A stretch of DNA of 50,888 nt. It comes from a virus. Its lineage: Duplodnaviria; Caudoviricetes. The notes beneath the pieces are model-generated. The model was not told the origin of the DNA. It saw nothing but the letters and a program-made list of their open reading frames with translations, and did no database searches. Shown piece after piece: positions 1-50,888 of the stretch (its first letter is position 1; each line of letters starts with the position of its first letter). Both the position numbers and the translations under genes were made by a program. The stretch is taken from the IMG/VR virus record IMGVR_UViG_3300022693_004335, positions 1 to 50,888 of that record; one strand, written 5' to 3'.

Positions 1-450
1 CTAAGTATTTGAATTAAGATGTTCTCTAAAATCTCTGTTTAACTCATAGGTTAAGAAATAATAGAAGAATGTAGCTTTCATTGGTTTAGATAAAGCCACA
101 TTGTTATCATCTTGAGCACTTTTACCTGGCACCTTATTAAATATTCTACTAAGGTAAGACTTACTTAAGGCTAACTGTTTAATCAAATCATTTCGCTTGA
201 TTCCAAATTCTTGCATTCTGTTTTCGATCCAGTTGATGTCTATAGAATCTACGTCTAAAGAAAAAACTACGGGTACAATTTTGGCGCCCGGGAATATTGC
301 ACGAGCCCGTTCTACTAATTCCTTTTGATTTAAGATTAAGCCATTAATAAGTTTAGTTTGGCTGATCTTTACTCGATCATCATCTAATACCTCAATCTCG
401 ATTCCCATTCGCTTGTAATTCGCTATGGATTGTTTTTGATTATTTTCCAT
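1..450 (-). CDS. HTH-containing protein (XRE-like), possible regulator or antitoxin
   Basis: C-terminal helix-turn-helix-like segment GIKRNDLIKQLALSKSYLSRIF. ATG at 450 (MENNQK) preferred over the TTG at 471. Second gene of a two-gene operon. Confidence 0.55.
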   Translation of the reverse strand: MENNQKQSIANYKRMGIEIEVLDDDRVKISQTKLINGLILNQKELVERARAIFPGAKIVPVVFSLDVDSIDINWIENRMQEFGIKRNDLIKQLALSKSYLSRIFNKVPGKSAQDDNNVALSKPMKATFFYYFLTYELNRDFREHLNSNT

Positions 451-491
451 TTGATTATAAATTAAAAGCAAGGGCGGGGAGATTATCTCCC

Positions 492-836
492 CTATTTAAT
501 TTTAATTTCTATTAAGTTAGTTAGATCAAATATTGCAAGCTGTTTATTTTGCTTTGCAAACTCAATCGCTAGTTGTAATTCTGAATTTTTAAAGACTCTT
601 ATTGAATCAAAGTAGTACATTTTGTTGTCTTCATTTAGCCAACCTCCTACTATTTTGTTATGCTTAAGAGCGTGATTAATAACTTGTTTTAAGGCTTCTT
701 TGCCGAAGCTGTTCTGAGTGTCATTGTAAGCAACTACAATTCCAAATTTAACAGCTTTTAAAGTTTCAATGTTTAGAGTGAAACCTTCAGGATTGTTTTT
801 TGAGTATTCCCAAACTCGGTCAATTAAGTTTTCCAT
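492..836 (-). CDS. Hypothetical protein, possibly phage SAM-lyase-like
   Basis: 114 aa with motifs GFT, VVAY, GGW, YYFD and A..FA..N.Q.AIFDL. The functional call is pattern-based inference only. Confidence 0.4.
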   Translation of the reverse strand: MENLIDRVWEYSKNNPEGFTLNIETLKAVKFGIVVAYNDTQNSFGKEALKQVINHALKHNKIVGGWLNEDNKMYYFDSIRVFKNSELQLAIEFAKQNKQLAIFDLTNLIEIKIK

Positions 837-973
837 TTTGATAACTTGTTTTGTTAATCATTATGTCAAAGAACCCTTGCTTATTACTGATGTAAAGATA
901 AAATAAAAGTTTACATTATGAAAACTATTTTAAATTTATTTTTGATTTATATTGTACCTTTAATATAACTGAG

Positions 974-2227
974 ATGAACAGAATTATTCTTGTAGGCAAC
1001 GGATTTGATTTAGCTCACGATTTGAAAACCAGTTACGATGATTTTTTAAATTATTACTGGGAACAGGTTATTGACAACGTGAATCAGAATTTAAAGGAAG
1101 GCTATGAAGGAAATGGCATAAAGATTCTAAGAGGTATAGGTGATAAATGTGTTGGAAAAACATATTCGCATCTTGTGAATAGTGCTGCTCAAGTAGCTTG
1201 TAAAATCCAATTTACAAACAGCTTTTTGAAAATAATAATGGAATCGAAAAGTTTGAATAATTGGGTTGATATTGAAGATGTTTATTATAGAGAATTGGTG
1301 AAGAGAATGAATAATAGTCCAAAGTCAATTTATTCATTAAATAAACAATTTGAGGAAATTAAATTAGCTTTAAAAAATTACCTATCCACCATAAATTTTA
1401 AAGTGAATTCTGAAAAAAGAGTACATATCAGGAATTCATTTGAATCTCACATTTTCACTCCATTTAACTTTAAGGATTTTATAGAAAATGCGGTTGACGA
1501 TAAATCTGAGAGGGAATTAAAATTACTTAATTCATATATTGACAATCCAGAGAATTTCAAAAATAATCAATATCTATTTAATTTAAGTCGAAGGATTACA
1601 AAGGCTACAAATAAAAAAACTGCTATCACAGATTTATTGCTGAGTAACGATAGTGAGATTTATTTTGATCTAATTCCTGACAATATTTATTTACTAGATT
1701 TCAATTATACCAATACAACCAGTAACTATATTGAAAAGGTTTATTACGACTATTCTCTTGATAAAATGAGAAAGATTAATTGCGAAATAAACCACATACA
1801 TGGATCTCTCAATCCAAAACATAATAATCCTATAATTTTTGGTTTCGGGGACGAATTGGATGACAATTATCCAGCCATCGAAAAATTAAACAATAACGAC
1901 TTTCTTGAAAATATAAAATCCATAAGATATTCAGATACTGACAATTATAAAAAGTTACTTCAATTTGTTAATTCTGATCAATACCAAATATGCATTTTTG
2001 GACACTCCTGTGGTGTTTCCGATCGTACAATGCTCAACACCTTATTTGAGCACGAGAATTGTGTATCTATCAAACCATATTATCATTTAAGAGAAAATGG
2101 TACCGACAATTACAGTGATATCGTACGGAATATATCCCGTAACTTTAACAATAAAGCCAGTATGCGTGATAAGGTTGTAAACAAGACTTACTGCGAACCA
2201 TTAGTAAGACCTGAAAAAAATGGCTGA
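974..2227 (+). CDS. abiH: AbiH-family abortive infection protein (SIR2-like fold)
   Basis: N-terminal ILVGNGFDLAH..KTSY..F plus FNYT, HIHG, IIFGFGDE and FGHS motifs typical of the AbiH family. Confidence 0.85.
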   Translation: MNRIILVGNGFDLAHDLKTSYDDFLNYYWEQVIDNVNQNLKEGYEGNGIKILRGIGDKCVGKTYSHLVNSAAQVACKIQFTNSFLKIIMESKSLNNWVDIEDVYYRELVKRMNNSPKSIYSLNKQFEEIKLALKNYLSTINFKVNSEKRVHIRNSFESHIFTPFNFKDFIENAVDDKSERELKLLNSYIDNPENFKNNQYLFNLSRRITKATNKKTAITDLLLSNDSEIYFDLIPDNIYLLDFNYTNTTSNYIEKVYYDYSLDKMRKINCEINHIHGSLNPKHNNPIIFGFGDELDDNYPAIEKLNNNDFLENIKSIRYSDTDNYKKLLQFVNSDQYQICIFGHSCGVSDRTMLNTLFEHENCVSIKPYYHLRENGTDNYSDIVRNISRNFNNKASMRDKVVNKTYCEPLVRPEKNG

Positions 2228-2363
2228 ATTCTGTAAAAAATGTGGAGACAAATTAGGAATTGGAGGAGTAGATCCACCAGTGTTTTGCGAACATTGCAAA
2301 ATATATTACCCAAGCTCTTGGGAACGGTTCTGTTCGTGGCTTAGCAAGATATTTCGTAAATAA
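2220..2363 (+). CDS. 47-aa zinc-ribbon microprotein (not in ORF track)
   Basis: MAEFCKKCGDKLGIGGVDPPVFCEHCKIYYPSSWERFCSWLSKIFRK: two CxxC pairs, with the ATG overlapping the end of abiH. Confidence 0.55.
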   Translation: MAEFCKKCGDKLGIGGVDPPVFCEHCKIYYPSSWERFCSWLSKIFRK

Positions 2364-2405
2364 CTTATTTAGTATATAAATAGAATTATACTCTATATAG
2401 GTTAT

Positions 2406-3152
2406 TTAGAATAAAGTCGATTGGTTAGAGCCATCAAGCTCTGGATCTATCGCGGGCACCGCATTTAATATTTCAGGAGTATTGGTATCAACGCCTCGTT
2501 TGTAGATTGCATTGCTTACCGGATGATACTTCAATGCTTCATTAGTGAAACTCACATTGATTAACTCTTTAATCTGCTTTTCATTTAAACTAGAATCTAT
2601 CCAGTTCTCGGTAAACTGCTCATCTAGTATTAACGGCATTCGTTTTTTAGCGTTATGGATCTGGGCCATTATATCATTCGCTTCCATTGTCAAGATTGTA
2701 ACGGTGTACAGCTCTTCATCAATTTTATTAAAAAGCCCGGCAAAGTAGAATAGCTTTTGCTCCGGTAGGGTGATATAATAGGGTTGTTTCTTTTCAGTTT
2801 TGGTACCAGGCTTCACATACGTATGTGGCTCGAAAAAACCATCAGCTAAAATCAAGCAACGACCAGACTCCGCACTTTTCTTATACGTGTTACTTGTCCA
2901 GATATCTTCGCTTCTAGCATTATAAGTGTGATAAGGAAACTCTGAAGGAGCGCCTTGGTGAAAATCCGGTATCAGTTTCCAGTCAGCCGGCCAGATCCGT
3001 TGGGGATCATCCTGAGGAATTATATGCAATAACTTATCACCAAAAGCATTTATATGATAGTAAGGCTCGTAAACTTCCGGATAAACAAATTTGCGCTTTG
3101 AAGTTTTTACTATCTCTTCTTCTAACTTGGTTAAACTGGTTGCGTTGCACAT
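2406..3152 (-). CDS. SOS response-associated peptidase (SRAP/YedK/HMCES family)
   Basis: Catalytic Cys2 (MC start), YNARSE, CLILADGFFE and IHN...RMPLIL motifs; adjacent to umuDC. Confidence 0.92.
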   Translation of the reverse strand: MCNATSLTKLEEEIVKTSKRKFVYPEVYEPYYHINAFGDKLLHIIPQDDPQRIWPADWKLIPDFHQGAPSEFPYHTYNARSEDIWTSNTYKKSAESGRCLILADGFFEPHTYVKPGTKTEKKQPYYITLPEQKLFYFAGLFNKIDEELYTVTILTMEANDIMAQIHNAKKRMPLILDEQFTENWIDSSLNEKQIKELINVSFTNEALKYHPVSNAIYKRGVDTNTPEILNAVPAIDPELDGSNQSTLF

Positions 3153-3193
3153 AGAATTCTGATTTAAAAACTAATTTATTAATTTTATGTACT

Positions 3194-3451
3194 ATGGGCC
3201 GTACCCGCAAAGAACTTTATGATTTAGCTAACAACTTTTATCTGAATTCAACCATTCAATTGGTTGATAAGGATTTCACGTATTCATTGTATCGTATAGA
3301 ATATCAGGATAAACTTTATGAGTTATGCATAGCTAATCGCAATAACAATTATAATGGCCCCGCTCCTACATTTTATCTTAGAAATCAAAGTGAAAGTTTT
3401 GCTCGGAATCTTTGTTGGAAAAAATTAATTGAACCCACAATACAGAGATAG
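3194..3451 (+). CDS. Hypothetical protein
   Basis: 85-aa ATG ORF filling the gap between the SRAP gene and umuD. Confidence 0.5.
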   Translation: MGRTRKELYDLANNFYLNSTIQLVDKDFTYSLYRIEYQDKLYELCIANRNNNYNGPAPTFYLRNQSESFARNLCWKKLIEPTIQR

Positions 3452-3466
3452 GATTAATTACATAAT

Positions 3467-3483
3467 TTTGGACTTTTTCCAAA
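3467..3483. promoter_or_regulatory. Bacteroidota-type SOS box (GGA-N5-TCC)
   Basis: Palindrome TTTGGA-CTTTT-TCCAAA ending 16 nt upstream of the umuD ATG; matches the motif reported for Bacteroidota non-canonical LexA. Confidence 0.75.
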
Positions 3484-3499
3484 TTAAAGATTTCCTACA

Positions 3500-3919
3500 A
3501 TGTGTTTAGAATTAATAAAGCCTGCAACGGGGTACTCTATTACGATCCCATTTATTGACAGTTTATCTTGTGGCTTTCCTTCCCCTGCCGATGACCACTT
3601 AGATGAAGGAATAGATTTAAACTCCGCCTATATACGTAATAAGGATGCTACATTTTTTGGCCGCGTAAAAGGGGATTCCATGGAAGGTGCCGGTCTTTCT
3701 GACGGTGATCTTTTAATAATTGACAAAAGTCTTGAGCCTAGAGACGGAAAAATAGCTGTTTGTTTTATAGATGGGGAATTCACGGTTAAACGCATACGCA
3801 TAGAGAAAGATATCATCTGGCTAATTGCTGAGAACTCTAAATACAAGCCTTTAAAAGTTACCAAGGATAACGAATTTCTAATCTGGGGAGTAGTAACTAA
3901 CGTAATTAAGGACTTGTAG
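3500..3919 (+). CDS. umuD: DNA polymerase V accessory subunit UmuD (S24 peptidase)
   Basis: CGFPSPA.D cleavage site, RVKGDSM (Ser) and FTVKR (Lys) catalytic motifs. Confidence 0.95.
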
Positions 3920-3920
3920 A

Positions 3921-5180
3921 ATGTTTGCTCTTATCGATTGTAATAATTTCTACGCCTCTTGTGAACGCGTATTTAATCCTTCATTAAATGGCAAACCTGT
4001 TGTTGTCCTTTCTAATAATGATGGATGTGTAATTGCTAGATCGAACGAAGCGAAGGCTCTCGGTATTCCAATGGGTGCTCCTGCGTTTCAAATCAAGCAG
4101 CTTTTTAATAAACATAACATTCAGGTGTTTTCTTCAAACTATGCTCTTTACGGCGACATGAGTGCACGTGTAATGAACATACTCTCCAATTTCTCTCCAG
4201 AGCTTGAAGTATATTCTATTGATGAAATCTTTTTGAAGCTGGAGGGTTTTGAACTATACAACCTGACAGATTATGGTTGTAAAATGATTGATCTGGTTAA
4301 ACGTTCAACTGGTATTCCAATTAGTATAGGAATTGCTCCTACCAAATCTCTAGCTAAAGTGGCCAATAAGATTGCTAAGAAGTTTCCTGAGCGCACTAAA
4401 GGAACTTATGTTCTAGACACCTCAGAAAAAATTCAAAAGGGTTTAAGGTGGACGGAAATAGGTGATGTATGGGGAATTGGCAGGAGGTACGAAAAAAAAT
4501 TACAGAACATCCAGGTTATGAATGCTTGGCAATTCACACAGCTTCCAAACGAGTATGTAAAAAAAGAAATGAGCATTGTAGGTCTAAGATTGAAACGGGA
4601 TCTATCTGGGGAATCAACGCTTGATTTGGAAGAAGTTGCTAAAAAGAAAAATATTGCTGTTACCAGATCCTTTGAGAAAATGTACACTGACTTTGAAGAT
4701 CTACGTGAACGGGTTGCTACATACGCAAGTAAGGTGAGTTATAAGCTGCGTAAACAAAATAGTTGCTGCAAATTGGCTTATCTTTTTTTACATACGAATA
4801 GACACCGGGAAGATCTCCCACAATACAGTAACGGTATAAGTATTCAAATGCCGTATGAAACAAATTCATCTCTAGTTATTACTAAAACAGTAATGAGCGG
4901 ATTGAAGCGAATTTATAGAGAAGGTTATCACTATAAAAAAGCCGGCATAATTGTAATGGGATTAACCCCAGATACACAAAAACAATTAGTCCTATTTCAT
5001 AATGAAGATCCCCGGCATAAAATTTTGATGCAAACTATTGATCGGTTGAATAGAAATTGCTTCGACCAGGTGAAGTTTGGCGGGCAGGATCTGAAAAAAG
5101 TCTGGAAGATGCAACAAAATCATTTATCCAAACGATACAGCACGCGTCTTAATGAGATCATTGAGGTGAAGTGTAATTGA
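3921..5180 (+). CDS. umuC: Y-family DNA polymerase V subunit UmuC
   Basis: [32 protein letters not shown] and the C-terminal WKMQQ..LS.RYST motif. Confidence 0.95.
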
Positions 5181-5236
5181 ATGATTCTCTTAGTTTAGCA
5201 ATTTGTATAAATAATTTAATGTGATTAACTTAGCCT

Positions 5237-5312
5237 GAGAGTGAGATCCCGCTTCAGTAGGTTATAGTGCATTGGGTAATTTTCTATAACTGCTGAATCT
5301 CACTCTTTTTTT
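5237..5312 (+). terminator. Long imperfect hairpin with T-tract (terminator or small RNA)
   Basis: AGAGTGAGA/TCTCACTCT, TTCAGTAG/CTGCTGAA and GTTATAG/CTATAAC arms followed by a T run, between convergent umuC and lysis genes. Confidence 0.6.
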
Positions 5313-5355
5313 ATTCTTAAAATCTCAGCAATGTATAAGTAAGCGCTATACCAGA

Positions 5356-5889
5356 TTAAATCTTCGGTAAAAAGAAACGTTCATAAATCCAAAGCGCAGC
5401 AAAAAATAAAATACCTAACCCTAATACCCACACCCACCACGGATAAACGTAAACTTTAATTTCTTCAACCTCTGAAAATTCGTTGATCAATTCTTTTCGC
5501 AGGTTCAAACTATCCCTAACGTATTTATTTCGGTATTCAGTTTCTAGTGAAGATTTTGTGCTATCGATATAAGCCGAAATAATCACTTTACCGTCTCTTT
5601 TTGTGTAATTGAATGTATTGCCGCCGCTTTGTATCTTTCCGCTTGCATTTAGGCTATCGCAGTCTATAACAGTTTCGTAGTATATTGGTTTCGTGATTTC
5701 GACACGCTTTTCTTTGATTACGGTATCGGTTTGGGTAAAGTTTCGGTAAACGGTATCTATCTGAACTCGGTTAGATGTTGTGGTGAGTTCTTTTTTTGAT
5801 CTGCAAGAAGATGCTAATGCAAACAAGCCTGCTACAATTACGGCTAATGCTATTCGTGCTATCCAACGGTAAATTATATGTTTTCTCAT
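5356..5889 (-). CDS. Putative unimolecular spanin (lipoprotein with C-terminal TM helix)
   Basis: Signal peptide with lipobox-like ALASSC and hydrophobic C-terminal PWWVWVLGLGILFFAALWIY; directly downstream of the endolysin. Confidence 0.7.
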   Translation of the reverse strand: MRKHIIYRWIARIALAVIVAGLFALASSCRSKKELTTTSNRVQIDTVYRNFTQTDTVIKEKRVEITKPIYYETVIDCDSLNASGKIQSGGNTFNYTKRDGKVIISAYIDSTKSSLETEYRNKYVRDSLNLRKELINEFSEVEEIKVYVYPWWVWVLGLGILFFAALWIYERFFLPKI

Positions 5890-6479
5890 TTCGCGAATTT
5901 GTTATAAGCTGCTTCCAGCTTGGTGTCGTATTTATTTAGAGCGTAGCCGGGACCATTGTAACCTCTAGCAAATGCCGCCCAATTTTTAGATCGTAGGTGT
6001 CTGGTAAGATTGTTAGCTTCACAAAATTTGATAAAGACCTTGAGGTGATTTACTTCCTTTTCTGCTAAAAAGAAATACAGATCAAAGGCATCTTTGAAGC
6101 CTACCAACTGCGCGTTAAATCCCATCAACTGAAAAGCACCATAAGAAGCAGATTCAACCGCAGCAGTTTTCACACGATCATCTTCGGTCATATCATAAGC
6201 CTCTTCAAGTCGATCCCATTCTCTAGCGCCACCTATATATTCATCACGCGTCCAATGCTTGTATAAGACATCGCGATGCTCTTGCTTTAAGATACTGTAA
6301 GGATCTACACCTTTTTTTACAAGTTGCCGCCAGAACACGTGACCTTCAAAAAGTATTTTGAGCCTTCCGTCTGGCAGAAAACCACCGTTGTTGGCTTCAA
6401 CCTCATAAACAGCTTTGATTGTAGCCACTTCTATATTGTAGTCAAGAGCTACTTTCTCAAATTCAGCTTCGGTTATCAT
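5886..6479 (-). CDS. Endolysin, N-acetylmuramidase (DUF3380-like)
   Basis: AVYEVEA..GGF, ILFEGHVF, SASYGAFQLMGFN and WAAFARGYNGPGY motifs. Confidence 0.9.
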   Translation of the reverse strand: MITEAEFEKVALDYNIEVATIKAVYEVEANNGGFLPDGRLKILFEGHVFWRQLVKKGVDPYSILKQEHRDVLYKHWTRDEYIGGAREWDRLEEAYDMTEDDRVKTAAVESASYGAFQLMGFNAQLVGFKDAFDLYFFLAEKEVNHLKVFIKFCEANNLTRHLRSKNWAAFARGYNGPGYALNKYDTKLEAAYNKFAK

Positions 6480-6829
6480 ACATTAGATTTAGGAAGGTTA
6501 AACAAGCTTAGAAAATCATTGTAGCTTTTGAAGCAATTAAAGAACCGTGCTTGCATCACCAGTAGGCTGTGGAAGTAGTAAATCACATACACCGGTAAGA
6601 AGGCATCACACATTGTATAGCCGGGGTTTGAAAACTTAGCCATAAATATAAATGTGATAAAGATTAAGGAAGCCAGCAGATACCAGCGAACCCTACGGCG
6701 CTTATTCTTCCAAATATTACGCAATCCTAAGGTTAGGTGTGACAACATTGCCAGTACCAGCGCACTGGCTATAAAATGCACCCAAATTGGTGCGCTCTGT
6801 ATAAATAAATCAAATTCTCTAAAGGTCAT
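6476..6829 (-). CDS. Membrane protein, holin or antiholin candidate
   Basis: About three hydrophobic segments; immediately upstream of the endolysin. Confidence 0.5.
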   Translation of the reverse strand: MTFREFDLFIQSAPIWVHFIASALVLAMLSHLTLGLRNIWKNKRRRVRWYLLASLIFITFIFMAKFSNPGYTMCDAFLPVYVIYYFHSLLVMQARFFNCFKSYNDFLSLFNLPKSNV

Positions 6830-7238
6830 CGTTCTGGGTTTTTGATTTGAAAATCCATCCTTCTGCTTTGTGAAAAAGTTCAGGTACGCGCCGCTTGATG
6901 ATCAGCATAATATCCAGCGAAAACACACCCAACAAAAAGGCAGTGATCATCGCTATGATGATGGCTATATTTTTAGCAATGGCGTATTCGTAGCTAAAAA
7001 AAACAAACAACACCGCGAGCAATACAATCAACAAAGCTTTAGGAAAGGTTAATTTGCTCGAAGTCTTATCAGTTGAATCCATCAATAAAGCTACACCTAC
7101 ACTCACCACCATAATTAATATGAATTTATAATCATTAGTAGTCAACACAGGATCCAGTAACCCAGCATCTTTTGTATAGATCTGCGCAAGTAGCTTAAAA
7201 TTGAATAGTATCGATATGATGATGATGGGGTTTTTCAT
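6819..7238 (-). CDS. Holin-like membrane protein
   Basis: Three to four hydrophobic segments and a charged C-terminus; first gene of the lysis block. Confidence 0.55.
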   Translation of the reverse strand: MKNPIIIISILFNFKLLAQIYTKDAGLLDPVLTTNDYKFILIMVVSVGVALLMDSTDKTSSKLTFPKALLIVLLAVLFVFFSYEYAIAKNIAIIIAMITAFLLGVFSLDIMLIIKRRVPELFHKAEGWIFKSKTQNDDL

Positions 7239-7243
7239 TTGCG

Positions 7244-9088
7244 CTACTTCAAAGTAATTTTAAGCTCAAAAATTGATTCGATATAATCCCCGTTATCAAC
7301 ATTAGCAAATCCAGTACCGCGACGGTAATATTTAAGATCTGTGGTACGGTCATAGACTTCTGTTTTCATTGCTTCGTTCCAAACATCTTTTTGCTGAACG
7401 CCTCCAATTAAAACATTTGTAAAATATCCTTTAGCTTCGGCGGTGTATCCTGTACCCGCTTTAGAATAGAACAACGTAGGGTCTTTACCCACTTTTACAT
7501 CTTTCTCTTTATTATCATACAAAGCAGTTTTCACAATCAAATCATCAGCAAACCAACTGCTTGCAATACCCGTAGATACACAACTTAAGCCAGCAAACCA
7601 AGTTCCGCCTAAAATCGGTATTTTAGGAGATATATGTTTAAAAACAGTATAACCAGGCTTTGAAAAGTTTGTACGTTTAAAGTGGATAGCAGCTTCTGCA
7701 GGATAGTTACCGTGATCATACATCAAACTAGATTGCATATATTCAAATTTTTTACAAGCAATAGGCGTGGGTATATCTGACCCTAGGCTGATCTCTTTGT
7801 CATCAGCAAGAATTCGTACACCTGTGAGTTCTTCAAAACCGTGATAACCTCCTGTAAAATCTGTTGCGTTATCATTTTCGTGATACACATCTTCATTTTC
7901 TGAAGTGTGCAATATGTTTCTTCCTGTTGAAACGAATGCACCATCTATTAATTCTACTTCATACGCGCCATATAATCTCCAAAGGTCAGAATGAGGCTTG
8001 ACGCCGTTTAAATCTGAGGCCGTTGCATTAACCAGATGTGCAATTCTAGAAGCTTGGTAGATAGTGTCTTTGATCTGTGTGTATACAGTTACAAGTTCAT
8101 CGCCACTTATACTACCATCAAGATCAACCGTGTAGTAATTGTTTGAAAGTTCAATCAACTTCGTCTCATCTCGCTCTTCTACATCTGTATCTGTCCAATC
8201 GTCACCGGTAAATTCATACCAAGCGTAGTTAACACCTTGCGCACGAGCTTTTATGTGATATAAATCGATTTTAGCAAAAATTGCAGGGTTACCACCGGCG
8301 CGCGCAACATCTTTGAATATAAAAGGTGCAGCATCAATTGGCCGGGTATCTATAACAACTTCATTTACCGTTAAGACAACATTACTTCCTGACCTTGTAA
8401 AGCGTATTACAAGTACTGACTGAAAGTTAATTGTAGGCGTTAAGAGGTCAACATAGGACCCAGTGGATGTACGCACACGAATCGACTTGTTTCCAGAGCC
8501 ATCTGTATAGTAACCTGAAGTATTGGTGTTTTCTCCGTCTTTACCAAAAGCATAGAGGCCATATACATCTTCAGCAGGCGCCTGGTCGTTTTTATATGCA
8601 CCCCTCCATTCAAAGAAATCATCATCATTAACTATATGTATTTCAGAAGCTAGTGACGCCTTTGAACTTGTACCATTGAATCTGAAGAATTTTTTAATAT
8701 CAATTATTTTATTTAAAGCCTCTAATTGAGTGTTAACACTTGTTATTCCTGATTCTAAGTCAACTTTCAAATTTTGCGCGCCACCAGTAGTGAAAAGATC
8801 CGTACCTCCCGGTGAAGGTGTGGGGGATTTATCAGCATCCGTCAACCCTGCAGGTGTTAATTCTTGCGTACTATTATCACTGGCGCGTCTATAAAATTCC
8901 GCTTTAGACGCTGCTGCATCGGTGTACTTGAATAACACATCTTCAGCTGGTGGGTTGTTGGTAAAATAAGTGTTAGCTGCTGTCTCGTTTGCAAATAGCT
9001 TGAAGCCGTTTGCGGCGGCAGAAATTTGCTTACGAAGCTCTTGTAGCTGTCGATCTGATTCTATTCTTGGATAATAATCTGTAGCCAT
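7244..9088 (-). CDS. Tail fibre or receptor-binding protein candidate
   Basis: 614 aa, last gene of the tail module; short coiled segment followed by beta-rich domains. Confidence 0.6.
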   Translation of the reverse strand: MATDYYPRIESDRQLQELRKQISAAANGFKLFANETAANTYFTNNPPAEDVLFKYTDAAASKAEFYRRASDNSTQELTPAGLTDADKSPTPSPGGTDLFTTGGAQNLKVDLESGITSVNTQLEALNKIIDIKKFFRFNGTSSKASLASEIHIVNDDDFFEWRGAYKNDQAPAEDVYGLYAFGKDGENTNTSGYYTDGSGNKSIRVRTSTGSYVDLLTPTINFQSVLVIRFTRSGSNVVLTVNEVVIDTRPIDAAPFIFKDVARAGGNPAIFAKIDLYHIKARAQGVNYAWYEFTGDDWTDTDVEERDETKLIELSNNYYTVDLDGSISGDELVTVYTQIKDTIYQASRIAHLVNATASDLNGVKPHSDLWRLYGAYEVELIDGAFVSTGRNILHTSENEDVYHENDNATDFTGGYHGFEELTGVRILADDKEISLGSDIPTPIACKKFEYMQSSLMYDHGNYPAEAAIHFKRTNFSKPGYTVFKHISPKIPILGGTWFAGLSCVSTGIASSWFADDLIVKTALYDNKEKDVKVGKDPTLFYSKAGTGYTAEAKGYFTNVLIGGVQQKDVWNEAMKTEVYDRTTDLKYYRRGTGFANVDNGDYIESIFELKITLK

Positions 9089-9089
9089 T

Positions 9090-10304
9090 CTAATTATTTA
9101 TATATCGCTGGCCTTCAATGCTTATGTAAGAGCCATCTTCGATAGTTTTTAGTATTTCGATTTGTGAAAGATTATCTGAGATTAACCAGTCTGTTACTGG
9201 AGTTAGCTTACCGCCTTTATTTTCGCCTCCTGTGATGAACACACCCCTAATCCAAAAGGTGTCAGGGAGTAAATCAACAACAGTAGAGTCTCCAGTATTC
9301 CAGGTTAAATCCAAATTGAAGTCTGAAATATTCTGACCTATTTGTCCCGTGTTACTAATCTTAAGAGTAGCGTCTACCTTTTTTTCGTAAAACTCCGCCG
9401 GTTGACCGTTAAGCTTTTCGCTATCTGAGGCTACAAAGTTTTCTTTTCCGAAAACATATTCTGGCTTAGTATTATCAGTTTCAGATAAATCACTTTGAGG
9501 CCGAATACCAATTTCAACCCTATCAATGATTTCTTGCGCTAAAGCTTCTATGTTGTACCAACTCATTACTCTTAATTTCAGATCAATCGACACCCAATTT
9601 TTGTTTATTGATACTTTATAGCCATCTGTGCAATAGCATTGATATCCATACCCAGCATTTACAAAGTGTCTTAATCCTTCCTTAGCGAATAACCTATTTA
9701 ATTCGGTGACTTTAGTCTGCATATCCGCTTTTGATGCGTAGATGCCATTCACTTTCACATTAATTTCAGGAGGTTGACGGAATTCGCTTAATGCGTTAAG
9801 CTTATCAGAAGTTTCACGTGCTGATTTTAACTCAGGAGCATTAAACCCGTTCACATTCTCCACAAGCAATCCGAATTCCGAAAAAAGGTCGTGACCATCT
9901 AATCGAATGCCATCCAATTGAGAAACATTGGGTAGTGGTCCGGATAAGTCTGGATTGAGTTGAACGAATTCAATACTCAACGTTTTTACGCCTTTGTAAT
10001 CTTTTAGTATTTTGAGTTGGTAGAGTTTTACTTGAAAATCTCCATAAGGTGTTGAGAGGGTTTCTTTAGTGGTGACCTCTTCTAATTGCTTAGCTGAGTT
10101 ATACCAATCGCTTCCTTTATAAAAGGCTTCTATAATTATTTTGCGTGACCCGAAATAAATATCATCCTCACTGATAAGCGGTTCAATTTCATCACCCCAA
10201 TCATAGAATGTTTCACCTTGTCGAGCGGGCATATCAAGATAACCGGTTATGAACTGCACGGTGATCCCTAAGTCTGCAAATAATATGTTATTGAATGATG
10301 TCAT
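9090..10304 (-). CDS. Distal-tail-like protein with C-terminal extension
   Basis: Two internally similar halves (FADLGITVQ / FSEFGLLVE) in a tail-tip position. Confidence 0.55.
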   Translation of the reverse strand: MTSFNNILFADLGITVQFITGYLDMPARQGETFYDWGDEIEPLISEDDIYFGSRKIIIEAFYKGSDWYNSAKQLEEVTTKETLSTPYGDFQVKLYQLKILKDYKGVKTLSIEFVQLNPDLSGPLPNVSQLDGIRLDGHDLFSEFGLLVENVNGFNAPELKSARETSDKLNALSEFRQPPEINVKVNGIYASKADMQTKVTELNRLFAKEGLRHFVNAGYGYQCYCTDGYKVSINKNWVSIDLKLRVMSWYNIEALAQEIIDRVEIGIRPQSDLSETDNTKPEYVFGKENFVASDSEKLNGQPAEFYEKKVDATLKISNTGQIGQNISDFNLDLTWNTGDSTVVDLLPDTFWIRGVFITGGENKGGKLTPVTDWLISDNLSQIEILKTIEDGSYISIEGQRYINN

Positions 10305-12727
10305 TAACCTAGTGTTACATTGGCTTGCCAGTAGACGCCGTCATTTGTGAATTCCCAAGCGTCACCTATATTTATTAATAGGTCAGTTTCTATTTCTGAT
10401 TTGAAAATGTTACCGTTAATGGTGACAGAAGCGTCGGTGCGTTTAATTTTTAATACTCTTCCCTCAGGATGCGTAGTTGGATCAGGCAGGTAGATGTTAA
10501 TTGCTTCAGTGTTATAGCAAGAAATGTACTCGTCGTGCTGAGAGATAGTGTAGTCAACATTTTGAATAATTCTTTTAACCCCTTTAAATCTTCCCTGTGT
10601 TTTGAGATCCCACACGTAGGCCCCAAAAGCATCTACCCCATCAACTGCAGTATTTTCAGCAACACCAAATAGCCCGGCAATAAATGCCCTGCCTTGGGGG
10701 TTTACTTTTTCTACTTTCGCCCGGCCTCTTCCAATAATAGTGGCATAACCTCCAACAGGCTTTGCCCCACCTAGAACGATTGTGTCGAGTCCTGCATAAA
10801 TACCGTTTATTCCGTCGCTGCTTACCGAAGCTCCACCAGATTCCATATAAGCGTCACCATCTCGTAAACAGTTTATAGCCGGGTACTGACTGTCTATACT
10901 GATCCTTTGATTATAATATCTTAGAACACCATCAAAGTTTTGCACGGTTTTGTTCTCGAATCGTGCCAATCCAATTTCACCATCCAGTTGTACTCTTGGC
11001 CGCACAAGCTCAGGGGTTTCGTTTTCAACAATCGCTTGAGATACTATCTGACCGCTTTGAATTAACCAATCTCCAATGTTTGCGTTTTCAGCAAGAATTG
11101 TATTAGTGGCGATAATTTCAAAATTGTCATCTATGAACTGCCAGTTAGCACCTATCCATTCAGCAGCTTGATTATCTTGACCGATGTAGTAATACCATTC
11201 TTTTTGACCTTCTTCATTTAACCTAAAAACATAATCCACTCGATTCTGAGAGTTATGGTAAAGGGTTTCAGGATCGAACTCTCCCATATTCACATAAAGC
11301 GGTGCTTTAAAGTTTCCGATGTTATTGAAAACACGGTTGAACTGTTCACTTACATATTGCTCGTTTAAGTAAATTGTATTCTTAATATTCCGTTGATCTG
11401 AAAGAACCTGAGCGATATAGCTTACTGTTACTTGGCTACCAATTTCTAGTGAGTATTCAAAAGGATTATTAAGCTTCTGAGACAGGCTTAAAATCCTCAC
11501 CTGAAAATCAATACCGAAATCTTCATCGGTTATCGTTATGATATCCCCTATATTAAGTTCTGTTTGATTTCTGCGTAAATAAGGGTAATGCGGCGAAACC
11601 TTATAAATCACATTTGGTTGACTGTACTTCTCTAAATATTCAGTTGCGCGTTCCAAAAGTTCTGCTTCCGCGTTATCGATATACGCCTGAGGCATTTTAA
11701 TATTCACCAGAACATACTTGTCGCCTGAACGCGGTCTGAAAGTTTCGTTTGGCGTTGTATAATCAGTTTCATCCGTATAAGGAATGATCTCGATTTCTTT
11801 ATTTTGACTGTTATAACTAGCGATTTCAAATTCTCGACCGGCAAGATCCCCGGTATTGAAAATTACTTTTGCTCTGGCTCCACCTATAAGTTGCTCGTTG
11901 ATATTGAAATCAATTGCGGTATCTCGGAATTTTGAAATACTTGCCGAAGATGAAGACACTACCCCATTTAGTCGCGGATAAACATCTTCAAAAGTTATAC
12001 TTCTTTCAATGGTCCCAAAAACATCAACGTTGTTTTGAAGCTTGGGTATTTTTAGGCGTTTGCTTCCGTATTCGTTTGTGATATTTCTTGTACTTCCGGT
12101 TGGATATAGCACCGTAAGTAACTCCGCATTTTGCAAAGTCAGGCGTTCAATGTCACGGAGCCCTTTCTTGTACTCAAATTTTAAATCCGTTTCAGATCCG
12201 ATCTTCTTGCGAAAAGTGATTTGCTTTCCTTTGACTTGAAACTCACATTCAAATTCAGTAGCTAGCTTTTGAAGCGCTGCTAAACAGTTTTCATTGGTGA
12301 AGTTTAAATTTTTTCCTTCTAAGGGTTCTACGTAGTCAGCGTAAAAAACACCTTCACCATAAACTCGATTAAGATTCGATATAATTAAGCTTACGGCATC
12401 AATAGGATCACCGAATAAGTAGAATTCTGAGTCATCATCCAACATTACCTGAACGTTTTTCAGGATATACATATCAGATTTGAACTGAAGATTATAGCTG
12501 AATGTATTCTGCGATTTTTTAACCTGTGGCTCATCAAGGATCGTATAAACCGAATCCTTGAATTCTATAAAATCACCTATTTGCAAATCAAGCTTTCTGC
12601 CTTCAATTACAAAACGCGAAGTCACCAAGTCTTCACCTCCTATTTTTTGACGTAACTCTGTCTGACCGTCGATGTTAATATCTTCAAGCTCAGTCTTTAC
12701 TTCGTTTATGTATCTGTATATTTTCAT
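10304..12727 (-). CDS. Tail tip / hub protein (phage minor structural protein)
   Basis: Directly downstream of the tape measure gene; TVLYPTGSTRNI and FEDVYPR motifs of tail-hub type. Confidence 0.75.
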   Translation of the reverse strand: MKIYRYINEVKTELEDINIDGQTELRQKIGGEDLVTSRFVIEGRKLDLQIGDFIEFKDSVYTILDEPQVKKSQNTFSYNLQFKSDMYILKNVQVMLDDDSEFYLFGDPIDAVSLIISNLNRVYGEGVFYADYVEPLEGKNLNFTNENCLAALQKLATEFECEFQVKGKQITFRKKIGSETDLKFEYKKGLRDIERLTLQNAELLTVLYPTGSTRNITNEYGSKRLKIPKLQNNVDVFGTIERSITFEDVYPRLNGVVSSSSASISKFRDTAIDFNINEQLIGGARAKVIFNTGDLAGREFEIASYNSQNKEIEIIPYTDETDYTTPNETFRPRSGDKYVLVNIKMPQAYIDNAEAELLERATEYLEKYSQPNVIYKVSPHYPYLRRNQTELNIGDIITITDEDFGIDFQVRILSLSQKLNNPFEYSLEIGSQVTVSYIAQVLSDQRNIKNTIYLNEQYVSEQFNRVFNNIGNFKAPLYVNMGEFDPETLYHNSQNRVDYVFRLNEEGQKEWYYYIGQDNQAAEWIGANWQFIDDNFEIIATNTILAENANIGDWLIQSGQIVSQAIVENETPELVRPRVQLDGEIGLARFENKTVQNFDGVLRYYNQRISIDSQYPAINCLRDGDAYMESGGASVSSDGINGIYAGLDTIVLGGAKPVGGYATIIGRGRAKVEKVNPQGRAFIAGLFGVAENTAVDGVDAFGAYVWDLKTQGRFKGVKRIIQNVDYTISQHDEYISCYNTEAINIYLPDPTTHPEGRVLKIKRTDASVTINGNIFKSEIETDLLINIGDAWEFTNDGVYWQANVTLG

Positions 12728-15700
12728 CTATCCTACTTGAAATTGTAGTATTGCTGACTCAATGCTTGCGAATCTTCCGTCAATGCTTTCTAGGTATCTG
12801 TTGTATCTGGTGTTGATTTCAATTTGAGCTAAATAGGCGACAGCTTGCTGATTTACAATAAGACCCTGACGAACGTCTAATCGCATTGCGTTGAGATATC
12901 CTGCCAGTATATTAGCTGTGTCTTCTGTGATCGCTGTAATAGCACCACTTAATCCTTGCTTTTGAGACGCATCAGAACCAAGCGCACCAATACCACTATC
13001 CTCAAGTATTGCATTGATTGCATCTAGATCACTTTGAGCACCGTTGATAAGGCTTGAATAAAAGTTTCTGAGCGCTTCTATTTCTGAAGAAGTGTATTTG
13101 CCGTCCTCTCCGGCTTTTGCAAATTCATCGTAGAATTTCGCTACTTCTTTTTCGAGGTACTTAATTTGAAATGCTTGTAGTAGAGCGTCCTGCATTAACG
13201 CCCCAAAATCTGAAGCAAAATCTTCAGCCGCTAGCTTTCCATTTCTAAAACCCTCAATAATACTATCTGTGATAGACTGAGCAGTCGTACCGGTATATAT
13301 TTGCTGGAGTTCTTCTCGCAACTCTTGAACTTTACGTCTAGCTTCTTCGGCCTGTTCTGCTAATTCCTCGAGCTTGGCCTGATCAGTACCACTACCCTTA
13401 CCTTTTTTACCAATTGTTATACCTAGTAACTTAACCTGTTTTTCGGCTTCCTTTTCCGCTTCTGCTGCAAGGTTCGCTTGTCTTTCGAGATCTGCTAATT
13501 CTTCAATTTGACTTAACCTAGAACCTACCCTATCACTACCTATGCTTTGAGAAATAACATAGTCAAGCTTATCAATAGCTTTGTTTAGCTCTTTGATCGC
13601 TCTTTCAAACTTCTCTGTGTCTGATTCTACTTCTACACTCAAAGCACTATTTAGAACTTGTAAGCCACCTCCGATAATATCAGCGGGGTTTCCGGATGCA
13701 ATTCCTTTAGCTAACTGACCTGCACCGGCTGCAACTCCTGCGAGCTGGTCTAGTAATTTTGCCGTGTCTTCATCGCCGAATTTTTGAAATAGTGAAGAAA
13801 GCTGTCCGAATGACTGTGAAATTGTATCTGCGGTACGCTGAAAATTATCACCTATCGCTTCTTGTGCGTCTTGAATATTGCCTTCCGCCTCAATCGCTTC
13901 AGCTGATCCTTCCTTGGCAACCTTTAATTTGACTTTCCATAACTTGATATAAGATCTAAGTTCATCGTTTCTCAAATCACGAATGCTTCGATTTAGATTC
14001 TTGTAAAGATCCTCTTCTTCGTTAAGAGATTGCTTTGCTACTCTTAATTCTTCTTCTTTAGCTTTAATTCGTTCCGCGATTCCACGGCGCTCTTCTTCGG
14101 TTTTAACCGATTCAAACTCTTCGTATAGGTTGTTGAGTTGACGATTTATCGCATCCACAGAGGTTATATCAATCTCAAAATCTACCGGGACGGTTATAGG
14201 CTGCAACGTGTTTGCTGAGACAATCACTTCTCTATTTAAATCAATACCAGCGTTTTCAGCAGCCAGAGCAATTTTTTGTTGTTCTGCGAATGATTTAGTT
14301 TGAGCAAGTTTATTTTTAAGGAACTCCCCATAATCTGCACCTTGCTTAATTAGGGATTCAAATTGTTTATCGGCTATTTCTTTGCCGATTTGATTCACAA
14401 CAGCTTCATACTTTTGATATTCCTGCTCTTGCCTTTTTAAAGATTCCGTAAAAGCATCTTTAGTATTTCCGTCACCTGAACCTGAACCGCTGTATTCCGT
14501 ATTTAAAATGCGCTTACGTTTTTCAGCATACTTTCTTATTTCTTCTGTCTCATTGTCTAAGAAAGGTTTTAAAGACTGAATACTGTCAGTTTCGTTAATT
14601 GCCTCAAGTTGTTCTATAATTTTGAGACGATTAGCTATAGCATCTTCAATTTCTTTAATCCCAGAGCCTATAAAATCAGAAAAATCAGATTCTTTTAATG
14701 ATTGATTTATCTGCCTGATAGCCTCGGCTTTGCCTGACGCTGTATTTAATTCAGCCTGAGTTAATCTCCTATTTTTATCAAGTAATTCATCTACAATTGA
14801 AGATTGCTCTTCTAGTTGTCCGTTAAGTTGGCGTTGTTGAATTACGCTTTGGGAAAGAGAATTTATATAACCTTGAGCAAATCCTTTTAAAACATCTTTT
14901 GATTTATCCCCAGAATTAAGAGTTCTGTCAAACGCTCCTTGAACACCTTCAAGTTGCTTTCTTAAAGATGCAAGTATTTCGCTATCGGATTGCTGATAAT
15001 CAATTTGTAATTGAACTCCATTGTCTTTAGCTATAACATCTAATTCCGCTAAAGTTTGAGTGAACTTGTCTCTGTAGTCTTCGATGTCAATTTCAAGGTC
15101 TCCTTGCTCTCTAAGTGCTTTTTCAAGTTGTTCTTGTCTTTGAGCAAACTTGTAGCGCTGAATGTAAGCGTCGTTTACTTGGTTAATTACTCTAAGTAAA
15201 TCTTTAGTACTTGCAGTTTCAGAATCTATACCGCTTATGAATTCAGGATAATTTTTGAGTATCTCGTTTCTTATACGATTGAAGTCTTCACTTCCTTCTG
15301 TGGTGCTAAGAAGTTCTCCTTTAAGTTTCGATAATGCTACTCTTTGATCGTTGAAATTCTTCTCAAGTTCTCTACCGATTGATAACGTATTATTTAAAAA
15401 ACCAGCTAGTCTGTTACTCATATCAAGCACAGAATCTCCAATACTTTTTGATGTTGCTTTTATTCTATTTTGAAGAATAGCAAGTTGATTAACATTAGAG
15501 GATACGTTTCTTTCAAAGGCCTCTTGAGAAGCGCCGGCTGAATTACCTAGATCTTCTAAATCTTGTGCTGCACCCTTTGCGTTTTCTCCTGTAGTTGAAA
15601 GGATAGCTCCCATTGCTTCAACGCTCCCAGTAAGCTCTTTTAGTTTGTTTTGACTGCCTCCTGCTCTATCACTTACTAACTGAAAAGCGTTTTGAAGTGT

Positions 15701-16438
15701 TAATGATTTAGCGGCTCCGTCTCCCAGTACTTTAGTAGTCGCTTCAATTGCTGCGCGTATTTGGGTCATAGCCTGCGCCGTTGGAACCCCTTGCTTTGTG
15801 AGTGTTGCTACTGCTGCTAATACCTCTCTAAACTCAAAGCCGGAAGCTGCTGCCAGTGGAGCAACCTGAGATAAAGAACTCGATAACTGCTCAAAGTTCG
15901 TTTTACCAAGCTTTACAGTTTGAAATAAAGCGTCTGCGACTTCCTCTGCATCTTCTGCTCCTAATTTGAAAGCGTTGAGAACTGTTGTTATACCATCCGC
16001 TGCTGTTTCGGTTGTGGTTACACCTGCAGTTGCAGCTTTGGCAGATGTTTCAAGTAGCTTTAACCCTTCTGCACCATCATAACCGGCACTTACTATTTGG
16101 TAGTAAGCTTTAGCTAATTTTACAGGACCGTCTGGAGATATTTTACTAAGCTCAAATACTTGGCTTGATATGCCTTTGAAATCGTTTTGAGTTGCTTCTG
16201 AAATAGTTTCAACCTCTTTCATCGCATTCTCAAAATCCTTTGCCAATTGATAAGCATCGTCAGCAATGGAAATAAAAGCAGCAGCCGCACCTGTAGCTAG
16301 GGCTACAAAAGGATTTATTCTACCTATTGTTCCGGCTAACCCTTGAATTATACCTTCAGCTTCTCTTGCTCCCCGCCTAAGCCCGTCGTTTTGGATGCCC
16401 GTGCTAAAGAAGAGACTATTATCGCCGCGTACTGCCAT
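12728..16438 (-). CDS. Tail tape measure protein (TP901-like core)
   Basis: Over 1200 aa, helical, with FENAMKEVETIS and ADALFQTVKLGKT core motifs; ATG at 16438 (MAVRGD) preferred. Confidence 0.93.
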   Translation of the reverse strand: MAVRGDNSLFFSTGIQNDGLRRGAREAEGIIQGLAGTIGRINPFVALATGAAAAFISIADDAYQLAKDFENAMKEVETISEATQNDFKGISSQVFELSKISPDGPVKLAKAYYQIVSAGYDGAEGLKLLETSAKAATAGVTTTETAADGITTVLNAFKLGAEDAEEVADALFQTVKLGKTNFEQLSSSLSQVAPLAAASGFEFREVLAAVATLTKQGVPTAQAMTQIRAAIEATTKVLGDGAAKSLTLQNAFQLVSDRAGGSQNKLKELTGSVEAMGAILSTTGENAKGAAQDLEDLGNSAGASQEAFERNVSSNVNQLAILQNRIKATSKSIGDSVLDMSNRLAGFLNNTLSIGRELEKNFNDQRVALSKLKGELLSTTEGSEDFNRIRNEILKNYPEFISGIDSETASTKDLLRVINQVNDAYIQRYKFAQRQEQLEKALREQGDLEIDIEDYRDKFTQTLAELDVIAKDNGVQLQIDYQQSDSEILASLRKQLEGVQGAFDRTLNSGDKSKDVLKGFAQGYINSLSQSVIQQRQLNGQLEEQSSIVDELLDKNRRLTQAELNTASGKAEAIRQINQSLKESDFSDFIGSGIKEIEDAIANRLKIIEQLEAINETDSIQSLKPFLDNETEEIRKYAEKRKRILNTEYSGSGSGDGNTKDAFTESLKRQEQEYQKYEAVVNQIGKEIADKQFESLIKQGADYGEFLKNKLAQTKSFAEQQKIALAAENAGIDLNREVIVSANTLQPITVPVDFEIDITSVDAINRQLNNLYEEFESVKTEEERRGIAERIKAKEEELRVAKQSLNEEEDLYKNLNRSIRDLRNDELRSYIKLWKVKLKVAKEGSAEAIEAEGNIQDAQEAIGDNFQRTADTISQSFGQLSSLFQKFGDEDTAKLLDQLAGVAAGAGQLAKGIASGNPADIIGGGLQVLNSALSVEVESDTEKFERAIKELNKAIDKLDYVISQSIGSDRVGSRLSQIEELADLERQANLAAEAEKEAEKQVKLLGITIGKKGKGSGTDQAKLEELAEQAEEARRKVQELREELQQIYTGTTAQSITDSIIEGFRNGKLAAEDFASDFGALMQDALLQAFQIKYLEKEVAKFYDEFAKAGEDGKYTSSEIEALRNFYSSLINGAQSDLDAINAILEDSGIGALGSDASQKQGLSGAITAITEDTANILAGYLNAMRLDVRQGLIVNQQAVAYLAQIEINTRYNRYLESIDGRFASIESAILQFQVG

Positions 16439-16575
16439 TGTTTTCTTTTCCTGCAAAGTAGGCTGACCGCTATATTAAAATGCCTCAATTCTTTCTTAGT
16501 ATGCGTAGGTGCAACTACATTATCTCATAGGAAACTATCATCAACGCAAATGATATAATTCGCTAACTTGCGGCT

Positions 16576-17223
16576 ATGTATGTCCTGCAATTCCGCAAAT
16601 CCAAATCGAAGCATTTTCCTGAAGCTCTAAAGCTTGCTCAGGAGTTTGGAGCAGAGTATGACGGCACCACTGTTACGCTAGAGATATCCGATCTTTTAAA
16701 TGCATACAAACATATTCGGACCTTATTCGGGATCATTCAGAATTGGAAAAGCACATCGGCAACTTACAACGGAAAACCGGTTGCTCCATATCAATTCATT
16801 CTACAAGCGCATTGGATAGGTGACTGCTACGATGAGGCATTGCTTGGGAGAAGCTGCGGAACCGGTTGGGAGTGTTTGAAACTAGATAACGTCAAATACA
16901 ATTTACCGGCTGGATTTTTTAAATCGCATAAATACTGGTATCAATTTGGAGAATGGAAGGGTAAAAAATGGGTGATAAATAAACAGGATATTTTCAACAC
17001 GCTTTTAAATTACGCGAATTCAAAAGGGATTTCGCTTTGTCCATTTTTTGATGAAACAAAACTCCAGTTTATTGTTGGGAATTTGCCTAATTTCTTAATT
17101 GCTGACGGAGTTACTTTTGAAACTGTGTTCTCTGACAAGTATTTGAACAAGGAGATTCTTCAGGTTCCAGTTGGGATCAAGCACTTGCAGATAGATAATA
17201 TAATGAAGCGTGTTGATCAATAA
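16576..17223 (+). CDS. Hypothetical protein (moron-like, antisense to the tail operon)
   Basis: 215-aa ATG ORF that overlaps no other real gene except by 7 nt at its stop. Confidence 0.65.
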   Translation: MYVLQFRKSKSKHFPEALKLAQEFGAEYDGTTVTLEISDLLNAYKHIRTLFGIIQNWKSTSATYNGKPVAPYQFILQAHWIGDCYDEALLGRSCGTGWECLKLDNVKYNLPAGFFKSHKYWYQFGEWKGKKWVINKQDIFNTLLNYANSKGISLCPFFDETKLQFIVGNLPNFLIADGVTFETVFSDKYLNKEILQVPVGIKHLQIDNIMKRVDQ

Positions 17224-17735
17224 ACCAAATCCTTAGCCCCGGCTACAATCTTTCCACCTTCTGTATAATCCTCAATCAAACAAAACCCGCGGCTTTTCAC
17301 CTGGGCTTGATGGAACGCTTGAATCTTGCAATTCTTGGCATCTACTTTAGAATTGTGATAAGCGGAAACAAAAGTACTGTCATCAGCTTCTACTTGTGAG
17401 TGATCAAAAGCCCTAATTCTGGAATGTCCGGTTACAGTAGCTTTCGTGCAGTTGAATAGAATTGCTTGGCCATTGTGAATTTTGACGTGGCCTTCAAAAT
17501 AAATACCAGCTTCCTTCATCAATAGCGTGTTTCCTAGCTTTTTGATTGTTAAACTGTTCAAGACTTCTGAGTTAATCAGCCACTCTATGTTATCAAATAG
17601 CAATTCAATTGCAGCTTGGTCGCTGAAATTAGCATTGAGCCGCTCAATCTTTAGCCAGTATTGTTTGCAAAGCTCGTTTTCTTCAAAATTGATTTCCTTG
17701 ATTCTTGAGTAGATGTAATTGAATAACTGTATCAT
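17217..17735 (-). CDS. Hypothetical protein with short beta-repeat C-terminus
   Basis: Repeats like V.A.D.S.V.A; ATG coupled to the stop of the frameshifted chaperone frame. Confidence 0.65.
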   Translation of the reverse strand: MIQLFNYIYSRIKEINFEENELCKQYWLKIERLNANFSDQAAIELLFDNIEWLINSEVLNSLTIKKLGNTLLMKEAGIYFEGHVKIHNGQAILFNCTKATVTGHSRIRAFDHSQVEADDSTFVSAYHNSKVDAKNCKIQAFHQAQVKSRGFCLIEDYTEGGKIVAGAKDLVY

Positions 17736-17992
17736 TTTTTCATTGCTTTAGCGATTAATGAATTGAAGTCGTTGGTTTCTTCTTCTTTTTTAGCTGATTT
17801 TGATTTGGGGATGGATGCGTTTAAAAGGATAATAGTTTGAAAGCTCATTTCCCAAAGAACTTTATGGTAGTCGTAATGATAGTAATGCGAAACACTGCCA
17901 ATAGTTTGAAATGGGTTTAATCTTCGCGGTTTGTCAGATTCATCATCATCGGATTTGTCTGGCTTGCAATCTGGAAAGAGTGCAAAAAAAAA
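17732..17992 (-). CDS. -1 frame extension of tail assembly chaperone (G-T-like fusion)
   Basis: T9 slippery run at 17984-17992. The -1 frame is open to TGA at 17732 (FALFPDCK...NPFQTIGSVSHYYHYDYHKVLWEMSF...AMKK). Confidence 0.75.
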   Translation of the reverse strand, partial: FFFALFPDCKPDKSDDDESDKPRRLNPFQTIGSVSHYYHYDYHKVLWEMSFQTIILLNASIPKSKSAKKEEETNDFNSLIAKAMKK

Positions 17993-18378
17993 TCAGATTG
18001 CATCTTAAGGGTTGTTTCCTGAAAGATCTGGTATATTTCTTTAGGCGTGCAATTATTTTTGATGAATGATTCGTACCAGTCTGGGTATTTTGATTCTTTT
18101 GCGTGTGCCAATATGCAGATCACGCGGATCATATTGTCAGTGTAAGGCAATGCATCTACAAAAGATATTTGTGCCTCTGGTTTTGTGAGGTGGTTAGGTA
18201 AGTTTTGGATTTCACTTGCGCATAGTGCAAGGACTCCCATCGATGGAGGTTTAACAACGAAGTCTATTTCTTTCTTTTGCTTCATATTTTCCGGAAGCAT
18301 TGTGCTGTCTTGCACGTCTATTTTATAGCGACTTGGTTTTTCGATCAAGGCAGCTATAAGCTTTTGTTTGTCGTTCAT
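17917..18378 (-). CDS. Tail assembly chaperone (gpG-like)
   Basis: Between the major tail and tape measure genes, with a slippery DFF site near the C-terminus. Confidence 0.75.
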   Translation of the reverse strand: MNDKQKLIAALIEKPSRYKIDVQDSTMLPENMKQKKEIDFVVKPPSMGVLALCASEIQNLPNHLTKPEAQISFVDALPYTDNMIRVICILAHAKESKYPDWYESFIKNNCTPKEIYQIFQETTLKMQSDFFLHSFQIASQTNPMMMNLTNRED

Positions 18379-18390
18379 TTTCAATATGTC

Positions 18391-18424
18391 AAAAAAAGCC
18401 TATACCGGTCACAGCATAGGCTTT
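18391..18424 (-). terminator. Intrinsic terminator after major tail gene
   Basis: Minus strand AAAGCCTAT-loop-ATAGGCTTTTTTT. Confidence 0.75.
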
Positions 18425-18447
18425 CAATTTATTAACCAAAATAAATA

Positions 18448-18987
18448 TTAAACTACATCCTCAAATCCTAAGATGTAAGGTGAGCCTTTATCTCCTGCAG
18501 CTGAAACTGGAGTGTTTGCGGTTACGGTTACATCAACAGCTGGAAGGCCGTTTTTTGTAATTGTACCCTGCTCACGGGCATTTACCTTGCCGTAAGGAAT
18601 TTTTATTACTCCCTGCTTTCCGTTGATTGGTTTACCAACTGCTTTAAGGGATAAGTAAATACTTGGTTTTGATGCTGGGGCCATATAGTTTCCTTCGTCT
18701 TCACCATCTGCAACTACACCTACTTTTCCTCCCATTAACATAACGCGCTGTTCTGGAGTAACTCCGAATAGACGGAAGGTTAATGTAGTAGGATCTGCTG
18801 TGTCATCTACAGTCAGGTAGCTGTCTTCTGCTTCAGTTGGAATAGTAGTTTCGTTAGAATTCGTTCCTTCGATAACTACTGACCCTACTTCTACATCAGT
18901 GAACTCTGTAAGATCGGCTCCCATTACACCATCACCAGGAGTTCCTAGTGCGATGCTTGCTAAGCCTAAAATGTTATTCGTTTTCAT
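18448..18987 (-). CDS. Major tail (tube) protein
   Basis: 179 aa, acidic and beta-rich; follows the tail terminator gene and precedes a terminator and the chaperone. Confidence 0.75.
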   Translation of the reverse strand: MKTNNILGLASIALGTPGDGVMGADLTEFTDVEVGSVVIEGTNSNETTIPTEAEDSYLTVDDTADPTTLTFRLFGVTPEQRVMLMGGKVGVVADGEDEGNYMAPASKPSIYLSLKAVGKPINGKQGVIKIPYGKVNAREQGTITKNGLPAVDVTVTANTPVSAAGDKGSPYILGFEDVV

Positions 18988-19379
18988 AATGTCTGAAATT
19001 CGATTCTTAAATTGTAATAACTCATTCCGTCTCTGTCTGGGTCATCAAATATTCCCTTGTCATCATCTATTTGAAAATAGAAAGTGCCGTGTTCGGTTGT
19101 GATTTGTGTTTCATCCAGTAATGGAATTATAATGTCAATTAGCTTTTTAAATCTGCTGTGATTGTCTTCTCCTGCTGAAAGTTTCTGCGTGTGAATGTTC
19201 ACGTTTGCAAATCCGTTTTGCAAGTATTGATTCGGATTATTGATCGTATTAAGCGCGATAAATTCCGATTGAGTGATTTTTGAAACCTGTCCAAACTTGA
19301 TAGTTTCGATTTCATCGGTTACAACTGGCACGTTCAGGACCCTATATAGGGCCAGCAATATGTTATACGTTGATTGCAC
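18984..19379 (-). CDS. Tail terminator / completion protein
   Basis: Gene order and size (131 aa); NVNIHT and YYNLRIEF strands. Confidence 0.6.
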   Translation of the reverse strand: MQSTYNILLALYRVLNVPVVTDEIETIKFGQVSKITQSEFIALNTINNPNQYLQNGFANVNIHTQKLSAGEDNHSRFKKLIDIIIPLLDETQITTEHGTFYFQIDDDKGIFDDPDRDGMSYYNLRIEFQTL

Positions 19380-19788
19380 TTAGTAAATCTTTTATATCAT
19401 TAGAGTTTGGAGCGCTCCCGGTAATTACATCATAGCCGCGGCTTTCTACTGCCGCTGCATAACCCATTCCGGCAACACCTATTAAAACCATTCCTTTCGG
19501 ATAATCTAACGCTACTTCATTTGCGAATGCTCGCCCTTTTTGAACACCTTCTTCTTTCCCTTGAAAGCTCTGATCGACAACTTTACCATCTTGCAAAATG
19601 ATATAACCAATCGATGCTCTTAAGTTTCCGGTTCTGTCTGAATAATTTCCCGATTGCCGGGCTCTTGTCACAAACAATTCACCTTCGTACTGAAGTGCTT
19701 GAATAGACTTATTTGCAATCTGATCAATTTGATCCTGCATATAGCCTTTCACCGCTCCTAAGTTGAACATTGGTTTTAATCCAGCCAT
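19363..19788 (-). CDS. HK97 gp10-like neck / tail completion protein
   Basis: DRTGNLRASIG and YAAAVESRG motifs; ATG at 19788 preferred. Confidence 0.75.
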   Translation of the reverse strand: MAGLKPMFNLGAVKGYMQDQIDQIANKSIQALQYEGELFVTRARQSGNYSDRTGNLRASIGYIILQDGKVVDQSFQGKEEGVQKGRAFANEVALDYPKGMVLIGVAGMGYAAAVESRGYDVITGSAPNSNDIKDLLSAINV

Positions 19789-20066
19789 ATCTCGCAATGC
19801 GTTTGATAGTTCCAAGCTCTTGAAATACCAATGAATGAACCGTTGAATTCCAGCTTATTCCCATCCAAGGCTTTTGAATTTACATCTACCTCGGTAATTA
19901 CAGGGCAATACCATTTAGCCGAATAATCGAGCGAGGTGTTACCTCCGGATTGGCTGTTTGGTTCATATCTGCCCTCTAAATCAATAGTAGTTGTTGTTAC
20001 CTCTGGTATAGGACCTTCGCCTGTTGTCTCAATCTTAATCTTTGCGGTATGCGGATAGCGTCTCAT
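19776..20066 (-). CDS. Head closure (stopper) protein
   Basis: Gene order after the adaptor; small beta-rich protein. Confidence 0.55.
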   Translation of the reverse strand: MRRYPHTAKIKIETTGEGPIPEVTTTTIDLEGRYEPNSQSGGNTSLDYSAKWYCPVITEVDVNSKALDGNKLEFNGSFIGISRAWNYQTHCEIWLD

Positions 20067-20362
20067 AGCTTTTGCCTTTTGATTGTTGGCTGACCGCTTG
20101 AATAGCGATCATCATCATACTTAAGGTATATTCTATTCGCAGCATCTTTCAAAGAACTCGCATCGTATTTAATGCTTAGGCTCCCTTCGGAGAATTCTGG
20201 CATAATTAATATCCGCATATACAAATCAGCTTCAGCTAATTCTACGGATTCGCTACCATTATAAACAGCCAAAGGGTCTACCCCTCTGGCCGTCATAACA
20301 GCAGTTTTTATGCCCTGACTAACCTCAGGAACGAGTTCATTAAGCCAGTCAGCATTGTTCAT
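20063..20362 (-). CDS. Head-tail adaptor protein
   Basis: Directly after the major capsid gene; FSEGSLSIKY hairpin motif. Confidence 0.6.
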   Translation of the reverse strand: MNNADWLNELVPEVSQGIKTAVMTARGVDPLAVYNGSESVELAEADLYMRILIMPEFSEGSLSIKYDASSLKDAANRIYLKYDDDRYSSGQPTIKRQKL

Positions 20363-20363
20363 A

Positions 20364-21659
20364 TTATGCAGATTCTACAAGTTCAGCTTCAAACTTCGCT
20401 ACTCCTTCCTCAGAAAGACTATCGATTTTCTTAGCTAATGTTGCGTCTTGCTGTGATTCAGTTGCCGGAGCAGTTTCACCAGCAGCATTGATACCCGCCA
20501 CTACAGAAGCTTTGGTATAGTCAGTACCTTTGTAGGTGTAAACTGCATCGCCTTCTGTTTGCTCATCTTCAGCAGCAGTAGCTTCTTCTGAGTTGATGTA
20601 GAAAATAGACTCTACATTCTGAAGGATTGGAAATACAACACCTTCAGCTCCGGTAGCTTCACTTACAGGATCTGTAGTACCCCACTTTTTAACTAAGATA
20701 TAGTCATTAGCTTTAGAATATTGAACACCTTCAACTGGGAATTCTTCTTCCGCAAGAGTAGAATAAACAAGGTTACCTATATTGGTCCCGGTTGTAAATA
20801 CGACCATGTCTTTTGTCCATCCCTCAGTAACGATTTTCTTTCCGTTTTTCTGGTGGGTAAATGTTCGATCAATAACAATCAAATTCATTTTAGCCTTTTT
20901 AGAAAAAACAGACTTCAGATCATCTTCTTCTAAAGTTGGAATGTTTGGATTATCTCCTGAGAATTTGTTACCCCAAGCGAATTGAGCTTTGATCTGCTCA
21001 TTATCCAGAAGATTATTCATGGTTTCGTCACTCATCCAAATCGTATTTGGATATTCGCCTTTTGCTTTAGCCGCCTTCTTAATCCTAGCAATATCACTAA
21101 GAGGTTTAGAAGTAGGATCACTCCATTTAGCAATAACACCAAACTGATTACTTTCTGGAATATCATAACTTACACGAACAGCCGTTCCTGTGTTTTCTGT
21201 CTCTGGAACAAGTGCTACTCCTCCAGATAGACCCATCAGCATTGCTTGTTCTATTTTTTCTTTGATACCGAATATACTATTCTCGGAATCTTGAAAAACT
21301 TTACGAGCTAACTCGGTCTTTCTTCCTGTGTCTCTACGTAGAATACGAAGTGTATTCATTTCCTTTTCATTCAATAAGTACTTCATACCCATTTTAGGGA
21401 TTTCTCCAGAAGCACTTTTAATACGAGATCTTGATTTCACTGGTAAAGGAGAATCGAAGGAAACAATATCAGCTGTAATTCTGGTAAAATCACCACTAAT
21501 AGAGCTGTAAGTCATATCAGCACTATACTCAGGGGTAAGAAACTGCTCATGCAGATAATTGGGAGCATCCTTAGAACCGTTTACTTTCTCGTATTGAGCT
21601 AGTACAACTGATTCCATATACTCATCAATCAGATCTTTAAATATGGATTGTGTTGCCAT
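20364..21659 (-). CDS. Major capsid protein (lambda E-like, with C-terminal extension)
   Basis: ADIVSFDSPLP, GEIPKMG and KWSD...KPLSDI motifs; follows the scaffold and decoration genes. Confidence 0.85.
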   Translation of the reverse strand: MATQSIFKDLIDEYMESVVLAQYEKVNGSKDAPNYLHEQFLTPEYSADMTYSSISGDFTRITADIVSFDSPLPVKSRSRIKSASGEIPKMGMKYLLNEKEMNTLRILRRDTGRKTELARKVFQDSENSIFGIKEKIEQAMLMGLSGGVALVPETENTGTAVRVSYDIPESNQFGVIAKWSDPTSKPLSDIARIKKAAKAKGEYPNTIWMSDETMNNLLDNEQIKAQFAWGNKFSGDNPNIPTLEEDDLKSVFSKKAKMNLIVIDRTFTHQKNGKKIVTEGWTKDMVVFTTGTNIGNLVYSTLAEEEFPVEGVQYSKANDYILVKKWGTTDPVSEATGAEGVVFPILQNVESIFYINSEEATAAEDEQTEGDAVYTYKGTDYTKASVVAGINAAGETAPATESQQDATLAKKIDSLSEEGVAKFEAELVESA

Positions 21660-22030
21660 TAGTAGTCTGGTTGATTATAAATTCCAAGAGCTTTTAAAGC
21701 ATCTAAAGAATTCTGGTTAAACTTATACTTTACAACTTCATTGTTGATGTACCCTCCGGTCATTACACCGGTAGAAGGTTTTGCTGTTCTTGTAGTAGAA
21801 CGAACAACCCCAACGAGTAAAGTGTGTTTTGAGCCGTCTGTCGGCTGCGGCTTAAATTCGCCGTCTTCTCTGATTACGCCATGACCTTCAAAAATGAATT
21901 TGTCAGCAAAGCCAGTAGTATTGAGTACTGCTCCACCTTCAAGGCCGTGAACGTATTTTTTGATAGCAACGCCGTCGATACCTTCAGAATATTCCTTTTG
22001 ATCTTCGACGCTTAAATCTAATACTGCCAT
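21659..22030 (-). CDS. Head decoration protein
   Basis: 123 aa, between the scaffold and major capsid genes. Confidence 0.6.
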   Translation of the reverse strand: MAVLDLSVEDQKEYSEGIDGVAIKKYVHGLEGGAVLNTTGFADKFIFEGHGVIREDGEFKPQPTDGSKHTLLVGVVRSTTRTAKPSTGVMTGGYINNEVVKYKFNQNSLDALKALGIYNQPDY

Positions 22031-22049
22031 TGGTAATGGTTTTTAGTGA

Positions 22050-22682
22050 TTATCCTACGATTTTGGATATTTCCTCTTTCGATGGTTTTTTAGCCCCGCC
22101 GTTTCTAGGAACTGGTAATCGCTGAGTATGCCTTGGATTCGGATCAGTATCTTCGATTACAATTGTACCACCGTCTGCTTCGAATTTCTCCTTAACGGTT
22201 TCAAATTGCTCTTCAAAATCCTTTTCTAAGTCCAATTCACTGGCGTAACCAGGTAAAATGCCTTTTGATTTGAGGAACTTACGAGCTGCTTCTTTTTTCT
22301 GAGCCGCAGTTTGTTGTTGCTTCTCAGCTTTTTGAGCTTCCAGATCCTTTTCCATTTTGGTAAGCTTTGCAAGTAATGCTTTCATAGCAGGATCTTTCGT
22401 TTGGATTTCTTCCTCTTCCTCCTCTTCTTCCTCTTCCTCTTCGCCAAAGCCATACTTCTTTTTAAGTTTTGCTTCACGAGTATCAGCAGATTTTGCAAGT
22501 CTTTTGTCAAATTCGCTTTGCACACCTTTAATTTTAAGTGCTTCGTCTAGAGTAGTAGGTACATCGAGTCCTTCAAATTCCTCAATGGTTTCGGCTTCTA
22601 TGCCAAATTTTTTAAGCTCCTCGGCTGCTTCCTTATCTTGGGCCGCTAGTTTGAGTTTCTTAATAAATTCTTTTAATGTCAT
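22050..22682 (-). CDS. Capsid scaffolding protein
   Basis: Charged coiled coil with QSEFDKR motif and a poly-Glu tract; upstream of decoration and capsid genes. Confidence 0.7.
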   Translation of the reverse strand: MTLKEFIKKLKLAAQDKEAAEELKKFGIEAETIEEFEGLDVPTTLDEALKIKGVQSEFDKRLAKSADTREAKLKKKYGFGEEEEEEEEEEEEIQTKDPAMKALLAKLTKMEKDLEAQKAEKQQQTAAQKKEAARKFLKSKGILPGYASELDLEKDFEEQFETVKEKFEADGGTIVIEDTDPNPRHTQRLPVPRNGGAKKPSKEEISKIVG

Positions 22683-22796
22683 CTTACGATCGTTTTGATT
22701 AATACGTTAGATCGTAAATATATTTAGGTGAGATGTAGTATTGCTGTGTATTGGTCCTTTGTGTGCGTAGGTGGTATGCTTTTAGGTTTGGAGTAT

Positions 22797-22824
22797 AAAA
22801 AAAAAGAGCCCGGTGAAGGCTCTT
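22797..22824 (-). terminator. Intrinsic terminator closing the accessory operon
   Basis: Minus strand AAGAGCC-TTCACCG-GGCTCTT followed by a T run. Confidence 0.8.
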
Positions 22825-22852
22825 ATACGGTTGTATAAAATCAATGTTTAGG

Positions 22853-23212
22853 CTATGGTGAGCCATTTATAAAAGATATGTAATTATTCAAATCTTCCAT
22901 AAATAGTTTGAGTTCTCGTTCGTATTCTTCTCTTGTAATTTGCTCACCCATATCACAATAGTAAGTGTAGCTATTTGTATCTAAAAAACCTTTAAAAAAA
23001 TCATTCCCAACTTCAAAATGGTGTTCCCTTGATGTTTTTTGAAAAGTAAAAGCCTGACAAGTTTCTTCATCAAAATATTCGTGTTTAATAATTTTAGCAT
23101 AAGCCCACCAAACACCATTTCTTGGGTGGTAAGAGTTTTTAGCCTTGAAGTATAAAGACTCATTTAATTCTAAATCTTTTACTTTTTTTCTCATTTCTAA
23201 ATTTTCATCCAT
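22853..23212 (-). CDS. Hypothetical protein
   Basis: ATG at 23212 (MDENLE). The longer GTG start at 23311 would read through a repeat site. Confidence 0.6.
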   Translation of the reverse strand: MDENLEMRKKVKDLELNESLYFKAKNSYHPRNGVWWAYAKIIKHEYFDEETCQAFTFQKTSREHHFEVGNDFFKGFLDTNSYTYYCDMGEQITREEYERELKLFMEDLNNYISFINGSP

Positions 23213-23280
23213 AATAAAATATGTTATTTGCGCTCGTACATCACGCACGCCTTTTTTCTTTAAAAACAGTTCCCTTCGGT

Positions 23281-23558
23281 GGGTAACACTGTATAAACAA
23301 AATACACTCACTTCAAACTGAATGCTATAAAATCGCCTCTCATATCAGTTGTAATTCCAATAAATCGCTTGCATTTGCATTTCATTCTCATATAGTGTTT
23401 ATCTTGTTTCATCCATTTTCCTTCAATCTCATCAAATGGTATTTGTCGCTCACATTCTGGACACTCGGCTTTACTTTCTGCTAGTGTTAAAATTCCGTTT
23501 GGTATAATTACTGTTTTGCTCATGTTCGTTTTACTTTTGTTATACTCGTAAATTACCC
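23281..23558 (+). repeat. attC-like site 1 with a gene in its loop
   Basis: GGGTAAC-ACT-GTATAAACAAAA ... TTTTGTTATAC-TCGTAA-ATTACCC. Confidence 0.6.
23308..23523 (-). CDS. Small zinc-ribbon protein inside attC-like site 1
   Basis: CPEC...CKC motifs, 71 aa. Confidence 0.7.
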   Translation of the reverse strand: MSKTVIIPNGILTLAESKAECPECERQIPFDEIEGKWMKQDKHYMRMKCKCKRFIGITTDMRGDFIAFSLK

Positions 23559-23752
23559 TGCGGGGCGTGTTGCTCCGCTTTTAAAATTTTTAAAGCTGAT
23601 TTAAACTTCTCCACTCGCTTAGAGTGATATTCACTTGTCGATAAAAGAACTTTTATATCCACAGTTTTGTCCTTGTGAGAATCCTGAGGATAGCTCGCTA
23701 AATGATGTGATATATGTATTTGGGATTGTACCCATTCTATGATTTCTTCCAT
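23540..23752 (-). CDS. Hypothetical cassette protein
   Basis: 70-aa ATG ORF whose stop falls in a repeat arm. Confidence 0.55.
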   Translation of the reverse strand: MEEIIEWVQSQIHISHHLASYPQDSHKDKTVDIKVLLSTSEYHSKRVEKFKSALKILKAEQHAPQGNLRV

Positions 23753-23867
23753 ATTTGTAAAATTTTAAAGACTCCCGCACCCCTTAATTTGCCCTAACGG
23801 TCTGTGTGTGCAGTGCCATTGGTTAATAATTGTATTTTAGTTAATTATAGCTTAGCAGGGTAACTAT

Positions 23868-23956
23868 CCCTAACACCGCATATCTGCAAGACGGCACAGC
23901 AATCTGCCCCTCTGTAGGGCTGCGCCCTCCAGGCAGATATACACAGACCGTTATAT
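23868..23956 (+). repeat. attC-like site 2 (compact, 89 bp)
   Basis: CCCTAAC-ACC-GCATATCTGC ... GCAGATATAC-ACAGACC-GTTATAT with an inner CACAGC/GCTGCG stem. Confidence 0.65.
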
Positions 23957-23960
23957 ACAA

Positions 23961-24051
23961 GTGGCGAATAGGTATCGAACCTATCTACGGCAGTCCTTCA
24001 ATAATTAGACTTCCTGTTTTTTATCACTGTACCTACTGTGAGTATCGCCAC
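23961..24051 (-). ncRNA. tRNA-like element without a canonical anticodon arm
   Basis: Acceptor GTGGCGA/TCGCCAC, D arm TCAC-AGTAGGTACA-GTGA, T arm ATAGG-TTCGATA-CCTAT. Confidence 0.65.
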
Positions 24052-24056
24052 CAGAT

Positions 24057-24291
24057 ATATAACTATGTATAACACAAATACACTCACTTACAATAGGTCT
24101 TTTTAAACCAATCTCTTGCTTTTTCTAGTCGTGCTAAATCTTGTCTAGCCATTTTTAATTCTTCTTTTCCTCCAACAATACCTCCTGCTATTGCAGAATC
24201 TTGATGAAAAACGCACTCTTCTAATATTTCTAAAACTAATTTTTTGCTCATAATTCGTTCATTTTACTTGTGTTATACAGTTCCGTTATCT
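24057..24291 (+). repeat. attC-like site 3 with a gene in its loop
   Basis: ATATAAC-TAT-GTATAACACAA ... TTGTGTTATAC-AGTTCC-GTTATCT; perfect 11-bp inner inverted repeat. Confidence 0.7.
24084..24251 (-). CDS. 55-aa microprotein inside attC-like site 3 (not in ORF track)
   Basis: MSKKLVLEILEECVFHQDSAIAGGIVGGKEELKMARQDLARLEKARDWFKKTYCK; start and stop contexts match those of 23308-23523. Confidence 0.65.
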   Translation of the reverse strand: MSKKLVLEILEECVFHQDSAIAGGIVGGKEELKMARQDLARLEKARDWFKKTYCK

Positions 24292-24292
24292 A

Positions 24293-24398
24293 CAGTTTCA
24301 CAACTCCAACGCGCGCTTCTTTAATTCCAATCTCACGTGATCTACATTGTGAATAAAGCCACTACCGTGGGCTATGCCTTCGCTCTGTTGTGAAACTG
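24293..24398. ncRNA. Candidate structured RNA cassette
   Basis: Perfect 12-bp closing stem CAGTTTCACAAC/GTTGTGAAACTG with internal hairpins; no ATG-initiated ORF fills it. Confidence 0.4.
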
Positions 24399-24413
24399 CA
24401 AAGCCCTTCGGGT

Positions 24414-24723
24414 AGATAACTATGTATATAATTAATGCTTAACCTTTTGCTTCTCAATCAAGGCTTGTGTTTTAAGTCGCCTACTACCAACGGATGACAT
24501 ACAGTCAAAACATTGTTTATCGCAAGTTCCTAAAACTTCTGGATTAAGAATTTCATCCTTTTCTCTTTCAGTCATATTTGTTTTTTCAAGAGCGTGGAAA
24601 GTTTCATTCCATTCGTCTATTGAAAATTCCTCGTCGCCACACATCCGTTGGCAGTAAAAATTATTGTTATTCATAATTATTTGTTTTTGAATTTCGCACT
24701 AATCATATACTTATCCGTTAGCG
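24414..24723 (+). repeat. attC-like site 4 with a gene in its loop
   Basis: AGATAAC-TAT-GTATATAATTAATGC ... GCACTAATCATATAC-TTATCC-GTTAGCG. Confidence 0.7.
24432..24674 (-). CDS. Cys-rich hypothetical protein inside attC-like site 4
   Basis: 80 aa with FYC...C and CDKQCFDC motifs. Confidence 0.7.
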   Translation of the reverse strand: MNNNNFYCQRMCGDEEFSIDEWNETFHALEKTNMTEREKDEILNPEVLGTCDKQCFDCMSSVGSRRLKTQALIEKQKVKH

Positions 24724-24927
24724 CGCATTAAATTCTGCTACTAACTTTGATGCTTTTTCTCTATTGAATTTACTTGTGCAATTTGACCAACAAATATTTT
24801 TAGTACATCCTTCAATCCATCCCCATTCTGTCCCGTCAGTGTTCGGGTGTCTGTTTGTCTTTAAACTCAATTTGTCAGCTATTGGCACTATTTCTTGTCC
24901 TGATACGTCTTTGCCTATACTTTCCAT
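24718..24927 (-). CDS. Hypothetical cassette protein
   Basis: ATG at 24927 (MESIGK); the stop codon TAA is the complement of the GTTA core. Confidence 0.65.
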   Translation of the reverse strand: MESIGKDVSGQEIVPIADKLSLKTNRHPNTDGTEWGWIEGCTKNICWSNCTSKFNREKASKLVAEFNAR

Positions 24928-24938
24928 AAAACAACGCA

Positions 24939-25069
24939 CGCTAACATTGTATATAAATCAGTGGCGTTACCGTGTCTTTTTGAACCACCTTTGCTGTTAA
25001 TTTAGTTTAAGCGTGTTTGCAATCTTACAGCTATTAATCGCCACCGCTTCATATACTTATCCGTTCAGA
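24939..25069 (+). repeat. attC-like site 5 (131 bp, non-coding loop)
   Basis: CGCTAAC-ATT-GTATATAAATCAGTGGCG ... CGCCACCGCTTCATATAC-TTATCC-GTTCAGA. Confidence 0.7.
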
Positions 25070-25101
25070 ATAATTGACCTGCGTTTCGAAACACCAAGCT
25101 T

Positions 25102-25305
25102 TCAAACCCTTTCAACATCTCTAATTTCCTCCAGTTCATTACCGGCTACCGTGTAACTCCCGATAGCTTCATATTTCTTTTCTCCGTTGATATATCCGTC
25201 GATGAAATATTCGGTGCTTTGTCCGTGTCTTTCGCATTGCTCTACTTTTTCTGGATGGCCCTGTTCGATAAGTTCATCGATTAGGATTTTAGTTGTTGTG
25301 TTCAT
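25102..25305 (-). CDS. Hypothetical protein
   Basis: 67 aa, ATGA-coupled to the upstream gene. Confidence 0.65.
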   Translation of the reverse strand: MNTTTKILIDELIEQGHPEKVEQCERHGQSTEYFIDGYINGEKKYEAIGSYTVAGNELEEIRDVERV

Positions 25306-25733
25306 TGAGTTATTTCATTTAATTTTTTGTATTTCCATTCAGTCATAAGAAAATCCGCGTACCATAGAAAAACAGTAAGTAGTAAGCTAGCTTGTTTGAT
25401 TGAATCAACGTTATGAGGCGCTAATAATGCGGATCCTTCTAGCACTCCTAAGCTGTAATTTGTTATATCCAAACCACAAGCATTACCCGGGACTGAAATA
25501 TGTTCCAAACCCCAAACACCCATTCTAACTCTAATTTGACCTTCATAAAAGGTCTTATCATAACCGTGATTCATTAACCAAATTGGTGAGAGATTGGCAA
25601 CCGCGGTATTAGCTTCTTCTTGAGATATATTAGCTTCTTTGACCAGATTTTTAAATTCTGGAAATAATTCAATATTAAATCCAGAGGCTGACAATCCGGG
25701 TGAAGGGTTGTATTTTGATATGTGATAAAACAT
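25302..25733 (-). CDS. Hypothetical protein
   Basis: 143 aa in a tightly packed operon. Confidence 0.7.
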   Translation of the reverse strand: MFYHISKYNPSPGLSASGFNIELFPEFKNLVKEANISQEEANTAVANLSPIWLMNHGYDKTFYEGQIRVRMGVWGLEHISVPGNACGLDITNYSLGVLEGSALLAPHNVDSIKQASLLLTVFLWYADFLMTEWKYKKLNEITQ

Positions 25734-25738
25734 AATTC

Positions 25739-25993
25739 CTATTTAAAAAGTTCTGTTTGATTTTCTATTTTTTGCACTGGTCTCCCGTGCTTAGGTGTTG
25801 ATTTTCCTAATTTGTAATACCCTTTCTTAATACGGACCAAAAGCTGATTCTTAACCATTCTTGAAAGCGTGTGTCCTACGTGCTTTTCAGTATTGTAGTA
25901 ATACCGGATCTGCCCGCGTTCAATGATTTCCTTTTTTGAGAGGATTGTTTCCTTGTCTGGGAAGGTTTCGAGTATTTCAGCTTGGCGGTTCAT
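25739..25993 (-). CDS. Small winged-helix protein
   Basis: TLSRMVKNQLLVRIKKGYYKL recognition helix plus wing. Confidence 0.6.
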   Translation of the reverse strand: MNRQAEILETFPDKETILSKKEIIERGQIRYYYNTEKHVGHTLSRMVKNQLLVRIKKGYYKLGKSTPKHGRPVQKIENQTELFK

Positions 25994-25994
25994 T

Positions 25995-26315
25995 TTATTG
26001 AAGTCTTAAGGCTCTAAGCCAATTCAATATTCTATTGTTTTCCCCTAATGAATAACCCCAATTTCCGGTTATCAAAAAATTTACTGGAATGCCAACAATC
26101 ATAACTACCATAACTAGTAATGCGAATGGCATGGTCAGCCTTAATAATGGATTTATACTTTTCTTTTCCTCGGTATAAAAATCCATTCCAAGATCAATAA
26201 ACCTATCAGCTAGTTCTTCTGAATCAATGTTTTTCAATTCAGGAAATACTTTTTTGAATCTTGGAATATTCCCATAGCCATGTGTCCAAGTTCTTTTTAA
26301 CTTTCTATATATCAT
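25995..26315 (-). CDS. Hypothetical membrane protein
   Basis: One hydrophobic segment, LTMPFALLVMVVMIVGIPVNFLI. Confidence 0.65.
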   Translation of the reverse strand: MIYRKLKRTWTHGYGNIPRFKKVFPELKNIDSEELADRFIDLGMDFYTEEKKSINPLLRLTMPFALLVMVVMIVGIPVNFLITGNWGYSLGENNRILNWLRALRLQ

Positions 26316-26360
26316 ATCTCTATTTTATTTTACAATTAACACAAGAGCCTTGCGCTCTAG

Positions 26361-26522
26361 TTACTTTATTCCTTTAAAATTCAAATTCCAGCCCCTTCTC
26401 CATTCTTTGAATTTTACTGATCCGTCTTTACAAGGGTTTTCCGGCTTTAGCTTCCAAGATGATTGGCAGTATTCGTTCCAAGCCTTTTGACCTTCTTGAA
26501 AAGCTTTCTCTTGAGCTGTCAT
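26361..26522 (-). CDS. 53-aa Rmf/CrpP-fold-like microprotein (not in ORF track)
   Basis: MTAQEKAFQEGQKAWNEYCQSSWKLKPENPCKDGSVKFKEWRRGWNLNFKGIK; first ORF after a TATCTTTG promoter. Confidence 0.6.
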   Translation of the reverse strand: MTAQEKAFQEGQKAWNEYCQSSWKLKPENPCKDGSVKFKEWRRGWNLNFKGIK

Positions 26523-26545
26523 AGTTTTCGATTGTTTTGATGTTT

Positions 26546-26625
26546 CAAAGATAGCAGTTAGTTTTCATTTTTTGAAAACTTTTATAGTTTATTTTACTTT
26601 TATTGAAAATACATTTGTACTTTTG
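26546..26625. promoter_or_regulatory. Divergent Bacteroidota sigma-A-type promoters of the accessory island
   Basis: TATCTTTG on minus (26546-26553) and TACTTTTG on plus (26618-26625), both matching TAnnTTTG. Confidence 0.65.
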
Positions 26626-26629
26626 AAAT

Positions 26630-27595
26630 ATGAAAAATGAATTGTTAGAGGGGTATGATAAGTACATAGTTGCCTTTTCGGGTGGTAAGGATAGTATCGC
26701 CTGTTTTTTGTCATTACTCGAGTCTGGAGTGCCTAAAAACAAAATTGAACTTTGGCACAGTTTGATTGATGGGCCGGGGGAAACATTTATGGATTGGCCA
26801 GTAACCGAAGACTATTGCAGAAAATTTGCAAATGCTTTTGGTGTTCCTATTTATTTCAGTTGGAAAGAAGGTGGGTTTAAAGGTGAAATGCTCAGAAACA
26901 ATCAACCAACCAGACCCACTTTTTTTGAAACGCCCGAAGGTTTATTGAGTTCAGGTGGTAAAGGTCCTAATGGCACCCGATTAAAATTTCCGCAGGTGAG
27001 CGCAGATTTACGAGTAAGATGGTGTTCAGCTTATTTAAAGATTGATGTTTGCTCTTCAGCTATTCGAAACCAGTCAAGATTCAACGGGATTAAAACCGCT
27101 TTGATATCTGGTGAACGTGCACAGGAAAGCACCGCTCGGGCAAACTATAAAGTATTTGAAATAGATCGTGCAGATAATAGAAACGGTAAAAACAAGCGCC
27201 ACGTTGATAGAATAAGATTAGTGCACGGCTTATCAGAGGCTGAAGTATGGGAAATTATTAAGCGTTACCGTGTTGTTGTTCATCCTTGCTATTATATGGG
27301 ATGGAGCCGGTGCAGTTGTCTTTTTTGCATTTTTGGCAACGATGATCAGTTTGCTAGTGCTCAAATGGTTAGTCCTTTGAAGGCTAAAGAACTGGTAACG
27401 CACGAGAATTCATTCGGAGTAACCTTAAAGCGGGATAAGCCTATTTCTATTGTAATGAATAACGGGAAGGTTTATGCAGCAATAACGCCTGAGCTTTTAG
27501 AAATGTCGCGATCAACTGAATACACTGGAAAAATCTTCACTACAAACTGGAAGCTTCCTGCCGGGGCTTTTGGTGAAAGTTGCGGTCCTAATTAA
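26630..27595 (+). CDS. PAPS-reductase-family (PP-loop, DndC-like) protein
   Basis: VAFSGGKDS PP-loop, RWCSAYLK, GERAQES..RA and RCSCLFC motifs. Confidence 0.85.
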   Translation: MKNELLEGYDKYIVAFSGGKDSIACFLSLLESGVPKNKIELWHSLIDGPGETFMDWPVTEDYCRKFANAFGVPIYFSWKEGGFKGEMLRNNQPTRPTFFETPEGLLSSGGKGPNGTRLKFPQVSADLRVRWCSAYLKIDVCSSAIRNQSRFNGIKTALISGERAQESTARANYKVFEIDRADNRNGKNKRHVDRIRLVHGLSEAEVWEIIKRYRVVVHPCYYMGWSRCSCLFCIFGNDDQFASAQMVSPLKAKELVTHENSFGVTLKRDKPISIVMNNGKVYAAITPELLEMSRSTEYTGKIFTTNWKLPAGAFGESCGPN

Positions 27596-27609
27596 ATAAA
27601 ATAGATACT

Positions 27610-27915
27610 ATGTCAAATAATTTAACTTTGAACGTTGAAACAAATGTTCTTGATAAGTTGATTTTAAAAATTAAAGAAGTCTTAAAGGCTAAAAAACTTA
27701 AGCAAAAAGATCTTGCTGCACATCTTAATTACGATGCTTCATACATGAGCCGTGTTTTAAAAGGTGAAATAACTATGAGTATTAAAACTCTTCAAGAGAT
27801 AGCAGACTTTTTAAAGGTTCCAGTACATCAGCTTATAGAAGTTCCGGATGGTTATATAAACGTTTACGACAATGATAAAAACTGGAAGGGAATAATCAAA
27901 AAGGACTTTATATGA
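27610..27915 (+). CDS. XRE-family HTH regulator
   Basis: LKQKDLAAHLNYDASYMSRVLKG...TLQEIADFLKV. Confidence 0.88.
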   Translation: MSNNLTLNVETNVLDKLILKIKEVLKAKKLKQKDLAAHLNYDASYMSRVLKGEITMSIKTLQEIADFLKVPVHQLIEVPDGYINVYDNDKNWKGIIKKDFI

Positions 27916-28049
27916 GTTCAGTAGCAAAAGAAACGGCAGATAAATATCAGGACTTTTTCAATTTTATGAATCAGGAACACGGGTTAATTTTGACAATTTC
28001 CGAAATGAATGAGATTTTAGAAGAAGCCCAAAAGCTTTTAAATCAATAG
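27912..28049 (+). CDS. 45-aa hypothetical protein (not in ORF track)
   Basis: MSSVAKETADKYQDFFNFMNQEHGLILTISEMNEILEEAQKLLNQ; ATGA-coupled to the XRE gene. Confidence 0.6.
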   Translation: MSSVAKETADKYQDFFNFMNQEHGLILTISEMNEILEEAQKLLNQ

Positions 28050-28057
28050 AACAAAAA

Positions 28058-28192
28058 GAGCAAGTGGCGGAATTGGTAGACGCTATCTACTCCGAGGAAT
28101 GATAAGTTCGCGCGATAGTTCTAAAGAAGTAAATCCTCGCGGTGCGTTTTGCACAGTAGGGGATTGTGCAGGTTCGAACCCTGCCTTGCTCA
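28058..28192 (+). ncRNA. tRNA-Leu-like element with expanded anticodon region (135 nt)
   Basis: Acceptor GAGCAAG/CTTGCTC-A, D arm GCG-GAATTGGTAGA-CGC, T arm GCAGG-TTCGAAC-CCTGC. Confidence 0.75.
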
Positions 28193-28206
28193 CTAAAACA
28201 TATCTT

Positions 28207-28449
28207 ATGAAACACCTAGCATCAATAAGAGCAAACGTAATCTACACCAAAGAAAAGGGCGAGTATAAGAAGATTAATGAGATTGTTCTTCTCTCCGATG
28301 GTCCAGAATATAAGTACTCAAACGAGGGTGAGATAGTGCGCCAGAGATCACTCCAAGAACACCGATTTTTGGTTGACAATGCTGGAATAGATAATTTGAT
28401 TGCTGTTCTTGAGAAAATAAAAGAAGTTGAAAACGAAGATTTAGAGTGA
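28207..28449 (+). CDS. Hypothetical protein
   Basis: Likely start MKHLAS at 28207; the longer start would lie inside the tRNA-like element. Confidence 0.65.
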   Translation: MKHLASIRANVIYTKEKGEYKKINEIVLLSDGPEYKYSNEGEIVRQRSLQEHRFLVDNAGIDNLIAVLEKIKEVENEDLE

Positions 28450-28721
28450 TGGAAACAATCTACAAATACCCATTAGAAATAACATACTATCAAGGAGTAG
28501 AAATGCCAAAAGGCTCCGAAATACTTTCTGCTAAATGTCAGAACAATTCTTTAGTACTATATGCAGGTGTTAGCGAAAATGAAGTAAATGAACTTCGTAC
28601 TATAGAAGTTATAGGAACTGGTAATCCTGTCTATTCAAATTCAAAAACGAAGCGTAGATTTATAGATACTGTGATAATGCCTAAAGGTTTAGTTTGGCAC
28701 GTGTTTGAGCGGATTTCTTAA
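28446..28721 (+). CDS. Hypothetical phage protein
   Basis: IYKYPL...MPKGSEILS...GTGNP...LVWHVFE pattern of a small phage protein family. Confidence 0.7.
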   Translation: MMETIYKYPLEITYYQGVEMPKGSEILSAKCQNNSLVLYAGVSENEVNELRTIEVIGTGNPVYSNSKTKRRFIDTVIMPKGLVWHVFERIS

Positions 28722-28726
28722 AATAC

Positions 28727-28754
28727 AACCAACCCTCACTGATGCGGGTTGGTT
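28727..28754. terminator. Hairpin between convergent operons
   Basis: AACCAACCC / GGGTTGGTT inverted repeat. Confidence 0.55.
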
Positions 28755-28932
28755 AAACTAAACTCTTCCTATACTTCACCAAATCCTTAGTAGTCACACT
28801 CACAGAAACCCCCAGTGCTTGAGATATTTCAATAATCGCTCGTTTAGAACTTGATCCAGCAGCTTTTTTGATTTCAAAGAACATTCCAGACTGCTTTACC
28901 CGTTTTTCAAGTAATTTCTTATTCCTGTTCAT
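28753..28932 (-). CDS. 59-aa HTH-like protein (not in ORF track)
   Basis: MNRNKKLLEKR...AIIEISQALGVSVSVTTKDLVKY. Confidence 0.55.
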   Translation of the reverse strand: MNRNKKLLEKRVKQSGMFFEIKKAAGSSSKRAIIEISQALGVSVSVTTKDLVKYRKSLV

Positions 28933-29140
28933 TTAGATAGCGTATTATTCGGTTCTCGGAAATGTGCAAATAGTAATCGGATAGATCATTGATCAGGACC
29001 CGAAGCGGCGCATTATGATTCTCAACGTACCAATTAATAAAAAGGCGCTTTTCATCTTCCGCATTCTTGCCGTGCTCTTCAAAGAATCGGTTGCGGGTTT
29101 TCTCGATAGTTTCTAAGACGGTGACCGTTACGCTTTTCAT
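28919..29140 (-). CDS. Small hypothetical protein, possibly HTH
   Basis: 73 aa ending LSDYYLHISENRIIRYL. Confidence 0.55.
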   Translation of the reverse strand: MKSVTVTVLETIEKTRNRFFEEHGKNAEDEKRLFINWYVENHNAPLRVLINDLSDYYLHISENRIIRYLNEQE

Positions 29141-29145
29141 ATCTT

Positions 29146-30177
29146 TTAATTTGCCAGTGCCGTTACTTTCGGCACATATATTCCGTTTCTGTACTTGAAA
29201 TTTTCTTCTAGGAAATAAGGTTTTGATTTATAGTTGTGCAAAGTGTCTGCATTAGCATTCAGATAATTTTGCGCTGCTGCAGGAATGTTTTTAATGGTGT
29301 GGCGGCTATCAATGTCAGCACCGCCTAAATAGTTCTTGAATTTTTCTCGTGGTAATAGAATCGAGGTTGAAAAACAAAGGCAGTTGGGGTGCCAACCTAT
29401 GAACTTGAAGTTTTTCGGATAGGTGCCAACCATTTCATCACAAATATCATAGGCAGGGTGAGCAGCGCTTAATTGAATCCTTTGCCCCATCACAAAAGGC
29501 ATCATTTTACGTCTCTCGAAATCATTGGTGCGATACGCGATGTTGATCTCGTTTCGGCTTAATCGTAATGCGTTGCGATAACTCGATCTATAAACACCGC
29601 GACCTGGTTTGTAGTTTTTCGCCGGTGTGCTTAGCTGAAGCTTTCCGTTTTCATCTCTGATTCTTCGAAAGCGTTTATCTGGATCCTTTAGATAGGTTTT
29701 AAGATCCCTAGCCATATCCGCTGCACTTCTGCCATTCACTACTCCACTTTCCAGAATTACATTTAAGCTTTCTTCAGTCTGCTGGGTAAGGTTCCAAACT
29801 CGATCCGAAAGTCTTAATCCCTTTTCAGCACGGTTGATAAATGCTTTGGCCGCTGCGTTGTTTTTAGCAAACAAATTATTGACTTGTGATTCTGGAACTT
29901 CTATTCCTTTGATGTAATCACTTACAAATTCATCGTTGCAGATATTTGAAGCTTGAAACCCGTTGCCGATTTGCTCTTCAAGAAGTTTCTCAAGATCATC
30001 ATTGAATCGCTGCAAGGCTTTGTCGAGTTGCTTTTTTCTCAGTTTGCTTTCACGTCCTGAGTAGTTTTGAAAGATGAAACCAAACTCTCGCGAATATTCC
30101 GCGTACAATCTATCCAAGTGCCATTCTTGAGCACTTAGGATTGATAGTAGACGGTTTTTGCATTTGTTGTTTGGCAT
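29146..30177 (-). CDS. Minor head protein (MuF / SPP1 gp7-like)
   Basis: LSDRVW, ALRLSRNE, DICD...G.YP and WHPNCLC motifs. Confidence 0.85.
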   Translation of the reverse strand: MPNNKCKNRLLSILSAQEWHLDRLYAEYSREFGFIFQNYSGRESKLRKKQLDKALQRFNDDLEKLLEEQIGNGFQASNICNDEFVSDYIKGIEVPESQVNNLFAKNNAAAKAFINRAEKGLRLSDRVWNLTQQTEESLNVILESGVVNGRSAADMARDLKTYLKDPDKRFRRIRDENGKLQLSTPAKNYKPGRGVYRSSYRNALRLSRNEINIAYRTNDFERRKMMPFVMGQRIQLSAAHPAYDICDEMVGTYPKNFKFIGWHPNCLCFSTSILLPREKFKNYLGGADIDSRHTIKNIPAAAQNYLNANADTLHNYKSKPYFLEENFKYRNGIYVPKVTALAN

Positions 30178-30398
30178 TAATAAATCTTTTTAAACCAAAT
30201 TCTAAAATCGATTCCGAAAAGGTGAATGTTTAAAGAATACTCGGAAGGGCTGAAATACTTTTGAGAAAGACCAAAAACAACCCAGTCTCCATTTCTCATA
30301 TACTTTTTCTGGCTCCATCGATTATTGATAAACAATCTTTCAAACTTTGATTTATATTTTCTTCTCATTACTCCTGTATCAAAACCTCCTTCAAACAA
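30177..30398 (-). CDS. Hypothetical protein
   Basis: Small ORF in a packed operon; start uncertain. Confidence 0.5.
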   Translation of the reverse strand: MFEGGFDTGVMRRKYKSKFERLFINNRWSQKKYMRNGDWVVFGLSQKYFSPSEYSLNIHLFGIDFRIWFKKIY

Positions 30399-30610
30399 CT
30401 TCCACCTATTGGCTGCATTGCTTTTCCGAACGTTAGTTGCTTAATGTAAATCTTACCGGTTGTCTTCACCTGCTCCAGTTCCTCTTCATCTAATTCAAAG
30501 CAGAAAGTCATTGAACCTTCTTCTTTGTTGTAAAGTGCCGGAAGCGTTTCGTATTCCGGTTGGTGTTCTGCTATTTTTACGTTGTGCTCTGGGAATTCAA
30601 TTGCTTTCAT
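30368..30610 (-). CDS. Hypothetical phage protein
   Basis: 80 aa, MKAIEFPEHN...QPEYETLPA. Confidence 0.7.
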   Translation of the reverse strand: MKAIEFPEHNVKIAEHQPEYETLPALYNKEEGSMTFCFELDEEELEQVKTTGKIYIKQLTFGKAMQPIGGSCLKEVLIQE

Positions 30611-30613
30611 AGT

Positions 30614-30748
30614 TTAGTTTCTTTCGTTATCAGAACAGGATCTGCATATCTGAATTTTACCATCTTTACTAGAACCTCCATCATTTAGATCGAACCAATC
30701 CCCGCATCTATCACAAGGGGTTGGCATTTCCATTTCAAATTCTTCCAT
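30614..30748 (-). CDS. 44-aa zinc-finger microprotein (not in ORF track)
   Basis: MEEFEMEMPTPCDRCGDWFDLNDGGSSKDGKIQICRSCSDNERN. Confidence 0.6.
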   Translation of the reverse strand: MEEFEMEMPTPCDRCGDWFDLNDGGSSKDGKIQICRSCSDNERN

Positions 30749-30749
30749 C

Positions 30750-30932
30750 CTACTTCTTATTTTCGATTATACGCTTTGCGATTTTCTGATACTTGGGCTT
30801 TGCCAGTTTGCGCTTGAAATCTCTCTTTTCGCGCCGGGTCATTTTCCTTTGTTTTGAAGGATGTGAAGCATCTGGGTTTGTTGTTTCTGGAATTTCTCCG
30901 TGCAATAATTCTCTTTGTTCTTTTGTCATCAT
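30750..30932 (-). CDS. Small basic hypothetical protein
   Basis: 60-aa ATG ORF that fits between its neighbours. Confidence 0.55.
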   Translation of the reverse strand: MMTKEQRELLHGEIPETTNPDASHPSKQRKMTRREKRDFKRKLAKPKYQKIAKRIIENKK

Positions 30933-30934
30933 AA

Positions 30935-31306
30935 TTAATCTTCTGTTTTAATTTCACATGGTTCCGGCATAGTTTCTAATCTTATTGCCGGTATAGTTTT
31001 ATGATTCTCTAATATTGCTTTTGAAATACGATGCCAACCATCACATAGATAACCATCTTCATCAAAAAGTATAGGTTTAGTAAGATCTGCGTCTTGAATC
31101 CGTTTTACGTGATATATAAATGAATTCATATTGATGTTATCTCCCCAAGGCATACGGGACAAATCAATTCCCACGAGAGGCATTTCAAAAACTTCAAATT
31201 GCTTTGAGTGTTCTATCAATGAAAAAGCGGAATACACGCGATTACCAACATTGAAATTGTTCTCTGAATAATGAAATGGCTTTATTTTAACCTTAGGTAT
31301 ATTCAT
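30935..31306 (-). CDS. ParB/Srx-like domain protein
   Basis: PILF.....LCDGWHRI.KA motif. Confidence 0.65.
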   Translation of the reverse strand: MNIPKVKIKPFHYSENNFNVGNRVYSAFSLIEHSKQFEVFEMPLVGIDLSRMPWGDNINMNSFIYHVKRIQDADLTKPILFDEDGYLCDGWHRISKAILENHKTIPAIRLETMPEPCEIKTED

Positions 31307-32656
31307 CTAGCTTACATTAAAAGTTTCACCAATACTACTTACACCCTCAGCTTTGATCTTATCCAGTTCTTCACTTGGATTCTTCACAAGTGGATTATTT
31401 TGAACCGCGGTCTCTTGGCTCATTGTTGCCTTACCTCCTGTTGCGTTATAAAGCATCTGAATTTGCTCCGCTAGATCCTCAGGTATTGAGTAATTGAATT
31501 CAATGTCAAAGCTTAATTCATCATCATTAATTCCTAAACCGTTTTTGATTACTGATAGAATACGGCTGATTGCTGTATCATAAGCTCCACGTTTGCGTTT
31601 AGCTTTGTTGATGGCATCTTGCAGCATAAGCACGAGTGCGCGACCGGAAAGCGCTCCAATTCCTTTCACGTTGTCAAAGGATAGATCTGGAGTTTGTGAA
31701 ATACTATGAATGTCTTCTTTTAGCCAATCCTTTTCCAGTTCAATTGATTCAACTCCGGTGTCACGCTGCAAGAATTCTGCTTCCGCCTGAACAACTTGAT
31801 TGTCGTGTATTGCGTGGCCCAGTAAAAGAGATTTACCGTCATCATCAATTTCAATCAATGTTTCATCTTCACCCTCATCATTCTTAACCGTTCCACCTTT
31901 CAACTTTAGAATAGGAAATGCGAAATAGTTGTTTGATCCGGCAAGCTTTGACTTGAGCATTTCATAACGGTCAATCATTTCTTTCACGATAAACCATTCC
32001 GGCTCTTCCTGCTCGACAAATACAACCGGAATCACTCCGAACTCGTGTGGGTCTGATTTTTGGTACTTTTCATCTTGGTACTTGTGAATCTCAGTATCTG
32101 TAAATATCCATAAGTGCTCTACTTCATCAATCACAAATTCCCAGTAGAAAGCAACCAGATCACCATACACATCGTATTGAGGCGTGTACTTTCCATTTTC
32201 GGTCGTATAGAATCGCGACTTGATTTCTTTGCCGGTTTGACCTTGCATCATTGAGAATATGAATACTCCAATTGTGGTGCTCATTACACTCTCCGCAAAG
32301 TCCTGAAGTTTGTTGCTGATCCTATTCTTCTTGTATACATCTAGGATTGCAATCGCATTGGCATTATCTGCATCATTCGCTGAGATGGTTGGTGCATCAC
32401 CAAACAGGAAAGAAACCGCAGTATTCACGATTTTCTTTTGCAGCTGCACTTTGATACGCTCGGCTTTAACAGATTTTTTCCCTTGAGTGTAATCTTCTCG
32501 CTTTCCAATCTGCAGATCGCGTAGTTTTCTCCCTTCATCGCTTCCGCTATACTCCTTCGCGTATTCGGTTATTTTCTTTTGTCGCTTATCTTGAGTTGCT
32601 AGGTAATCTTTTACCTTTTGCGCGTCGGTGAAATCAAAGTCAAATTCTTCTTCCAT
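31307..32656 (-). CDS. Portal protein (SPP1 gp6-like)
   Basis: KKIVNTAVSFLFG, H.FGVIPVV and SQTPDLSFD...G.LSG.AL motifs; follows the terminase gene. Confidence 0.92.
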   Translation of the reverse strand: MEEEFDFDFTDAQKVKDYLATQDKRQKKITEYAKEYSGSDEGRKLRDLQIGKREDYTQGKKSVKAERIKVQLQKKIVNTAVSFLFGDAPTISANDADNANAIAILDVYKKNRISNKLQDFAESVMSTTIGVFIFSMMQGQTGKEIKSRFYTTENGKYTPQYDVYGDLVAFYWEFVIDEVEHLWIFTDTEIHKYQDEKYQKSDPHEFGVIPVVFVEQEEPEWFIVKEMIDRYEMLKSKLAGSNNYFAFPILKLKGGTVKNDEGEDETLIEIDDDGKSLLLGHAIHDNQVVQAEAEFLQRDTGVESIELEKDWLKEDIHSISQTPDLSFDNVKGIGALSGRALVLMLQDAINKAKRKRGAYDTAISRILSVIKNGLGINDDELSFDIEFNYSIPEDLAEQIQMLYNATGGKATMSQETAVQNNPLVKNPSEELDKIKAEGVSSIGETFNVS

Positions 32657-32659
32657 AAT

Positions 32660-34180
32660 CTATGATCCAAAGTTTAATCCTTTGGGTTTTGTTGGTTTTG
32701 AGACAGTCGTTGGTACAACCAGTTCAAATATTTCTCGCATCATAAACGGGTCTAGTAAATCGGTACTCTCCCCATTGAGATACTTTTGTTTCATTTCTGC
32801 TTTTGGAATTAAAGCTTCTGGCTCTTCATCCAATTTTTTCTTTTTCTTTATCGCTTTACGTTCAGCCATCATTCGTTGACGAACGGTTTGCTTATCATCA
32901 AACATCTTATTCGCCACTTGAGGCATCACCCAAACTTCATTCTTTGCAACACGCTCACCGCTCAGGATGAAACATTGCGTTTTCAGATTCTTAAACTTTC
33001 TCCCGTCTTTCGTGTCGCGTGGTTTACTTCCGTTATCAAATGGAATCGAATTAGGAATGAATGCGTTGTTAGTCCCTCCGATAAACGCTCCTACTCCATT
33101 GGCATCATAAGCCACATTACGGTTAGGTACTCCGTGTTTCTCCTGCATTGCTATAATAGCATCGGTGACGTCTTTACCGGTGGACTTTTCAATAATGCTC
33201 ACATCAGTAATCCTGAAATCATCCCATACGTAAATGATAAGCTTATCCTGACCGCTCATTGCGACATCGACTGTTATGTATTTCTTACCGCCTTTTACAA
33301 AATTGTTAGTGAACACATCTTTAAAAGCATTGTAGTCATAGACATCTGCCGGATTGATTGAAACCTTCCAGTTTCCGTCAAGCAATTGGCGTTTAGAATC
33401 CTCATCTTGAGAAGCTAGGTTTGCCAGGTACTCAGGGTTATTTTTTAGAAGCTCCTTATTCTGGTAAACAGAACCGCCTATAAATGTGATTGATTTGACA
33501 AAGTGTTTGGCATCTATCCCTGAAGCTTCCACAAGTGGTTGAATAAAATATGCAGCTTTCGTTAAGCATTCTTCAACCGTATCTCCCCAGATCATTGTAT
33601 CTCCATCCTTGACAAAATATCTGACTACTCCTTGTCTTTCCGGAATCGGAAAACCATCTTCCCCAATCCACCAGCTTATCAATTCATAAACCCAGCTATC
33701 AGGATCCGGGTTACAAGTGGCCCTAACACAAGGTTTAATCTTACTGTTTGAACGGTTACGCGACAATAAATAAAAGAACGTCTGTTTTGAAAAGTGTGTT
33801 AACTCATCAAAACCTATAAATGGAATCTGTGACCCCTGCCAGCTCGTTACGTTTTTCTCGTGCTCTAAATGCGAGAACTTAATCTTTGCACCGCTATCAA
33901 ACTTCCACTGCAACTCAGTTTTATTTGATATCGCCCCGGCTAATGGATAAAGTTTATTGCTTTCATCCCACAAACCTCCTTGTGCTTTAATCTGGGTTGT
34001 AAGCCTTCTAAAAATTACAGCCCCGAAGTCTGGATCATCTACATCTCTAAGCGGATCAAGTAAAAGACAAAAAGTTTTACCAGCACCTGCGGCTCCTCCT
34101 CCAATCACGATATCTGCAGGACTAGCCAAAGCCATCATCTGATAACCTTCTTGCGGTCTAATCCTTTTTACTTCTCCCAT
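32660..34180 (-). CDS. terL: Terminase large subunit
   Basis: Walker A GGAAGAGKT, Walker B IGFDELTHF, TCNP coupling motif, and nuclease VDVA...D. Confidence 0.95.
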   Translation of the reverse strand: MGEVKRIRPQEGYQMMALASPADIVIGGGAAGAGKTFCLLLDPLRDVDDPDFGAVIFRRLTTQIKAQGGLWDESNKLYPLAGAISNKTELQWKFDSGAKIKFSHLEHEKNVTSWQGSQIPFIGFDELTHFSKQTFFYLLSRNRSNSKIKPCVRATCNPDPDSWVYELISWWIGEDGFPIPERQGVVRYFVKDGDTMIWGDTVEECLTKAAYFIQPLVEASGIDAKHFVKSITFIGGSVYQNKELLKNNPEYLANLASQDEDSKRQLLDGNWKVSINPADVYDYNAFKDVFTNNFVKGGKKYITVDVAMSGQDKLIIYVWDDFRITDVSIIEKSTGKDVTDAIIAMQEKHGVPNRNVAYDANGVGAFIGGTNNAFIPNSIPFDNGSKPRDTKDGRKFKNLKTQCFILSGERVAKNEVWVMPQVANKMFDDKQTVRQRMMAERKAIKKKKKLDEEPEALIPKAEMKQKYLNGESTDLLDPFMMREIFELVVPTTVSKPTKPKGLNFGS

Positions 34181-34682
34181 TGTTTGGTATTTCAAACATT
34201 GTGATGTTAGTTGATTTCTGAGTGTTGTCTTTTTCGTAGAAACCAGTGTGTTTGTGTATCATTTCCATTGCTTTCTCCTTGCTAACAAATGATAACTCTA
34301 CAAAAGTTTCAGTAACAACCTTATCCCCGTCCTTGTATGATTTTGAGGTCAGCTTATACTTGCTGATCAACCTTCTCATTTCTTCTGGTAATTCCTTTAT
34401 TTGCTCAGGGCTCAAAAGAATAGTTTCAGTTATATCCGAATATGCCCAATTCTCTAATTCTTCAAGTAGAACCTCATGTGTTGTCCTGAGTTTCTTCTTA
34501 GCTTCGTTCTGCTTTTCTTTTATATAGCCTTTAACCTCTGGTATTCTCTGGATTTTAGAAAAGCTGTCATCTGCTCTTTTAGCCTTTGGATAAAGCGTTC
34601 TATAAGCCTCTGCTCCGTTAAATCCATTAACGAACCATTGGTCTATAACTGCTTTATATTTTTCAAAGGTTTTTTTAGTCAT
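34158..34682 (-). CDS. terS: Terminase small subunit
   Basis: FNGAEAY HTH and KEKAMEMI.KH.GFY motif; upstream of terL. Confidence 0.85.
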   Translation of the reverse strand: MTKKTFEKYKAVIDQWFVNGFNGAEAYRTLYPKAKRADDSFSKIQRIPEVKGYIKEKQNEAKKKLRTTHEVLLEELENWAYSDITETILLSPEQIKELPEEMRRLISKYKLTSKSYKDGDKVVTETFVELSFVSKEKAMEMIHKHTGFYEKDNTQKSTNITMFEIPNNGRSKKD

Positions 34683-34939
34683 TATCTAAATCTTTCGCCT
34701 CTGGTCCACAAATAACCAATGAAGGAATCTATTTTTTGAATTGCTGTTCTTACTCTGTGTCTGAATCCTGGTCTGTGATATGACAGAAACAGAAAATCTT
34801 CTTCTTCGTCTTTTTCAATCACAATCAAAATAGCCCCAGCCATATCATGATCTTTTACGATATCAGCTAACTTCTTCAAGACAGGATTATCTCTTTGAGT
34901 ATCTGGATAGCTTTTTATGTGATTGAGTTTGCTCATCAT
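34682..34939 (-). CDS. Hypothetical protein
   Basis: 85 aa, translationally coupled to its neighbours. Confidence 0.65.
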   Translation of the reverse strand: MMSKLNHIKSYPDTQRDNPVLKKLADIVKDHDMAGAILIVIEKDEEEDFLFLSYHRPGFRHRVRTAIQKIDSFIGYLWTRGERFR

Positions 34940-35214
34940 TCATCCATTAATTTAGATAGGACTGGATAGCACTTTCTAATGATTTCCTTGTCGCTCACTT
35001 CAACCGCTCCTAACTCAACAGCTTTTTGTTTCATCCCTTTTGAAACATCGTAATGAGGATGATTCTTTTTGTTTTGAAACCATTTCCGATTAACTCCAAT
35101 AGCATCTGCCATTTTGTGAAGTGATTCAATATCTGCACTTGCCATATGACTCATAAGCATCCTTCCATAAGGATATTCTCTTCTGCCTACGTAAACAGTT
35201 TTATCTAAGCTCAT
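34936..35214 (-). CDS. DUF4031-like protein
   Basis: MSHM...LH.MA..IG..RKWFQ...HPHYDV...A...GA motif. Confidence 0.8.
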   Translation of the reverse strand: MSLDKTVYVGRREYPYGRMLMSHMASADIESLHKMADAIGVNRKWFQNKKNHPHYDVSKGMKQKAVELGAVEVSDKEIIRKCYPVLSKLMDE

Positions 35215-35229
35215 AATTCAATTATTTCG

Positions 35230-35326
35230 GAAAGAGGGAAGGAATCGAACCTTCAAAGAACAGCTACTCGCGTATAGCTTATTGTTCTGCCAGTATCTGG
35301 TGCGATCGCCTATTCGCAGCCTCTCT
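35230..35326 (-). ncRNA. tRNA-like element with collapsed anticodon arm and long extra arm
   Basis: Acceptor AGAGAGG/CCTCTTT, D arm GCGA-ATAGGCGA-TCGC, mini hairpin CCAG-ATA-CTGG, T arm GAAGG-TTCGATT-CCTTC. Confidence 0.65.
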
Positions 35327-35463
35327 CATTTTGCAGTTGCTTTTTACTGCCAAGCCAGTCTTGTGATAATTTGCCGGGTTGCATATACTCTCAACCAAAT
35401 ACCCTAAGCTTTGAATCAATCATTATCACGGCCACGATTAGCGACAACTAAGCGTCAAAAATG

Positions 35464-35793
35464 CTATTTGGTTGACTGGTTCTGTTTTATTGTCACGTCA
35501 AGTTGTGCAGCCATAAGCGCACCTGACTTTTCAAATTCTCTTTGGCGGTTGTCTGGGGTTGGGTTCCAAAATTCTTGATGCCACGGCCAAAATTCTTCTC
35601 TACGCCAATCTGTATCATTCATTGCGTATGCTAATGACGCGGAAGCTAATTCCTCATTCTCGTAATAGGTTTCAAGATCCCTTTCAACATCATAACCCTT
35701 CACTTCTTTTTGTCTTGCTCGCTCTTTGCATATTGCAGCACACCCGGGACCGAACTCCTTTTCTATTTCCTGAAGTAGTTGCTCTCTATTCAT
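35464..35793 (-). CDS. Hypothetical phage protein
   Basis: ERARQ...GY...D...ELA and WPW...W.P motifs. Confidence 0.7.
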   Translation of the reverse strand: MNREQLLQEIEKEFGPGCAAICKERARQKEVKGYDVERDLETYYENEELASASLAYAMNDTDWRREEFWPWHQEFWNPTPDNRQREFEKSGALMAAQLDVTIKQNQSTK

Positions 35794-35950
35794 TGTCCTT
35801 TTCCTTTTTAGCCTTCGGCTTTATCTCAACTCCCTTTCCAGCGTTTATGATTTCCTCTCCACGCTCTTTGGTTCTCTCGATTGTGGTTTTTGGGAGAATG
35901 GTTTCTCCGGTGATCTTATCGATGAACTTTTCAGTGACTTTTATCTTCAT
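35786..35950 (-). CDS. 54-aa hypothetical protein (not in ORF track)
   Basis: MKIKVTEKFIDKITGETILPKTTIERTKERGEEIINAGKGVEIK... Confidence 0.55.
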   Translation of the reverse strand: MKIKVTEKFIDKITGETILPKTTIERTKERGEEIINAGKGVEIKPKAKKEKDNE

Positions 35951-36101
35951 ATCTCGAATTTTTAATTATCTGATAATCAATATTTATGTCTCACTCTCTC
36001 ACAGGGTGGAGACAATCATTTCCTAATCAATATCAAGTGCCACGCTCCTGCCGCGATTCCTCCGCAAACTATTCCTGCGGCTACTATGGTTAATACTGCG
36101 C

Positions 36102-36434
36102 TCATACTGCATCCATTTCGTAAACTTCATACTTGGCTATCTGAGCATCCATCCAAGCGTAATCAAAAGAAACTCCGTTGAGTTCAAGGAAATCTCTATG
36201 CTTTCTAAACTGTTCTGCGGTAGTGTGCTTCTTGTCTCCAAGTTCTAAATGCTCAGCTCTTGTCTGGGCCATTAAGTTTTCGATTCGGTCTAGGCTTCGG
36301 TCTGGATTTCCTCCAGCACCGCGGCAAATGATATGGCAAACATCAATTGCTCTTTGTCCGCTGATCTCGCTAGGAATAAAATCAGTGTCAGAGTAGCCCA
36401 AGGCTTGCATATAGATCTTTGTATGAGGCTTCAT
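36102..36434 (-). CDS. HNH-like protein (degenerate)
   Basis: DVCHI..RG.GG...NLMA..R..H pattern, upstream of the packaging genes. Confidence 0.55.
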   Translation of the reverse strand: MKPHTKIYMQALGYSDTDFIPSEISGQRAIDVCHIICRGAGGNPDRSLDRIENLMAQTRAEHLELGDKKHTTAEQFRKHRDFLELNGVSFDYAWMDAQIAKYEVYEMDAV

Positions 36435-36574
36435 TTCCCTATTCCCTTTAGTTTCTCCAACCGCTCGCGGTATGGTTGCTTTGCTTTCTCACTTGCGTTT
36501 CCTAGAATCATATTCTCGTGGCTTTTAATTGCCTTATCGAGATTGATTACCGTTTCGCATTTTGAGATTTTCAT
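36431..36574 (-). CDS. 47-aa hypothetical protein (not in ORF track)
   Basis: MKISKCETVINLDKAIKSH...PYRERLEKLKGIGK; ATGA-coupled to the next gene. Confidence 0.55.
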   Translation of the reverse strand: MKISKCETVINLDKAIKSHENMILGNASEKAKQPYRERLEKLKGIGK

Positions 36575-36730
36575 TTTAAACTTTTTAAAAACCCAGAGGC
36601 TTGATTTTTGAATTACTCAAGCCTTATCTGGGTTTATACACGCTTATTGACTATTGGGCGTTTCCGCAGAATAATCGTCATCGTATTTTACCCTTCTCCT
36701 GTGTTCGTCAACTCAGAGGTTGGATTTCCG

Positions 36731-36804
36731 TAGCGGGAGCTGGATTCGAACCAGCGGCCTCCGGGTTATGGGCCCGGCGAGCTGACCATCTGCTCTATCC
36801 CACG
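36731..36804 (-). tRNA. tRNA-Met (CAT), initiator type
   Basis: Full cloverleaf with a 1:72 mismatch, anticodon stem CCGGG/CCCGG with three G-C pairs, loop CC-CAT-AA, T loop TTCGAAT; no encoded CCA. Confidence 0.93.
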
Positions 36805-36808
36805 ATTT

Positions 36809-36837
36809 AAAAAGCCTCACCTACTAAGCGAGGCTTT
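36809..36837 (-). terminator. Terminator-like hairpin immediately 5' of the tRNA
   Basis: Minus strand AAAGCCTC-loop-GAGGCTTTTT. Confidence 0.6.
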
Positions 36838-36853
36838 CAATTTTTAATATGTG

Positions 36854-37177
36854 CTATTCATTGCTGCAATTGAGCCCGTCTCTTGGGGACCTATAAACTT
36901 CTGGGGTGAAGGCTACTGCATAGGATTGAACAAGAGTTGATTTTAATTTCTCGGCTTTTTCAAAATCATTAATCACTGGAGTTAAATCAACTGGTTCTTT
37001 TTTTAAATTCACTTGCAATTCCTGAGAAACAGAAACAGCGGCTACCACTTGCACAGCCTGATCCTTATGGATTTCAGTTGCGCTTGAATTCTCGCTCAGG
37101 TCAGTTGTAGTATTACTGAATCCCGTGAAGCTGATCATACAGACCAACAACATCAATAAGCTAGCTATCGCTTTCAT
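36854..37177 (-). CDS. Secreted hypothetical protein
   Basis: Signal peptide MKAIASLLMLLVCMISFTGFS. Confidence 0.65.
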   Translation of the reverse strand: MKAIASLLMLLVCMISFTGFSNTTTDLSENSSATEIHKDQAVQVVAAVSVSQELQVNLKKEPVDLTPVINDFEKAEKLKSTLVQSYAVAFTPEVYRSPRDGLNCSNE

Positions 37178-37415
37178 ATAATCTTAATTGCCAGTTGGCA
37201 GAAATGTAAAATCGAAAGGACATAAAATGCCCGTAAAGGAATATTGAAGGCGTTAGCCTAATCGGAAAATTGGTAAGTGGTATTCTTGAAAATTGTTGCC
37301 TGATTAACAGGACTTAGGAAGATTGGTAAGGAGTATGCAAGATGCGAAAACCTTGTGATTATTCCTAGTTTTTAGGCTTAAAAGTTTTCGATTAATTTAA
37401 TGTTTCAAAATAGCA

Positions 37416-39134
37416 TTAAGCGGCTTCCGAAATAGTTCCCTTATATTTTTTCACTGCTTTATTATGCGCTTCAAATAGTGCTTTAGCGGTTTTCACTTCA
37501 ACACTATTACCGATGAATTTCTTTTGATCAGTTTGATTTCCTACAAGTTGATAGTCTGCCGGAAAGCCTTGTATTTGTAATAGTTCTTTAACCAGTAGCA
37601 TTCGCATTTTTATATCTGTGATACCGTAAGCAGCCATAAACTTTTTGATCTTCACCATCGTTGGAGTATCGCAATCATAGACAGGAATTGCAAATCCTTT
37701 ACCTTGTTCACAGATAACTAAACCAAGTGGCTTTTTATCTTGCCGGGCAATGATCACCGGGCAAGGTTTTTCAACTGAGTTACCAGGATTCTTGAATTGT
37801 GGATTGAATAAGAAATGCTCAGCTTCAACCAAGTTATGCTTGTCGTTATTTACGATGGTTGCTGCAGGACCGGTCACAGGGCGAATAAAACCACCACCAG
37901 AATAATTGAGCATTAAGTAATTCACTTTAGCAAACTTTGGATTTTGTGTAATCGTACCAAGTGGTTGATCAACCTTAGAAGGTTTGCTGTTTCCATATTG
38001 CTGATCAATAAATGTGGTTTCAACCTTGCTGAATCGATCTTTGGTTGTTACTGTTGGGCACGGTTCATCTGTGCTGTGCGCGTGACCGTTGCCATAATAC
38101 GATTGCAAGAATGAAGCATTTACCATTCCCAGTCTGCTTTGAGCGGCAACTGTAGGACAAGGATCTTCAATTGAAGGCGGCACGTGCTTTCCGTTTTTTG
38201 ATACTGAATTGTATTTTAGAATAAAATCACAGTTAACAATTGCCTGACCATCTTTGCACTTCACAGTACCGGCGGGACCTTCAACAGAAATCACTTTTCC
38301 CATTGGTCTTCCGGAATAGTATTTCTTGATAAAGCTTTCGTCACCATTAGCAACAAACTTCACGAGACCAGCGTAAATGCGTTTGAGTGTATTTTCAACA
38401 AGCGGTTTTTTACGGTTGAATATCGATTTACCTTCCGTATCAAAGTCAAGCACTTCTTTTACCGGCTTCCACTTTTTAAGAGGGTTATCGAACAAGCCTT
38501 CAGACTTTAATGGATTTTTAGTGTGCGTTTGTTCTGGCCACGCAATAGGTAGCTTACCTTTTGCAAACTGCGCAAAGAATCTATTTCGGGCAGTGTAGGC
38601 TCCAAAGTCAGCACTATTCAATTCACGCCAATCGTATCGATATCCATAAGCGCGAATAGAATCAATCCATCTTAAGTAATCCTGACCGCGCTTGCGTGAT
38701 ACCGGTTTCCCTTTTGCATCCAGCGGTCCCCAACTCATAAACTCAACCACGTTTTCAATCATCAAATAGTCAGGCTTTATCGCTTTGAGATACATATGCA
38801 AATGATCTGCAAGCGTTCTACTATCTGCCTCACGTGGTAAGCCTCCTTTTGCTTTACTGAAGTTCGTACACTCGAGACTTGCCCAAATGGTAATAATGCA
38901 ATCAGGATAAAGCTTTCTTAAGGCATCAACACGAAGCTTTAAAAACCAAACAACCTCCGGGTTTCTAATATCCTCAATAAAATGCTTGGCCTGTGGATGG
39001 TTTAAACGGTGGCTTTCTATCGCTTTTGTATCGTGATTAACGCAAGCGATTACCTTGGCGCTTCCTTTGGATAAGTGAACACCTTCGGAAGTGCCACCTG
39101 CTCCACAGAATAAGTCAATTACAAATTCTTTCAT
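37416..39134 (-). CDS. DNA (cytosine-5)-methyltransferase
   Basis: Motif I DLFCGAGG, motif IV SLECTNFS, motif VI ENV, motif VIII TARNRFF, motifs IX-X QGFP and IGNSV. Confidence 0.92.
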   Translation of the reverse strand: MKEFVIDLFCGAGGTSEGVHLSKGSAKVIACVNHDTKAIESHRLNHPQAKHFIEDIRNPEVVWFLKLRVDALRKLYPDCIITIWASLECTNFSKAKGGLPREADSRTLADHLHMYLKAIKPDYLMIENVVEFMSWGPLDAKGKPVSRKRGQDYLRWIDSIRAYGYRYDWRELNSADFGAYTARNRFFAQFAKGKLPIAWPEQTHTKNPLKSEGLFDNPLKKWKPVKEVLDFDTEGKSIFNRKKPLVENTLKRIYAGLVKFVANGDESFIKKYYSGRPMGKVISVEGPAGTVKCKDGQAIVNCDFILKYNSVSKNGKHVPPSIEDPCPTVAAQSRLGMVNASFLQSYYGNGHAHSTDEPCPTVTTKDRFSKVETTFIDQQYGNSKPSKVDQPLGTITQNPKFAKVNYLMLNYSGGGFIRPVTGPAATIVNNDKHNLVEAEHFLFNPQFKNPGNSVEKPCPVIIARQDKKPLGLVICEQGKGFAIPVYDCDTPTMVKIKKFMAAYGITDIKMRMLLVKELLQIQGFPADYQLVGNQTDQKKFIGNSVEVKTAKALFEAHNKAVKKYKGTISEAA

Positions 39135-39591
39135 TTTTCTAATACTTCTTTTAATTCGATTGATTTTGCCTCAAGAATCTGAATAATGCCGTCGATGCTT
39201 TCGGATCTCTTAATGTCTCGAGTTAGGCTGTTCTTCAGCATAAATAGCGTGGGATCTCCAATCCTTAATTGAACTCGTTCCTTGATGGTTTCAAGATTTT
39301 GGCGCTCGTTTTTATACAGGTGAATAGCATTCGATATTTTTTTCGATGAATTCATCACAGTTGCATGATCGAACGACCTATACTTCACCGTTGAATATCC
39401 AATTTCTGCGAAACTCAAACCTGTGAACACATTTGCTAAGTAGTGATAGGTTTGACGGGGCTTTACTAGATGATAATTTCTTTTATCTGAAAAACTTCCT
39501 CGGGCTCTAGATGATAAAAGCTCAGGACTTCCTCTTGTATAACATCGAGTATTGCTCTGTTTTCTACGGATATAATTCGCTTTGCTTTCAT
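39131..39591 (-). pseudogene. DnaA domain IV-like DNA-binding protein, frameshifted at a T5 run
   Basis: The ATG at 39591 stops at 39466. Adding one T at 39490-39494 joins it to SDKRNYHLVKPRQ...LSFAEIG...DHATVMNS. Confidence 0.65.
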
Positions 39592-40496
39592 TTTCTAAAA
39601 CTTTTACCCTTAAACACGATCACATTGAACATTTCGAATAGCCGGTCATAAACTTGACTACTGTATTTTTCTCCGAATTGCATCAGTCCTTGATCTACGT
39701 CATTGGGGTGTTGATCGTTGAAATTGCAACTGATGTATGTGCGTAGCTTTTTCTTGTATCGCTCTTGAATGATATCGTTGAAAAGATTTATTTTCCCGTA
39801 GTTATTTGCAATTCGCTCCGTTAGGACATCATCGAAATATTTTACTCCCGAAAGCATTGTTTTCCAGAATTCGTCCTTATCTCGAATGTTTTGCTGAGGA
39901 TCTGCACCGCAGGTTTCGTACATCTTCACAACTTCATTCGCTGAATATCCGCGGAATGTTATGTTTGAATTTCTAAGAGCTGAATCCAAAGCATTCATTG
40001 TGCTGCTTTTCCCATTGCCATAACCTCCAATGATTAGCAATCCTTTACTCAAACTAGGTTGAGAAACTAGAGAAACATTCTTGCATCGCTTAAAATTTTC
40101 TTCGTCACCGATGAAATAATATATCAGAGGTTTAATGTTTTCAACCTGATCTGGCTGCTTAGAATATCTTACACCTTCATTAGCGAGATAACAATCACTA
40201 AATCTTTTCCATAGAAGCTCCTTTGTCAATTTAACCGGATCTCGGAAAATTTGTTCCTGAGGTTTCAAGGGAGTTTTTGTAAAATTCACAGGGTTATTCG
40301 CTGCTGCATAAGCGTCTCGTTGACGAATCGCTTCCGAAACTTTCAAACCTGGACACGTTTTTTCTAGGTAGTCCAAATTTTCTTCTGTGATATTATCGAG
40401 GTCCAAACCTTTGAGAAAATCATATTTTCTTTTCCCAATGATAGGTTCAGTTTTACTTTTCGCTAAATCTTCAATTCTTTTTTGCGCGTTTTCCAT
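39588..40496 (-). CDS. Replication ATPase (DnaC/IstB-like helicase loader)
   Basis: Walker A GGYGNGKS, Walker B YFDD, DRLFEMFN and GKSFR; follows the initiator gene. Confidence 0.82.
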   Translation of the reverse strand: MENAQKRIEDLAKSKTEPIIGKRKYDFLKGLDLDNITEENLDYLEKTCPGLKVSEAIRQRDAYAAANNPVNFTKTPLKPQEQIFRDPVKLTKELLWKRFSDCYLANEGVRYSKQPDQVENIKPLIYYFIGDEENFKRCKNVSLVSQPSLSKGLLIIGGYGNGKSSTMNALDSALRNSNITFRGYSANEVVKMYETCGADPQQNIRDKDEFWKTMLSGVKYFDDVLTERIANNYGKINLFNDIIQERYKKKLRTYISCNFNDQHPNDVDQGLMQFGEKYSSQVYDRLFEMFNVIVFKGKSFRK

Positions 40497-41272
40497 TATC
40501 GATTTGTTGAGAAGGTTTGCTGTTTATTAGCTGAAGCATTATTTACCCAAGAATACTTGAATCCTGACCAGCTATTTTGAGCTGCAATTTTTACAGCCTC
40601 AGGGAGTGGGAAATTATTTTTCTCACACTCGTTTACGAACTGGTTAAATGCCGTTTCTGAATAAACAGCTTTCTTTTTGTCTCTAGCTTTGAACCAATCT
40701 TTGATGTGTTGCTCTTCAGCTCCCAGTTCAATTAATTTTTTTGAAAAGGTCTTTTTATTAAATATTTCTTTATTTACATTTTCATCTTCAATTGCATCTT
40801 CATTTACTAAATGCTTAAGCAATGCTTTAAGCGACCCTTCAAGGGTCTTATGTTTTTTAATTAGTGTTATTAAATTTTCTTTACCATAGGTTTGATAAGC
40901 AAAGTCTTTAAGAGCTTTAAAATCTTTAGCTGATAATTCGGATTTTGCCTTTTTCCAAAACTGCCCAATAGTACCATTAATGGACTGCTTGTTTGAATAT
41001 TCAGTACGATCTTGAATGACTTGATCAAGCTTTGCATTAAACCAAGTACCATCTTCTTTTTGCTTAAACTTTGCTTTAAGGGTCGCTTTAAGGGTCGCTT
41101 CATCGATACCAGAGCAATACATTAAAACTCTGCGCAAATCAGAAGGTATATTTCCGTTTTGATGTTGGTAAATCATTAGGTCTAAGTAACAAGCTCTCTC
41201 TTCTGGCAGCATCATTCGAGTGCCTTCATAAAAATCTTTACTGTATAAAAGGAATGCTGGATCTTTCGCCAT
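40496..41272 (-). CDS. Phage replication initiator (DUF1376/YdaU-like N-terminus)
   Basis: MAKDPAFLLYSKDF...EERACYLDLM; internal iteron-like repeats; upstream of the loader ATPase. Confidence 0.75.
   Translation of the reverse strand: MAKDPAFLLYSKDFYEGTRMMLPEERACYLDLMIYQHQNGNIPSDLRRVLMYCSGIDEATLKATLKAKFKQKEDGTWFNAKLDQVIQDRTEYSNKQSINGTIGQFWKKAKSELSAKDFKALKDFAYQTYGKENLITLIKKHKTLEGSLKALLKHLVNEDAIEDENVNKEIFNKKTFSKKLIELGAEEQHIKDWFKARDKKKAVYSETAFNQFVNECEKNNFPLPEAVKIAAQNSWSGFKYSWVNNASANKQQTFSTNR
40824..41100. repeat. Iteron-like repeats (putative replication origin)
   Basis: GCTTTAAGGGTC in tandem at 41073-41096 and palindrome GACCCTT-C-AAGGGTC at 40833-40847. Confidence 0.55.
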
Positions 41273-41274
41273 TC

Positions 41275-42822
41275 TTATAATTTTTCTGGTAGCGGGAAAC
41301 CTTTTATTTCCGCCACACGTTGATTGAATAAGGCCCATACATCGCGGTCCTTAAATTTGAAGTGAACAGTGCCTTTCTTATGGCATTTGAATTCAAAGAA
41401 GTCCCAGTCGCACCATTGGCCCCATTGAGGACGCTTAAACAAGCTGTATTTCTTTCCGGGATAATAGGTCTCAGCAAATTCTTTAGCAGATTCTTCTGTG
41501 AATGCCGTAGGGCTTCCGTATTTGTTTCCTGAGCGGTTTAAAAGCTTATTGTATATAATATCAGTAATGGTGGTTCCTTCGACTGATAAGTAGCAATTCT
41601 CTGTTCTTATGCGGTTGTAATAGCTCAGCATTGAATCCCAATTTTTACCAGTGAGATAGCATAACACCTTGTTTATATCATCCATTTTATTATCCGACTG
41701 CCATCCTGTTTCTATACCACCGCCGTAAGAAACTTTAACCATATCTGGAAAGATGAATTTTTCACCTACTAAATAATGCTTATTTGTCTTCCACCCCGGT
41801 AAAGAATATCTATTGTCATGGTAAAAGCTTGTAATCCTATCAAAAGTCTCAATTATGGCTTTATTCATAGTTTGCCCCCGTGTCTGAACAATCATATCCA
41901 TCATTTGATAAATGTTCTTCTGGGTGAATGGGATGTGTGTCTGCTGCTCTACAAACTTGTTGATATCATTCATCACCTGCGAGGTGACAAACTTTTTGAT
42001 CTTCAGCTTTGAAATGATCCATTCCCAACTCCTCTTTTGAAGCTCTTTAGAAAATTCCTCTTTATCAAGCGTTGACTTTCGATGTGTTAATGAGATCCCT
42101 ATTTGACCTCCCATTCCCACCGGTTTGATATATGCGTCTAATCTATTGGCGCGTTCTACGAATTCGTCAAACTCTTTCAAGCTTCCTATGTAGCGCATAA
42201 CGATGTCTCTTACCTCGTTGTATGGTAAAAGACCGTCCTGTCCTCCAAACTCTTCGTCTGCATCCAAATAGAAGCCTTCGAACTTGGTCTGGTCTGAAAT
42301 AACCGGCTTGATCAACTTAATAAGACCAATATCTATTCCTGTGGTTCGTTCTGCTTCATTAAACACAGGACCTAAATTTGTTGAGCTGCCATTTTCTTTT
42401 ATTAATACTTCAAGTTGCCGGCGATTTCTGGAGAATGAATTGTTAATCGTTTCCCAGTTGCATAAAGCAATGATCTGGCAACCTTCAGGTGCTACTTCGT
42501 AAGCTTTTAGAATATGCTTGTCAGCGTTGCTAAATGGTGGATTCATAATGATCAAGTCCACGTGGCTGATCTGCTCTGGCCTGCATTGAAAGAAATCCTC
42601 TCCAATCACCTTGCATTTTGAACCTAGTATGGCTCTTAAATCTGAAAGTTCTTCAAATGCCAGGACTTGCTTCGCTCCTCGATCTTGACAGACTTCGACT
42701 ATATGACCGCTTCCAGCCGATGGTTCTAGTATTACCTTTCCTGTAAGATCTAAACCAAATAGCATTTCTTCAATTACCGGTGCCGGTGTTGGGAAAAACT
42801 CTGAATTGAAAATTGTTTTCAT
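41275..42822 (-). CDS. Amino (likely N6-adenine) DNA methyltransferase with DUF4942-like C-terminus
   Basis: FFPTP, ILEPSAGSG and MNPPF motifs; C-terminal FFEFKCHKKGTVHFKF. Confidence 0.85.
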   Translation of the reverse strand: MKTIFNSEFFPTPAPVIEEMLFGLDLTGKVILEPSAGSGHIVEVCQDRGAKQVLAFEELSDLRAILGSKCKVIGEDFFQCRPEQISHVDLIIMNPPFSNADKHILKAYEVAPEGCQIIALCNWETINNSFSRNRRQLEVLIKENGSSTNLGPVFNEAERTTGIDIGLIKLIKPVISDQTKFEGFYLDADEEFGGQDGLLPYNEVRDIVMRYIGSLKEFDEFVERANRLDAYIKPVGMGGQIGISLTHRKSTLDKEEFSKELQKRSWEWIISKLKIKKFVTSQVMNDINKFVEQQTHIPFTQKNIYQMMDMIVQTRGQTMNKAIIETFDRITSFYHDNRYSLPGWKTNKHYLVGEKFIFPDMVKVSYGGGIETGWQSDNKMDDINKVLCYLTGKNWDSMLSYYNRIRTENCYLSVEGTTITDIIYNKLLNRSGNKYGSPTAFTEESAKEFAETYYPGKKYSLFKRPQWGQWCDWDFFEFKCHKKGTVHFKFKDRDVWALFNQRVAEIKGFPLPEKL

Positions 42823-43094
42823 GCTATTTGATTTTTCACCGCTTGAATTGACTTAGCGATGATGTTATTGTACTTCGCGCCGCTTCTTGAAATACTTCCT
42901 TTATTTACGGCGCCTATTAGGACGTTATCTCCTTCTTTGAACTCTGAGAGAAGCGCAAGCATTCTAGAGCCGTTAAATTCAATGAATGATGTTTGATTTA
43001 TTTCTTCTTCTAGTTGTACTTTCTTTTTCTGGTGACCGGTTCCATCCGGATCTAATTCTGATATATTGACAATTATTCCTGTATAAATCTTCAT
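42819..43094 (-). CDS. OB-fold-like protein (DUF3127-like)
   Basis: Strand pattern with EF.G, L..FKEGD.V.I and YNNI.A.SI. Confidence 0.55.
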   Translation of the reverse strand: MKIYTGIIVNISELDPDGTGHQKKKVQLEEEINQTSFIEFNGSRMLALLSEFKEGDNVLIGAVNKGSISRSGAKYNNIIAKSIQAVKNQIA

Positions 43095-43145
43095 AGGTAT
43101 CTATTATTGCGCTACCTCGATTTCTGGGCTACATTTGCCTTATAG

Positions 43146-43466
43146 TTATTTGAAATCGTTGATGCTTTTCTTGTTAGGGTTATTCGGATTGAGTGGATGC
43201 TTTGGATTATTGTGAACGTGTTGGTGGCAGGTTTCACAAAGGCAGCAGAGCCATTCTAAAAATTCAAGTTCTTTACCAAATATCTTTGTGCCGTTGATCT
43301 TATAGAGTATGTGGTGTACCTCTAATCTGATCTTTGCGGCACAAATGATACATTGGAATTTATCGCGGATTTTGACTTTGCGTTTTACTTTTTCCCAGTA
43401 GGGATTATCCTTAAGCGATTTTCGGTAATTCGAAGGCCTTCCTCTGCGATGATTTAATCGGCCCAC
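43146..43466 (-). CDS. HNH endonuclease
   Basis: RDKFQCIIC, LEVHH and LCETCHQHVH motifs. Confidence 0.88.
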   Translation of the reverse strand: MGRLNHRRGRPSNYRKSLKDNPYWEKVKRKVKIRDKFQCIICAAKIRLEVHHILYKINGTKIFGKELEFLEWLCCLCETCHQHVHNNPKHPLNPNNPNKKSINDFK

Positions 43467-44029
43467 TATTCGTTAGCCGCCTTTTTAAGTCGCTCGAAAT
43501 AGACAGCGTTCTTTTCACTAGTTGAGATTAAATCGTCTATTTCATATTGAGCTATGTCACGAACCTTAGCCAACTTTATCTCACCATCGATAAAAGCATA
43601 ATAGTATCGCTTACCATCAAACACTACTTCCCAAGTATTAGATGGGTCTAGCTCTATTTCAGTCACTCGCTCATTGGCTTCTGCAGCTAGTTGCTGAATT
43701 TTATTTAAACTAGCGTTAACCATTTCTTTTGCGTCCTTTTCAATTTGTTTGGCACGTTCCAATTCTTCGAGCTTTTTCATATGATCAAGCTTATATTGAG
43801 GAAGTGTATCTTCAAGTTCTTCTTGATAATGTTCACGGATCTGTTCCAACTCGTAGTCATCCATAAATCGTTGCGCAGTTAGTTTTGTGCTAACGGCCAA
43901 AAGGTTTTGCCCCATAAATACGCGCGCATCTTCATCGCTTTCAAATTGCCCTAATACTTGAGGAACACGTTTTGACTCCGCTGTAAATACAATTTCATTT
44001 GGTCTGTAATCTTCTGCTACTTTTTTCAT
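43466..44029 (-). CDS. Hypothetical protein
   Basis: 187 aa in a packed early operon. Confidence 0.7.
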   Translation of the reverse strand: MKKVAEDYRPNEIVFTAESKRVPQVLGQFESDEDARVFMGQNLLAVSTKLTAQRFMDDYELEQIREHYQEELEDTLPQYKLDHMKKLEELERAKQIEKDAKEMVNASLNKIQQLAAEANERVTEIELDPSNTWEVVFDGKRYYYAFIDGEIKLAKVRDIAQYEIDDLISTSEKNAVYFERLKKAANE

Positions 44030-44030
44030 T

Positions 44031-44414
44031 CTAAGTTGTTTTTGATAATTCCTGTTTTAGTGATGGATTGATATATTCTTCAAACTGGCTCAATCCCTTT
44101 TTTAACCAGTGTTCGTATTTAGCTTTCTTACGCTTTCGGGCGTTATGGATTTGCTTTAGACTGCTAGGTTGATACTTGAAGTAAGTCTGGAAACTGTGGT
44201 GTGATTTTTTAGTTCCTTGCTCTTCAATCAATCCCATATCCAATAGATCACTTACTCTGGCTGAAGCTGTCTGGTGCTTCATATTAAGTTTGCGCTCCAA
44301 TTCAGAAAGCGTTGTGTATGGCTTGGTTTTAATGTGGTGGAGGACTCTAGCCATATCTGTTTGAAGCTTTCCTGATTTTACCTGATCGAGTAATGCTTTG
44401 ATTCGTGGTGTCAT
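44031..44414 (-). CDS. Winged-helix DNA-binding protein
   Basis: TLSELERKLNMKHQTASARVSDLLDMGLI. Confidence 0.75.
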   Translation of the reverse strand: MTPRIKALLDQVKSGKLQTDMARVLHHIKTKPYTTLSELERKLNMKHQTASARVSDLLDMGLIEEQGTKKSHHSFQTYFKYQPSSLKQIHNARKRKKAKYEHWLKKGLSQFEEYINPSLKQELSKTT

Positions 44415-44752
44415 GTTTTCGGTGTTAGAAAAGTGAATTCGCTTACGTCTATTTCGGTTGAAAATCTTTCAGTGCCGTTAGTGTCCTGCCATTTTCTGGT
44501 CTTGATCCTGCCCTTTACGTAAACCTTATCTCCTTTTTTAAGATACTTCTCGCATATCTCAGCGCCTTTATTACGCACTATGCAAGAGTGCCATTCTGTT
44601 GAGCTTACTTTCTCTCCGGTTTGCCTGTTGGTGTACTCTTCGTTAGTAGCAATTGAAAATCTACCAACGCTGCCACCACCTTCGAAATAGTGCATTTTTA
44701 CATCATCTCCATTGTGACCGATTAGCATTACTTTGTTTAATGTTCCTGCCAT
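44411..44752 (-). CDS. ssb: Single-stranded DNA-binding protein (no acidic tail)
   Basis: LNKVMLIG, FSIATNE, TEWH, YLKKGDKVYVKGRIKTRKWQD motifs. Confidence 0.93.
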   Translation of the reverse strand: MAGTLNKVMLIGHNGDDVKMHYFEGGGSVGRFSIATNEEYTNRQTGEKVSSTEWHSCIVRNKGAEICEKYLKKGDKVYVKGRIKTRKWQDTNGTERFSTEIDVSEFTFLTPKT

Positions 44753-44755
44753 TGT

Positions 44756-45172
44756 TTAATTATTTGATTGATAAATATTACCGACTACCTTGAATCGGAA
44801 GTCTCGTAGTTCCTTGTAAAGAAATTCTCCAGAGCCTTTGTCTTGTTTAAATGAATGGTCTAGCATCCAAGCTCCTTTTCTATCACACCAGTACACTTGC
44901 TGTTTGGTTTCTTCAAGCTTTACTCCTTCTTCTAGTTCTACATCTAAATCAATTAGCTGATCACCTTCATAAATTGGTTTTCCTTCTGTATCTGGGAATG
45001 GTGTTTTTTCGGATATTGTATTTTCGATAACTGAATGACAAGTATTTGTTTTTGTCGAATCAGTTGTTTGAATACATTTTCCTCCAAGAACATTCAGTAC
45101 CAGTAATCCGTGAACAAAATTGCAATTGCTGATATCATCTTTTAATGCGCGGTATTCAATCTCTCTACTCAT
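44756..45172 (-). CDS. YopX-family protein
   Basis: MSREIEYRA, D.EGKPIYEGD and VVGNIY motifs. Confidence 0.8.
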   Translation of the reverse strand: MSREIEYRALKDDISNCNFVHGLLVLNVLGGKCIQTTDSTKTNTCHSVIENTISEKTPFPDTEGKPIYEGDQLIDLDVELEEGVKLEETKQQVYWCDRKGAWMLDHSFKQDKGSGEFLYKELRDFRFKVVGNIYQSNN

Positions 45173-45420
45173 ATCTCACGTGCTTTAAGCATTGCGTCTG
45201 CTACATCAAATGAATCTTGACACAATCCTGATATAACACGATTTCTTTCACCTCCAGGACCGGGTAGAAATCCAATGTTATCACGGTTAGATAATAATGC
45301 CTGCATAGCCTTAGCAGCGAAATAGTCTCTAAGTGTCATACCCTGATATTTCATTTCCATATCTTTTGTAGCAGGAAATGCCTGTGGATTCTTCGGTTTT
45401 TGATCTTCTGTATTCTCCAT
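45169..45420 (-). CDS. Hypothetical phage protein
   Basis: AFP...GMTLRDYFAAKAMQ...ADAMLKAR, a common phage protein pattern. Confidence 0.75.
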   Translation of the reverse strand: MENTEDQKPKNPQAFPATKDMEMKYQGMTLRDYFAAKAMQALLSNRDNIGFLPGPGGERNRVISGLCQDSFDVADAMLKAREI

Positions 45421-45422
45421 TT

Positions 45423-45893
45423 TTAATAAGTTGCTTTTAGTTCTTTATCTGGTAGCGGGATCTCGTATTGAAACATTTCATAAGCAAGATCCCGGGATGC
45501 TTTATGATATTGCTCCTGGTCCCAAGTGTCGTTTGAAGTGGTGGACTTCTGTTTTACTATGGGCCTTCCGTTAATTGGATTGAAAATAAGTTCGCCGGTT
45601 TCCTCGTTTACCTTTTCTTCAAAGCTTAGATTCTGTTTAAGAAACTCGTGCACTTGGTCTTTAGTCAAAACTTCCCCCCATTCAGTTCTTAAAAGGTTTT
45701 TCCAGTGCTCGACAATCACACCGAAATAGTACGCGTTCTGATCATTGCTTCGTTTTTTATAGAAGCGTTTAATCGTGAGTGTTACCTCTTTACCCTCATA
45801 TTGAGCAATAGCATCAACAATAACATCACGGTTGCGTGTAAACTTGCCGTTGTGTATTTCTGATCGTATGTCAATTTTTTTAGGCAATGGCAT
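45423..45893 (-). CDS. NinB/Orf-like recombination accessory protein
   Basis: RS.DQNAYY, VHEFLK, KSTT and IPLP motifs. Confidence 0.6.
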   Translation of the reverse strand: MPLPKKIDIRSEIHNGKFTRNRDVIVDAIAQYEGKEVTLTIKRFYKKRSNDQNAYYFGVIVEHWKNLLRTEWGEVLTKDQVHEFLKQNLSFEEKVNEETGELIFNPINGRPIVKQKSTTSNDTWDQEQYHKASRDLAYEMFQYEIPLPDKELKATY

Positions 45894-46590
45894 CTAACTC
45901 CTTAATTTTATCATTACGATATCTAATACCTTGACGAAGTCTGCGCTTCAAATCTTCGATCGCCTTTTCGTCACGTTCGATCTTAACAATATGCATACGG
46001 TGCTCCGGCTTTTTGAATCTTGGGTCATAGGAAACCCAGTACCAGAAATCAGCACCAGTCACATACATACTCCCCACAACCTGCCAGAAGTAATTTGAGC
46101 AATGCTTCTCAAGATCTGCTGCATTCTTTACGTTTGTCAAATAGAAGAAATGGGTTTTGCTGTTGGGTGCCTTTCCTTCATATCCTCCATTGGTTCCTAT
46201 TCTTCCGTCTGGCGTGCAGCCGACATCATCGCCTAACTCAACAAACTCCTGATCGTTTCCGTATTTCTCAACAGTAAGGCCAGTGACTTCCATAAAATAT
46301 TCTACTGCTTCTACCTCATGAGCATTTCCGTGCTCCATAGCTGCATTACTGAAATAATCACTTTCGGTTGTTAATGCTTCCACCGCTTTTTCCATCGCAT
46401 AGGTTTCAGCTCCTTTAGGAAAATCAGCTTTAGATCTATAACCCATTAACCGATGAAACTCGGAAGCTGTAAATCGACCTCTTCTTTTTTGAAGCCATTG
46501 CTGGGTTTTACTTTCAAGAGAATCTAAGGCCTCGAAATCGAGACCTTTTGATTCTGTTGCTATCTGCTCTGCAATCTCTAGAAAATCCAT
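45880..46590 (-). CDS. YqaJ / lambda-exonuclease-family nuclease
   Basis: WLQKRRGRFTASE, AMEHG...E..A, GCTPDG, EGKAP, and YFWQV motifs. Confidence 0.9.
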   Translation of the reverse strand: MDFLEIAEQIATESKGLDFEALDSLESKTQQWLQKRRGRFTASEFHRLMGYRSKADFPKGAETYAMEKAVEALTTESDYFSNAAMEHGNAHEVEAVEYFMEVTGLTVEKYGNDQEFVELGDDVGCTPDGRIGTNGGYEGKAPNSKTHFFYLTNVKNAADLEKHCSNYFWQVVGSMYVTGADFWYWVSYDPRFKKPEHRMHIVKIERDEKAIEDLKRRLRQGIRYRNDKIKELDAIA

Positions 46591-46985
46591 TATCCTAGTT
46601 TTTCTACATCAAATAGCATGGTGCTACCGTCAGTTGATTTATTTTGTTTTTTCCCTTGATAGGTAATTTGAACTGGTGTCTTAGGATTTAGATTTTTGAC
46701 TGCCTCAACTAGGGTCATTTGACCACTTAAGAAGCATTCTTTTTCACTCACGAAAACACCACACTTTACCAGCTCACCATCTTCACTTGGCACTTCTTTT
46801 AAGCCCATAAAAAAGGCACGTAAAGCTTGACCTTTGAGAGCGGCCCAATCATCTGCAGACTTGTATTTAAGATTAAGGCTGAACTGTGGCTCTAGGCTGT
46901 TAAGCTTGCCTAAACTTTCTGTGTCCGGAATAAGGAATGCTACCTCTGTTCCTGCTGCTTTTTTAACTTCTGATTCTGTTGACAT
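46590..46985 (-). CDS. Hypothetical protein, possible ssDNA-binding or annealing partner
   Basis: Directly upstream of the exonuclease; OB-like VQITYQGKK...FDV ending. Confidence 0.5.
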   Translation of the reverse strand: MSTESEVKKAAGTEVAFLIPDTESLGKLNSLEPQFSLNLKYKSADDWAALKGQALRAFFMGLKEVPSEDGELVKCGVFVSEKECFLSGQMTLVEAVKNLNPKTPVQITYQGKKQNKSTDGSTMLFDVEKLG

Positions 46986-47007
46986 TGTTTTAATATTAAA
47001 TGGTTAA

Positions 47008-47202
47008 TTATCTAGGCACCGCGATTCCTGCGAGCACCGTTTTTTTATTTTCAATTTTGAAAGCATCATAGCAATAGCTTCTGATCTGCTTTGCGAACTT
47101 CTCCGCCTTCTGACGGTAGTCTGGATCTGTTACTGGGAATAGAAGTGTTTTGCCTTCTTCCATTCGCTTATCGATAGTTACGTTGGCTGCTGTGAAGTAC
47201 AT
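47008..47202 (-). CDS. Hypothetical protein
   Basis: 64 aa, coupled to the upstream stop codon. Confidence 0.6.
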   Translation of the reverse strand: MYFTAANVTIDKRMEEGKTLLFPVTDPDYRQKAEKFAKQIRSYCYDAFKIENKKTVLAGIAVPR

Positions 47203-48326
47203 TACTTGAGGTTTTTTACTCTGTTCCTAGAATCATTTACAAAGGCCTCGAAATTTTGAATTATCAAGTGAACTGTAGGGTGCGCTTCATCTAATGGCGA
47301 ATCTGATATATTAAATGAATCTACCCAACCGTTAAGTTTTTCTCTAATTGGCTTCAACTCTTCCAATCGTTTTGCCTCAGCTTTTGCACGTTCTTTGGCT
47401 TCCTGTTCTGCCTTCTCAGCAGCAGCTTTTTCTTCAGCGGCTTTTCGTTCTGCTTCAATCTTAGCTACACGTTCAGCTTCGGCATCTGCAATACGCTTCT
47501 TTTCAACTTCAAGTTCTTCGCGTTCCTTCCGCAATTTTTCTTCTGCGGCCTCTCTCTCAGCTTTAGCTTTAGCTTCTTCCGCTTCTCGGGCCTCACGCTC
47601 TTTAGCTTCCTGTTCTGCTTTTGCTTTTGCTTCTTTTTCAGCCTGTGCACGAGCTTCAGCCTGTTGTTTTTCAAACGCTGCACGTTCTTCAGCAAGGCGT
47701 TCACGTTCAACACGAGCTTCTTCCTGCTCAGTTATGAATGCTACACGTTCGTCAAGTTGCTTTTCAAGAAGATTTTTCTTCTCAGCAAAATCCATTTCAA
47801 ATTCTTCCAGTTCCTTTTCTGAAAACTCTTGCGCTTGGGTCTCAAAAGCGGTTCCTACATCTCCTCGCTGATCGAAAGTCATTTGAGATATTTTCTGCTT
47901 CCAACTCTGATAAAAGGCATCAATACCACTCAATATTTTATCCTTCCGCTCCTGCTCTATACGCTCCTTCTCTGCTTTTTCGGCTTCTTTAATCGCCTCA
48001 TATCGGCGAACTTCATCCTGCTGTTTTTCTTCGTGAGGGAGTGTTATATCAATAAGCTCTTGTGAAGCTTCAGAAACCTTGGTTCTGAATGCCTTTAATT
48101 TTGATGCTATGGTTTTTTCTTGCTTTTGTACATCTGTACGTGCTGTTACCAAAGCGGTACGGGCTTTTTTAGCTTCCTCGTAGGTTGAGTTATCCTTGAT
48201 TGCTACATAAGGATTGTCATTTACAATTGCCAATTGCTTTTCTCTCCATCCTTGTAATTCCGGTAGAAGATTTGCTTCTAAATTGTCAAGATCGATTACT
48301 TGAACTTCTGCTACTGCTGTACTCAT
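47202..48326 (-). CDS. Long coiled-coil protein
   Basis: 374 aa, rich in E/K/A/R, upstream of the recombination genes. Confidence 0.75.
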   Translation of the reverse strand: MSTAVAEVQVIDLDNLEANLLPELQGWREKQLAIVNDNPYVAIKDNSTYEEAKKARTALVTARTDVQKQEKTIASKLKAFRTKVSEASQELIDITLPHEEKQQDEVRRYEAIKEAEKAEKERIEQERKDKILSGIDAFYQSWKQKISQMTFDQRGDVGTAFETQAQEFSEKELEEFEMDFAEKKNLLEKQLDERVAFITEQEEARVERERLAEERAAFEKQQAEARAQAEKEAKAKAEQEAKEREAREAEEAKAKAEREAAEEKLRKEREELEVEKKRIADAEAERVAKIEAERKAAEEKAAAEKAEQEAKERAKAEAKRLEELKPIREKLNGWVDSFNISDSPLDEAHPTVHLIIQNFEAFVNDSRNRVKNLK

Positions 48327-48327
48327 T

Positions 48328-48675
48328 TTAAAATTGATTTTGGTTAAAAAACATTGATTCTGATACTCCGAACTCTGTATAAGGATCGCAGTATTCTAAT
48401 TCGGGTTGATCTTCTTGCACTTCAAGTTTTTCAACCGTTTCATTCATTAATCGCTGTAAGGCCAGTCGTTGCTCTTGGGAAGGCTCCATCTGTTTCCAGC
48501 TGCTGCCGTAATTGTGACCGAAATCTTCTATGGTAACATTGTGACCGGTTACCATTTCTGCATAGAAGCTCATTTCGTATTGATTCAGTTTAGCGGTGAA
48601 GCCAACTGTTTCGAGATCTTTACCAGTGTCAAGCTTTGCTTTAGCTAGTAGGTTATTGAATATCGAATCCTTCAT
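48328..48675 (-). CDS. Hypothetical protein
   Basis: 115 aa ending DPYTEFGVSESMF. Confidence 0.65.
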   Translation of the reverse strand: MKDSIFNNLLAKAKLDTGKDLETVGFTAKLNQYEMSFYAEMVTGHNVTIEDFGHNYGSSWKQMEPSQEQRLALQRLMNETVEKLEVQEDQPELEYCDPYTEFGVSESMFFNQNQF

Positions 48676-48815
48676 AGTTGAAAGAATAAGTAGACTGCGA
48701 ACAGAAAAACCGCGAACGAGAAACCCATAATTACACCAAGTTGTTTACCGGCTGATTCTCCTAGGTTGTAGCTGTCTTCACTAAAGTCTTTTGGATCAAT
48801 TTTAGGCTTGTTCAT
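48672..48815 (-). CDS. 47-aa membrane microprotein (not in ORF track)
   Basis: MNKPKIDPKDFSEDSYNLGESAGKQLGVIMGFSFAVFLFAVYLFFQL; ATGA-coupled to the next gene. Confidence 0.55.
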   Translation of the reverse strand: MNKPKIDPKDFSEDSYNLGESAGKQLGVIMGFSFAVFLFAVYLFFQL

Positions 48816-48993
48816 TTGTTTGGATTTTCAACTCTAAAAAGAGTTCGTTCATAAATTGCTGCTCGATTAGGCTAGATTCTTGAAAGCGCTTGCCGTTAAC
48901 CAGCCATCTTCCGTTTTCCTTTTTTGCTTCTAACTTGAGCCCTTGAAAGTTTTTTGAATTGCTCACAGTAGTAAGCTGCGCGTTGTTGCTCAT
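48802..48993 (-). CDS. Hypothetical protein
   Basis: 63 aa with GRWLVNGK; overlaps the 48896-49090 ORF. Confidence 0.55.
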   Translation of the reverse strand: MSNNAQLTTVSNSKNFQGLKLEAKKENGRWLVNGKRFQESSLIEQQFMNELFLELKIQTNEQA

Positions 48994-49090
48994 AAGACAT
49001 TGTTTTTGGAGTATCTGCTTTCTCAGCCAGTAGAGCCTTTAGGTCTTCAACAGACAAATGGTCCTTTGCTATTTGCAGATACGGGTTCAC
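48896..49090 (-). CDS. Hypothetical protein
   Basis: 64 aa, GTG start coupled to the upstream stop; the overlap makes it uncertain. Confidence 0.4.
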   Translation of the reverse strand: MNPYLQIAKDHLSVEDLKALLAEKADTPKTMSYEQQRAAYYCEQFKKLSRAQVRSKKGKRKMAG

Positions 49091-49701
49091 TAGGCTAATA
49101 ATTGAGATTTGTAAGAAGCTGAAACCAGACTTAATTTGCAGTCGGTTCCGGTCTTGGTAAATAGGTTCTTTTTGTGATGGTTTAGAGTTATAACAGTGAT
49201 GTTTAAAGCATCAGCTATTTCATAATCAGTGCATCCTCTTGCCGACATATCTATGATCAGAAGATCTCTGCTGTTGAGTTCGGCACCGTTAATTCGTAGA
49301 CTTTTATTTGCAAAAGCTAGAGAAGGGCAATTCTCAATGTGGCGGAAGTTTTCTGAAGGCTGAAGCTCTCCGTTTTTGATATCTGGTTGATGGTCCAATC
49401 CGCCCCACATATAGTATGTGTACAATTCAACTTTTCGTGTAGTGCTTAATTTTACACCTTCCTCTTTTTCAAGTATTCTGAAGAAGTTCTGAGCCGGCTT
49501 ATCTTTGTAAAACTCATTAAGAATTAAAGCAAAATATGAGGCTTGCAGTTTTTTAAAAGGAAAGCATTTACCTCCCTGAAAAAATCTGACTGTCATATCT
49601 TTTTTGATCCCGACGAATTCTAAGTCTACTGGGTTCTTAAGATCTAACCCTGCAATAACCGCTTGTGGTAAGTTTCCGGTTGTAGTACTTTTGTGGTGCA
49701 T
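49090..49701 (-). CDS. LuxR-type HTH transcriptional regulator
   Basis: C-terminal LNSRD...G.TD.EIADALNITVITLNHHKKNLFTK. Confidence 0.8.
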   Translation of the reverse strand: MHHKSTTTGNLPQAVIAGLDLKNPVDLEFVGIKKDMTVRFFQGGKCFPFKKLQASYFALILNEFYKDKPAQNFFRILEKEEGVKLSTTRKVELYTYYMWGGLDHQPDIKNGELQPSENFRHIENCPSLAFANKSLRINGAELNSRDLLIIDMSARGCTDYEIADALNITVITLNHHKKNLFTKTGTDCKLSLVSASYKSQLLA

Positions 49702-49743
49702 AACTTGAAATTTTAATTGTGAATAATTGAGATTTATGTGTTG

Positions 49744-49773
49744 GCCTTGTAGTTACAGCTACAGGGCTTTTTT
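49744..49773 (+). terminator. Intrinsic terminator oriented antisense to the early operon
   Basis: GCCTTGTAG-TTACAG-CTACAGGGC-TTTTTT on plus. Confidence 0.6.
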
Positions 49774-50041
49774 ATGCGACTTGTAGCTTTTTAGCTAATT
49801 CAGCTTTTCTTTTTTCGCGCTTTTCATTTTCTTGGCGATAATGGTCCACACAATCAACTATGATGTCTTCAATTTTTGGCATATTTCTGTCACCATTTAG
49901 AACTTTAGAGAATGTATGTACCGTGTAATACTCACCTTTGCGATTTTTCAATTCTCTCTCTTGAGCGAAATCTGCTAACTTTTGAAGGAAACCGTGCCCT
50001 AGGGTCTCGGTAAATAAATTTTTTGTCTGAGGGTCTATCAT
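49772..50041 (-). CDS. Cro-like regulator candidate
   Basis: First leftward gene, divergent from the repressor; YTVHTFSKVLNG helix. Confidence 0.5.
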   Translation of the reverse strand: MIDPQTKNLFTETLGHGFLQKLADFAQERELKNRKGEYYTVHTFSKVLNGDRNMPKIEDIIVDCVDHYRQENEKREKRKAELAKKLQVA

Positions 50042-50076
50042 AGCTATCTATTAATGCTTAAGACTAATATTTAAAG

Positions 50077-50119
50077 TATATTTGTCTCGTTGTGTTGTTT
50101 GTTTTGTCTAGCAAATATA
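50077..50119. promoter_or_regulatory. Face-to-face TATATTTG promoters of the lysis-lysogeny switch
   Basis: TATATTTG on plus at 50077-50084 and on minus at 50112-50119. Confidence 0.55.
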
Positions 50120-50168
50120 CAAACAATTCAAACTTATCAAACTATACAAATGTTAAAATTTGGAATAG

Positions 50169-50888
50169 TTGTTTAATTTTCCAAAAATACCAATTTTGAC
50201 AAGGCTGGATTTAATATTAAAAGAGAAGAAGCTTAAGAAGTTATCTTGGGATAAGCTCGCTGAAAACCTTCCTGTTACCGGGGAAGCTTTAAGAATAGCA
50301 TTTAAAAGAGGTAGCGTAGACGATGTTTACCTAAGTGCTATTGAAGCCGCTTTGAATATTTCAAAAGATGTTGATTCAAACAAAAAATCAAACATTTCAA
50401 ATGATCTATTAAATACCAACGGAAACAAATTCACAGAAAAACCAGACGGTAGCTTTGACATTGAAGTAAGTCTAATACCATTTGAAGCTTACGCCAGTTA
50501 CCTAGTTAGTGTAGAAGAAGCTACGGTTCATCAGGATTTTGAAAGAGTTGTTTTCAATGTGGATAGATATGGCCGCGGACATTACCAAGCATTCAAGATC
50601 AACGGTAATAGTATGAACGGGGGTAGTATTAATGACGTGCCAGATGGTGCCCTTGTATTAGGCAGGGAACTTGGCCGTCATTTATGGAAAGATGGATTTA
50701 GACCGGCAGATCATGGCTTTGTGATTCTTTCAAAAGAAAATATTTTTCATAAGGACATAATTGACTTTGATACCGAAACTGGAGATATAACATGTCAAAG
50801 TCGCAACAAAAGTCCTGAGTACACTGATTTTAAATTAAACTTAAACGACGTTTACCAAATATTTAGAGTAATAAAAAGACAGATGTAA
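50169..50888 (+). CDS. CI-like prophage repressor (HTH plus S24-like domain)
   Basis: N-terminal helical DNA-binding region; C-terminal AFKINGNSM (Ser) and IFHK (Lys); divergent from the early operon. Start uncertain. Confidence 0.8.
   Translation: MFNFPKIPILTRLDLILKEKKLKKLSWDKLAENLPVTGEALRIAFKRGSVDDVYLSAIEAALNISKDVDSNKKSNISNDLLNTNGNKFTEKPDGSFDIEVSLIPFEAYASYLVSVEEATVHQDFERVVFNVDRYGRGHYQAFKINGNSMNGGSINDVPDGALVLGRELGRHLWKDGFRPADHGFVILSKENIFHKDIIDFDTETGDITCQSRNKSPEYTDFKLNLNDVYQIFRVIKRQM

Follow-up and report, generated by a model that had tools for sequence, protein, structure and literature searches.

A nine-module, integron-like cassette array without its recombinase in a phage genome

The window analysed here, a flavobacterial prophage record taken at its full length of 50,888 nt, carries a variable 6-kb insert on its minus strand (22784..28760), delimited by blastn against relatives and flanked by a conserved 59-aa gene (28753-28932) and a scaffold gene (22050-22682). 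The promoter-distal part of this insert is an array. On the gene-bearing minus strand, to which all features described below belong unless stated otherwise, ten half-sites alternate from 25065 down to 23284. Half-site P reads YAAC-N6-GTATA, with 5-7 nt between YAAC and the L box; half-site Q reads TATAC-N3-GTTR, with 2-3 nt between the L' box and GTTR. Each module boundary is a P or a Q half-site on the cargo-sense strand, and the strict alternation of P and Q makes the modules alternate too, between kinds A and B. A-modules are closed by the L/L' boxes, and B-modules are closed by module-specific arms abutting GTT and AAC. Nine modules lie between the half-sites, five with small ORFs and four non-coding; the cassette-type array that the original prediction placed inside a phage is thus present.

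The array begins with P(a) (GAAC-GGATAA-GTATATGA, 25049..25065), which is homologous to positions 7188-7204 of a related provirus, L010. P(a) forms a hairpin with Q(b) (TATATAC-AAT-GTTA, 24942..24956), the non-coding loop of which is A-module nc1 (24957..25048), with an inner stem GGTGGCG/CGCCAC. As DNA, nc1 folds at -14.6 kcal/mol on the minus strand (z -1.83) and at -8.7 on the plus strand (z 0.0). A homologue of nc1 (~87%) is found in a contig from X9, where the outer arms beyond AAC and GTT differ. The following B-module, bounded by GTTAGCG...CGCTAAC (24717..24945), contains an ORF of 70 aa from ATG (24718-24930). P(c) (TAAC-GGATAA-GTATATGA, 24703..24721), a 17-nt exact copy of P(a), pairs with Q(d) (TATATAC-ATA-GTTA, 24417..24431) in a hairpin that encloses an 80-aa Cys-rich ORF, the cargo of this A-module (24432..24674). 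B-module nc2 (24285..24420), bounded by GTTATCTAC...GTAGATAAC, is non-coding and has a 12-bp inner stem, with fold z-scores of -3.76 as RNA and -4.30 as DNA. Beyond P(e) (TAAC-GGAAC-TGTATAAC, 24274..24290), an A-module (24060..24279) carries a 55-aa ORF (24084-24251) between two conserved frames, GTATAACACAAGTAAAATGAAC..ATG on the 5' side and AGTGAGTGTATTTGTGTTATACA on the 3' side, and ends in Q(f) (24060-24074).

Two non-coding modules follow. B-module nc3 (23950..24063), bounded by GTTATATA...TATATAAC, adopts a cloverleaf-like fold with a GGTTCGATACC T-arm. Reading it as a tRNA failed: its stems resemble an acceptor and a T-arm, but the loop in the anticodon position has 10 nt where a tRNA is expected to have 7, ARAGORN calls only 36730-36804 and no RF00005 row appears in 22600-25400 at E<=10. 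The same reading of nc1 drew no ARAGORN or Rfam call, and Rfam 15 returned only chance rows and no family over 22600-25400 at E<=10. A-module nc4 (23795..23953) starts with P(g) (TAAC-GGTCTGTGT...) and contains an inner 75-nt hairpin ending in GCGGT-GTTAGGG, after which comes a 13-bp perfect partner, ACACAGACCGTTA (23795-23807). Homologous composites occur at L010:7544-7707 and L012:3258-3430, and their stem changes are compensating. The last B-module (23540..23798) combines the arm GTTAGGGCAAATT (23786-23798 on the plus strand) with a conserved leader and a 70-aa ORF (23540-23752); it reaches the broken half-site P(h) (TTTAC-GA-GTATAAC, 23541..23555). The array closes with an A-module (23284..23523) that has the same frames as 24060-24279, here around a 71-aa zinc-ribbon-like ORF (23308-23523), and ends in Q(i) (TATAC-AGT-GTTA, 23284-23298). 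In both framed modules conservation extends up to the start codon and resumes at the stop codon, and in six of seven other viral contigs, all found by the 5' frame pattern, the frames surround different ORFs. No small cargo protein of the array, the 70-aa and 80-aa products above included, has a Pfam or PHROG family; the cargo is small proteins whose function is not assigned by family.

The repeats and bounding pairs quoted in the original prediction were all recovered, as two exact direct repeats (ATAACTATGTATA at 24059-24071 and 24416-24428; TCATATACTTATCCGTT at 24703-24719 and 25049-25065) and four exact inverted-repeat pairs bounding modules: GTTAGCG/CGCTAAC (24717-24945), GTTATCTAC/GTAGATAAC (24285-24420), GTTATATA/TATATAAC (23950-24063) and TTACCCTGC/GCAGGGTAA (23553-23863). 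Its five palindromic sites stand insofar as all 5/5 show AAC/GTT cores together with a second, inner box, with spacers of 6 and 3 nt and loops of 20 to 400 nt; one of the five is broken. What had been taken for an "ATT" variant in site 1 is P(h), a deletion scar: a 3,278-nt metagenome contig of run X3 keeps an intact arm, AATTTGCCCTAAC-TCGCAAA-GTATAAGG, in the same module where the window reads AATTT-ACGA-GTATAAC. The ATTACCCTGC/GCAGGGTAAC pair is a genuine repeat but probably does not work as a pair; the arm at 23786-23798 had its true partner in the arm deleted at the broken site. In three of the five sites the AAC-to-GTT interval spans 221-296 nt between cores and encloses whole ORFs. To our knowledge, these intervals exceed those of known attC sites.

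Could such sites have arisen by chance, as palindromes in AT-rich intergenic DNA that share no function? The generic geometry, any 6-bp stem set off from AAC by 5-7 nt and from GTT by 2-3 nt, is indeed at chance level across the window, with 25 occurrences on both strands against 19.0 +/- 4.8 in 30 simulations, so the significance of the sites depends on three things: their common GTATA/TATAC box, the strictness with which they alternate and their homologues in other sequences. The boxed motifs are enriched and clustered. TAAC-N2-7-GTATA occurs six times in the window, four of them within the array (1.0 +/- 1.2 simulated, maximum 5), and TATAC-N2-7-GTTA occurs five times, three within the array (1.45 +/- 1.1, maximum 4), relative to 40 first-order Markov simulations of the window; a TATAC...GTT copy at 25052 ends in GTTC and is left out of the latter count. 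Homologous sites and frames recur in many unrelated contigs, and module boundaries elsewhere coincide with the sites. The motif enrichment, the frames around different ORFs and the breaks in the X3 and X9 contigs contradict a chance origin, which we regard as scarcely credible.

The array helices also distinguish the two strands. Among single non-Watson-Crick positions, G.T on the sense strand outnumbers A.C by 27 to 9 (p = 0.004), as against 45 to 32 (p = 0.17) outside arrays; a single strand folds. The G.T excess fits an RNA role equally well, as do frames that reach ATG and begin again at the stop codon around different ORFs, and nc1 likewise folds better on the sense strand. The P:Q stems and frames may then be structures of the mRNA that act in processing, stability or translation control, with the modules shuffled by homologous recombination; being conserved, stems and frames would also offer short homology patches to the phage's own recombination functions. 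The YqaJ-type exonuclease encoded in the window (45880-46590) and the lack of a tyrosine recombinase in most array-bearing records favour that account. The P/Q hairpins are not intrinsic terminators because they lack a T-run, which speaks against such a role; the only strong terminator follows the 113-aa gene (22824-22804). Sigma-70-like promoters were not enriched (6 vs 9.8 +/- 3.6), in a scan that does not cover Bacteroidota promoters. Two further observations, the confinement of module junctions to three bases and the constant company of a recombinase gene and its upstream AAC site at array ends in several phage lineages, both detailed below, make the transcript-level explanation unlikely in our view, though it is the strongest of the rivals.

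Evidence that modules are gained and lost as units comes from Polaribacter phage Freya, six isolates of which differ from the reference Freya_10 by whole blocks. The Freya sites, AAC-GTTTA-GTATAT...ATATAC-CGT-GTT, are the window's own motif. All seven junctions (1158|6101, 2000|6101, 2902|6101, 5793|6101, 2000|2903, 2902|new and new|6101) lie immediately after AAC, the exact phosphate within AAC being indistinguishable from these junctions. They fall at the right-hand edge of only loosely similar cassette ends of ~20 nt and are not scattered over them. Deletions run from P to P, and the genomes of co-isolated strains range from 44.0 to 48.9 kb, with the whole size difference at one site. The window contributes a comparable case: its double module 23550-23952, made up of nc4 and the last B-module, recurs in the X3 contig with nine differences and one gap between unlike flanks, and the ends of the shared segment are the AAC of P(g) and the broken P(h). 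The gain and loss of units exactly at AAC/GTT, proposed as a check in the original prediction, is thus borne out by the Freya junctions and the X3 contig. No joints were seen in the X1 contigs, eight short pieces 100% identical to the window.

The insertion point of the 6-kb segment behaves as a hot spot in close relatives. By blastn, four of these, among five compared out of 12 capsid relatives, hold ~50-80 nt (L006, L009), a different 1.9 kb between flanks 92% identical to the window at the nucleotide level (L005) or ~7 kb of other content (L010). The exact GTATA motif was not found in the variable regions of these four, and 22800-25600 gave no nucleotide match to 50,697 GenBank phage records. 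The L010 hot spot contains an array of the window's architecture with covarying boxes, AAC-GGATTA-GCATAT...ATATGC-GGT-GTT, and with module-specific arms of 16 and 15 bp. This array ends in a 266-aa tyrosine recombinase that lies ~20 kb from either provirus end and shares 33% identity with the Freya recombinase. The pattern AACGGATWAGYATATGA matched 19 viral loci, near chance for its information content, and of these only L042, L010's own contig, was used.

The window itself lacks such a gene. PF00589 (E<=1), PF00239 and PF00665 have no match in the 50,888-nt record, from which tyrosine recombinase, serine recombinase and rve transposase are accordingly absent; the earlier remark that no IntI lies nearby can be widened to integrases of any kind. 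A tyrosine recombinase is also absent from eight of nine other records searched, namely six that bear arrays or frames, L012, L032, L033, L034, L036 (a record with a completeness rating of 100%) and L038, and two capsid relatives that have no array. The ninth, L006, encodes one at a distant position relative to the hot spot. What connects the window to Freya is the common site architecture together with the L010 recombinase, not a gene in the window.

In marine Flavobacteriia phages that do carry the enzyme, its position is constant. All ten recombinase loci examined, nine of them distinct, have YAAC|N3-7-TATA 45-62 nt before the ATG, and this proximal site, upstream of an XerA-like tyrosine recombinase of 266-287 aa, forms the end of the array; a phage tyrosine recombinase, one of the two kinds of driver suggested by the original prediction, sits at the array end in 10/10 cases. 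In two pairs of loci, L018/L019 and L022/L024, homology begins at the proximal AAC and stops at the end of the recombinase gene or within ~40 nt of it. The relatives' recombinase scores 129.7 bits, below the 265-bit TIGR02249 cut-off for integron integrases. Its alignment to XerA (4a8e) is continuous, whereas that to IntI4 (2a3v) passes directly from residue 217 of the chain to 266 and places no query residue in between, so that ~48 IntI4 residues before box II have no counterpart. IntI is described as a tyrosine recombinase with an IntI-specific additional domain around patch III (PMC9668308). Judged from these alignments, the relatives' recombinase is devoid of that domain.

In the usual view, integrons belong to bacteria and, as recognised lately, to archaea, and have IntI as their defining component; their attC sites are imperfect palindromes, R''-L''...L'-R', with RYYYAAC and GTTRRRY. 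The phage arrays resemble integrons and integrase-less CALINs in their tandem small cassettes, in imperfect two-box palindromes with AAC and GTT cores, in cassette starts complementary to the cassette's own AAC-side box, in crossovers at AAC/GTT, in new blocks that adjoin the recombinase-proximal site and in the implied folded single strand; the window array, being without an integrase, is CALIN-like in that respect too. They differ in an XerA-like partner enzyme, in spacers that measure 5-7 nt next to AAC but 2-3 nt next to GTT, in genes that lie inside hairpins as well as between them and in a recombinase placed downstream of the array in the direction of the cargo. The cargo is on the strand bearing the crossover AAC, antisense to the integron convention, as had been noted from the sequence at the outset. 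Membership of the integrons, as the original prediction's integron signature would imply, is not supported: the associated enzyme scores below the cut-off and lacks the IntI domain, the spacers are of 6/3 nt, and ORFs lie inside three of five hairpins.

Qi et al. (2023, PMC9892861) report a CALIN in Polaribacter phage P12002L and recombination by IntI1 of one of two P12002L attC sites at G|TT. We find hairpins of the window's type between methyltransferase genes of P12002L, which may include the attC sites tested in that work. These results and the two-box palindromes with AAC/GTT cores would suit a genuine fragment of a bacterial integron, taken up by the phage as a CALIN and recombined by the IntI of a bacterium. 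No IntI occurs in the window or its relatives, Rfam gave no match, the cargo lies on the crossover-AAC strand with ORFs inside hairpins, and the architecture is common to phages of one host group that have their own recombinase; we hold a captured integron fragment to be very improbable. The array is an integron-like and dif-module-like cassette platform without its recombinase, not a true integron.

A pdif site has 28 bp, in which a 6-bp spacer separates 11-bp arms for XerC and XerD. The dif modules of Acinetobacter Rep_3 plasmids, as set out by Ambrose, Xiao and Hall (2026, PMC13141974), share several rules with the phage arrays: two kinds of module follow each other in strict alternation between sites of inverse orientation, some modules have no ORF, losses occur as pairs between directly oriented sites, and the enzyme is of the Xer family. 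Since arrays commonly lack a phage recombinase, host XerC/D-type enzymes might drive them in the same way and leave the relatives' recombinase dispensable. The window contains no 28-bp XerC-spacer-XerD site, however, and no 11-6-11 consensus is common to P and Q. Their spacers differ (6 and 3 nt), so the two are not one double-stranded site in two orientations, and the covarying stems with an asymmetric bulge and the conserved loops point to folding rather than double-stranded recognition. Moreover, relatives have a dedicated, single, phage-borne recombinase with a proximal site, and the carriers are phages, not plasmids. A host-driven dif-type system is accordingly improbable.

Arbiol and colleagues reportedly described, in 2010, promoter-stem-loop (PeSL) cassettes of T4-type phages that shuffle by homologous recombination between promoter-plus-stem-loop repeats, with no recombinase; the transcript-level account above resembles them. 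Small novel ORFs, a hyperplastic phage region and conserved short regulatory stem-loop flanks permitting modular shuffling are common to both. The phage arrays differ in that a single trinucleotide takes all the junctions and in that their relatives bring a tyrosine recombinase along with the array.

On balance, the window probably contains a recombinase-less, nine-module array of a site-specific gene-cassette system of marine Flavobacteriia phages, a reading to which we assign a probability of about 0.58. In such a system the recombinase would recognise P, probably when the sense strand has folded into the bulged P:Q hairpin, and cut at AAC. Strand exchange with another P or with the recombinase-proximal site would insert, delete or reshuffle A+B pairs, analogous to the action of integron integrase at attC/attI and of XerCD at pdif sites. 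With nothing in cis to drive it, the window array would be either a relic, as the one site already broken may indicate, or mobilised in trans, for which the recombinase of a co-infecting phage or a host Xer enzyme could serve.

Extended to the group, and put forward tentatively at somewhat less than even odds, marine Flavobacteriia phages may carry an integron analogue of their own. It would comprise a small XerA-like recombinase that has no IntI domain, YAAC|N3-7-TATA as the proximal insertion site, and bulged hairpins AAC-N6-L...L'-N3-GTT formed from the cargo-sense strand, with genes both between the hairpins and in their loops. Recombinase-less arrays, the window's among them, would derive from it in the manner of CALINs and pass from one co-infecting phage to another. 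The original prediction had proposed the array as a candidate for an undescribed system. That is only partly right: we found no published description of the link between recombinase and phage arrays, but phage CALINs, including that of a Polaribacter phage with such hairpins, are already known from the 2023 report (PMC9892861).

If the group-wide proposal is correct, a phage platform with a simpler Xer-type enzyme would mean that the capture of cassettes at hairpin sites had its origin, or has spread, outside the realm of IntI, and would explain the fast turnover of hyperplastic regions in marine phage genomes. Dozens of small ORFs would stand out as cargo that is under selection and open to exchange, with host takeover or anti-defence as likely roles. 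Phages and hosts have been isolated, which makes the system amenable to direct testing, and the ten Freya isolates from one bloom would capture cassette turnover under way on an ecological time scale.

On the minus, gene-bearing strand, the array at ~23284–25065 contains ten half-sites of two types, P (YAAC, 5–7 nt, GTATA) and Q (TATAC, 3 nt, GTTR), which alternate without exception and enclose nine modules of two kinds. A-modules run from P to the next Q, are closed by the GTATA/TATAC boxes, and comprise nc1, an 80-aa ORF, a 55-aa ORF, nc4, and a 71-aa ORF. B-modules, from Q to the next P, are closed by module-specific arms abutting GTT and AAC and comprise a 70/73-aa ORF at 24718, nc2, nc3, and a 70-aa ORF at 23540 (nc1–nc4 are non-coding). 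The modules with the 55-aa and 71-aa ORFs have their frames in common, a 5′ one extending as far as the ATG and a 3′ one beginning with the stop codon. The repeats and complementary pairs quoted in the original prediction, which described an integron-like cassette array without an integrase, are all present where it placed them. GTATA/TATAC motifs are clustered in the window: TAAC-N2-7-GTATA occurs six times, four within the array (~1 expected), and TATAC-N2-7-GTTA five times, three within the array (~1.5 expected). When any 6-bp stem is allowed, the geometry by itself does not exceed chance in the window (25 vs 19.0 ± 4.8 expected); thus, the argument for an array comes from the box that the sites share, from their order, and from the homologues.

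RNA folding of the non-coding modules gave good z-scores, between −2.4 and −3.8, and DNA folding of nc1 clearly favours the minus strand. No T-run follows any of the array hairpins, and Rfam, tRNA calls, and Pfam or PHROG families do not explain the modules and their cargo. nc3 (23950–24063, minus) and nc1 (24957–25048, minus) share an outer stem, GGTGGCG...CGCCAC, and one of the two shows a T-arm of canonical appearance (GGTTCGATACC) together with a cloverleaf-like fold; the related viral locus L010 and a contig of metagenome set X9 contain comparable TGGCG-type elements. Modules of this type could be tRNA-derived or tRNA-mimicking. A conserved composite (window 23795–23953, L010:7544–7720, L012:3258–3440) runs from a P site through a ~75–85-nt hairpin ending in GTTAGG and a further 65–80 nt to a second GTTAGG copy, which follows a perfect complement of the P spacer, so that two alternative pairings are open to P. 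Several phages (L032–L038, L034, and P12002L, L063:29960–30985 and 39085–39270) have recurrent mini-hairpins between modules, in which the stems are variable and covary and the loop, CGTTTTAATG, is conserved.

The minus-strand genes of the window include those for the large terminase, SPP1-type portal, small terminase, and a C5 methylase. The major capsid protein (431 aa, 20364–21659), assigned from a match with annotated capsid genes, has its closest isolated relatives in Cellulophaga phages (35% identity), from which we infer a host among the Flavobacteriia. Although the record is a complete IMG/VR entry of provirus class with a completeness rating of 97%, no tyrosine recombinase, serine recombinase, or rve-type transposase was found in its whole 50,888 nt. 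The left end (974–5180) carries an AbiH-like gene, an SRAP peptidase, and a UmuC-type Y-family polymerase, which may be host flank or provirus defence/SOS cargo.

The array occupies a hot spot, an insert (22784–28760) with a conserved 59-aa gene on one side and the scaffold gene on the other. A capsid-protein search returned 12 related viral loci, five of which were compared (L005, L006, L009, L010, and L012; the seven left out are short or distant). The two bordering genes are almost adjacent in L006 and L009, and L005, with flanks 92% identical, has a different 1.9 kb at this position that includes a 407-aa gene on the opposite strand. In L010, small genes and structured spacers fill ~7 kb; one gene is enclosed by AAC-GGATTA-GCATAT...ATATGC-GGT-GTT, the architecture of the window with compensating changes, two others by perfect 16-bp and 15-bp arms abutting GTT/AAC, and its nc4 homologue has a closing stem that is different yet still pairs. 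L012, more distant by capsid, contains such sites over ~4.5 kb, their boxes being GTGTA/TACAC, GTACA/TGTAC, and GCATA/TATGC and their spacing, as in the window, 6–7 nt versus 2–3 nt.

The L005 gene (6985–8208) is a single AT-rich gene on the opposite strand in the hot spot of the closest relative. The other half of the window insert (26630–28721, plus), on the strand opposite to the array, encodes a PAPS-reductase-like protein (phrog_424), a Cro/C1-type HTH protein, and a DUF7352 protein. Also within the insert, 28058–28192 (plus) matches the Rfam tRNA model (36.1 bits, E 5e-4) over 135 nt against 71 model positions, implying a ~60-nt insertion; this match is not called by ARAGORN and overlaps the 5′ end of ORF 28099–28449. 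A 113-aa gene with its terminator (22819–23251) recurs at 98% identity between unlike flanks in a 1,000-nt root-metagenome contig (X2), with block boundaries that are not at P/Q sites.

Comparison of the array stretch with metagenome contigs from four of 18 listed runs indicates that the modules of the window themselves move. A 3,278-nt X3 contig contains the P-to-P block 23550–23952 (nc4 and the 70-aa gene) with 9 differences, one gap, and both flanks unlike, broken at the AAC of P(g) and at P(h). X3 has an intact arm and site at the latter position, which shows P(h) of the window to be a deletion scar. X9 contains an ~87% homologue of nc1 with different arms beyond AAC and GTT, and a relative of a 67-aa gene with a P site directly after it; in another X9 contig both flanks of the 70-aa ORF are kept and 157 other letters replace its 159-nt body. 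A pattern search with the 5′ frame found seven viral contigs (L036 and L037 near-identical), all with AAC 5–6 nt upstream and six with a different small ORF followed by the 3′ frame.

In L010, the array ends at a 266-aa tyrosine recombinase (PF00589, E = 2.5e-37, plus a SAM-like N-domain). By arithmetic from the contig range, its gene lies ~20 kb from either provirus end and thus does not occupy the position of a lysogeny integrase. Among curated families, the protein matches XerA, XerC, and XerD best, each below cut-off, and its nearest solved structure is archaeal XerA (1.4e-33). It scores 129.7 bits against the integron-integrase model (cut-off 265), and alignment to Vibrio IntI4 skips chain residues 218–265, the region of the IntI-specific domain. 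Among its relatives, eight viral-contig loci (one being the L010 contig itself) and Polaribacter phages Freya and Leef, a proximal site (YAAC, 3–7 nt, TATA) precedes the recombinase start codon by 45–62 nt in 10/10 loci, 9 of them distinct. Cassette-like units (e.g. GTTAGGCGTT...AACGCCTAAC) lie upstream, spaced by imperfect hairpins, roughly 60–190 nt. For the pairs L018/L019 and L022/L024, homology starts at the proximal-site AAC and stops where the recombinase gene ends or within ~40 nt of that point.

Freya is represented by ten isolates from one host (43,978 to 48,920 nt). Seven were read across the record origin; Freya_3, 4, and 7, with the lengths of Freya_2 and Freya_6, were left out. 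All length differences among the seven lie directly upstream of the recombinase. Compared with Freya_10, the arrays of Freya_1, 2, 5, and 9 end at four different AAC sites joined to a common proximal sequence, ACCCCTATAAC; in Freya_8, an internal block delimited by two AAC sites is missing, and Freya_6 carries a different cassette, of 442 nt, bounded by two such sites. The sites are of the same kind as in the window, both around an 85-aa ORF (AAC-GTTTA-GTATAT...ATATAC-CGT-GTT) and in 61-nt mini-modules (GTTGTAAAC...GTTTACAAC). The main rival, transcript-level stems shuffled by homologous recombination, appears less likely. All seven Freya junctions lie immediately after AAC, their left and right parents having only AAC and a loosely similar T-rich run in common, a coincidence on the same three bases that short-homology recombination would not produce.

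Mismatches in the helices bear on which strand folds. Single non-Watson-Crick positions on the sense strand of 12 arrays are G.T in 27 cases, A.C in 9, and other in 29, and the counts for such positions outside arrays are 45, 32, and 164, respectively. The G.T excess indicates that one strand, the cargo-sense strand, is selected to fold. Such folding would fit transcript structure, as the rival has it, and recombination sites in single-stranded DNA like those of integrons (PMC8946536) equally. Every crossover observed falls at P, which forms the 5′ arm on the cargo-sense strand; this makes that strand the counterpart of the integron ‘bottom’ strand and bears out the original prediction that the cargo runs antisense to the integron convention.

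Clusters of attC sites without integrase (CALINs) have been described in 17 phages, and in tests on six phage attC sites, IntI1 is reported to have recombined five at G|TT, including one from Polaribacter phage P12002L (Qi et al., 2023, PMC9892861). P12002L has no annotated integrase; hairpins of exactly the window-array architecture separate its methyltransferase genes (e.g. TAAC-GGACGA-GTATATACG...CGTATATAC-ATT-GTTACC). The dif modules of Acinetobacter plasmids resemble the window and Freya arrays in their two alternating module kinds and loss in pairs, but have a 28-bp site unmatched in the phage arrays (PMC13141974). We found no literature linking these phage arrays to a Xer-like recombinase and no account of the Freya array series; the Freya phage paper takes the integrase as a sign of temperate potential, and neither ‘integron’ nor ‘cassette’ is present in its main text (PMC8776804). 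Counting against a cassette system are the lack of a recombinase in the window and most array-bearing records and the origin of the Freya evidence in another phage family. On balance, the window would most likely hold, with a probability of about 0.58, an array that belongs to a phage cassette system, integron-like in its working yet no integron, and that lacks the recombinase.

What the first reader, a model, noticed from the sequence alone, without database searches (positions are those of the whole stretch)
23291..24710. Protein genes nested inside the loops of the attC-like sites
Sites 1, 3 and 4 span 235-310 bp because an ORF fills the space between the inner arms (GTATA...TATAC), while sites 2 and 5 have short non-coding loops. 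The unrelated ORFs in sites 1 and 3 share both flanks: on the minus strand GTATAACA(A/C)AAGTAAAA...GAAC..ATGAGCAAAA at the start and AAGTGAGTGTATTT at the stop. Both begin MSK and end K-stop, so the repeat appears to supply the translation start and stop. Canonical attC loops are short and non-coding. Inference: a second class of exchangeable unit bounded by the inner arms, giving two interleaved cassette types or a scaffold for gene capture.
Basis: partly seen in the sequence, partly recalled or inferred. Interest (0 to 1): 0.85.

Follow-up and report, generated by a model that had tools for sequence, protein, structure and literature searches.

The report
Phage genes inside recombination-hairpin loops
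In this marine phage, three small genes sit inside the loops of the DNA hairpins that mark where swappable gene cassettes are cut and joined, a layout not described for classical integrons.

Summary
Read on the minus strand, window 25062-23223 is five abutting cassettes. Each is [spacer, L'' arm, loop B, L' arm, GTT...loop A...AAC]. ORF80, ORF55 and ORF71 lie in loop B, between the GTATA/TATAC arms. ORF73 and ORF70 lie in loop A.

All three loop ORFs belong to conserved protein families. The leader and stop arm shared by ORF71 and ORF55 recur in other contigs: 43 of 55 closed ORFs behind that leader end at the same arm, in 26 unrelated families, almost always in the register NAG-TGA.

Relatives end such arrays at a 266-277 aa Xer-like recombinase that lacks the IntI-specific segment. 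The window has no tyrosine recombinase. Polaribacter phage isolates Freya and Danklef differ by whole cassettes in six exact events, all at the outer ...AAC| and none at the inner arms.

My reading is an integron-like array. One R-spacer-L helix splits a circular cassette into two loops, and either loop can hold the gene. The "second exchangeable unit" reading is only partly supported, by comparison of loci and not by any observed event.

This scan noted the same design before on other DNA (e1-5743917, e1-5899108, e1-5957037).

The parts
23223..25065 (-). Whole cassette array, read on the minus strand. It runs from the first ...GAAC| (AAC = 25065-25063) to the last ...TAAC| (AAC = 25225-23223 region, AAC = 23225-23223).
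   Evidence: Upstream (26550-25102) is an ordinary overlapping operon without hairpins. ORF119 and a terminator lie downstream.
24717..25062 (-). Cassette C0. The B hairpin is non-coding (arms GTATAT 25056-25051 and ATATAC 24954-24949, inner GTGGCG/CGCCAC). After AAT comes GTT (24945-24943) and loop A with ORF73 (ATG 24927, stop TAA 24720-24718 inside ...GCGCGCTAAC|).
   Evidence: folds as predicted, z -2.34. A similar hairpin lies in another context in run X9.
24285..24716 (-). Loop B holds ORF80 (24674-24432) between arms 24710-24696 and 24438-24424. Then ATA, GTT (24420-24418) and a non-coding A hairpin to AAC (24287-24285).
   Evidence: 7 protein clusters, 47-86% identity to the window's protein among the six others; A hairpin z -2.60.
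23950..24284 (-). It has the leader GTATAACACAAGTAAAATGAAC (24278-24257), ORF55 (24251-24084) and the stop arm AAGTGAGTGTATTT..GTGTTATAC (24089-24067). Then ATA, GTT (24063-24061) and a non-coding A hairpin to AAC (23952-23950).
   Evidence: (10 clusters, MSKK invariant).
23550..23949 (-). GTT is at 23798-23796. Loop A holds ORF70 (23752-23540). Its 3' end is truncated at 23550.
   Evidence: z -4.99, 0 of 200 shuffles fold as well; a 3278-nt contig of run X3 holds only 23550-23952, with other DNA on both sides.
23223..23549 (-). It has the leader GTATAACAAAAGTAAAACGAAC (23545-23524), ORF71 (23523-23308) and the stop arm (23313-23291). Then AGT, GTT (23287-23285) and a short A unit to AAC (23225-23223).
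   Evidence: 57 clusters, invariant CxxC..CxC; same arms around the 72%-identical homolog in L043/L060.
23549..23550 (-). Fused junction C3/C4. Ten bases that hold the crossover core (end of the R'' arm with its AAC, plus GG) are missing compared with intact copies elsewhere.
   Evidence: Loose ends of contigs in runs X3 and X13.
22853..23212 (-). ORF119. It occupies the slot that holds the Xer-like recombinase gene in relative L007. No family was found for it.
   Evidence: The same downstream anchor is seen in both.

Best explanation
The region is an integron-like gene-cassette array in a Flavobacteriaceae-type provirus. It now has no recombinase gene of its own, so it is CALIN-like.

Each cassette runs from just after one ...AAC to the next ...AAC. 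It carries four pairing segments in a fixed order:
- a spacer of 5-7 nt
- L''
- loop B
- L'
- 1-4 nt
- R' (GTT...)
- loop A
- R'' (...AAC)

In the excised circle, R''/R' and L''/L' would form one interrupted helix. This is the equivalent of the attC R box, unpaired spacer and L box. That helix divides the circle into two loops. Cargo can sit in loop A (ORF73, ORF70), in loop B (ORF80, ORF55, ORF71), in both, or can read across L'-GTT.

A Xer-like tyrosine recombinase that lacks the IntI-specific segment is encoded at the downstream end of related arrays and is common in host genomes. I propose that it cuts at or within AAC.

Shown: the anatomy; that the loop ORFs are conserved proteins; exact AAC| breakpoints in relatives; reuse of one arm set by 26 ORF families.

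Inferred: folding as single-stranded DNA; which enzyme acts on this array; that a loop of 230-290 nt still allows recombination.
For: Anatomy. The same architecture next to a 266-277 aa recombinase is seen in L007, L020, L021, L022 and L026.

GTT..AAC repeats of 13 nt or more: 30 observed against 4.2 expected over 173 kb in 13 sequences.

Freya isolates differ only in array length (868 to 5810 nt). Breakpoints share only AAC:
- F1, F2 and F5 join sites a, b and c to the terminal site.
- F8 joins b to c.
- F6 adds one cassette.
Danklef_3 lacks exactly one methylase cassette. That makes 6 of 6 events at AAC|.

Site b, used twice, is the 3' end of a Freya cassette whose 85-aa ORF lies in loop B. 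The F6 cassette has one ORF in each loop.

Loop ORFs are conserved families. ORF71, window against L060: 79% nucleotide identity, differences by codon position 11/8/26, arms nearly identical.

Same arms, 26 ORF families; 40 of 43 have AAC 3-8 nt upstream. Cassette C3 is found alone in another context.

Recombinase: best matches are XerA, XerC and XerD. About 48 residues of IntI4 have no counterpart. Homologs occur in 63 of 201 Flavobacteriaceae-family genomes. Eight of 12 loci fetched have a GTT..AAC repeat of 13 nt or more (adjacency to the recombinase gene was not checked position by position).
Against: - The window has no tyrosine recombinase and no terminal site like those beside the recombinases (TATATGTA type).
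- Its outer repeats are short (9-10 nt) and not above chance on their own.
- One junction has lost its core. This copy may be a fossil.
- No excision junction was seen in the window's own DNA. Only contigs could be laid.
- Folding scores are modest: z -2.0 to -5.0 for four window hairpins, -1.75 for the C4 A-unit stretch, and about -0.5 for two other elements tested.
- In integrons, long terminal loops lower recombination by up to 4 logs except with single-stranded delivery (PMC8946536, passages).
- The 33-aa cassette in L058 and L062 differs in its spacer (GGATGA against GCTAA). A pure AAC| crossover does not predict this.
- ORF71 has different A units in the window and in L060.
- An earlier scan note with the same reading was later marked 'part of it fell'. 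Which part is not shown.
Confidence: 0.6

Rival explanations
1. There are two interleaved module types, as the reader proposed and as in pdif-type module arrays. Both junction kinds, AAC-spacer-GTATA and TATAC-NNN-GTT (its mirror image with a shorter spacer), would be crossover sites. Loop units and GTT..AAC units would then move independently.
For: The junctions alternate in orientation. The same A hairpin goes with different loop ORFs. For example, GTTATTGTGCG..CTCTAAC is paired with at least three unrelated ORFs (L058, L060, L067). ORF71 has different A units in the window and L060. The U0-like hairpin sits beside a different GTT unit in run X9.
Against: None of the 6 natural events breaks at an inner junction. 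The 33-aa cassette keeps its A hairpin while both of its neighbours differ. Cassette C3 travels as hairpin plus body. The arm sequences are not conserved in the way fixed recombinase-binding sites would be.
Confidence: 0.15
2. The arms are expression signals: a leader, a stop, and RNA hairpins or terminators. They would spread among small accessory genes by ordinary homologous recombination, so the gene-in-loop picture would be incidental.
For: The conserved A-rich leader ends 0-7 nt before the ATG. The stop codon lies in the arm. Hairpins follow the stops. The array lies in a hypervariable slot between the head-morphogenesis and scaffold genes. That slot holds other cargo in L002, L003, L006 and L007.
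Against: Breakpoints share only 3 nt, which is too little for homologous recombination. A recombinase gene sits at the array end in relatives. Stems differ between cassettes yet remain complementary. None of the hairpins read ends in a T run, apart from the real terminator at 22800-22826.
Confidence: 0.12
3. The units are single-strand 'peel and paste' transposons of the IS200/IS605 kind, or miniature inverted-repeat elements, inserted one after another 3' of AAC.
For: The units have hairpins near both ends, abut a fixed short target, and end in the same triplet.
Against: No Y1 transposase (PF01797) is in the window. None of the ORFs listed in L007 or L021 looked like one, though no family search was run on them. 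Instead, a tyrosine recombinase with a conserved terminal site is linked to the arrays.
Confidence: 0.03

Closest known systems
Integrons and attC sites, including clusters of attC sites without integrase (CALINs) reported in phages such as Polaribacter phage P12002L (Qi et al. 2023, PMC9892861; outline and section 3.4 read)
   Same: There is a row of promoter-poor cassettes. Each site has R''(..AAC)-L''-loop-L'-R'(GTT..), with structure conserved and sequence not. The crossover is at the AAC/GTT triplet. A terminal site lies next to the recombinase gene, and new cassettes enter there (F6). Stop codons overlap the site.
   Different: The recombinase is Xer-like and lacks the IntI-specific segment. 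Genes are sense on the strand that carries AAC 5' of the hairpin and are co-directional with the recombinase. The cassette-specific R stems are long in relatives (up to 28 nt in Freya), though only 9-10 nt in this window. The loop can hold a whole gene of 170-250 nt, or the gene can read through L'-GTT. I recall canonical attC sites as about 57-141 nt with a non-coding loop.
rAID-1 arrays of gut Bacteroidales (Ross et al., bioRxiv 10.1101/471110; passages read)
   Same: It is found in the phylum Bacteroidota and has an XerD-family recombinase. Arrays of co-directional small genes are separated by repetitive intergenic sequences that the authors call reminiscent of integrons.
   Different: There the recombinase is at the 5' end and the cargo is immunity genes. 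In the passages I read, neither the crossover point, nor hairpin anatomy, nor genes inside the repeats were described. The element here is a phage. Sequence relatedness of the two recombinases was not tested.
Xer-mediated integration of folded single-stranded phage DNA (CTX phage; abstract start of PMC3442271 seen in a search listing)
   Same: It is a precedent that Xer-type enzymes without the integron-specific helix can exchange one strand pair between a folded single strand and duplex DNA.
   Different: It involves a single attachment site and host XerC/D, with no cassette array.
pdif (Xer) modules of Acinetobacter plasmids (abstract start of PMC7399989 seen in a listing; the rest recalled)
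   Same: Sites alternate in orientation, so that every segment between two sites is flanked by inverted copies.
   Different: pdif arms are conserved binding sequences. Here only AAC/GTT is conserved and each unit has its own complementary arms. The observed events use one junction type only.

Membership tests
Integron (IntI + attI + attC cassettes) | An integron integrase with the IntI-specific extra segment (I2 helix region) | tested here: not met
   The window has no PF00589 gene. The relatives' recombinase scores 129.7 bits against TIGR02249, whose cut-off is 265. It aligns to IntI4 (2a3v) in two pieces that skip about residues 218-265.
Integron (IntI + attI + attC cassettes) | Sites built as R''-L''-variable loop-L'-R' with AAC/GTT cores and imperfect pairing | tested here: met
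   Spacers are 5-7 nt on the AAC side and 1-4 nt on the GTT side.
Integron (IntI + attI + attC cassettes) | Crossover in the conserved triplet, with cassettes gained and lost as units | tested here: met
   Tested in relatives only: 6 of 6 events in Freya and Danklef. Cassette C3 is found alone in another contig.
Integron (IntI + attI + attC cassettes) | A short non-coding attC, with the gene outside the site | tested here: not met
   3 of 5 window cassettes carry the ORF between L'' and L'. The size range of canonical attC sites is recalled, not measured here.
CALIN (attC cluster lacking an integrase) | Two or more attC sites with no integrase nearby, as called by the IntegronFinder attC model | not testable with these tools
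   No attC covariance model was on hand, and Rfam gave only tRNA hits. By analogy the window fits: five sites and no recombinase.
rAID-1 | A recombinase more than 44% identical to the B. fragilis reference, placed 5' of co-directional genes (criteria read) | tested here: inconclusive
   Placement is not met: the recombinase is at the 3' end in L007, L021 and Freya. Identity to the reference was not tested because its sequence was not on hand.
pdif/Xer modules | Conserved paired binding arms at every junction | tested here: not met
   Only AAC/GTT and, in one sub-class, the GTATAAC arms are conserved.
IS200/IS605-type elements | A Y1 (HUH) transposase | tested here: not met
   No PF01797 match in the window.

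The most novel reading that the evidence does not exclude
The GTATAAC / AGTGAGTGTATTT arm pair is a frame-locked loading dock. A dedicated, still unknown reaction would place unrelated open reading frames exactly between a shared leader and a shared NAG-TGA stop. That would create new cassettes (cassette genesis, unsolved for integrons) and could swap genes between arm families independently of the AAC| exchange.
Probability: 0.15. Interest if true: 0.9.

Novelty: new variant of a known kind. Interest (0 to 1): 0.72.

Why it matters
Integron biology holds that the recombination site is short and that the gene lies beside it. It also holds that single-strand site recognition needed the special IntI helix. 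Here a simpler Xer-like enzyme is linked to cassette arrays in phages, and natural isolates differ by exact cassette events. The gene can occupy either side of the recombination helix.

If confirmed, three things would follow:
- It would widen what counts as a gene-capture platform, since current integron finders need IntI and short attC sites.
- It would explain hypervariable accessory regions of marine Flavobacteria phages.
- It would make the origin of cassettes testable, because one arm set is attached in a fixed reading register to 26 unrelated genes.

Tried and rejected
- The scaffold protein used as a probe for related loci found no relative among 599 pattern hits.
- The first 3'-arm pattern gave 0 hits in viral contigs.
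- Rfam gave only tRNA hits.
- Pfam gave nothing for 10 small ORFs. PHROGs gave one weak hit and one hit of unknown function.
- The generic AAC-stem-GTT detector found 14 and 9 hits on the two strands, against 2-11 in shuffles. It is too noisy to use as a test.
- GTT..AAC repeats of 10 nt or more in the window: 23 against 14 expected, so not informative.
- Folding: the composite L'-A-hairpin stretch of L058 (z -0.43) and one L021 site (z -0.49) fold no better than shuffles.
- Read laying used Logan contigs only. Run X1 pieces are identical to the window but none bridges a junction differently. Uncovered parts mean nothing. No excision joint of the window's own array was seen. The X9 joint 23593/23753 has 157 other letters in place of 159. 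This could be a divergent ORF70 or a replacement, and is undecided.
- Recombinase homologs at about 40% identity in host genomes are not specific enough to name a trans-acting enzyme.
- ORF71 relatives: 10 of 11 viral loci have no arms. The gene family is therefore not tied to the scaffold.
- 12 of 55 closed ORFs behind the leader pattern have no 3' arm. Several of these are an unrelated look-alike family.
- Nothing was on record for this genome in the scan's notes.

Full report
**What the window is**

The window is a whole IMG/VR provirus record of 50,888 bases. Its nearest named relative is a Leeuwenhoekiella phage.

Genes run on the minus strand in this order: small and large terminase, portal, head morphogenesis (30177-29146), an accessory region, scaffold (22682-22050) and major capsid (21659-20364).

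In relatives with 74-88% identical capsids, the slot between the head-morphogenesis and scaffold genes holds quite different DNA:
- L002 has 1.9 kb with one 407-aa gene.
- L003 and L006 have about 0.7 kb.
- L007 has about 7 kb.

**The observation**

Read on the minus strand, the stretch 25065-23223 is a chain in which two junction types alternate. One is ...AAC, 5-7 nt, GTATA.... The other is ...TATAC, 2-3 nt, GTT.... Every segment is therefore flanked by its own inverted repeat.

- ORF80, ORF55 and ORF71 lie between GTATA/TATAC arms.
- ORF73 and ORF70 lie between GTT/AAC arms.
- The other segments are non-coding hairpins. They fold as the repeats predict, with z from -2.0 to -5.0.

The flanks shared by ORF71 and ORF55 are exact. 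The 22-nt leader and the 14-nt stop arm each occur twice in the window and never in 100 shuffles. The two proteins are unrelated.

The weak points are the window's outer repeats. They are only 9-10 nt and not above chance by themselves. One junction is also degenerate.

**The loop ORFs are real genes**

- ORF71 has 57 protein clusters at 66-96% identity, with four invariant cysteines.
- ORF80 has 7 clusters.
- ORF55 has 10 clusters.
- Between the window and L060, ORF71 differs at 11, 8 and 26 first, second and third codon positions. The arms stay nearly identical.

**What the sites do**

L007 has the same architecture. It shows perfect 15-16-nt GTT..AAC repeats round small ORFs and a GCATAT..ATATGC pair round another. 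The array ends directly at a 277-aa tyrosine recombinase gene.

Homologous recombinases in L020, L021, L022 and L026 are likewise preceded by GTT..AAC-bounded cassettes separated by 108-121-nt hairpins. Each has a conserved terminal site, AAC + N3-5 + TATATGTA.

Over 13 such sequences, GTT..AAC repeats of 13 nt or more number 30 against 4.2 expected.

The enzyme is Xer-like. Its best NCBIfam matches are XerA, XerC and XerD, all below cut-off. Its closest solved structures are archaeal XerA. About 48 residues of the Vibrio integron integrase, the region of its specific helix, have no counterpart.

The window itself has no tyrosine recombinase. ORF119 sits where L007 has the recombinase gene.

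**Natural experiment**

The same recombinase family (33% identity) is annotated 'integrase' in Polaribacter phages Freya and Danklef.

Six Freya isolates were compared. Between two fixed anchors they have arrays of 868, 1710, 2612, 3084, 4908 and 5810 nt, otherwise 99-100% identical. The junctions are exact and share only AAC with their partners:
- Three isolates join an internal ...AAC| to the terminal site.
- One isolate joins two internal sites.
- One isolate carries an extra cassette at the recombinase-proximal position.

Danklef_3 lacks exactly one methylase cassette, again from AAC| to AAC|.

So 6 of 6 events break at the outer AAC and none at an inner arm. In the five deletions the spacer always came from the downstream partner.

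The mobile unit is therefore [spacer, L'', loop B, L', GTT..loop A..AAC]. With respect to site polarity the layout matches the integron bottom strand. AAC lies 5' of the hairpin and the recombinase gene is downstream and sense. The cargo genes, however, are sense on that strand.

The paper that described these phages gives the genome size range. It has no occurrence of 'cassette', 'indel' or 'variable region' in its main text (PMC8776804, passages). Its supplements were closed.

**Genes in the loop elsewhere**

In Freya_10, one cassette has its 85-aa ORF wholly in loop B, followed by a 57-nt A hairpin. Its 3' boundary was used in two of the events. Two further cassettes start their ORF in loop B and read through L'-GTT into loop A. 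The extra cassette of Freya_6 has one ORF in each loop.

The position of the gene relative to the helix is therefore free. This is the basis of my reading. In a circular cassette, one R-spacer-L helix makes two loops, and either can hold cargo. In tandem loop-B cassettes, the element between genes (L', GTT hairpin AAC|, spacer, L'') is a compact inside-out version of the usual site. This could explain why the L arms of this class are conserved between cassettes while the inner GTT/AAC stems vary and stay complementary.

I scanned viral, genome and metagenome contigs with the 22-nt leader pattern and analysed 70 matches. Some contigs occur in two collections.

- 9 matches have no ATG within 12 nt.
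- 6 ORFs run off the contig.
- 55 ORFs are closed.

Of the 55 closed ORFs, 43 end at the conserved arm:
- 28 use the arm's TGA as the stop. The last codon is AAG 18 times, GAG 8, CAG 1 and AAA 1.
- 14 have their own TAG directly before that TGA.
- 1 has its own stop with the arm within 9 nt.

The other 12 have no arm.

The 43, plus the two window ORFs, give 37 distinct proteins in 26 BLASTP families. AAC lies 3-8 nt upstream of the leader in 40 of 43. The L' arm followed by GTT comes after the ORF in 35 of 43.

So identical arms do enclose different genes, in a fixed register.

Conversely, the ORF55 homolog in L075 sits in a different arm family. Ten of 11 viral loci with ORF71 relatives have no arms at all. 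Some of those relatives still start MSKT, and one ends SLK-TGA.

The stop belongs to the scaffold. The start and MSK belong to the genes.

**This copy**

Public contigs show cassette C3 (23550-23952) alone, with other DNA on both sides. Their loose ends show the intact forms of both sides of the C3/C4 junction. The window has lost ten bases there, including the AAC core.

Together with the missing recombinase and terminal site, this suggests a decaying or trans-dependent array.

Recombinase homologs occur in 63 of 201 Flavobacteriaceae-family genomes sampled. Eight of 12 loci fetched carry a GTT..AAC repeat of 13 nt or more. I did not check its distance to the recombinase gene in each.

**Comparison with what is known**

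The closest systems are:
- integrons, and the attC clusters reported in phages, including a Polaribacter phage with 'divergent' attC sites (PMC9892861, section 3.4)
- the rAID-1 arrays of Bacteroidales (bioRxiv 10.1101/471110, passages).

It works like an integron but fails the integrase test.

In six library searches I found no paper describing genes inside such hairpin loops, or these phage arrays. The library is partial.

This scan's earlier notes describe the same system and the same gene-in-loop design on other DNA. One of them was later marked 'part of it fell', without saying which part. I reached my reading before seeing them (note). I count them as leads only.

**Verdict**

This is a new variant of a known kind. 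The mechanism is inferred beyond the AAC| crossover.

Noticed in passing
window 23549-23550: Ten bases holding the crossover core are missing between cassettes C3 and C4, compared with intact copies in two public contigs. ORF70 therefore ends ..NLRV at a TAA inside the next cassette's arm, not at the TAA of its own ..CCCTAAC.
   Followed up: partly
window 25102-25305: ORF67 looks like a fusion. Its N-terminal part matches L007 ORF 5162-5389 and its C-terminal part matches the end of L007 ORF 6211-6744. About 1.4 kb present in L007 is absent here.
   Followed up: no
L027-L039 (Polaribacter phages Freya_1 to Freya_10): The 44.0-48.9 kb size range of these co-isolated phages is explained by whole-cassette gains and losses next to the 'integrase' gene. 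I did not find this stated in the main text of the describing paper.
   Followed up: yes
L072-L074 (Danklef phages): The 'integrase' is only a 132-nt remnant with an opposite-strand ORF beside it. Even so, Danklef_3 and Danklef_5 differ by one exact cassette.
   Followed up: partly
window 974-5180: The left end carries an AbiH-like gene, an SRAP peptidase gene and a Y-family polymerase (IMS) gene. No integrase of any tyrosine type is in the record, so how the provirus integrates is open.
   Followed up: no
window 28058-28192 (+): Rfam reports a weak 135-nt tRNA match (36 bits) that ARAGORN does not call. It lies beside the plus-strand genes for PAPS reductase and an HTH regulator.
   Followed up: no
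L021 2941-3988 and 6812-8059: A DNA methyltransferase gene is itself enclosed by a 15-nt GTT..AAC repeat. A second, 415-aa tyrosine recombinase follows the Xer-like one.
   Followed up: no
L058 against L062 (33-aa cassette): The same cassette in two contexts keeps its A hairpin. Its spacer differs (GGATGA against GCTAA), which a crossover exactly at AAC| does not predict.
   Followed up: no
L075 1900-2060: A near-empty copy of the ORF80-type scaffold. It has the same leader as window 24710-24675 but only a 7-codon ORF and a decayed 3' side.
   Followed up: no

Follow-up and report, generated by a model that had tools for sequence, protein, structure and literature searches.

A 97-nt segment of a flavobacterial phage genome is a class II tRNA-Leu derivative whose anticodon loop is lost and whose structure, judged by the covariation among its homologues, is under selection and not in random decay. 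The segment (element 3) lies on the minus strand of a 50,888-bp provirus record from IMG/VR with a completeness estimate of 97%, and "the window" stands below for this whole stretch of analysed DNA. Element 3 is composed of the following parts.

35230 to 35326, minus strand: element 3, an anticodon-less tRNA-like RNA of 97 nt, counted from position 1 up to and including discriminator C35230 (MFE fold, covariance model matches, covariation).
35320 to 35326, minus strand: 5' strand of the acceptor stem, AGAGAGG, paired with CCUCUUU at 35231-35237, with a G2-U71 wobble.
35302 to 35317, minus strand: D arm, GCGA/UCGC, with the 8-nt loop AUAGGCGA that holds the equivalents of G18 and G19 (MFE fold).
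35290 to 35300, minus strand: mini hairpin CCAG-AUA-CUGG, 4 bp with a 3-nt loop, replacing the anticodon arm (MFE fold, covariation).
35257 to 35288, minus strand: long extra (variable) arm, 32 nt (MFE fold, covariation).
35238 to 35254, minus strand: T arm, GAAGG-UUCGAUU-CCUUC (MFE fold; helix 6, 100% paired).

Two linker bases separate the 5' strand of the acceptor from the D arm, a single base flanks the mini hairpin on each side, and two U residues stand between the long arm and the T arm. The long arm consists of an outer helix of 6 bp, a 4-nt bulge on the 5' side (AUAA in the window), an inner helix of 5 bp and a loop of variable sequence, which is 6 nt long in the window and 6-7 nt long across the variants. 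As in canonical tRNAs, a 7-bp acceptor is stacked on a 5-bp T stem and the T loop has the form UUCRANY. CCA is not encoded after the discriminator C35230, and no ORF of at least 50 aa was found to overlap positions 35229-35327.

The unconstrained MFE fold of 35225-35332 (minus strand) had a free energy of -33.5 kcal/mol and reproduced the tRNA-like shape exactly. Shuffled versions of this segment gave -24.45 ± 3.05 kcal/mol (z = -2.97); of 200 such sequences, 3 reached a fold as stable. The tRNA register was set by the homologues, which place the 7-bp acceptor at 35326-35320 with 35237-35231 and the discriminator at C35230; an eighth acceptor pair present in the window fold (G35327-C35230) is lost in the homologue L011 (see below). 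The T-arm motif GGTTCGANNCC occurs at four sites in the 50,888-bp window, compared with an expectation of 0.14, and none of 100 shuffles reached this number. The four sites belong to the tRNA-Met gene and to three tRNA-shaped elements, at 23961, 28058 and 35230. The original prediction had described element 3 as having acceptor, D and T arms, a reduced CCAG-ATA-CTGG arm and a long extra arm, an anatomy that is confirmed by the MFE fold and by the homologues.

Homologues were sought with a covariance model built from the window sequence (R1), which was run over every fetched locus. The loci were anchored on the downstream DUF4031 gene (7 loci), on the upstream 109-aa ORF (6 loci) or on TerL (80 loci). 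Among the DUF4031-anchored loci one, the near-identical L002, contained element 3. None of the six loci anchored on the 109-aa ORF did, and one of these (L093) holds a different tRNA-like element. Among the 80 TerL-anchored loci element 3 was present in L010 (identical) and L011 only. L002 and L010 represent a sister provirus with an identical copy of element 3, whereas the homologue in L011 (2538-2638, 58 bits with R1) is diverged. Two more homologues were found by DNA pattern, one at L091:2808-2907 (72 bits) and one at L099:2564-2662 (118 bits), the latter in an uncultured Flavobacteriaceae MAG; a copy identical to that of L099 is present in a TARA contig. The exact and degenerate patterns matched 1, 3 and 3 stretches in viral contigs, 1 in genome contigs and 1, identical to L099, in metagenome contigs. 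A blastn search with 34000-37500 against 50,697 phage records returned the tRNA-Met and short unrelated pieces only, none of them over element 3. In total, four distinct element 3 sequences are available, from two IMG/VR proviruses (one of them the window), one other IMG/VR contig and one Flavobacteriaceae MAG. They form essentially two lineages, window/L099 and L011/L091, which differ at roughly 40 of 100 positions.

In the model-guided alignment of the four sequences 96.2% of 132 cells were standard pairs, and both sides had changed in 11 of 33 pairs, with at least one such pair in each of the six helices. When the partners were slid by 1-3 columns, 43-52% of the cells paired and there was at most one double change. 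The covariation score was reached by none of 500 shuffles; it rests on four sequences from essentially two lineages, whose alignment was itself guided by a model of this structure. All seven acceptor pairs are standard in the four sequences (helix 1, columns 2-8). The D arm (helix 2) is 80% paired, with a stem of 3-4 bp, and the D-loop GG, the feature that characterizes the elbow of canonical tRNAs, is present in all four. The canonical anticodon arm of 5 bp and 7 nt is absent from every variant, its place being taken by 4 bp and a 3-nt loop. This mini hairpin is 100% paired, two of its four pairs having changed on both sides (CCAG/CUGG, CGAU/GUCG, CGAG/CUCG), and its loop is AUA in three variants and AGA in L099. 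The two helices of the long arm (helices 4 and 5) are likewise 100% paired, and in 4 of their 11 pairs both partners have changed; the outer helix reads AGAACA/UGUUCU or AGUGGA/UCCACU and the bulge AUAA or UUAA. The four variants disagree at acceptor pairs 1-72 and 2-71, at the discriminator (C, C, A, A) and in the long-arm loop. In the marine run X1 a variant at 35274 converts a U-G pair of the long arm to C-G, and a second variant weakens the first pair of the D stem.

Taking into account that the same odd architecture has been kept across about 40% divergence and that its pairs are compensated, these observations argue that element 3 is under selection for its structure. The original prediction, which had preferred selection to random decay, is thus borne out for element 3, four homologues keeping all six helices with compensatory changes. 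The random stem decay that would have spoken for the opposite was not seen in the homologues, where 5 of the 132 cells were unpaired.

The origin of element 3 was examined with a second model (R2), made from the four sequences and searched over 151 Flavobacteriaceae genomes. Element 3 itself was found only in the MAG that had supplied L099 (108 bits) and in none of the 150 other genomes. Matches of 82-88 nt at 40-48 bits were obtained in 143 of the 151 genomes, and the best fetched loci were all tRNA-Leu genes (19 of 19; 16 with UAA, 2 with CAA and 1 with GAG anticodon). Because the best cellular relatives are tRNA-Leu, element 3 is a class II tRNA-Leu derivative. The R2 alignment places the anticodon stem of tRNA-Leu on the mini hairpin and matches its variable arm to the long arm's outer helix; in element 3 the anticodon arm has thus been reduced from 17 to 11 nt, and the variable arm has lengthened to 32-33 nt. 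The class II tRNA-Leu of Flavobacteriaceae cells (for example L118:1502-1587, L111:1501-1586 and L106:992-1076) resemble element 3 in the acceptor, the D arm, the T arm, the possession of a variable arm and the lack of an encoded CCA. They differ from it in that their anticodon arm is 17 nt long, compared with 11 nt (4 bp and 3 nt) in element 3, and in that the variable arm measures 11-14 nt in three aligned cellular tRNA-Leu, compared with 32-33 nt. U8, discriminator A and a D loop of tRNA-Leu type, AAUUGGUAG, persist in L011 and L091. In the window copy and in L099 one finds C8, discriminator C and a changed D loop instead; the window copy, with C8 and C73, is in this respect unlike cellular tRNA-Leu, and it is not called a tRNA by default ARAGORN or Rfam.

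Element 3 is not the only tRNA-shaped oddity of this phage group. The window has two further aberrant tRNA-shaped elements, at 23961 and 28058, and relatives carry more, at L093:3103-3219, L099:879-963 and L130:594-702. The L093 element is 117 nt long, scores 35 bits with the Rfam tRNA model and has 58 nt between its D and T arms. A tRNA-Leu-type D arm is also found in the L093 element, in the window element at 28058 and in L130. No DNA match to the elements at 23961 or 28058 was found in the relatives G001-G004, in which the ORF just upstream of 28058 was matched in G004 only, and a search with RF00005 over G001-G003 gave no counterpart of the two elements. The anticodon-less elements had originally been regarded as a repeated theme made of unrelated sequences. 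The repetition is supported in part, by two more aberrant elements in the window and others in relatives, but selection is evident for element 3 only, and the claim of unrelated sequences is not supported, as element 3 and the 28058 element have a common scaffold of tRNA-Leu type and the best relatives found by R2 are tRNA-Leu.

All ORFs around element 3 are on the minus strand, in the order C5 DNA methyltransferase, small ORFs, tRNA-Met, 109-aa ORF, element 3, DUF4031 gene, 85-aa ORF, TerS, TerL and portal. The features next to element 3 are listed here.

35464 to 35793, minus strand: upstream ORF, 109 aa, no Pfam match (ORF list, Pfam).
35328 to 35458, minus strand: conserved structured leader, 131 nt (alignment and consensus fold of the window, L099, L093 and L011).
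35455 to 35434, minus strand: leader hairpin H1, invariant in all four sequences.
35433 to 35422 with 35370 to 35353, minus strand: leader long-range helix H2, four of its pairs being doubly compensated.
35350 to 35333, minus strand: leader hairpin H3, with two doubly compensated pairs, followed by an A-rich linker.
34936 to 35214, minus strand: first downstream ORF, 92 aa, DUF4031, its ATG 15 nt past the discriminator.

The consensus fold of the leader has 31 pairs, 7 of them with both sides changed. The cassette behind this common leader varies. It is element 3 in the window, L099 and L011, whereas in L093 the same leader is followed by the unrelated 117-nt tRNA-like element directly before TerS. 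In a marine contig of run X2, with flanks 95-99% identical to the window, 22 nt stand in place of the segment 35225-35351 (H3 and element 3); they fold into an H3-like hairpin of 5 bp, after which comes a T-run. Element 3 is therefore optional in the phage group, and so is the 109-aa ORF, since marine contigs of runs X1 and X6 skip 35476-35788. The sequencing runs were compared as assembled contigs. In RNA run X20 one metatranscriptome contig of 152 nt covers the leader (35352-35497) and ends before element 3; it may stem from assembly branching or DNA carry-over.

An ORF of at least 80 aa starts 13-15 nt past the discriminator in 4 of the 7 tRNA-like elements examined. The distance is 15 nt for element 3 of the window (92 aa) and of L099 (99 aa), 13 nt for the L093 element (TerS) and 14 nt for the 28058 element (80 aa). 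In L011 there is a 30-aa ORF only, 16 nt past the discriminator, and in L091 and L130 an ORF closely downstream of the tRNA-like element was not found. The junction TTGAATTATG is common to the window, L099 and L093 despite the different downstream genes.

The standard tools for tRNAs and RNA families pass over element 3. With default settings ARAGORN called in the window only the tRNA-Met (36730-36804), leaving element 3 uncalled and reporting no tmRNA. Rfam at gathering thresholds reported the tRNA-Met and the element at 28058-28192, not element 3. In a permissive scan of 34900-37000 RF00005 gave no match to element 3 even at E ≤ 10, so that element 3 stays below the gathering threshold of 29 bits, the score by which a canonical tRNA is recognized. 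At gathering thresholds neither tmRNA nor YrlA families matched element 3; in the permissive Rfam scan the tmRNA model gave just a 17-nt fragment of 10.7 bits over the T arm. No Rfam family corresponding to element 3 was found.

Several ways of reading the segment as a more ordinary tRNA were considered and rejected. ARAGORN with introns allowed and the threshold at 90% called a tRNA-Thr(agt) with a 26-nt intron. The positions used by this call are not conserved, the 7-nt loop exists in no homologue, and there was no Rfam intron match at element 3. The long arm cannot be the true anticodon arm, as its 6-7-nt loop lacks a U33-like position and is of a different sequence in every lineage. An allo-tRNA, characterized in the part of PMC5389517 cited here by an 8/4 or 9/3 acceptor/T configuration in which a shorter T stem offsets a longer acceptor, and by a functional anticodon arm, was discarded too: the T stem has 5 bp in all four sequences, the eighth acceptor pair is missing in L011 and there is no anticodon loop.

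The function that we prefer, tentatively and at somewhat less than an even chance, is that of a processing module resembling the "t-elements", cut by RNase P and RNase Z in the late/packaging transcript. The acceptor/T stack and the elbow formed by the T loop and the D loop are what RNase P, RNase Z and the CCA-adding enzyme recognize. The tRNA-Leu-derived gene of this temperate marine Flavobacteriaceae phage has kept the parts that are read by the tRNA-maturation enzymes of the host, namely the 7-bp acceptor on the 5-bp T stem (a 12-bp stack), the T loop and the D-loop GG of the elbow. It is unable to decode, because the anticodon loop is gone. In the envisaged mechanism element 3 would be transcribed with the packaging (late) block, within an untranslated leader. 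RNase P would cut at the 5' end, at about 35326/35327, and free the folded leader that lies upstream, and RNase Z would act past the discriminator, at 35230/35229; this second cut is proposed because CCA is not encoded, CCA-less precursors being natural substrates of RNase Z. The tRNA genes at the edge of the provirus G001 have no encoded CCA either. The downstream packaging mRNA would be left with an A/U-rich leader of 13-16 nt, suited to initiation independent of a Shine-Dalgarno sequence, and a stable tRNA-shaped RNA would arise as by-product. Translation initiation without Shine-Dalgarno pairing is found in Bacteroidota. We infer the transcription, both cleavages and the effect on expression.

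The RNase P/RNase Z idea, one of the roles suggested in the original prediction, is favoured by the position of element 3, that is by the co-orientation with its neighbours, the conserved leader and the ORF start 13-15 nt downstream. Against it, the 32-nt arm and the 4-bp hairpin would be needless for a bare processing signal, and since compensatory changes keep both over about 40% divergence, this hints at a function of these parts. Further points against it are the dispensability seen in the X2 contig, the rarity among the TerL loci and the 151 genomes, and the absence of a close ORF in L091 and L130.

The closest documented mechanism is that of the t-elements of plant mitochondria, and cleavage at both borders of element 3 is proposed on this model. 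According to the parts of Forner et al. (2007, PMC1920247) cited here, t-elements fold like tRNAs in a non-canonical way and have a conserved T arm, GGTTCRANYCC, they direct RNase P and RNase Z cuts (proposed and partly shown) that make mRNA 5' and 3' ends, and an excised t-element can persist as a small RNA. Element 3 resembles them in its tRNA-like but non-canonical fold, in its conserved T arm and in lying within a protein-coding transcription unit, with which it is co-oriented; mRNA ends at its borders and cleavage by the two enzymes, the other marks of a t-element, are predicted for it. As far as that account goes, they differ in that t-elements are organellar and their ends have been mapped, whereas element 3 is of phage origin and known from sequence alone, and in that element 3 has a full D arm, a long covarying extra arm and a class II tRNA-Leu origin. 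Cleavage by RNase P and RNase Z also sets the end of the adjacent RNA, and liberates a CCA-tailed, non-aminoacylated RNA, in mascRNA/MALAT1 and the tRNA-like-miRNA units of murine gammaherpesvirus 68. These, too, are tRNA-like structures within longer transcripts, but they belong to eukaryotic nuclear or viral polymerase II/III transcripts and have no sequence relation to element 3, which adjoins a bacterial-type polycistronic mRNA. YrlA and the tRNA-like domain of tmRNA share with element 3 the retention of acceptor, T arm and D-loop elbow and the replacement of the anticodon arm. Unlike element 3, tmRNA contains a reading frame for its tag as well as pseudoknots, and YrlA, in the portion of PMC4201824 cited here, has its RNA ends within the Ro-binding helix, a different topology. 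A full-text literature search turned up no account of tRNA-Leu-like genes lacking an anticodon in flavobacterial phages; the element 3 family, a small one, is described in none of the databases and papers searched.

Other functions have to be weighed against processing. Element 3 might act in trans, as a stable, non-decoding tRNA mimic matured by RNase P, RNase Z and the CCA-adding enzyme and serving as a decoy or sponge or as a scaffold for the long arm, a reading that is possible and on balance doubtful. Its targets could be host readers of the class II acceptor end, the elbow or the long variable arm, such as tRNA-modifying toxins of abortive infection systems. Such a role would account for the mini hairpin, the long arm and the (A/U)UAA bulge, whose compensated retention exceeds the needs of a cutting signal, and it would fit the accessory-cassette behaviour (present or absent in near-identical phages, swapped in L093 behind the same leader) and the several more aberrant tRNA-shaped genes of the phage group. 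Against it, the four variants have no obvious conserved binding surface beyond the generic tRNA core, and a free RNA would not need the tight and repeated spacing to an ORF. Anticodon nucleases in particular are unlikely targets of a decoy, as element 3 offers them no anticodon loop. In an extended form, which we regard as unlikely, Flavobacteriaceae phages and perhaps phages generally would maintain non-decoding "scaffold tRNAs", derived from tRNA-Leu and matured by the host, that act in trans through the replaced anticodon limb and the enlarged variable arm. Possible roles of these are a decoy of defence toxins or sensors or a scaffold that presents a regulatory hairpin, with different cargo in each phage in the same leader slot. 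A distinctly improbable variant is that LeuRS, which does not read the anticodon, charges element 3 with leucine, so that the RNA titrates LeuRS or EF-Tu or feeds a non-ribosomal transferase. The tRNA-Leu ancestry would suit this reading, as would the AAUUGGUAG D loop, U8 and discriminator A of L011 and L091, paralleled in the L093 element, the 28058 element and L130. A73 is a major identity element for LeuRS, however, and with C73, C8 and the changed D loop in the window and L099 charging would not be conserved in the family; moreover, no aminoacyl-transferase gene was found among the ten neighbouring ORFs scanned.

Three further readings were considered. An uncleaved module in cis, whose stable fold insulates the start codon, sets a standby site or protects the 5' part of the mRNA, would agree with the 13-16-nt spacing to the ATG, the common TTGAATTATG junction and the compact fold. 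It is improbable, as any stable hairpin would serve and the kept T loop, D-loop GG and exact 7/5 stack are left unexplained, and the X2-type relative has only a 5-bp hairpin at this place. There is equally little to recommend a functionless tRNA pseudogene between gene modules, with stems persisting through recent divergence. Element 3 is optional and rare, U8 and A73 are lost in the window copy, and phage tRNA genes are common at module junctions. Against this reading, the 4-bp/3-nt hairpin and the bulged 32-nt arm are shared by lineages differing at about 40 of 100 positions, and decay would break stems, whereas 11 pairs are doubly changed, the unpaired cells are few (5 of 132) and the X1 variant at 35274 turns U-G into C-G. 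Finally, a site acting at the DNA level (pac/cos, attachment or recombination) that resembles a tRNA gene is extremely improbable. The location just upstream of the terminase genes is a frequent one for cos/pac, and the invariant 21-mer of the leader, like the way in which the H2 arms change together, could be read as terminase-binding repeats. But compensatory changes in six nested cloverleaf helices, with G-U pairs, indicate RNA, element 3 can be missing while the leader and the packaging genes stay, and the att remnant in G001 is the 3' end of a tRNA-Lys at the provirus edge, not element 3.

The kind of RNA to which element 3 would belong, tRNA-like processing or mimic elements, is already known, and element 3 adds to it a small, optional phage family. 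A conserved RNA gene that is under selection in marine flavobacterial phages escapes the standard tRNA and RNA-family tools, and anticodon-less "tRNA-like" genes of phages should not be written off as pseudogenes. The presence/absence variants that exist in nature provide a ready-made experiment. If element 3 acts in trans, it would represent a new kind of phage accessory RNA. If the preferred processing reading is true, a disarmed tRNA gene would cut the late transcript and set the 5' end of the packaging mRNA, and element 3 would be a bacterial-virus counterpart of the tRNA punctuation and t-element principle of organelles.

The original prediction had listed two other tRNA-like elements in the window, starting at 23961 and 28058. 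They were delimited as follows:

Window 28058-28192, plus strand: tRNA-Leu-like element of 135 nt, Rfam tRNA score 36 bits
Window 23960-24051, minus strand: tRNA-shaped fold of 91 nt with a poor anticodon region

In the 135-nt element the anticodon arm is replaced by 77 nt, and an 80-aa ORF begins 14 nt past its end. This element is missing in the sister provirus (G003) and also in the relatives G001, G002 and G004. The 91-nt fold is followed by a GC-rich hairpin, not by an ORF, and no homologue was found among the four relatives searched.

Unusual tRNA genes or tRNA gene arrangements were also present at the following loci:

L099:879-963 (= L100:4167-4251), in a Flavobacteriaceae MAG: aberrant tRNA of 85 nt, to which ARAGORN assigns the label 'tRNA-???' and a 2-nt anticodon
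L130:594-702 (G079:C9:41593-41701), in another Flavobacteriaceae genome: tRNA-Leu-like gene of 109 nt
L106:649-1076 and 898-913, at the G001 provirus edge: two genes for tRNA-Lys(UUU), one for tRNA-Leu(GAG), and a tRNA-Lys 3' end that is repeated

The 85-nt gene occupies the slot of the window's normal tRNA-Met, and a near-identical terminator-like hairpin precedes both. The 109-nt gene, for which ARAGORN made no call, has a defective anticodon region and a variable arm of 34 nt, with a small hairpin just before it. The repeated tRNA-Lys 3' end looks like an attachment-site duplication resulting from integration into tRNA-Lys.

The surroundings of element 3 and of its homologues contain three more features:

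Window 35328-35458, minus strand: conserved structured leader upstream of element 3
L093:3103-3219: tRNA-Leu-like element of 117 nt, different from element 3, behind the same leader
L091:2947-3030, within region L091:2796-3030: second structured element, after the element 3 homologue

The 117-nt element scores 35 bits against Rfam tRNA and received no call from ARAGORN; its D and T arms are separated by 58 nt, and the TerS start codon lies 13 nt downstream. The second L091 element combines a 9-bp closing stem with a perfect T-arm-like hairpin. The repeat TGGCAGATGATAA is found upstream of each of the two L091 elements, and the 271-nt region has a folding z of -3.8.

Natural cassette variants were found in marine metagenome contigs. 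In run X2, the third hairpin of the leader and element 3 (window 35225-35351) are replaced by 22 nt forming a terminator-like hairpin with a T-run, and in runs X1 and X6 6 nt stand instead of the 109-aa ORF (window 35476-35788). In the leader itself, the third hairpin is accompanied by a 21-nt hairpin region that is invariant and by a long-range helix in which four pairs are doubly compensated. Coverage by a 152-nt metatranscriptome contig is limited to window 35352-35497. The conserved segment could be a late-operon leader or a small RNA; alternatively, it could function at the DNA level, as a terminase-binding (cos/pac) region.
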